Shown: positions 1-35,152, counted from the first letter of the stretch. The stretch is DNA of 35,152 bases from Utricularia gibba (GCA_002189035.1 NEEC01000223.1:1-35152), one strand, 5' to 3'. Program-made: numbers and translations. Notes: generated from the letters alone by a model not told the origin.

Positions 1-3000
1 CGTTTTGTGGTGGAGTCTCGCTGGGAACTTTGTCCTGGACCTCGATTCTTATGTCTTATGAGGTCAACCGGATGCAAATCGATGAAAAAAAAATTGATGC
101 ATTTGTTTAAATTACGATATCACGTGCACCTACATGATTTTTCACACTTACTTTATACTTGAGGAGGTGGTCTTGGGGGCAAGAGGAACCAGACAACGGT
201 CATATTAGGCTTGGGCCGAAAGTAAGGTTTAGCCCGGCAAAGAAAGTGATGTATTTATTAACGTTCGGTTTTCAGGGTTGCCTACATGGTTTTCCAAGGA
301 AAAGCTTTCGTTTTGTGGCGGCCGCTCTCGCAGGGCACTTGGTCCGGGCCCCTGATTCTTTATGGCTCATGAGGACAAAAGGATGCAAATCGATGAAAAT
401 AATGATGCATTTGTTTAAATTACGATGTCGCGTGCACCCCAAATGATTTTTTTAACAACATACTTTATACATGAGGAGGCGGTCTTGGGGGCACTTGGAA
501 CCGGAAAAAGATCAGCTTAGGCTTGGGCCGAAAGTAAGTTGTAGCCCGGCAAAGAAAGTGATGTATTTATTATCGTTCGGTTTTTGGGGTTCCTACATGG
601 TTTTTCAAGGAACATCTTCTCGTTTTGTGGTGGCTAGTCTCGCTGGGAACATGGTCCTTGACCCCGATTCTGTATGGCTCATGGGGTCAACCGGATGCAA
701 ATCGAAGAAAAAAAATGATGCATTTGTTTAAATTACGATATCACGTGCACCCCACATGATTTTTTCGACAACTTACTTTATACATGGGGAGGCGGTCTGG
801 GGGTACCTGGAACCGGAAAATGGTCAGCTTAGGCTTGGGCCGATAGTAAGTTGTAGCCCGGCAAAGAAAGTGATGTATTTATTAACGTTCGGTTTTCGGG
901 GTTGCCTACATGGTTTTTCAAGGAACATCTTCCCGTTTGTGTGGCTAGTCTCGCTGGGAACTTTGTCCTGGACCTCGATTCTTTATGTCTTATGAGGTCA
1001 AAAGGATGCAAATCGATGAATACAATGATGCATTTGTTTCAATTACGATATCACGTGCACCCACATGATTTTTTCGACAACTTACTTTATACATGGGGAG
1101 GCGGTCTTGGGGGGTACCTGGAACCGGAAAATGGTCAGCTTAGGCTTGGGCCGATAGTAAGTTGTAGCCCGGCAAAGAAAGTGATGTATTTATTAACGTT
1201 CGGTTTTCGGGGTTGCCTACATGGTTTTTCAAGGAACATCTTCCGTTTTGTGTGGCTAGTCTCGCTGGGAACTTTGTCCTGGACCTCGATTCATTATGTC
1301 TTATGAGGTCAACCGGATGCAAATCGATGAAAAAAATTGATGCATTTGTTTAAATTACGATATCATGTGCACCCTACATGATTTTTTCAACACTTACTTT
1401 ATACTTGAGGAGGTGGTCTTGGGGGGCAAGAGGAACCAGACAACGGTCATATTAGGCTTGGGCCGAAAGTAAGTTTAGCCCGGCAAAGAAAGTGATGTAT
1501 TTATTAACGTTCGGTTTTCAGGGTTGCCTACATGGTTTTCCAAGGAAAAGCTTTTCGTTTTGTGGCGGCCGCTCTCGCAGGGGCACTTGGTCCGGGCCCT
1601 GATTCTTTATGGCTCATGAGGACAAAAGGATGCAAATCGATGAAAATAATGATGCATTTGTTTAAATTACGATGTCGCGTGCACCCCAAATGATTTTTTT
1701 AACAACATACTTATACATGAGGAGGCGGTCTTGGGGGGCACTTGGAACCGGAAAAAGATCAGCTTAGGCTTGGGCCGAAAGTAAGTTGTAGCCCGGCAAA
1801 GAAAGTGATGTATTTATTATCGTTCGGTTTTTGGGGTTGCCTACATGGTTTTTCAAGGAACATCTTCTCGTTTTGTGGTGGCTAGTCTCGCTGGGAACAT
1901 GGTCCTTGACCCGATTCTGTATGGCTCATGGGGTCAACCGGATGCAAATCGAAGAAAAAAATGATGCATTTGTTTAAATTACGATATCACGTGCACCCTA
2001 CATGATTTTTTCGACAACTTACTTTATACATGGGGAGGCGGTCTTGGGGGTACCTGGAACCGGAAAATGGTCAGCGTAGGCTTGGGCCGATAGTAAGTTG
2101 TAGCCCGACAAATAAAGTAATGTATTTATTATCGTTCGGTTTTCGGGCTGCCTAATGCTTTTTGAAAGAACATCTTCTCGTTTTATGGCGGCCAGTCTCG
2201 CTGGGAACTTGGTCCTTGACCCTGGTTCTGTATGGCTCATGGGGTCAACCGATGCAAATCGATGAAAAAATGATGCATTTGTTTAAATTGCGATATCACG
2301 TGCACCCACATGATTTTTTAACAACTTACTTTATACTTGAGGAGGCGATCTTAGGGGCACCTCGAACAGGACAAAGGTAAGGTTTGGCTTGCGCCAAGAG
2401 TTAGTTGTAGCCCGACAAAGAAAGTGATGTATTTATTATCGTTCGGTTTTTGGGGTTGCCTACATGGTTTTTCAAGGAACATCTTCTCGTTTTGTGGCAG
2501 CCAGTCTCGCTGGGAGCTTTGTCCTGGACCCCGATTCTGTATGGCCCATGGGGTCAAAAGGATGCAAATCGATGAATACAATGATGCATTTGTTTCAATT
2601 ACGATATCACGTGCACCCCACATGATTTTTTCGACAACTTACTTTATACATGGGGAGGCGGTCTTGGGGGGTACCTGGAACCGGAAAATGGTCAGCTTAG
2701 GCTTGGGCCGATAGTAAGTTGTAGCCCGGCAAAGAAAGTGATGTATTTATTATCGTTCGGTTTACGGGGGTTTCCTACATGGTTTTTCAAGGAACATCTT
2801 CTCGTTTTGTGGCAGCCAGTCTCGCTGGGACTTTGTCCTGGACCCGATTCTGTATGGCTCATGGGGTCAAAAGGATGCAAATCGATGAATACAATGATGC
2901 ATTTGTTTCAATAACGATATCACGTGCACCCCACATGATTTTTTCGACAACTTACTTTATACATGGGGAGGCGGTCTTGGGGGGTACCTGGAACCGGAAA

Positions 3001-6000
3001 ATGGTCAGCTTAGGCTTGGGCCGATAGTAAGTTGTAGCCCGGCAAAGAAAGTGATGTATTTATTAACGTTCGGTTTTCGGGGTTGCCTACATGGTTTTTC
3101 AAGGAACATCTTCCGTTTTGTGGTGGCTAGTCTCGCTGGGAACTTTGTCCTGGACCTCGATTCTTTATGTCTATGAGGTCAACCGGATGCAAATCGATGA
3201 AAAAAATTGATGCATTTGTTTAAATTACGATATCACGTGCACCCTACATGATTTTTTTCAACAACTTACTTTATACTTGAGGAGGTGGTCTTGGGGGCAA
3301 GGAACCAGACAACGGTCATATTAGGCTTGGGCCGAAAGTAAGTTGTAGCCCGGCAAAGAAAGTGATGTATTTATTAACGTTCGGTTTTCAGGGTTGCCTA
3401 CATGGTTTTCCAAGGAAAAGCTTTTCGTTTTGTGGCGGCCGCTCTCGCAGGGCACTTGGTCCGGGCCCCTGATTCTTTATGGCTCATGAGGACAAAAGGA
3501 TGCAAATCGATGAAAATAATGATGCATTTGTTTAAATTACGATGTCACGTGCACCCCAAATGATTTTTTAACAACATACTTTATACAGGAGGCGGTCTTG
3601 GGGGCACTTGGAACCGGAAAAAGATCAGCTTAGGCTTGGGCCGAAAGTAAGTTGTAGCCCGGCAAAGAAAGTGATGTATTTATTATCGTTCGGTTTTTGG
3701 GGTTGCCTACATGGTTTTTCAAGGAACATCTTCTCGTTTTGTGGCTGCGCTGGAACATGGTCCTGACCCGATTCTGTATGGCTCATGGGGTCAACCGGAT
3801 GCAAATCGAAGAAAAAAATGATGCATTTGTTTTAAATTACGATATCACGTGCACCTACATGATTTTTTTCGACAACTTACTTTATACATGGGGAGGCGGT
3901 CTTGGGGGGTACCTGGAACCGGAAAATGGTCAGCGTAGGCTTGGGCCGATAGTAAGTTGTAGCCCGACAAATAAAGTGATGTATTTATTATCGTTCGGTT
4001 TTCGGAAGCTGCCTACATGCTTTTTGAAAGAACATCTTCTCGTTTTGGCGGCCAGTCTCGCTGGGAACTTGGTCCTTGACCCTGGTTCTGTATGGCTCAT
4101 GGGGTCAACCGGATGCAAATCGATGAAAAAAAATGATGCATTTGTTTAAATTGCGATATCACGTGCACCCCACATGATTTTTTCAACAACTTACTTTATA
4201 CTTGAGGAGGCGATCTTGGGTTCACCTCGAACAGGACAAAGGTAAGGTTTGGCTTGCGCCAAGAGTAGTTGTAGCCGACAAAAAAGTGATGTATTTATTA
4301 TCGTTCGGTTTTTGGGTTGCCTACATGGTTTTTCAAGGAACATCTTCTCGTTTTGTGGGCTAGTCTCGCTGGGAACTGGTCCTTGACCCCGATTCTGTAT
4401 GGCTCATGGGGTCAAATGCAAATCGATGAAAAAAAATGATGCATTTGTTTAAATTACGATATCACGTGCACCCCACATGATTTTTTCGACAACTACTTTA
4501 TACATGGGGAGGCGGTCTTGGGGGGTACCTGGAACCGGAAAATGGTCAGCTTAGGCTTGGGCCGATAGTAAGTTGTAGCCCGGCAAATAAAGTGATGTAT
4601 TTATTATCGTTCGGTTTTCGGGCTGCCTAAATGGTTTTTTCAAGAACATCTTCTCGTTTTGTGGCGGCCAGTCTCGCTGGGAACTTGGTCCTTGACCCCG
4701 ATTCTGTATGGCTCATGGGTCAACCGGATGCAAATCGAAGAAAAAAAATGATGCATTTGTTTAAATTACGATATCACGTGCACCCTACATGATTTTTTCG
4801 ACAACTTACTTTATACATGGGAGGCGGTCTTGGGGGGTACCTGGAACCGGAAAATGGTCAGCGTTAGGCTTGGGCCGATAGTAAGTTGTAGCCCGACAAA
4901 TAAAGTAATGTATTTATTATCGTTCGGTTTTCGGGCTGCCTAAATGCTTTTTGAAAGAACATCTTCTCGTTTTGGCGGCCAGTCTCGCTGGGAACTTGGT
5001 CCGACCCTGGTTCTGTATGGCTCATGGGTCAACCGGATGCAAATCGATGAAAAAAAATGATGCATTTGTTTAAATTGCGATATCACGTGCACCCCACATG
5101 ATTTTTTCAACAACTTACTTTATACATGAGGAGGCGATCTTAGGGTGCACCTCGAACAGGACAAAGGTAAGGTTTGGCTTGCGCCAAGAGTTAGTTGTAG
5201 CCCGACAAAGAAAGTGATGTATTTATTATCGTTCGGTTTTTGGGGTTGCCTACATGGTTTTCAAGGAACATCTTCGTTTTGTGGCAGCCAGTCTCGCTGG
5301 GAGCTTTGTCCTGGACCCCGATTCTGTATGGCTCATGGGGTCAAAAGGATGCAAATCGATGAATACAATGATGCATTTGTTTCAATTACGATATCACGTG
5401 CACCCACATGATTTTTTCGACAACTTACTTTATACATGGGGAGGCGGTCTTGGGGGGTACCTGGAACCGGAAAATGGTCAGCTTAGGCTTGGGCCGATAG
5501 TAAGTTGTAGCCCGGCAAAGAAAGTGATGTATTTATTATCGTTCGGTTTTCGGGGTTCCTACATGGTTTTTCAAGGAACATCTTCTCGTTTTGTGGCAGC
5601 CAGTCTCGCTGGGAGCTTTGTCCTGGACCCCGATTCTGTATGGCTCATGGGTCAAAAGGATGCAAATCGATGAATACAATGATGCATTTGTTTCAATTAC
5701 GATATCACGTGCACCCACATGATTTTTTCGACAACTTACTTTATACATGGGGAGGCGGTCTTGGGGGGCAAGAGGAACCAGACAACGGTCATATTAGGCT
5801 TGGGCCGAAAGTAAGTTGTAGCCCGGCAAAAAAAGTGATGTATTTATTAACGTTCGGTTTTCAGGGTTGCCTACATGGTTTTCCAAGGAAAAGCTTTCGT
5901 TTGGCGGCCGCTCTCGCAGGGCACTTGGTCCGGGCCCCTGATTCTTTATGGCTCATGAGGACAAAAGGATGCAAATCGATGAAAATAATGATGCATTTGT

Positions 6001-9000
6001 TTAAATTACGATGTCGCGTGCACCCCAAATGATTTTTTAACAACATACTTTATACATGAGGAGGCGGTCTTGGGGGCACTTGGAACCGGAAAAAGATCAG
6101 CTTAGGCTTGGGCCGAAAGTAAGTTGTAGCCCGGCAAAGAAAGTGATGTATTTATTATCGTTCGGTTTTTGGGGTTGCCTACATGGTTTTTCAAGGAACA
6201 TCTTCTCGTTTTGTGGTGGCTAGTCTCGCTGGGAACATGGTCCTTGACCCCGATTCTGTATGGCTCATGGGGTCAACCGGATGCAAATCGAAGAAAAAAA
6301 TGATGCATTTGTTTAAATTACGATATCACGTGCACCCTACATGATTTTTTCGACAACTTACTTTATACATGGGGAGGCGGTCTTGGGGGTACCTGGAACC
6401 GGAAATGGTCAGCGTAGGCTTGGGCCGATAGTAAGTTGTAGCCCGAAATAAAGTAATGTATTTATTATCGTTCGGTTTTCGGAAGCTGCCTAAATGCTTT
6501 TTGAAAGAACATCTTCTCGTTTTATGGCGGCCAGTCTCGCTGGGAACTTGGTCCTTGACCCTGGTTCTGTATGGCTCATGGGGTCAACCGGATGCAAATC
6601 GATGAAAAAAATGATGCATTTGTTTAAATTGCGATATCACGTGCACCCCACATGATTTTTTCAACAACTTACTTTATACTTGAGGAGGCGATCTTAGGGT
6701 GCACCTCGAACAGGACAAAGGTAAGGTTTGGCTTGCGCCGAGAGTTAGTTGTAGCCCGACAAAGAAAGTGATGTATTTATTATCGTTCGGTTTTCGGGGT
6801 GCCTACATGGTTTTTAAGGAACGCTTCTCGTTTTGTGGTGGCCAGTCTCGCTGGGAACTTGGTCCTGACCCCGATTCTGTATGCTCATGGGTCAACCGGA
6901 TGCAAATCGATGAAAAAAAATGATGCATTTGTTTAAATTACGATATCACGTGCACCCCACATGATTTTTTCGACAACTACTTTATACATGAGGAGGCGTC
7001 TTGGGGCAGGAACCGGAAAAGGTCAGCTTTTGGCACCGATAGTAAGTTGTAGCCCGGCAAAGAAAGTGATGTATTTATTATCGTTCGGTTTACGGGGGCT
7101 TCCTACATGGTTTTTCAAGGAGCATCTTCTCGTTTTGTGGCAGCCAGTCTCGCTGGGAGCTTTGTCCTGGACCCCGATTCTGTATGGCTCATGGGGTCAA
7201 AAGGATGCAAATCGATGAATACAATGATGCATTTGTTTCAATTACGATATCACGTGCACCCCACATGATTTTTTCGACAACTTACTTTATACATGGGAGG
7301 CGGTCTTGGGGGGTACCTGGAACCGGAAAATGGTCAGCTTAGGCTTGGGCCGATAGTAAGTTTGTAGCCCGGCAAAGAAAGTGATGTATTTTATTATCGT
7401 TCGGTTTTCGGGGGTTCCTACATGGTTTTCAAGGAACATCTTCTCGTTTTGTGGCGCCAGTCTCGCTGGGCTTTGTCCTGGACCCCGATTCTGTATGGCT
7501 CATGGGTCAAAAGGATGCAAATCGATGAAACAATGATGCATTTGTTTAATTACGATATCACGTGCACCCCACATGATTTTTTCGACAACTTACTTTATAC
7601 ATGGGGAGGCGGTCTTGGGGGGCAAGAGGAACCAGACAACGGTCATATTAGGCTTGGGCCGAAAGTAAGTTGTAGCCCGGCAAAGAAAGTGATGTATTTA
7701 TTAACGTTCGGTTTTCAGGGTTTCCTACATGGTTTTCCAAGGAAAAGCTTTTCGTTTTGTGGCGGCCGTCTCGCAGGGCACTTGGTCCGGGCCCCTGATT
7801 CTTTATGGCTCATGAGGACAAAAGGATGCAAATCGATGAAAATAAATGATGCATTTGTTTAAATTACGATGTCGCGTGCACCCCAAATGATTTTTTTAAC
7901 AACATACTTTATACATGAGGAGGCGGTCTTGGGGGCACTTGGAACCGGAAAAAGATCAGCTTAGGCTTGGGCCGAAGTAAGTTGTAGCCCGGCAAAGAAA
8001 GTGATGTATTTATTATCGTTCGGTTTTTGGGGTTGCCTACATGGTTTTTCAAGGAACATCTCTCGTTTTGTGGTGGCTAGTCTCGCTGGGAATGGTCCTT
8101 GACCCCGATTCTGTATGGCTCATGGGGTCAACCGGATGCAAATCGAAGAAAAAATGATGCATTTGTTTAAATTACGATATCACGTGCACCCTACATGATT
8201 TTTTCGACAACTTACTTTATACATGGGGAGGCGGTCTTGGGGGTACCTGGAACCGGAAAATGGTCAGCGTAGGCTTGGGCCGATAGTAAGTTGTAGCCCG
8301 ACAAATAAAGTATGTATTTATTATCGTTCGGTTTTCGGAAGCTGCCTACATGCTTTTTGAAAGAACATCTTCTCGTTTTATGGCGGCCAGTCTCGCTGGG
8401 AACTTGGTCCTTGACCCTGGTTCTGTATGGCTCATGGGGTCAACCGGATGCAAATCGATGAAAAAAAAATGATGCATTTGTTTAAATTGCGATATCACGT
8501 GCACCCACATGATTTTTTCAACAACTTACTTTATACTTGAGGAGGCGATCTTAGGGTGCACCTCGAACAGGACAAAGGTAAGGTTTGGCTTGGCCGAGAG
8601 TTAGTTGTAGCCCGACAAAGAAAGTGATGTATTTATTATCGTTCGGTTTTCGGGGTGCCTACATGGTTTTTCAAGGAACATCTTCTCGTTTTGTGGTGGC
8701 CAGTCTCGCTGGGAACTTGGTCCTGACCCCGATTCTGTATGCTCATGAGGTCAACCGGATGCAAATCGATGAAAAAAATGATGCATTTGTTTAAATTACG
8801 ATATCACGTGCACCCCACATGATTTTTTAACAACTTACTTTACATGGGAGGCGTCTTGGGGGCATTTGGAACGGGAAAAGGTAAGGTTTACCGAAGTAGT
8901 TGTAGCCGGCAAAGAAAGTGATGTATTTATTATCGTTCGGTTTACGGGGGCTTCCTACATGGTTTTTCAAGGAGCATCTTCTCGTTTTGTGGCAGCCAGT

Positions 9001-12000
9001 CTCGCTGGGAGCTTTGTCTGGACCCCGATTCTGTATGGCTCATGGGGTCAAAAGGATGCAAATCGATGAATACAATGATGCATTTGTTTCAATTACGATA
9101 TCACGTGCACCCCACATGATTTTTTCGACAACTTACTTTATACATGGGGAGGCGGTCTTGGGGGCAAGAGGAACCAGACAACGGTCATATTAGGCTTGGG
9201 CCGAAAGTAAGTTGTAGCCCGGCAAAGAAAGTGATGTATTTATTAACGTTCGGTTTTCAGGGTTTCCTACATGGTTTTCCAAGGAAAAGCTTTTCGTTTT
9301 GTGGCGGCCGCTCTCGCAGGGCACTTGGTCCGGGCCCCTGATTCTTTATGGCTCATGAGGACAAAAGGATGCAAATCGATGAAAATAATGATGCATTTGT
9401 TTAAATTACGATGTCGCGTGCACCCCAATGATTTTTTTAACAACATACTTTATACATGAGGAGGCGGTCTTGGGGGCACTTGGAACCGGAAAAAGATCAG
9501 CTTAGGCTTGGGCCGAAAGTAAGTTGTAGCCCGGCAAAGAAAGTGATGTATTTATTATCGTTCGGTTTTTGGGGTTGCCTACATGGTTTTTCAAGGAACA
9601 TCTTCTCGTTTTGTGGTGGCTAGTCTCGCTGGGAACATGGTCCTTGACCCCGATTCTGTATGGCTCATGGGGTAAACCGGATGCAAATCGAAGAAAAAAA
9701 ATGATGCATTTGTTTAAATTACGATATCACGTGCACCCTACATGATTTTTTCGACAACTTACTTTATACATGGGGAGCGGTCTTGGGGGTACCTGGAACC
9801 GGAAAATGGTCAGCGTAGGCTTGGGCCGATAGTAAGTTGTAGCCCGACAAATAAAGTAATGTATTTATTATCGTTCGGTTTTCGGAAGCTGCCTAAATGC
9901 TTTTTGAAAGAACATCTTCTCGTTTTGGCGGCCAGTCTCGCTGGGAACTTGGTCCTTGACCCTGGTTCTGTATGGCTCATGGGGTCAACCGGATGCAAAT
10001 CGATGAAAAAAAATGATGCATTTGTTTAAATTGCGATATCACGTGCACCCCACATGATTTTTTCAACAACTTACTTTATACATGAGGAGGCGATCTTAGG
10101 GTGCACCTCGAACAGGACAAAGGTAAGGTTTGGCTTGCCAAGAGTTAGTTGTAGCCCGACAAAGAAAGTGATGTATTATTATCGTTCGGTTTTTGGGTTG
10201 CCTACATGGTTTTCAAGGAACATCTTCTCGTTTTGTGGCAGCCAGTCTCGCTGGGAGCTTTGTCCTGGACCCCGATTCTGTATGGCTCATGGGGTCAAAA
10301 GGATGCAAATCGATGAATACAATGATGCATTTGTTTCAATTACGATATCACGTGCACCCACATGATTTTTTCGACAACTTACTTTATACATGGGGAGGCG
10401 GTCTTGGGGGGTACCTGGAACCGGAAAATGGTCAGCTTAGGCTTGGGCCGATAGTAAGTTGTAGCCCGGCAAAGAAAGTGATGTATTTATTATCGTTCGG
10501 TTTACGGGGGCTTCCTACATGGTTTTTCAAGGAACATCTTCTCGTTTTGTGGCAGCCAGTCTCGCTGGGAGCTTTGTTCTGGACCCCGATTCTGTATGGC
10601 TCATGGGTCAAAAGGATGCAAATCGATGAATACAATGATGCATTTGTTTCAATTACGATATCACGTGCACCCCACATGATTTTTTCGACAACTTACTTTA
10701 TACATGGGGAGGCGGTCTTGGGGGGCAAGAGGAACCAGACAACGGTCATATTAGGCTTGGGCCGAAAGTAAGTTGTAGCCCGGCAAAGAAAGTGATGTAT
10801 TTATTAACGTTCGGTTTTAAGGGTTTCCTACATGGTTTTCCAAGGAAAAGCTTTTCGTTTTGTGGCGGCCGCTCTCGCAGGGCACTTGGTCCGGGCCCCT
10901 GATTCTTTATGGCTCATGAGGACAAAAGGATGCAAATCGATGAAAATAATGATGCATTTGTTTAAATTACGATGTCGCGTGCACCCCAAATGATTTTTTT
11001 AACAACATACTTTATACATGAGGAGACGGTCTTGGGGGTACCTGGAACCGGAAAATGGTCAGCTTAGGCTTGGGCCGATAGTAAGTTGTAGCCCGGCAAA
11101 GAAAGTGATGTATTTATTATCGTTCGGTTTCGGGGCTTCCTACATGGTTTTTCAAGGAACATCTTCTCGTTTTGTGGCAGCCAGTCTCGCTGGGAGCTTT
11201 GTCCTGGACCCCGATTCTGTATGGCTCATGGGGTCAAAAGGATGCAAATCGATGAATACAATGATGCATTTGTTTCAATTACGATATCACGTGCACCCCA
11301 CATGATTTTTTCGACAACTTACTTTATACATGGGGAGGCGGTCTTGGGGGGTACCTGGAACCGGAAAATGGTCAGCTTAGGCTTGGGCCGATAGTAAGTT
11401 GTAGCCCGGCAAAGAAAGTGATGTATTTATTAACGTTCGGTTTTCGGGGTTGCCTACATGGTTTTTCAAGGAACATCTTCCCGTTTTGTGGTGGCTAGTC
11501 TCGCTGGGAACTTTGTCCTGGACCTCGATTCTTTATGTCTTATGAGGTCAACCGGATGCAAATCGATGAAAAAAATTGATGCATTTGTTTAAATTACGAT
11601 ATCACGTGCACCCTACATGATTTTTTCAACAACTTACTTTATACTTGAGGAGGTGGTCTTGGGGGCAAGAGGAACCAGACAACGGTCATATTAGGCTTGG
11701 GCCGAAAGTAAGTTGTAGCCCGGCAAAGAAAGTGATGTATTTATTAACGTTCGGTTTTCAGGGTTGCCTACATGGTTTTCCAAGGAAAAGCTTTTCGTTT
11801 TGTGGCGGCCGCTCTCGCTGGGCACTTGGTCCGGGCCCTGATTCTTTATGGCTCATGAGGACAAAAGGATGCAAATCGATGAAAATAATGATGCATTTGT
11901 TTAAATTACGATGTCGTGTGCACCCCAAATGATTTTTTTAACAACATACTTTACATGAGGAGGCGGTCTTGGGGGCACTGGAACCGGAAAAAGATCAGCT

Positions 12001-15000
12001 TAGGCTTGGGCCGAAAGTAAGTTGTAGCCGCAAAGAAAGTGATGTATTTATTATCGTTCGGTTTTGGGGTTGCCTACATGGTTTTTCAAGGAACATCTTC
12101 TCGTTTTGTGGTGGCTAGTCTCGCTGGGAACTTGGTCCTTGACCCCGATTCTGTATGGCTCATGGGGTCAACCGGATGCAAATCGAAGAAAAAAAATGAT
12201 GCATTTGTTTAAATTACGATATCACGTGCACCCTACATGATTTTTTCGACAACTTACTTTATACATGGGGAGGCGGTCTTGGGGGGTACTGGAACCGGAA
12301 AATGGTCAGCGTAGGCTTGGGCCGATAGTAAGTTGTAGCCCGACAAAGAAAGTGATGTATTTATTATCGTTCGGTTTTGGGCTGCCTACATGGTTTTTCA
12401 AGGAAAATCTTCTCGTTTTGTGGTGGCTAGTCTCGCAGGAACTTGTCCTGGACCCCGATTCTGTATGGCTCATGGGTCAACCGGATGCAAATCGAAGAAA
12501 AAAATGATGCATTTGTTTAAATTACGATATCACGTGCACCCTACATGATTTTTTCGACAACTTACTTTATACATGGGGAGGCGGTCTTGGGGGGTACCTG
12601 GAACCGGAAAATGGTCAGCGTAGGCTTGGGCCGATAGTAAGTTGTAGCCCGACAAAAAAGTAATGTATTTATTATCGTTCGGTTTCGGAAGCTGCCTAAA
12701 TGCTTTTTGAAAGAACATCTTCTCGTTTTATGGCGGCCAGTCTCGCTGGGAACTTGGTCCTTGACCCTGGTTCTGTATGCTCATGGGGTCAACCGGATGC
12801 AAATCGATGAAAAAAATGATGCATTTGTTTAAATTGCGATATCACGTGCACCCCACATGATTTTTTCAACAACTTACTTTATACTTGAGGAGGCGATCTT
12901 AGGGTGCACCTCGAACAGGACAAAGGTAAGGTTTGGCTTGCGCCAGAGTTAGTTGTAGCCCGACAAAGAAAGTGATGTATTTATTATCGTTCGGTTTTCG
13001 GGGTTGCCTACATGGTTTTTCAAGGAACCTTCTCGTTTTGTGGTGGCCAGTCTCGCTGGGAACTTGTCCTGACCCCGATTCTGTATGGCTCATGAGGTCA
13101 ACCGGATGCAAATCGATGAAAAAAATGATGCATTTGTTTAAATTACGATATCACGTGCACCCCACATGATTTTTTAACAACTTACTTTATACATGAGGAG
13201 GCGGTCTTGGGGGGTACCTGGAACCGGAAAATGGTCAGCTTAGGCTTGGGCCGATAGTAAGTTGTAGCCCGGCAAAGAAAGTGATGTATTTATTATCGTT
13301 CGGTTTTCGGGGGCTGCCTACATGGTTTTTCAAGGAACCGCTTCTCGTTTTGTGGCGGCCAGTCTCGCTGGGAACTTGGTCCTGGACCCCGATTCTGTAT
13401 GGCTCATGGGGTCCACCGGATGCAAATCGAAGAAAAAAAAATGATGCATTTGTTTAAATTACGATATCACGTTCACCCTACATGATTTTTTCGACAACTT
13501 ACTTTATACATGGGGAGGCGGTCTTGGGGGGTACCTGGAACCGGAAAATGGTCAGCTTAGGCTTGGGCCGATAGTAAGTTGTAGCCCGGCAAAGAAAGTG
13601 ATGTATTTATTATCGTTCGGTTTTGGGGGCTGCCTACATGGTTTTTCAAGGAAAATCTTCTCGTTTTGTGGTGGCTAGTCTCGCAGGGAACCTTGTCCTG
13701 GACCCCGATTCTGTATGGCTCATGGGTCAACCGGATGCAAATCGAAGAAAAAAAATGATGCATTTGTTTAAATTACGATATCACGTGCACCCTACATGAT
13801 TTTTTCGACAACTTACTTTATACATGGGGAGCGGTCTTGGGGGTACCTGGAACTGGAAAATGGTCAGCGTAGGCTTGGGCCGATAGTAAGTTGTAGCCCG
13901 ACAAATAAAGTAATGTATTTATTATCGTTCGGTTTTCGGAAGCTGCCTAAATGCTTTTTGAAAGAACATCTTCTCGTTTTATGGCGGCCAGTCTCGCTGG
14001 GAACTTGGTCCTTGACCCTGGTTCTGTATGGCTCATGGGGTCAACCGGATGCAAATCGATGAAAAAAATGATGCATTTGTTTAAATTGCGATATCACGTG
14101 CACCCCACATGATTTTTTTCAACAACTTACTTTATACTTGAGGAGGCGATCTTAGGGTGCACCTCGAACAGGACAAAGGTAAGGTTTGGCTTGCGCCGAG
14201 AGTTAGTTGTAGCCAGACAAATAAAGTGATGTATTTATTATCGTTCGGTTTTCGGGGGCTGCCTACATGGTTTTTCAAGGAACCGCTTCTCGTTTTGTGG
14301 TGGCCAGTCTCGCTGGGAACTTGGTCCTTGACCCCGATTCTGTATTGCTCATGAGGTCAACCGGATGCAAATCAATTAAAAAAATGATGCATTTGTTTAA
14401 ATTACGATGTCACGTGCACCCCACATGATTTTTTTAACAACATACTTTATACATGAGGAGGCAGTCTTTGGGTGCATTTGGAACGGGACAAAGGTAAGGT
14501 TTTGCGTGCACCGAGAGTTAGTTGTAGTCCGGCAAATAAAGTGATGTATTTATTATCGTTCGGTTTTCGGGGCTGCCTACATGGTTTTTCAAGGAACCGC
14601 TTCTCGTTTTGTGGCGGCCAGTCTCGCTGGGAACTTGGTCCTGGACCCCGATTCTGTATGGCTCATGGGTCACCGGATGCAAATCGAAGAAAAAAATGAT
14701 GCATTTGTTTAAATTACGATATCACGTGCACCCTACATGATTTTTTCGACAACTTACTTTATACATGGGGAGGCGGTCTTGGGGGGTACCTGGAACCGGA
14801 AAATGGTCAGCTTAGGCTTGGGCCGATAGTAAGTTGTAGCCCGGCAAAGAAAGTGATGTATTTATTATCGTTCGGTTTTTGGGGGCTGCCTACATGGTTT
14901 TTTCAAGGAACATCTTCTCGTTTTGTGGTGGCTAGTCTCGCAGGGAACTTTGTCCTGGACCCCGATTCTGTATGGCTCATGGGGTCAACCGGATGCAAAT

Positions 15001-18000
15001 CGAAGAAAAAAAATGATGCATTTGTTTAAATTACGATATCACGTGCACCCTACATGATTTTTTCGACAACTTACTTTATACATGGGGAGGCGGTCTTGGG
15101 GGTACCTGGAACCGGAAAATGGTCAGCTTAGGCTTGGCCGATAGTAAGTTGTAGCCCGGCAAAGAAAGTGATGTATTTATTATCGTTCGGTTTTCGGGGC
15201 TTCCTACATGGTTTTTCAAGGAACATCTTCTCGTTTTGTGGCGGCTAGTCTCGCTGGGAACTTTGTCCTGGACCCCGATTCTGTATGGCTCATGGGGTCA
15301 ACCGGATGCAAATCGATGAAAAAAATGATGCATTTGTTTAAATTACGATATCACGTGCACCCTACATGATTTTTTCAACAACTTACTTTATACATGGGAG
15401 GCGGTCTTGGGGGTACCTGGAACCGGAAAAGGTCAGCTTAGGCTTGGGCCGAGTAAGTTGTAGCCCGGCAAAGAAAGTGATGTATTTATTATCGTTCGGT
15501 TTTGGGGGCTGCCTATGGTTTTTCAAGGAAAATCTTCTCGTTTTGTGGGGCCAGTCTCGCTGGGAACTTGGTCCTTGACCCCGATTCTGTATGGCTCATG
15601 GGGTCAACCGGATGCAAATCGATGAAAAAAAATGATGCATTTGTTTAAATTACGATGTCACGTGCACCCCATGATTTTTTAAACAACATACTTTATACAT
15701 GAGGAGGCGTCTTGGGGGTACCTGGAACCGGAAAAGGTCAGCTTAGGCTTGGGCCGAAGTAAGTTGTAGCCCGGCAAAGAAAGTGATGTATTTATTATCG
15801 TTCGGTTTTGGGGCTGCCTACATGGTTTTTCAAGGAACGCTTCTCGTTTTGTGGCGGCCAGTCTCGCTGGGAACTTGGTCCTGGACCCCGATTCTGTATG
15901 GCTCATGGGGTCACCGGATGCAAATCGAAGAAAAAAAATGATGCATTTGTTTAAATTACGATATCACGTGCACCCTACATGATTTTTTCACAACTTACTT
16001 TATACATGGGGAGGCGTCTTGGGGTACCTGGAACCGGAAAATGGTCAGCTTAGGCTTGGGCCGATAGTAAGTTGTAGCCCGGCAAAGAAAGTGATGTATT
16101 TATTATCGTTCGGTTTTGGGGGCTGCCTACATGGTTTTTCAAGGAAATCTTCTCGTTTGTGGCGGCTAGTCTCGCAGGGAACTTGTCCTGGACCCCGATT
16201 CTGTATGGCTCATGGGGTCAACCGGATGCAAATCGAAGAAACAATGATGCATTTGTTTAATTACGATATCACGTGCACCCCACATGATTTTTTCGACAAC
16301 TTACTTTATACATGGGGAGGCGGTCTTGGGGGTACCTGGAACCGGAAAATGGTCAGCTTAGGCTTGGGCCGATAGTAAGTTGTAGCCCGGCAAAGAAAGT
16401 GATGTATTTATTAACGTTCGGTTTTCGGGGTTGCCTACATGGTTTTTCAAGGAACATCTTCCCGTTTTGTGGTGGCTAGTCTCGCTGGGAACTTTGTCCT
16501 GGACCTCGATTCTTTATGGCTTATGAGGTCAACCGGATGCAAATCGATGAAAAAATGATGCATTTGTTTAAATTACGATATCACGTGCACCCTACATGAT
16601 TTTTTCAACAACTTACTTTATACTTGAGGAGGTGGTCTTGGGGGCAAGAGGAACCAGACAACGGTCATATTAGGCTTGGCCGAAAGTAAGTTGTAGCCCG
16701 GCAAAGAAAGTGATGTATTTATTAACGTTCGGTTTTCAGGGTTGCCTACATGGTTTTCCAAGGAAAAGCTTTCGTTTTGTGGCGGCCGCTCTCGCAGGGC
16801 ACTTGGTCCGGCCCCTGATTCTTTATGGCTCATGAGGACAAAAGGATGCAAATCGATGAAAATAATGATGCATTTGTTTAAATTACGATGTCGCGTGCAC
16901 CCCAAATGATTTTTTTAACAACATACTTTATACATGAGGAGGCGGTCTTGGGGGCACTTGGAACCGGAAAAAGATCAGCTTAGGCTTGGGCCGAAAGTAA
17001 GTTGTAGCCCGGCAAAGAAAGTGATGTATTTATTATCGTTCGGTTTTGGGGTTGCCTACATGGTTTTTCAAGGAACATCTTCTCGTTTTGTGGTGGCGTC
17101 TCGCTGGGAACTTGTCCTGACCCCGATTCTGTATGGCTCATGGGGTCAAGGATGCAAATCGAAGAAAAAAAATGATGCATTTGTTAAATTACGATATCAC
17201 GTGCACCCTACATGATTTTTTCGACAACTTACTTTATACATGGGAGGCGGTCTTGGGGGTACCTGGAACCGGAAAATGGTCAGCGTAGGCTTGGGCCGAT
17301 AGTAAGTTGTAGCCGGCAAAAAGTAATGTATTTATTATCGTTCGGTTTTCGGAAGCTGCCTAAATGCTTTTTGAAAGAACATCTTCTCGTTTTATGGCGG
17401 CCAGTCTCGCTGGGAACTTGGTCCTTGACCCTGGTTCTGTATGGCTCATGGGGTCAACCGGATGCAAATCGATGAAAAAAATGATGCATTTGTTTAAATT
17501 ACGATATCACGTGCACCCCACATGATTTTTTAACAACTACTTTATACATGAGGAGGCGGTCTTGGGGTACTGGAACCGGAAAATGGTCAGCGTAGGCTTG
17601 GCCGATAGTAAGTTGTAGCCCGACAAATAAAGTAATGTATTTATTATCGTTCGGTTTTCGGTGCCTAAATGCTTTTTGAAAGAACATCTTCGTTTTATGG
17701 CGGCGTCTCGCTGGAACTTGGTCCTTGACCCTGGTTCTGTATGGCCCATGGGGTCAACCGGATGCAAATCGATGAAAAAAAATGATGCATTTGTTTAAAT
17801 TGCGATATCACGTGCACCCCACATGATTTTTTCAACAACTTACTTTATACTTGAGGAGGCGATCTTAGGGTGCACCTCGAACAGGACAAAGGTAGGTTTG
17901 GCTTGCGCCGAGAGTTAGTTGTAGCCCGACAAAAAGTGATGTATTTATTATCGTTCGGTTTCGGGGCTGCCTACATGTTTTTCAAGGAACCGCTTCTCGT

Positions 18001-20860
18001 TTTGTGGTGGCCAGTCTCGCTGGGAACTTGGTCCTTGACCCCGATTCTGTATGCTCATGAGGTCAACCGGATGCAAATCATTAAAAAAATGATGCATTTG
18101 TTTAAATTACGATGTCACGTGCACCCCACATGATTTTTTTAACAACATACTTTATACATGAGGAGGCGTCTTGGGTGCATTTGGAACGGGACAAAGGTAA
18201 GGTTTTGCTGCACCGAGAGTTAGTTGTAGCCGGCAAATAAAGTGATGTATTTATTATCGTTCGGTTTTCGGGTTGCCTACATGGTTTTCCAAGGAACATC
18301 TTCTCGTTTTGTGGCGCCAGTCTCGCTGGGAGCTTTGTCCTGGACCCCGATTCTGTATGGCTCATGGGGTCAAAAGGATGCAAATCGATGAATACAATGA
18401 TGCATTTGTTTAAATTACGATATCACGTGCACCCTACATGATTTTTTCGACAACTTACTTTATACATGGGGAGGCGGTCTTGGGGGGTACCTGGAACCGG
18501 AAAATGGTCAGCTTAGGCTTGGGCCGATAGTAAGTTGTAGCCCGGCAAAGAAAGTGATGTATTTATTATCGTTCGGTTTTTGGGGGCTGCCTACATGGTT
18601 TTTCAAGGAAATCTTCTCGTTTTGTGGTGGCCAGTCTCGCTGGGAACTTGTCCTGACCCCGATTCTGTATGGCTCATGGGGTCAACCGGATGCAAATCGA
18701 AGAAAAAAAATGATGCATTTGTTTAAATTACGATATCACGTGCACCCTACATGATTTTTTCAACATACTTTATACATGGGAGGCGGTCTTGGGGGCACCT
18801 GGAACGGAAAGGTCAGCTAGGCTTGGGCCGATAGTAAGTTGTAGCCCGACAAATAAAGTGATGTATTTATTATCGTTCGGTTTTCGGGCTGCCTAAATGG
18901 TTTTTCAAAGAACATCTTCTCGTTTTGGCGGCCAGTCTCGCTGGGAACTTGGTCCTTGACCCTGATTCTGTATGGCTCATGGGTCAACCGGATGCAAATC
19001 GATGAAAAAAAATGATGCATTTGTTTAAATTGCGATATCACGTGCACCCCACATGATTTTTTCAACAACTTACTTTATACTTGAGGAGGCGGTCTTGGGG
19101 TGCACCTCGAACAGGACAAAGGTAAGGTTTGGCTTGCCGAGAGTAGTTGTAGCCCGACAAATAAAGTGATGTATTTATTATCGTTCGGTTTTCGGGGGCT
19201 TGCCTACATGGTTTTTCAAGGAACCTTCTCGTTTTGTGGTGGCCAGTCTCGCTGGGAACTTGGTCCTTGACCCCGATTCTGTATGCTCATGAGGTCAACC
19301 GGATGCAAATCAATTAAAAAAAATGATGCATTTGTTTAAATTACGATGTCACGTGCACCCCACATGATTTTTTAACAACATACTTTATACATGAGGAGGC
19401 GTCTTGGGTTTTGGAACGGGAAAAGGTAAGGTTTTGGCCCGAGAGTTAGTTGTAGCCGGCAAATAAAGTGATGTATTTATTATCGTTCGGTTTTCGGGGT
19501 TGCCTACATGGTTTTCCAAGGAACATCTTCTCGTTTGTGGCAGCCAGTCTCGCTGGGAGCTTTGTCCTGGACCCCGATTCTGTATGGCTCATGGGGTCAA
19601 AAGGATGCAAATCGATGAATACAATGATGCATTTGTTTAAATTACGATATCACGTGCACCCTACATGATTTTTTTTCGACAACTTACTTTATACATGGGG
19701 AGGCGGTCTTGGGGGTACCTGGAACCGGAAAATGGTCAGCTTAGGCTTGGGCCGATAGTAAGTTGTAGCCCGGCAAAGAAAGTGATGTATTTATTATCGT
19801 TCGGTTTTCGGGGCTGCCTACATGGTTTTTCAAGGAAATCTTCTCGTTTTGTGGTGGCTAGTCTCGCTGGGAACTTGTCCTGGACCCCGATTCTGTTATG
19901 GCTCATGGGGTCAACCGGATGCAAATCGAAGAAAAAAGATGCATTTGTTTAAATTACGATATCACGTGCACCCTTCATGATTTTTTCACAACATACTTTA
20001 TACATGAGGAGGCGTCTTGGGGACCTGGAACGGAGGTCAGGTAGGCTTGGGCCGAAGTAAGTTGTAGCCCGGCAAAGAAAGTGATGTATTTATTATCGTT
20101 CGGTTTTCGGGGCCTAATGGTTTTTGTCTTCTCGTTTTTGGCGGCCGCTCTCGCTGGGCACTTGGTCCGGGCCCCTGATTCTTTATGGCTCATGAGGACA
20201 AAATGATGCAAATCGATGAAAATAATGATGCATTTGTTTAAATTACGATGTCGCGTGCACCCCAAATGATTTTTTAACAACATACTTTATACATGAGGAG
20301 GCGGTCTTGGGGGCACTTGGAACCGGAAAAAGATCAGCTTAGGCTTGGGCCGAAAGTAAGTTGTAGCCCGGCAAAGAAAGTGATGTATTTATTATCGTTC
20401 GGTTTTTGGGGTTGCCTACATGGTTTTTCAAGGAACATCTTCTCGTTTTGTGGTGGCTAGTTTCGCTGGGAACTTGGTCCTTGACCCCGATTCTGTATGG
20501 CTCATGGGGTCAACCGGATGCAAATCGAAGAAAAAAAATGATGCATTTGTTTAAATTACGATATCACGTGCACCCTACATGATTTTTTCGACAACTTACT
20601 TTATACATGGGGAGGCGGTCTTGGGGGTACCTGGAACCGGAAAATGGTCAGCTTAGGCTTGGGCCGATAGTAAGTTGTAGCCCGGCAAAGAAAGATGTAT
20701 TTATTATCGTTCGGTTTTTGGGGCTGCCTAAATGTTTTTGAAAATCTTCTCGTTTTATGGCGGCCAGTCTCGCTGGGAACTTGTCCTTGACCCCGTTCTG
20801 TATGGCTCATGGGGTGATGAAAAAAAATGATGCATTTGTTTAAATTACGGTATCACGTGC
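1..20860. repeat. Tandem satellite array, ~310-315 bp monomer, ~67 copies (centromeric/pericentromeric-type)
   Basis: The anchor GATGCATTTG recurs at 96, 404, 717, 1027, 1339, 1651, 1963, 2272, 2583, 2896 and onward (spacing 308-313 bp) up to 20829. Conserved blocks such as GTGATGTATTTATTA(T/A)CGTTCGGTTTT and TCACGTGCACC occur in essentially every unit. A centromeric location is an inference only. Confidence 0.98.
140..12860. repeat. Higher-order repeat domain built on an ordered B-C-D-E monomer core with variable A-type fill
   Basis: Variant B (CAAGAGGAACCAGACAACGGTCATATTAGG) occurs near 180, 1430, 3300, 5770, 7620, 9165, 10725 and 11665. It is usually followed by C (CACTTGGAACCGGAAAAAGATC), D (GGTCAGCGTAGG...CTAAATGCTTTTTGAAAG) and E (GCGATCTTAGGGTGCACCTCGAACAGG). 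Confidence 0.85.
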
Positions 20861-21595
20861 CCTGGTTATATTCATATTGTGCATTTTGGTGAGGAGAGCA
20901 GATTCACCATAAGTTTTCTCAACTTCATTACCATCTCTTAGTTCCAATCTCTTTTCTGTAGATTGCAACTCAATCATGATCTCTCTAAATGTTGGCTCTG
21001 GTGTAACAGGATATTCAGGATACAGCTGATGGAGCTTTCCTTCAATAATGTCAAGGATTTTTCTTTCTGTCTCAAGTGCACATAACTTTGGCTCGAATCT
21101 TGCAGGTAGGCTCATGATTGCCTTGCTAATCACCTTTTGATCCTCAAGTTTTTCCCCCAATCCTCGAATCTCCTTCACAAGCTTCGCAGTACGTTCATAA
21201 TAGACTTGTATGGTTTCATTGTCTAACATTTTGTTCCTCTCAAAGTCCTCCAGCTTGTTTTTGCATAATATCTCTCTGAGTTTGGCATCGCCTTCATAAT
21301 GGGATTTGAGAGTATCCCATATTTCTTTTGCTGATTGACACTCTGCAATATCATCAAATAGATGTTCAGAGATGGCTTGATACAAGGCATCCATTGCTTC
21401 ATCTTTTCTCTGTTGAAGATACTCAGCTTCCTCTTGCTGTTCTGATGTGGATTTGCTTGTTATTGTAATAGCCGGAATCTCCCTTTCAACAACATCCCAA
21501 ATCTTTCTGACCCGAAGGTAGCTGCGCATCTTTTTGACCCAGCTTCCATACTCTGAACCATCAAATATTGGAGGTCCTCTACCAGATGCCATCAT
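20840..21595 (-). CDS. gag: Copia-type Gag (capsid region), C-terminally truncated and fused to 6 satellite-encoded residues; 251 aa from the first ATG
   Basis: PPIFDGSEYGSWVKKMRSYL...IWDVVE matches the copia gag N-terminal motif (DUF4219-like). SAKEIWDTLKSHYEG...KM.DNETI..YY.R...LV.EIR.LGE...SLP.RFE matches the Retrotran_gag_2/UBN2-like region. These were recognised by eye, not by HMM. The ORF track starts at a GTG (21601), while the first ATG is at 21595 and an in-frame TAG lies at 21635-21637. There is no CX2CX4HX4C knuckle. The stop TAA at 20840-20842 lies in satellite DNA. Confidence 0.88.
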   Translation of the reverse strand: MMASGRGPPIFDGSEYGSWVKKMRSYLRVRKIWDVVEREIPAITITSKSTSEQQEEAEYLQQRKDEAMDALYQAISEHLFDDIAECQSAKEIWDTLKSHYEGDAKLREILCKNKLEDFERNKMLDNETIQVYYERTAKLVKEIRGLGEKLEDQKVISKAIMSLPARFEPKLCALETERKILDIIEGKLHQLYPEYPVTPEPTFREIMIELQSTEKRLELRDGNEVEKTYGESALLTKMHNMNITRARDTVI

Positions 21596-21623
21596 AGCCA
21601 CCGCTTGACAAGCTTTGGGTTGA

Positions 21624-21644
21624 TACTTGGTAATCTACCAAGTA
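21624..21644 (-). other. Perfect 9-bp stem / 3-nt loop hairpin in the retroelement leader (also 28460-28480, 31597-31617, 34737-34757)
   Basis: TACTTGGTA-ATC-TACCAAGTA, lying between the PBS and the gag ATG. Confidence 0.7.
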
Positions 21645-21701
21645 AAAAACGCTGAACGGTATATAAAATACTGAAACGAACACAGGTTTGAGAACCTTAC
21701 T

Positions 21702-21713
21702 GCTCTGATACCA
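21702..21713 (-). promoter_or_regulatory. Primer-binding site complementary to tRNA-iMet 3' end (copy 1)
   Basis: Plus strand GCTCTGATACCA = minus strand TGGTATCAGAGC, directly after the LTR-terminal CA. This is the canonical plant LTR-retrotransposon Met PBS. Confidence 0.95.
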
Positions 21714-22038
21714 TGTTGTTGCAAGAAAAATAGAGTCTTGGGAAGTAACAAAAAGGTAATGCTTATGAGATCACCTTGGATGAAAAACGACTCATGAACA
21801 ATAAGAATGACCGAAAACCTAATTGACATGCATTTCTAGTAGGGCTTATATATACCAAATACCTAGGTTACCCAACAGTGGGCCACAATCATTGAAAACA
21901 CACAAAAAGCCCAACAACTCGAATCCAACACTTCCATGCTCGAACCCAACACCTTTTTTTATCTGAAATATGACATTATGACACAAGTTTAGTTCTTCCA
22001 ATCACCTTCAAGCTTTGGATTGAGGCTGATCTCCAACA
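21714..22038 (-). repeat. LTR, 325 bp (copy 1)
   Basis: Begins TGTTGGAGATC and ends GCAACAACA on the minus strand (5-bp terminal inverted repeat TGTTG/CAACA). Abuts the PBS and contains a TATA motif. Confidence 0.92.
21846..21854 (-). promoter_or_regulatory. Putative LTR TATA box (copy 1; also at 28682-28690, 31819-31827, 34959-34967)
   Basis: Minus strand GGTATATATAAGCCC, about 185 bp into the LTR, in the sense orientation of gag. Position is plausible for the U3/R boundary. Function is untested. Confidence 0.65.
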
Positions 22039-25000
22039 CTTGGTCCGAGCCCCTGATTCTTTATGGCTCATGAGGACAAAAGGATGCAAATCGATGAATA
22101 CAATGATGCAATTGTTTAAATTACGATATCACGTGCACCCTACATGATTTTTTCAACAACTTACTTTATACTTGAGGAGGTGGTCTTGGGGGGCAAGAGG
22201 AACCGGACAAAGGTCAGCTTATGCTTGGGTCGAAAGTAAGTTGTAGCCTGACAAAGAAAGTGATCTATTTATTAACGTTCGGTTTTCGGGGCTACCTACA
22301 TGGTTTTTCAAGGAACCGCTTCTCGTTTTGTGGCGGCCAGTCTCGCTGGGAACTTGGTCCTTTACCCCGATTCTGTATGGCTCATGAGGTCAACCGAATG
22401 CAAATCGATTAAAAAAAATGATGCATTTGTTTAAATTGCGATATGACGTGCACCCACATGATTTTTTTCAACAACTTACTTTATACTTGGGGAGGCGGTC
22501 TTGGGTGCACCTGGAACGGGACAAAGGTCAGCTTAGGCTTGGGCAGAAGTAAGTTGTAGCCCGCAAATAAAGTGATAAATTTGATATCGTTCGGTTTTCG
22601 GGCTACCTACATGGTTTTTAAGGAACCGCTTCTCGTTTTGTGGCGGCCAGTCTCGCTGGGAACTTGGTCTTTGACCCCGATTCTGTATGGCTCATGAGGT
22701 CAACCGGATGCAAATCGATTAAAAAAAATGATGCATTTGTTTAAATTGCGGTATGACGTGCACCCACATGATTTTTTTCAACAACTTACTTTATACTTGA
22801 GGAGGCGGTCTTGGGGTGCACCTGGAACGGGACAAAGGTCAGCTTAGGCTTGGGCAGAAAGTAAGTTGTAGCCCGGCAAAGAAAGTGATGTATTTATTAT
22901 CGTTCGGTTTTTGGGGGCTGCCTACATGGTTTTTCAAGGAACCGCTTCTCGTTTTGTGGTGGCCAGTCTCGCTGGGAACTTGTCCTGGACCCCGATTCTG
23001 TATGGCTCATGGGTCAACCGGATGCAAATCGAAGAAAAAAAATGATGCATTTGTTTAAATTACGATATCACGTGCACCCACATGATTTTTTCGACAACTT
23101 ACTTTATACATGGGAGGCGGTCTTGGGGTGCACCTGGAACGGGACAAAGGTAGCTTAGGCTTGGCAGAAAGTAAGTTGTAGCCCGGCAAAGAAAGTGATG
23201 TATTTATTATCGTTCGGTTTTTGGGGGCTGCCTACATGGTTTTTCAAGGAAAATCTTCTCGTTTTGTGGTGGCTAGTCTCGCTGGGAACTTGTCCTGGAC
23301 CCCGATTCTGTATGGCTCATGGGTCAACCGGATGCAAATCGAAGAAAAAAATGATGCATTTGTTTAAATTACGATATCACGTGCACCCTACATGATTTTT
23401 TCGACAACTTACTTTATACATGGGGAGGCGGTCTTGGGGGTACCTGGAACGGAAAATGGTCAGCGTAGGCTTGGGCCGATAGTAAGTTGTAGCCCGACAA
23501 ATAAAAGTAATGTATTTATTATCGTTCGGTTTTCGGGCTGCCTAAATGCTTTTTGAAAGAACATCTTCTCGTTTTATGGCGGCCAGTCTCGCTGGGAACT
23601 TGGTCCTTGACCTGATTCTGTATGGCTCATGGGGTCAACCGGATGCAAATCGATGAAAAAAAATGATGCATTTGTTTAAATTGCGATATCACGTGCACCC
23701 CACATGATTTTTTCAACAACTTACTTTATACTTGAGGAGGCGATCTTGGGTGCAGAACGGACAAAGGTAAGGTTTGGCTTGCGCCGAAAGTTAGTTGTAG
23801 CCCGACAAATAAAGTGATGTATTTATTATCGTTCGGTTTTCGGGGGCTGCCTACATGGTTTTTCAAGGAACCGCTTCTCGTTTTGTGGTGGCCAGTCTCG
23901 CTGGGAACTTGGTCCTTGACCCCGATTCTATATGCTCATGAGGTCAACCGGATGCAAATCAATTAAAAAAAATGATGCATTTGTTTAAATTACGATGTCA
24001 CGTGCACCCACATGATTTTTTTAACAACATACTTTATACATGAGGAGGCAGTCTTTGGGTGCATTTGGAACGGGAAAGGTAAGTTTTGCGTGCACCGAGA
24101 GTTAGTTGTAGTCCGGCAAATAAAGTGATGTATTTATTATCGTTCGGTTTTCGGGGTTGCCTACATGGTTTTTCAAGGAACATCTTCTCGTTTTGTGGCA
24201 GCCAGTCTCGCTGGGAGCTTTGTCCTGGACCCCGATTCTGTATGGCTCATGGGGTCAAAAGGATGCAAATCGATGAATACAATGATGCATTTGTTTAAAT
24301 TACGATATCACGTGCACCCTACATGATTTTTTCGACAACTTACTTTATACATGGGGAGGCGGTCTTGGGGGGTACCTGGAACCGGAAAGGTCAGCTTAGG
24401 CTTGGGCCGATAGTAAGTTGTAGCCCGGCAAAAAAGGGATGTATTTATTATCGTTCGGTTTTTGGGGCTGCCTACATGGTTTTTCACGGAAATCTTCTCG
24501 TTTTGTGGTGGCTAGTCTCGCAGGGAACCTTGTCCTCGACCCCGATTCTGTATGGCTCATGGGTCAACCGGATGCAAATCGAAGAAAAAAAATGATGCAT
24601 TTGTTTAAATTATCACGTGTACATGATTTTTTCGACAACTTTATACATGGGGAGGCGGTCTTGGGGGGTACCTGGAACTGGAAAATGGTCAGCGTAGGCT
24701 TGGGCCGATAGTAAGTTGTAGCTAAGTAATGTATTTATTATCGTTCGGTTTTCGGAAGCTGCCTAAATGCTTTTTGAAAGAACATCTTCTCGTTTTATGG
24801 CGGCCAGTCTCGCTGGGAACTTGGTCCTTGACCCTGGTTCTGTATGGCTCAGGGGTCCGGATGCAAATCGATGAAAAAAAATGATGCATTTGTTTAAATT
24901 GCGATATCACGTGCACCCCACATGATTTTTTCAACAACTTACTTTATACTTGAGGAGGCGATCTTAGGGTGCACCTCGAACAGGACAAAGGTAAGGTTTG

Positions 25001-27700
25001 GCTTGCGCCGAGAGTTAGTTGTAGCCCGACAAATAAAGTGATGTATTTATTATCGTTCGGTTTTCGGGGGCTGCCTACATGGTTTTTCAAGGAACCGCTT
25101 CTCGTTTTGTGGTGGCCAGTCTCGCTGGGAACTTGGTCCTTGACCCCGATTCTGTATTGCTCATGAGGTCAACCGGATGCAAATCAATTAAAAAAAATGA
25201 TGCATTTGTTTAAATTACGATGTCACGTGCACCCCACATGATTTTTTAAACAACATACTTTATACATGAGGAGGCAGTCTTTGAGTGCATTTGGAACGGG
25301 ACAAAGGTAAGGTTTTGCGTGCACCGAAAGTAAGTTGTAGCCCGGCAAAGAAAGTGATGTATTTATTAACGTTCGGTTTTCAGGGTTGCCTACATGGTTT
25401 TCCAAGGAAAGCTTTTCGTTTTGTGGCGGCCGCTCTCGCTGGGACTTGGTCCGGGCCCGATTCTTTATGGCTCATGAGGAAAAATGATGCAAATCGATGA
25501 AAATAATGATGCATTTGTTTAAATTACGATGTCGCGTGCACCCCAAATGATTTTTTTAACAACTACTTTATACTGAGGAGGCGGTCTTGGGGGGCACTTG
25601 GAACCGGAAAAATCAGCTTAGGCTTGGGCCGAAAGTAAGTTGTAGCCCGGCAAAGAAAGTGATGTATTTATTATCGTTCGGTTTTTGGGGTTGCCTACAT
25701 GGTTTTTCAAGGAACATCTTCTCGTTTTGTGGTGGCTAGTCTCGCTGGGAACTTGGTCCTTGACCCGATTCTGTATGGCTCATGGGGTCAACCGGATGCA
25801 AATCGAAGAAAAAAAATGATGCATTTGTTTAAATTACGATATCACGTGCACCCTTTTTCACAACTTACTTTATACATGGGGAGGCGGTCTTGGGGTACCT
25901 GGAACCGGAAGGTCAGCTTAGGCTTGGGCCGATAGTAAGTTGTAGCCCGGCAAAGAAAGTGATGTATTTATTATCGTTCGGTTTTTGGGGGCTGCCTACA
26001 TGGTTTTTCAAGGAAAATCTTCTCGTTTTGTGGTGGCTAGTCTCGCAGGGAACTTGTCCTCGACCCGATTCTGTATGGCTCATGGGGTCAACCGGATGCA
26101 AATCGAAGAAAAAAAATGATGCATTTGTTTAAATTACGATATCACGTGCACCCTACATGATTTTTTTCGACAACTTACTTTATACATGGGGAGGCGGTCT
26201 TGGGGGGTACCTGGAACTGGAAAATGGTCAGCGTAGGCTTGGGCCGATAGTAAGTTGTAGCCCGACAAATAAAGTAATGTATTTATTATCGTTCGGTTTT
26301 CGGAAGCTGCCTAAATGCTTTTTGAAAGAACATCTTCTCGTTTATGGCGGCCAGTCTCGCTGGGAACTTGGTCCTTGACCCTGGTTCTGTATGGCTCATG
26401 GGGTCAACCGGATGCAAATCGATGAAAAAAAATGATGCATTTGTTTAAATTGCGATATCACGTGCACCCACATGATTTTTTCAACAACTTACTTTATACT
26501 TGAGGAGGCGATCTTAGGGTGCACCTCGAACAGGACAAAGGTAAGGTTTGGCTTGCGCCGAGAGTTAGTTGTAGCCCGACAAATAAAGTGATGTATTTAT
26601 TATCGTTCGGTTTTCGGGGCTGCCTACATGGTTTTTCAAGGAACCGCTTCTCGTTTTGTGGTGGCCAGTCTCGCTGGGAACTTGGTCCTTGACCCCGATT
26701 CTGTATTGCTCATGAGGTCAACCGGATGCAAATCAATTAAAAAAATGATGCATTTGTTTAAATTACGATGTCACGTGCACCCCACATGATTTTTTTAACA
26801 ACATACTTTATACATGAGGAGGCAGTCTTTGAGTGCATTTGGAACGGGACAAAGGTAAGGTTTTGCGTGCACCGAAGTAAGTTGTAGCCCGGCAAAGAAA
26901 GTGATGTATTTATTAACGTTCGGTTTTCAGGGTTGCCTACATGGTTTTCCAAGGAAAAGCTTTTCGTTTTGTGGCGGCCGCTCTCGCTGGGCACTTGGTC
27001 CGGGCCCCTGATTCTTTATGGCTCATGAGGACAAAATGATGCAAATCGATGAAAATAATGATGCATTTGTTTAAATTACGATGTCGCGTGCACCCCAAAT
27101 GATTTTTTTAACAACATACTTTATACATGAGGAGGCGGTCTTGGGGGGCACTTGGAACCGGAAAAATCAGCTTAGGCTTGGGCCGAAAGTAAGTTGTAGC
27201 CCGGCAAAGAAAGTGATGTATTTATTATCGTTCGGTTTTGGGGTTGCCTACATGGTTTTTCAAGGAACATCTTCTCGTTTTGTGGTGGCTAGTTTCGCTG
27301 GGAACTTGGTCCTTGACCCCGATTCTGTATGGCTCATGGGGTCAACCGGATGCAAATCGAAGAAAAAAAATGATGCATTTGTTTAAATTACGATATCACG
27401 TGCACCCTACATGATTTTTTCGACAACTTACTTTATACATGGGGAGGCGGTCTTGGGGGGTACCTGGAACCGGAAAATGGTCAGCTTAGGCTTGGGCCGA
27501 TAGTAAGTTGTAGCCCGGCAAAGAAAGTGATGTATTTATTATCGTTCGGTTTTTGGGGCTGCCTAAATGTTTTTGAAGGAACATCTTCTCGTTTTATGGC
27601 GGCCAGTCTCGCTGGGAACTTGGTCCTTGACCCCGTTCTGTATGGCTCATGGGGTGATGAAAAAAAATGATGCATTTGTTTAAATTACGGTATCACGTGC
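22039..27700. repeat. Same ~312 bp satellite, ~18 monomers between retroelement copies 1 and 2
   Basis: Resumes directly after the LTR end (CCAACA|CTTGGTCCGAGCCCCTG) with the same monomer motifs and orientation. Confidence 0.97.
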
Positions 27701-28431
27701 CCTGGTTATATTCATATTGTGCATTTTGGTGAGGAGAGCAGATTCACCATAAGTTTTCTCAACTTCATTACCATCTCTTAGTTCCAATCTCTTTTCTGTA
27801 GATTGCAACTCAATCATGATCTCTCTAAATGTTGCTCTGGTGTAACAGGATATTCAGGATACAGCTGATGGAGCTTTCCTTCAATAATGTCAAGGATTTT
27901 TCTTTCTGTCTCAAGTGCACATAACTTTGCTCGAATCTTGCAGGTAGGCTCATGATTGCCTGCTAATCACCTTTTGATCCTCAAGTTTTTCCCCCAATCC
28001 TCGAATCTCCTTCACAAGCTTCGCAGTACGTTCATAATAGACTTGTATGGTTTCATTGTCTAACATTTTGTTCCTCTCAAAGTCCTCCAGCTTGTTTTTG
28101 CATAATATCTCTCTGAGTTTGGCATCGCCTTCATAATGGGATTTGAGAGTATCCCATATTTCTTTTGCTGATTGACACTCTGCAATATCATCAAATAGAT
28201 GTTCAGAGATGGCTTGATACAAGGCATCCATTGCTTCATCTTTTCTCTGTTGAAGATACTCAGCTTCCTCTTGCTGTTCTGATGTGGATTTGCTTGTTAT
28301 TGTAATAGCCGGAATCTCCCTTTCAACAACATCCCAAATCTTTCTGACCCGAAGGTAGCTGCGCATCTTTTGACCCAGCTTCCATACTCTGAACCATCAA
28401 ATATTGGAGGTCCTCTACCAGATGCCATCAT
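27680..28431 (-). pseudogene. gag: gag copy 2, four 1-bp deletions (possibly sequencing errors)
   Basis: 752 bp versus 756 bp in copy 1. Losses are GG>G twice (~27835, ~27929), TT>T (~27960) and T5>T4 (~28370). The ORF fragment 27950-28366 matches the copy 1 protein. Confidence 0.75.
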
Positions 28432-28537
28432 AGCCACCGCTTGACAAGCTTTGGGTTGATACTTGGTAATCTACCAAGTAAAAAACGCTGAACGGTATAT
28501 AAAATACTGAAACGAACACAGGTTTGAGAACCTTACT

Positions 28538-28549
28538 GCTCTGATACCA
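28538..28549 (-). promoter_or_regulatory. PBS tRNA-iMet (copy 2)
   Basis: GCTCTGATACCA on the plus strand adjacent to the LTR. Confidence 0.95.
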
Positions 28550-28873
28550 TGTTGTTGCAAGAAAAATAGAGTCTTGGGAAGTAACAAAAAGGTAATGCTT
28601 ATGAGATCACCTTGGATGAAAAACGACTCATGAACAATAAGAATGACCGAAAACCTAATTGACATGCATTTCTAGTAGGGCTTATATATACCAAATACCT
28701 AGGTTACCCAACAGTGGGCCACAATCATTGAAAACACACAAAAAGCCCAACAACTCGAATCCAACACTTCCATGCTCGAACCAACACCTTTTTTTATCTG
28801 AAATATGACATTATGACACAAGTTTAGTTCTTCCAATCACCTTCAAGCTTTGGATTGAGGCTGATCTCCAACA
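28550..28873 (-). repeat. LTR (copy 2), 324 bp
   Basis: Same termini and internal sequence as the copy 1 LTR. Confidence 0.92.
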
Positions 28874-30834
28874 CTTGGTCCGAGCCCCTGATTCTTTATG
28901 GCTCATGAGGACAAAAGGATGCAAATCGATGAATACAATGATGCAATTGTTTAAATTACGATATCACGTGCACCCTACATGATTTTTTCAACAACTTACT
29001 TTATACTTGAGGAGGTGGTCTTGGGGGGCAAGAGGAACCGGACAAAGGTCAGCTTATGCTTGGGTCGAAAGTAAGTTGTAGCCTGACAAAGAAAGTGATC
29101 TATTTATTAACGTTCGGTTTTCGGGGCTACCTACATGGTTTTTCAAGGAACCGCTTCTCGTTTTGTGGCGGCCAGTCTCGCTGGGAACTTGGTCCTTTAC
29201 CCCGATTCTGTATGGCTCATGGGGTCAACCGGATGCAAATCGAAGAAAAAAAATGATGCATTTGTTAAATTACGATATCACGTGCACCCTACATGATTTT
29301 TTCGACAACTTACTTTATACATGGGGAGGCGGTCTTGGGGGTACCTGGAACTGGAAAATGGTCAGCGTAGGCTTGGGCCGATAGTAAGTTGTAGCCCGAC
29401 AAATAAAGTAATGTATTTATTATCGTTCGGTTTTCGGAAGCTGCCTAAATGCTTTTTGAAAGAACATCTTCTCGTTTTATGGCGGCCAGTCTCGCTGGGA
29501 ACTTGGTCCTTGACCCTGGTTCTGTATGGCTCATGGGGTCAACCGGATGCAATCGATGAAAAAAAATGATGCATTTGTTTAAATTGCGATATCACGTGCA
29601 CCCCACATGATTTTTTCAACAACTTACTTTATACTTGAGGAGGCGATCTTAGGGTGACGGGACAAAGGTAAGGTTTGGCTTGCGCCGAGAGTTAGTTGTA
29701 GCCCGACAAATAAAGTGATGTATTTATTATCGTTCGGTTTTCGGGGGCTGCCTACATGGTTTTTCAAGGAACCGCTTCTCGTTTTGTGGTGGCCAGTCTC
29801 GCTGGGAACTTGGTCCTTGACCCCGATTCTGTATGCTCATGAGGTCAACCGGATGCAAATCAATTAAAAAAAATGATGCATTTGTTTAAATTACGATGTC
29901 ACGTGCACCCCACATGATTTTTTTAACAACATACTTTATACATGAGGAGGCAGTCTTTGAGTGCATTTGGAACGGGACAAAGGTAAGGTTTTGCGTGCAC
30001 CGAAAGTAAGTTGTAGCCCGGCAAAGAAAGTGATGTATTTATTAACGTTCGGTTTTCAGGGTTGCCTACATGGTTTTCCAAGGAAAAGCTTTTCGTTTTG
30101 TGGCGGCCGCTCTCGCTGGGCACTTGGTCCGGGCCCCTGATTCTTTATGGCTCATGAGGACAAAATGATGCAAATCGATGAAAATAATGATGCATTTGTT
30201 TAAATTACGATGTCGCGTGCACCCCAAATGATTTTTTTAACAACATACTTTATACATGAGGAGGCGGTCTTGGGGGGCACTTGGAACCGGAAAAAGATCA
30301 GCTTAGGCTTGGGCCGAAAGTAAGTTGTAGCCCGGCAAAGAAAGTGATGTATTTATTATCGTTCGGTTTTTGGGGTTGCCTACATGGTTTTTCAAGGAAC
30401 ATCTTCTCGTTTTGTGGTGGCTAGTTTCGCTGGGAACTTGGTCCTTGACCCCGATTCTGTATGGCTCATGGGGTCAACCGGATGCAAATCGAAGAAAAAA
30501 AATGATGCATTTGTTTAAATTACGATATCACGTGCACCCTACATGATTTTTTCGACAACTTACTTTATACATGGGGAGGCGGTCTTGGGGGTACCTGGAA
30601 CCGGAAAATGGTCAGCTTAGGCTTGGGCCGATAGTAAGTTGTAGCCCGGCAAAGAAAGTGATGTATTTATTATCGTTCGGTTTACGGGGGCTTCCTAAAT
30701 GCTTTTTGAAAGAACATCTTCTCGTTCTATGGCGGCCAGTCTCGCTGGGAACTTGGTCCTTGACCCTGGTTCTGTATGGCTCATGGGGTGATGAAAAAAA
30801 ATGATGCATTTGTTTAAATTACGGTATCACGTGC
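28874..30834. repeat. Same satellite, ~6.3 monomers between retroelement copies 2 and 3
   Basis: Partial monomer plus six monomers in the variant order G-D-E-F/B-C-A(16-bp deletion). Confidence 0.97.
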
Positions 30835-31568
30835 CCTGGTTATATTCATATTGTGCATTTTGGTGAGGAGAGCAGATTCACCATAAGTTTTCTCAACTTC
30901 ATTACCATCTCTTAGTTCCAATCTCTTTTCTGTAGATTGCAACTCAATCATGAACTCTCTAAATGTTGGCTCTGGTGTAACAGGATATTCAGGATACAGC
31001 TGATGGAGCTTTCCTTCAATAATGTCAAGGATTTTTCTTTCTGTCTCAAGTGCACATAACTTTGGCTCGAATCTTGCAGGTAGGCTCATGATTGCCTTGC
31101 TAATCACCTTTTGATCCTCAAGTTTTTCCCCCAATCCTCGAATCCCTTCACAAGCTTCGCAGTACGTTCATAATAGACTTGTATGGTTTCATTGTCTAAC
31201 ATTTTGTTCCTCTCAAAGTCCTCCAGCTTGTTTTTGCATAATATCTCTCTGAGTTTGGCATCGCCTTCATAATGGGATTTGAGAGTATCCCATATTTCTT
31301 TTGCTGATTGACACTCTGCAATATCATCAAATAGATGTTCAGAGATGGCTTGATACAAGGCATCCATTGCTTCATCTTTTCTCTGTTGAAGATACTCAGC
31401 TTCCTCTTGCTGTTCTGATGTGGATTTGCTTGTTATTGTAATAGCCGGAATCTCCCTTTCAACAACATCCCAAATCTTTCTGACCCGAAGGTAGCTGCGC
31501 ATCTTTTTGACCCAGCTTCCATACTCTGAACCATCAAATATTGGAGGTCCTCTACCAGATGCCATCAT
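30814..31568 (-). pseudogene. gag: gag copy 3, single 1-bp deletion frameshift (possibly a sequencing error)
   Basis: 755 bp. AATCTCCTT>AATCCCTT near 31144 splits it into ORFs 31104-31574 and 30814-31134. Confidence 0.75.
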
Positions 31569-31674
31569 AGCCACCGCTTGACAAGCTTTGGGTTGATACT
31601 TGGTAATCTACCAAGTAAAAAACGCTGAACGGTATATAAAATACTGAAACGAACACAGGTTTGAGAACCTTACT

Positions 31675-31686
31675 GCTCTGATACCA
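31675..31686 (-). promoter_or_regulatory. PBS tRNA-iMet (copy 3)
   Basis: GCTCTGATACCA on the plus strand adjacent to the LTR. Confidence 0.95.
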
Positions 31687-32011
31687 TGTTGTTGCAAGAA
31701 AAATAGAGTCTTGGGAAGTAACAAAAAGGTAATGCTTATGAGATCACCTTGGATGAAAAACGACTCATGAACAATAAGAATGACCGAAAACCTAATTGAC
31801 ATGCATTTCTAGTAGGGCTTATATATACCAAATACCTAGGTTACCCAACAGTGGGCCACAATCATTGAAAACACACAAAAAGCCCAACAACTCGAATCCA
31901 ACACTTCCATGCTCGAACCCAACACCTTTTTTTATCTGAAATATGACATTATGACACAAGTTTAGTTCTTCCAATCACCTTCAAGCTTTGGATTGAGGCT
32001 GATCTCCAACA
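31687..32011 (-). repeat. LTR (copy 3), 325 bp
   Basis: Same termini and internal sequence as the copy 1 LTR. Confidence 0.92.
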
Positions 32012-33975
32012 CTTGGTCCGAGCCCCTGATTCTTTATGGCTCATGAGGACAAAAGGATGCAAATCGATGAATACAATGATGCAATTGTTTAAATTACGAT
32101 ATCACGTGCACCCTACATGATTTTTTCAAAACTTACTTTATACTTGAGGAGGTGGTCTTGGGGGGCAAGAGGAACCGGACAAAGGTCAGCTTATGCTTGG
32201 GTCGAAAGTAAGTTGTAGCCTGACAAAGAAAGTGATCTATTTATTAACGTTCGGTTTTCGGGGCTACCTACATGGTTTTTCAAGGAACCGCTTCTCGTTT
32301 TGTGGCGGCCAGTCTCGCTGGGAACTTGGTCCTTTACCCCGATTCTGTATGGCTCATGGGGTCAACCGGATGCAAATCGAAGAAAAAAAATGATGCATTT
32401 GTTTAAATTACGATATCACGTGCACCCTACATGATTTTTTCGACAACTTACTTTATACATGGGGAGGCGGTCTTGGGGGGTACCTGGAACTGGAAAATGG
32501 TCAGCGTAGGCTTGGGCCGATAGTAAGTTGTAGCCCGACAAATAAAGTAATGTATTTATTATCGTTCGGTTTTCGGAAGCTGCCTAAATGCTTTTTGAAA
32601 GAACCTTCTCGTTTTATGGCGGCCAGTCTCGCTGGGAACTTGGTCCTTGACCCTGGTTCTGTATGGCTCATGGGGTCAACCGGATGCAAATCGATGAAAA
32701 AAAATGATGCATTTGTTTAAATTGCGATATCACGTGCACCCCACATGATTTTTTCAACAACTTACTTTATACTTGAGGAGGCGATCTTAGGGTGCACCTC
32801 GAACAGGACAAAGGTAAGGTTTGGCTTGCGCCGAGAGTTAGTTGTAGCCCGACAAATAAAGTGATGTATTTATTATCGTTCGGTTCGGGGGCTGCCTACA
32901 TGGTTTTTCAAGGAACCGCTTCTCGTTTTGTGGTGGCCAGTCTCGCTGGGAACTTGGTCCTTGACCCCGATTCTGTATTGCTCATGAGGTCAACCGGATG
33001 CAAATCAATTAAAAAAAATGATGCATTTGTTTAAATTACGATGTCACGTGCACCCCACATGATTTTTTTAACAACATACTTTATACATGAGGAGGCAGTC
33101 TTTGAGTGCATTTGGAACGGGACAAAGGTAAGGTTTTGCGTGCACCGAAAGTAAGTTGTAGCCCGGCAAAGAAAGTGATGTATTTATTAACGTTCGGTTT
33201 TCAGGGTTGCCTACATGGTTTTCCAAGGAAAAGCTTTTCGTTTTGTGGCGGCCGCTCTCGCTGGGCACTTGGTCCGGCCCCTGATTTCTTTATGGCTCAT
33301 GAGGACAAAATGATGCAAATCGATGAAAATAATGATGCATTTGTTTAAATTACGATGTCGCGTGCACCCAAATGATTTTTTTAACAACATACTTTATACA
33401 TGAGGAGGCGGTCTTGGGGGCACTTGGAACCGGAAAAAGATCAGCTTAGGCTTGGGCCGAAAGTAAGTTGTAGCCCGGCAAAGAAAGTGATGTATTTATT
33501 ATCGTTCGGTTTTTGGGTTGCCTACATGGTTTTTCAAGGAACATCTTCTCGTTTTGTGGTGGCTAGTTTCGCTGGGAACTTGGTCCTTGACCCGATTCTG
33601 TATGGCTCATGGGGTCAACCGGATGCAAATCGAAGAAAAAAAATGATGCATTTGTTTAAATTACGATATCACGTGCACCCTACATGATTTTTTCGACAAC
33701 TTACTTTATACATGGGGAGGCGGTCTTGGGGGTACCTGGAACCGGAAAATGGTCAGCTTAGGCTTGGCCGATAGTAAGTTGTAGCCCGGCAAAGAAAGTG
33801 ATGTATTTATTATCGTTCGGTTTTCGGGGGCTTCCTAAATGCTTTTTGAAAGAACATCTTCTCGTTCTATGGCGGCCAGTCTCGCTGGGAACTTGGTCCT
33901 TGACCCTGGTTCTGTATGGCTCATGGGGTGATGAAAAAAAATGATGCATTTGTTTTAAATTACGGTATCACGTGC
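32012..33975. repeat. Same satellite, ~6.3 monomers between retroelement copies 3 and 4
   Basis: Same variant order and diagnostic SNPs as 28874-30834. Confidence 0.97.
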
Positions 33976-34708
33976 CCTGGTTATATTCATATTGTGCATT
34001 TTGGTGAGGAGAGCAGATTCACCATAAGTTTTCTCAACTTCATTACCATCTCTTAGTTCCAATCTCTTTTCTGTAGATTGCAACTCAATCATGATCTCTC
34101 TAAATGTTGGCTCTGGTGTAACAGGATATTCAGGATACAGCTGATGGAGCTTTCCTTCAATAATGTCAAGGATTTTTCTTTCTGTCTCAAGTGCACATAA
34201 CTTTGGCTCGAATCTTGCAGGTAGGCTCATGATTGCCTTGCTAATCACCTTTTGATCCTCAAGTTTTTCCCCCAATCCTCGAATCTCCTTCACAAGCTTC
34301 GCAGTACGTTCATAATAGACTTGTATGGTTTCATTGTCTAACATTTTGTTCCTCTCAAAGTCCTCCAGCTTGTTTTTGCATAATATCTCTCTGAGTTTGG
34401 CATCGCCTTCATAATGGGATTTGAGAGTATCCCATATTTCTTTGCTGATTGACACTCTGCAATATCATCAAATAGATGTTCAGAGATGGCTTGATACAAG
34501 GCATCCATTGCTTCATCTTTTCTCTGTTGAAGATACTCAGCTTCCTCTTGCTGTTCTGATGTGGATTTGCTTGTTATTGTAATAGCCGGAATCTCCCTTT
34601 CAACAACATCCCAAATCTTTCTGACCCGAAGGTAGCTGCGCATCTTTTGACCCAGCTTCCATACTCTGAACCATCAAATATTGGAGGTCCTCTACCAGAT
34701 GCCATCAT
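33955..34708 (-). pseudogene. gag: gag copy 4, two 1-bp deletions in T runs (possibly sequencing errors)
   Basis: 754 bp. T4>T3 near 34441 and T5>T4 near 34645. ORF pieces are 34338-34643 and 33955-34455. Confidence 0.75.
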
Positions 34709-34814
34709 AGCCACCGCTTGACAAGCTTTGGGTTGATACTTGGTAATCTACCAAGTAAAAAACGCTGAACGGTATATAAAATACTGAAACGAACACAGGT
34801 TTGAGAACCTTACT

Positions 34815-34826
34815 GCTCTGATACCA
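34815..34826 (-). promoter_or_regulatory. PBS tRNA-iMet (copy 4)
   Basis: GCTCTGATACCA on the plus strand adjacent to the LTR. Confidence 0.95.
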
Positions 34827-35143
34827 TGTTGTTGCAAGAAAAATAGAGTCTTGGGAAGTAACAAAAAGGTAATGCTTATGAGATCACCTTGGATGAAAAA
34901 CGACTCATGAACAATAAGAATGACCGAAAACCTAATTGACATGCATTTCTAGTAGGGCTTATATATACCAAATACCTAGGTTACCAACAGTGGGCCACAA
35001 TCATTGAAACACAAAAAGCCCAACAACTCGAATCCAACACTTCCATGCTCGAACCCAACACCTTTTTTATCTGAAATATGACATTATGACAAGTTTAGTT
35101 CTTCAATCACCTTCAAGCTTTGGATTGAGGCTGATCTCCAACA
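34827..35143 (-). repeat. LTR (copy 4), 317 bp
   Basis: Same termini. Shorter through several 1-3 bp deletions in runs and dinucleotides. Confidence 0.9.
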
Positions 35144-35152
35144 CTTGGTCCG

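What the first reader, a model, noticed from the sequence alone, without database searches (positions are those of the whole stretch)
20861..35152. A retrotransposon LTR-PBS-gag module has become part of the satellite repeat unit
Seen: four ~1.18 kb copia fragments with identical left (CACGTGC|CCTGG) and right (CCAACA|CTTGG) junctions, identical flanking private SNPs, and spacings of 6840, 3134 and 3141 bp. Inference: one insertion was truncated and then amplified by the array's own tandem-duplication process, creating a new composite HOR of [LTR-PBS-gag + 6 monomers]. What was kept is the promoter, the priming site, a leader hairpin and a capsid ORF, while all enzymes were lost. This looks like the birth of a hybrid satellite and is the best candidate for a new system in this window.
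Basis: partly seen in the sequence, partly recalled or inferred. Interest (0 to 1): 0.85.

Follow-up and report, generated by a model that had tools for sequence, protein, structure and literature searches.

The report
Retrotransposon stub copied along with satellite
One plant copia retrotransposon landed in a 312-bp satellite array, lost everything past its gag gene, and was then copied four times with its neighbouring satellite monomers by ordinary unequal recombination; this is a clean example of a process already described, not a new system.

Summary
Four 1168-1178 bp inserts (20861-22038, 27701-28873, 30835-32011, 33976-35143) sit in a ~312-bp satellite array. They share both junctions, private flank variants and the stated spacings. 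On the minus strand each insert has a complete 325-bp LTR, a tRNA-iMet-type primer binding site, a leader with a 9-bp hairpin, and the first 245 codons of a Ty1/copia gag (Pfam PF14223, E 2e-27).

The four copies differ by one substitution. All other differences are 1-3-nt length changes, mostly in homopolymer or short-repeat runs, which look like long-read noise.

The history can be reconstructed: one insertion, one truncation, a 6.84-kb tandem duplication with its left boundary inside the satellite (~20139), an in-register exchange between two monomers that removed 12 monomers (giving 3.13 kb), then further copying of the short unit.

[quoted passage not shown] is therefore well supported. 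"New system / birth of a hybrid satellite" is not. Only two full short units and one long unit are visible, nothing shows the retained parts were selected, and the gag frame is open in copy 1 only. The same process is described for Arabidopsis ATHILA, for other centromeric transposons and for human composite repeats. Host and parent element were not found.

The parts
1..20860 (+). Host satellite array upstream of the inserts. Monomers are ~312 bp, in several subtypes arranged as irregular higher-order repeats.
   Evidence: TRF finds period 312 and 109 copies over 1-33929. Monomer subtypes are 97-99.4% identical at lags of 4, 6, 16, 18, 20 and 27 monomers.
20139..20860 (+). Left flank of copy 1 (2 monomers plus an 81-bp partial monomer) that already belongs to the duplicated block. 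The boundary of the 6.84-kb duplication lies at about 20139-20268.
   Evidence: There are 0 substitutions in 701 bp against 26993-27700. Left of ~20139 the mismatch density jumps to 12-15%.
20861..22038 (-). Copy 1 of the truncated Ty1/copia element (1178 bp): LTR-PBS-leader-gag(1-245).
21714..22038 (-). Complete 325-bp 5' LTR of copy 1. It starts TGTTGG and ends CAACA, has a TATA-like TATATATAAG at 21854-21845, and has short TGTTGG(G/A)TTCGAG subrepeats in the upstream part.
   Evidence: Sequence read. The LTR end abuts the PBS, and the LTR start abuts the satellite at GGGAA|CTTGG.
21702..21713 (-). Primer binding site TGGTATCAGAGC, directly after the LTR's terminal CA.
   Evidence: That this 12-mer complements the 3' end of plant initiator tRNA-Met, as in Tnt1 and BARE-1, is from my own knowledge and was not tested here.
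21624..21644 (-). Leader hairpin TACTTGGTA-GAT-TACCAAGTA (9-bp stem, 3-nt loop).
   Evidence: The hairpin is in the MFE and centroid folds, but the 136-nt leader as a whole is not unusually stable (z = -1.78).
20840..21601 (-). The only open gag reading frame (253 aa from a GTG; the ATG is at 21595). Residues up to 20861 come from the element. The last 7 residues and the stop come from the satellite.
   Evidence: Pfam gives Retrotran_gag_2 PF14223 at E 2e-27 (residues 25-185, profile 1-153 of 172) and a DUF4219 match below its cut-off. No CCHC knuckle is present.
22039..27700 (+). Satellite part of unit 1: 18 monomers plus an 82-bp partial monomer.
27701..28873 (-). Copy 2 (1173 bp). LTR 28873-28550, PBS 28549-28538, gag ATG 28431. 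The frame is broken by four 1-nt length differences in the gag part.
28874..30834 (+). Satellite part of unit 2: 6 monomers plus an 83-bp partial monomer. Monomer 1 equals monomer 1 of unit 1, and monomers 2-7 equal monomers 14-19 of unit 1. The exchange zone is about 29201-29221.
30835..32011 (-). Copy 3 (1177 bp). LTR 32011-31687, PBS 31686-31675, gag ATG 31568. It has one 1-nt length difference in gag (near 31145) and the only substitution among the four copies (30954).
32012..33975 (+). Satellite part of unit 3: 6 monomers plus an 84-bp partial monomer.
   Evidence: Against unit 2 it shows 2 substitutions and 16 indel events.
33976..35143 (-). Copy 4 (1168 bp). LTR 35143-34827, PBS 34826-34815, gag ATG 34708. 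It has two 1-nt length differences in gag and several 1-3-nt ones in the LTR. Only 9 bp of right flank lie inside the window.

Best explanation
The inserts are a passenger fragment of a Ty1/copia LTR retrotransposon, carried along by the ordinary recombination turnover of a plant satellite array.

Proposed history:
1. A copia-type element integrated once, antisense to the monomer register used here, between ...GGGAA and CTTGG... of a 312-bp monomer.
2. One deletion removed the element from gag codon 245 onward (the rest of gag, pol and the 3' LTR) together with at least 215 bp of satellite. This left LTR-PBS-leader-gag(1-245) joined to ...CACGTGC.
3. Unequal, in-register exchange between satellite monomers duplicated a 6.84-kb block (722 bp of left flank, the insert and about 16 monomers).
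4. A second in-register exchange, between monomers 2 and 14 of the block, removed exactly 12 monomers and made a 3.13-kb unit.
5. That short unit was copied at least once or twice more.

Shown: the shared junctions, the block boundaries, the exchange zone and the near-identity of the copies. Inferred: the order of steps 3-5, and that the mechanism is unequal crossing-over or gene conversion rather than some other route to tandem duplication.

The LTR, primer binding site, hairpin and gag are present because they are the 5' end of the element next to the surviving junction. There is no evidence that they do anything in their new setting.
For: - Both junction k-mers occur exactly 4 times, and only at the inserts. 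They replace the normal satellite continuation.
- Private flank markers are shared on both sides.
- Among the four inserts there is one substitution in about 4.7 kb. All other differences are 1-3-nt deletions, mostly in homopolymer or short-repeat runs.
- Left flank of copy 1 against left flank of copy 2: 0 substitutions in 701 bp, then an abrupt loss of identity left of ~20139.
- Unit 2 matches unit 1 without a mismatch up to position 348. It matches monomer 14 of unit 1 from position 328 onward, so there was a clean in-register exchange.
- Units 2 and 3 differ by 3 substitutions and 22 indels in 3.1 kb, while monomers within a unit are only 84-90% alike.
- The rest of the array also shows block copies at many lags, so this kind of turnover is the array's normal behaviour.
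- Element identity: Pfam Retrotran_gag_2 at 2e-27. There are 4244 gag relatives, and the named ones are angiosperm copia proteins, including a TNT 1-94-like polyprotein. Two of them (P0015, P0004) have the protease-region domain Pol_BBD before RVT_2, and P0015 also has rve between the two.
- The same process is described in the literature.
Against: - The parent element and the host genome were not found, so the size of the deletion and any microhomology at the left junction cannot be checked.
- No target-site duplication can be tested because the 3' end of the element is gone.
- The window may be a single long read or a lightly polished assembly, since the differences are dominated by indels. 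An assembly error in copy number cannot be excluded from the window alone.
- The order 'long unit first, short unit second' could be reversed.
Confidence: 0.85

Rival explanations
1. A selected hybrid satellite or new functional module. On this view the LTR promoter, primer binding site, hairpin and gag were kept because the unit does something. Examples would be LTR-driven transcription of the satellite, a gag-only protein that interferes with related elements, or a new centromere-competent repeat.
For: The LTR is complete, with a TATA-like box. Copy 1 has an open 253-aa frame covering most of the gag core domain. With no 3' LTR, a transcript started in the LTR would run through gag into the satellite (inference). 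The composite units are the youngest duplications in the window.
Against: Only 4 copies are visible. Three of the four gag frames are broken as read. The copies are too similar for any test of selection. The retained part is exactly what a single deletion from the 3' side would leave. TE-free block copies elsewhere in the array show that the array duplicates blocks whatever their content. No expression or chromatin data are available.
Confidence: 0.06
2. Four independent insertions of a site-specific element into the same position of four monomers.
For: Some retrotransposons do target satellite repeats. All four copies are on the same strand and at the same monomer position.
Against: All four share the same internal truncation point in gag, the same 15-nt deletion and variants in the left flank, and the same divergent right-flank monomer, which occurs nowhere else. 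Identity extends through 2-6.8 kb of surrounding satellite. A fragment with no integrase, no reverse transcriptase and no 3' LTR cannot transpose as such.
Confidence: 0.01
3. An artefact of assembly or of a single noisy read. The true locus would have fewer copies, and the tandem units would come from mis-assembly of a repetitive region or from a read artefact.
For: Differences between units are dominated by 1-nt homopolymer length changes (22 indels against 3 substitutions between units 2 and 3). That pattern is typical of long-read error, so the sequence is not highly polished.
Against: The units are not simple duplicates. Unit 1 has 18 monomers and units 2 and 3 have 6. There is a clean exchange zone, a cluster of 5-6 substitutions shared by units 2 and 3 but not unit 1, an 8-nt indel and a copy-specific substitution. 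These features point to distinct physical copies.
Confidence: 0.06
4. The parent was already a non-autonomous, gag-only LTR element (of the TR-GAG type), so the enzymes were lost before insertion and not at this locus.
For: Only gag is seen. Gag-only LTR elements exist in plants (my own knowledge, not tested here).
Against: The gag frame runs straight into the satellite with no stop, polypurine tract or 3' LTR. So a truncation happened here in any case. The closest relatives with names are full polyproteins.
Confidence: 0.1

Closest known systems
Post-integration duplication of centromeric transposons inside satellite arrays. Examples: Arabidopsis ATHILA in CEN180 (bioRxiv 10.1101/2021.05.30.446350); a Gypsy element in Anoplius nigerrimus, LINEs in Porphyrio hochstetteri and retroviruses in Cervus elaphus (bioRxiv 10.64898/2026.09.17.752431, section 9).
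   Same: One integration was then copied by host recombination. The copies lie on the same strand with identical flanks, inside a satellite array, and the process is attributed to the same one that makes higher-order repeats.
   Different: Here the passenger is a Ty1/copia fragment truncated in gag, not an intact element or a solo LTR. The copies are strictly tandem at 3.1-6.8 kb, not up to hundreds of kb apart. Whether this array is centromeric is unknown.
Composite repeats / macrosatellites of the human T2T genome (bioRxiv 10.1101/2021.07.12.451456).
   Same: The repeating unit is built from TE pieces plus satellite or other repeats, is arrayed in tandem, and is thought to expand by unequal crossing over.
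   Different: Those arrays have many units and are old enough to compare across primates. Here only 2-3 units are seen and they are practically identical.
Retrotransposon-derived tandem repeats: maize CRM1TR/CRM4TR (PMC3648361), Rosa canina Athila-derived arrays and Linaria vulgaris transposon-mosaic interruptions (10.64898/2026.09.17.752431).
   Same: The LTR and leader region of an LTR retrotransposon becomes part of a tandem unit after deletions and recombination.
   Different: CRM1TR/CRM4TR and the Rosa arrays are built entirely from element sequence. Here about 62% of the short unit is the pre-existing host satellite, and the element is copia, not gypsy.
Ty1/copia LTR retrotransposons of plants (Tnt1 / TNT 1-94-like).
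   Same: Copia-type gag domain, a short LTR with TG...CA ends, and a tRNA-iMet-type primer binding site directly after the LTR.
   Different: There is no pol, polypurine tract or 3' LTR. The nearest protein in 1.8 billion representatives is only 42% identical, so the family itself is not represented in the libraries searched.

Membership tests
Ty1/copia LTR retrotransposon (fragment of) | gag of the copia type (Pfam Retrotran_gag_2 / UBN2 family) | tested here: met
   PF14223 at E 2e-27, 96 bits against a cut-off of 27. DUF4219 scores 23 bits, below its cut-off of 27.
Ty1/copia LTR retrotransposon (fragment of) | LTR with TG...CA termini, followed directly by a PBS complementary to initiator tRNA-Met | tested here: met
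   The 325-bp LTR starts TGTTGG and ends CAACA, and TGGTATCAGAGC follows with no gap. Complementarity to tRNA-iMet rests on my own knowledge; no tRNA was aligned.
Ty1/copia LTR retrotransposon (fragment of) | pol with integrase upstream of reverse transcriptase | not testable with these tools
   pol is absent from all four copies. The relative P0015 has rve at 367-467 before RVT_2 at 607-842.
Ty1/copia LTR retrotransposon (fragment of) | Two LTRs and a 5-bp target-site duplication | tested here: not met
   There is only one LTR per copy, and no second LTR fragment anywhere in the window. The element is truncated, so it counts as a fragment and not an intact member.
Higher-order repeat of a satellite | Multi-monomer units much more alike between units than monomers are within a unit | tested here: met
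   Units 2 and 3 differ by 3 substitutions and 22 indels in 3.1 kb. Monomers within a unit are 84-90% identical. Only two full short units and one long variant are visible.
Post-integration TE duplication in a satellite array | Copies share identical junctions or flanks and strand, so there was one integration event | tested here: met
Post-integration TE duplication in a satellite array | The array is the functional centromere (CENH3-bound) | not testable with these tools
   No chromatin data, and the host is unknown.
Composite repeat / macrosatellite (definition of bioRxiv 10.1101/2021.07.12.451456) | [quoted passage not shown] | tested here: inconclusive
   The unit is a TE fragment plus 6.3 monomers of one satellite, in tandem. 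There are only two component types and 2-3 units, and the extent beyond the window is unknown.
TE-derived satellite (CRM1TR type) | The monomer is derived entirely from the element | tested here: not met
   1.96 kb of each 3.13-kb unit is the pre-existing 312-bp satellite.

The most novel reading that the evidence does not exclude
The 3.1-kb [LTR-PBS-leader-gag stub + 6 monomers] unit is the seed of a new macrosatellite that extends well beyond the window. Its intact LTR promoter would drive gag-satellite read-through transcripts, or a gag-only protein that interferes with related copia elements in the way truncated Gag does in yeast Ty1 copy-number control. The TE stub would then change the transcription or chromatin state of the array.
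Probability: 0.06. Interest if true: 0.6.

Novelty: new member of a known kind. Interest (0 to 1): 0.3.

Why it matters
This is a tidy case in which each step from transposon insertion to composite tandem unit can be read at base-pair level: the junctions, the duplication boundary and the in-register exchange zone. The insert also serves as a unique marker for how fast, and in what block sizes, this satellite array turns over. In substitutions, the youngest events in the window are essentially undiverged. The case does not reveal a new mechanism or system. If the unit proved abundant genome-wide or transcribed from the LTR, it would be a useful example of a TE changing the character of a satellite.

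Tried and rejected
1. Finding the parent element or the host. None of these searches found it:
- A word-indexed protein search with the gag gave no hit.
- The exhaustive HMMER search gave 4244 relatives, but the best was only 42% identical (Zingiber, Camellia, Theobroma, Melia).
- Exact-protein look-ups of the open frame found nothing.
- Satellite and LTR/PBS k-mers had no match in the viral, metagenome or prokaryote genome collections.
- Protein-guided locus searches in the metagenome and genome collections found nothing.
- Satellite and PBS k-mers were not found in the paper library.

2. Satellite identity. A literature search for a 312-bp plant satellite turned up Hssat1 of Humulus scandens (PMC10614002), a centromeric repeat of about 312 bp. 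Its consensus is published only as an image, so the only match is in monomer length. I treat it as an unverified lead, not an identification.

3. Other ideas tested and dropped:
- That the 312-bp monomer is an old dimer of ~156 bp: rejected, since the half-against-half alignment score is no better than shuffled sequence.
- Rfam families in 20000-35152: none.
- Pfam on the recurrent 60-100-aa frames of the satellite: none.
- The 64-aa frame inside the LTR/leader: no family.
- The leader fold as a whole is not significantly stable (z = -1.78), so I make no functional claim for the hairpin.

The copies were only compared with each other.
Full report
**What the window is.** The whole 35,152-bp window is one tandem array of a ~312-bp satellite. 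TRF reports period 312 and 109 copies over 1-33929, with 80% matches and 6% indels. GC is about 0.445 and GC skew is strongly positive, about +0.15. Four ~1-kb stretches interrupt this pattern: there GC drops to about 0.40 and the skew turns negative.

**Check of the observation.**
- The left junction 12-mer CACGTGCCCTGG occurs at 20854, 27694, 30828 and 33969. The right junction 11-mer CCAACACTTGG occurs at 22033, 28868, 32006 and 35138. Neither occurs elsewhere.
- The inserts are therefore 20861-22038 (1178 bp), 27701-28873 (1173), 30835-32011 (1177) and 33976-35143 (1168). The spacings are 6840, 3134 and 3141 bp, as stated.
- In the array, CACGTGC is normally followed by ACC (79 of 83 sites), and CTTGGTCC is normally preceded by TGGGAA. 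Only the four insert sites differ.
- A 15-nt deletion and the variant TACGGTATC occur only in the four left flanks. Two diagnostic strings occur only in the three right flanks that lie inside the window.
- The monomer to the right of each insert is 99.7-100% identical between units, but at most 90.5% identical to any other monomer.
- One real difference splits the left flanks into copies 1+2 against copies 3+4: CCCC-G against CCCTGG.

**What the insert is.** The element reads on the minus strand. Coordinates are for copy 1.
- LTR: 325 bp, 22038-21714. It starts TGTTGG and ends CAACA, and has a TATA-like TATATATAAG at 21854-21845.
- Primer binding site: TGGTATCAGAGC at 21713-21702, directly after the LTR. 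From my own knowledge this is the sequence plant copia elements use to prime from initiator tRNA-Met.
- Leader: 106 nt, containing a perfect 9-bp hairpin at 21644-21624. The leader as a whole is not unusually stable (z = -1.78).
- gag: the ATG is at 21595 and the reading frame runs to the left junction.

The 245 element-encoded residues match Pfam Retrotran_gag_2, "gag-polypeptide of LTR copia-type", at E 2e-27 over profile positions 1-153 of 172. There is also a DUF4219 match below its cut-off. An exhaustive search of 1.84 billion representative proteins gave 4244 relatives. The named ones are angiosperm copia proteins, including a "Pol polyprotein from transposon TNT 1-94" of Melia azedarach.

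In those relatives the protease-region domain (Pol_BBD) begins at residues ~283-324. In the Melia polyprotein (P0015), integrase (rve) comes before reverse transcriptase. So the fragment stops in the C-terminal linker of gag. It has no CCHC knuckle, protease, integrase, reverse transcriptase, polypurine tract or 3' LTR, and there is no second LTR piece anywhere in the window.

In copy 1 the frame is 253 aa (20840-21601), and its last 7 residues and stop come from the satellite. The other frames are broken by 1-nt length differences: four in copy 2, one in copy 3 and two in copy 4.

**How alike the copies are, and the quality of the sequence.**
- Across the four inserts there is a single substitution, at 30954 in copy 3. 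All other differences are 1-3-nt deletions, mostly in homopolymer or short-repeat runs.
- Units 2 and 3 (3134 and 3141 bp) differ by 3 substitutions and 22 indels. Most of the indels are 1-nt length changes in short homopolymer runs, and one is 8 nt long.
- This indel-dominated pattern is what long-read error looks like. The window is probably a read or a lightly polished assembly, and the frame breaks in copies 2-4 may not be real.
- In substitutions the units are at least 99.5% identical. Monomers within a unit are only 84-90% alike.

**Reconstructing the history.**
- The insert does not sit in a continuous monomer. The left flank ends at register position 97 and the right flank restarts at position 1, so at least 215 bp of satellite went missing along with the 3' part of the element. 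The right junction is the true integration junction, because the LTR's terminal TG/CA abuts GGGAA|CTTGG. The left junction is a deletion scar.
- The left flank of copy 1 matches the left flank of copy 2 with 0 substitutions over 701 bp (20160-20860 against 26993-27700). Left of ~20139 the mismatch density jumps to 12-15%. This marks the edge of a 6.84-kb tandem duplication, and that edge lies in satellite, not in the element.
- Unit 2 equals unit 1 without a mismatch through monomer 1 and the first 34 bp of monomer 2. It equals monomer 14 of unit 1 from 14 bp into the monomer onward. There was therefore a clean in-register exchange in a ~20-bp zone (window ~29201-29221) that removed exactly 12 monomers.
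- Units 2 and 3 share a cluster of 5-6 substitutions near 27553-27634 that unit 1 lacks. This places the 3.1-kb duplication after the split from unit 1.
- The rest of the array shows the same kind of block copying without any transposon. Monomer subtypes are 97-99.4% identical at lags of 4, 6, 16, 18, 20 and 27 monomers.

So the array's ordinary unequal exchange or gene conversion copied the insert as a passenger.

**Rival readings.**
- Independent site-specific insertions: excluded by the shared internal truncation point and the shared private flanks.
- Assembly or read artefact: cannot be excluded from one window. It is made unlikely by the different unit lengths, the exchange zone, the shared substitution cluster, the 8-nt indel and the copy-specific substitution.
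- A gag-only (TR-GAG-like) parent: possible, but a truncation occurred here in any case, because the frame runs straight into satellite.
- A selected function for the retained module: there is no evidence. What was kept is simply the 5' end next to the surviving junction, three of the four frames are broken as read, and the copies are too young for a selection test.

**Comparison with what is known.**
- A 2026 atlas of 325 genomes describes Gypsy, LINE and retroviral copies with identical target-site duplications or flanks inside satellite arrays of a wasp, a bird and a deer. [quoted passage not shown] It also describes tandem transposon-mosaic interruptions in Linaria and Misopates (10.64898/2026.09.17.752431, section 9).
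- The human T2T repeat paper defines composite repeats, which combine TEs with satellites and other repeats in tandem arrays and are attributed to unequal crossing over (10.1101/2021.07.12.451456).
- Maize CRM1TR and CRM4TR show LTR+UTR regions becoming tandem repeats (PMC3648361).

The present case belongs to this family of events. What is particular here is that the passenger is a copia stub cut in gag, the strict tandem arrangement at 3.1-6.8 kb, and the base-pair resolution of each step.

**What could not be done.** Neither the host species nor the parent element could be found in any collection available. The only lead on the satellite is a match in monomer length with the ~312-bp centromeric Hssat1 of Humulus scandens. 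Copy number beyond the window, transcription, CENH3 occupancy and methylation cannot be addressed here.

**Verdict.** This is a new member of a known kind, of modest interest.

Noticed in passing
window 1-35152, seen best between 27701-30834 and 30835-33975: Differences between near-identical copies are almost all 1-nt length changes, mostly in short homopolymer runs (22 indels against 3 substitutions between units 2 and 3). This suggests the window is a long read or a lightly polished assembly. Frameshifts and monomer 'indel divergence' should be read with that in mind.
   Followed up: partly
window 1-20860: The satellite has several monomer subtypes arranged in an irregular higher-order pattern, with a frequent period of 4 monomers. 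There are block copies at lags of 16, 18, 20 and 27 monomers that are 97-99.4% identical, so the array duplicates multi-monomer blocks without any transposon involved.
   Followed up: partly
window 22039-22352, 28874-29187, 32012-32324: The monomer directly to the right of every insert is a strongly divergent variant, at most 90.5% identical to all ~90 other monomers. This resembles reports that satellites next to centromeric transposons are more diverged. It could also be an old variant that happened to be the target.
   Followed up: no
window 27553-27634, against 30687-30768 and 33827-33909: A cluster of 5-6 substitutions within ~80 bp separates the last monomers of unit 1 from those of units 2 and 3, while the inserts next to them show none. 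This looks like a short gene-conversion tract from another monomer.
   Followed up: no
window 21930-21960 (minus strand, upstream part of the LTR): There are three short direct subrepeats of the form TGTTGG(G/A)TTCGAG, which echo the LTR's own 5' terminus TGTTGG.
   Followed up: no
whole array, + strand (e.g. 27081-27386, 33400-33687): Because the monomer length is close to 3 x 104, recurrent 60-100-aa open frames run along the + strand of the satellite. They have no Pfam match and are most likely meaningless.
   Followed up: yes
whole array: The monomer length (~312 bp) matches the published length of Hssat1, the centromeric satellite of Humulus scandens (PMC10614002). The sequence could not be compared, so this is only a lead to the host.
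   Followed up: partly
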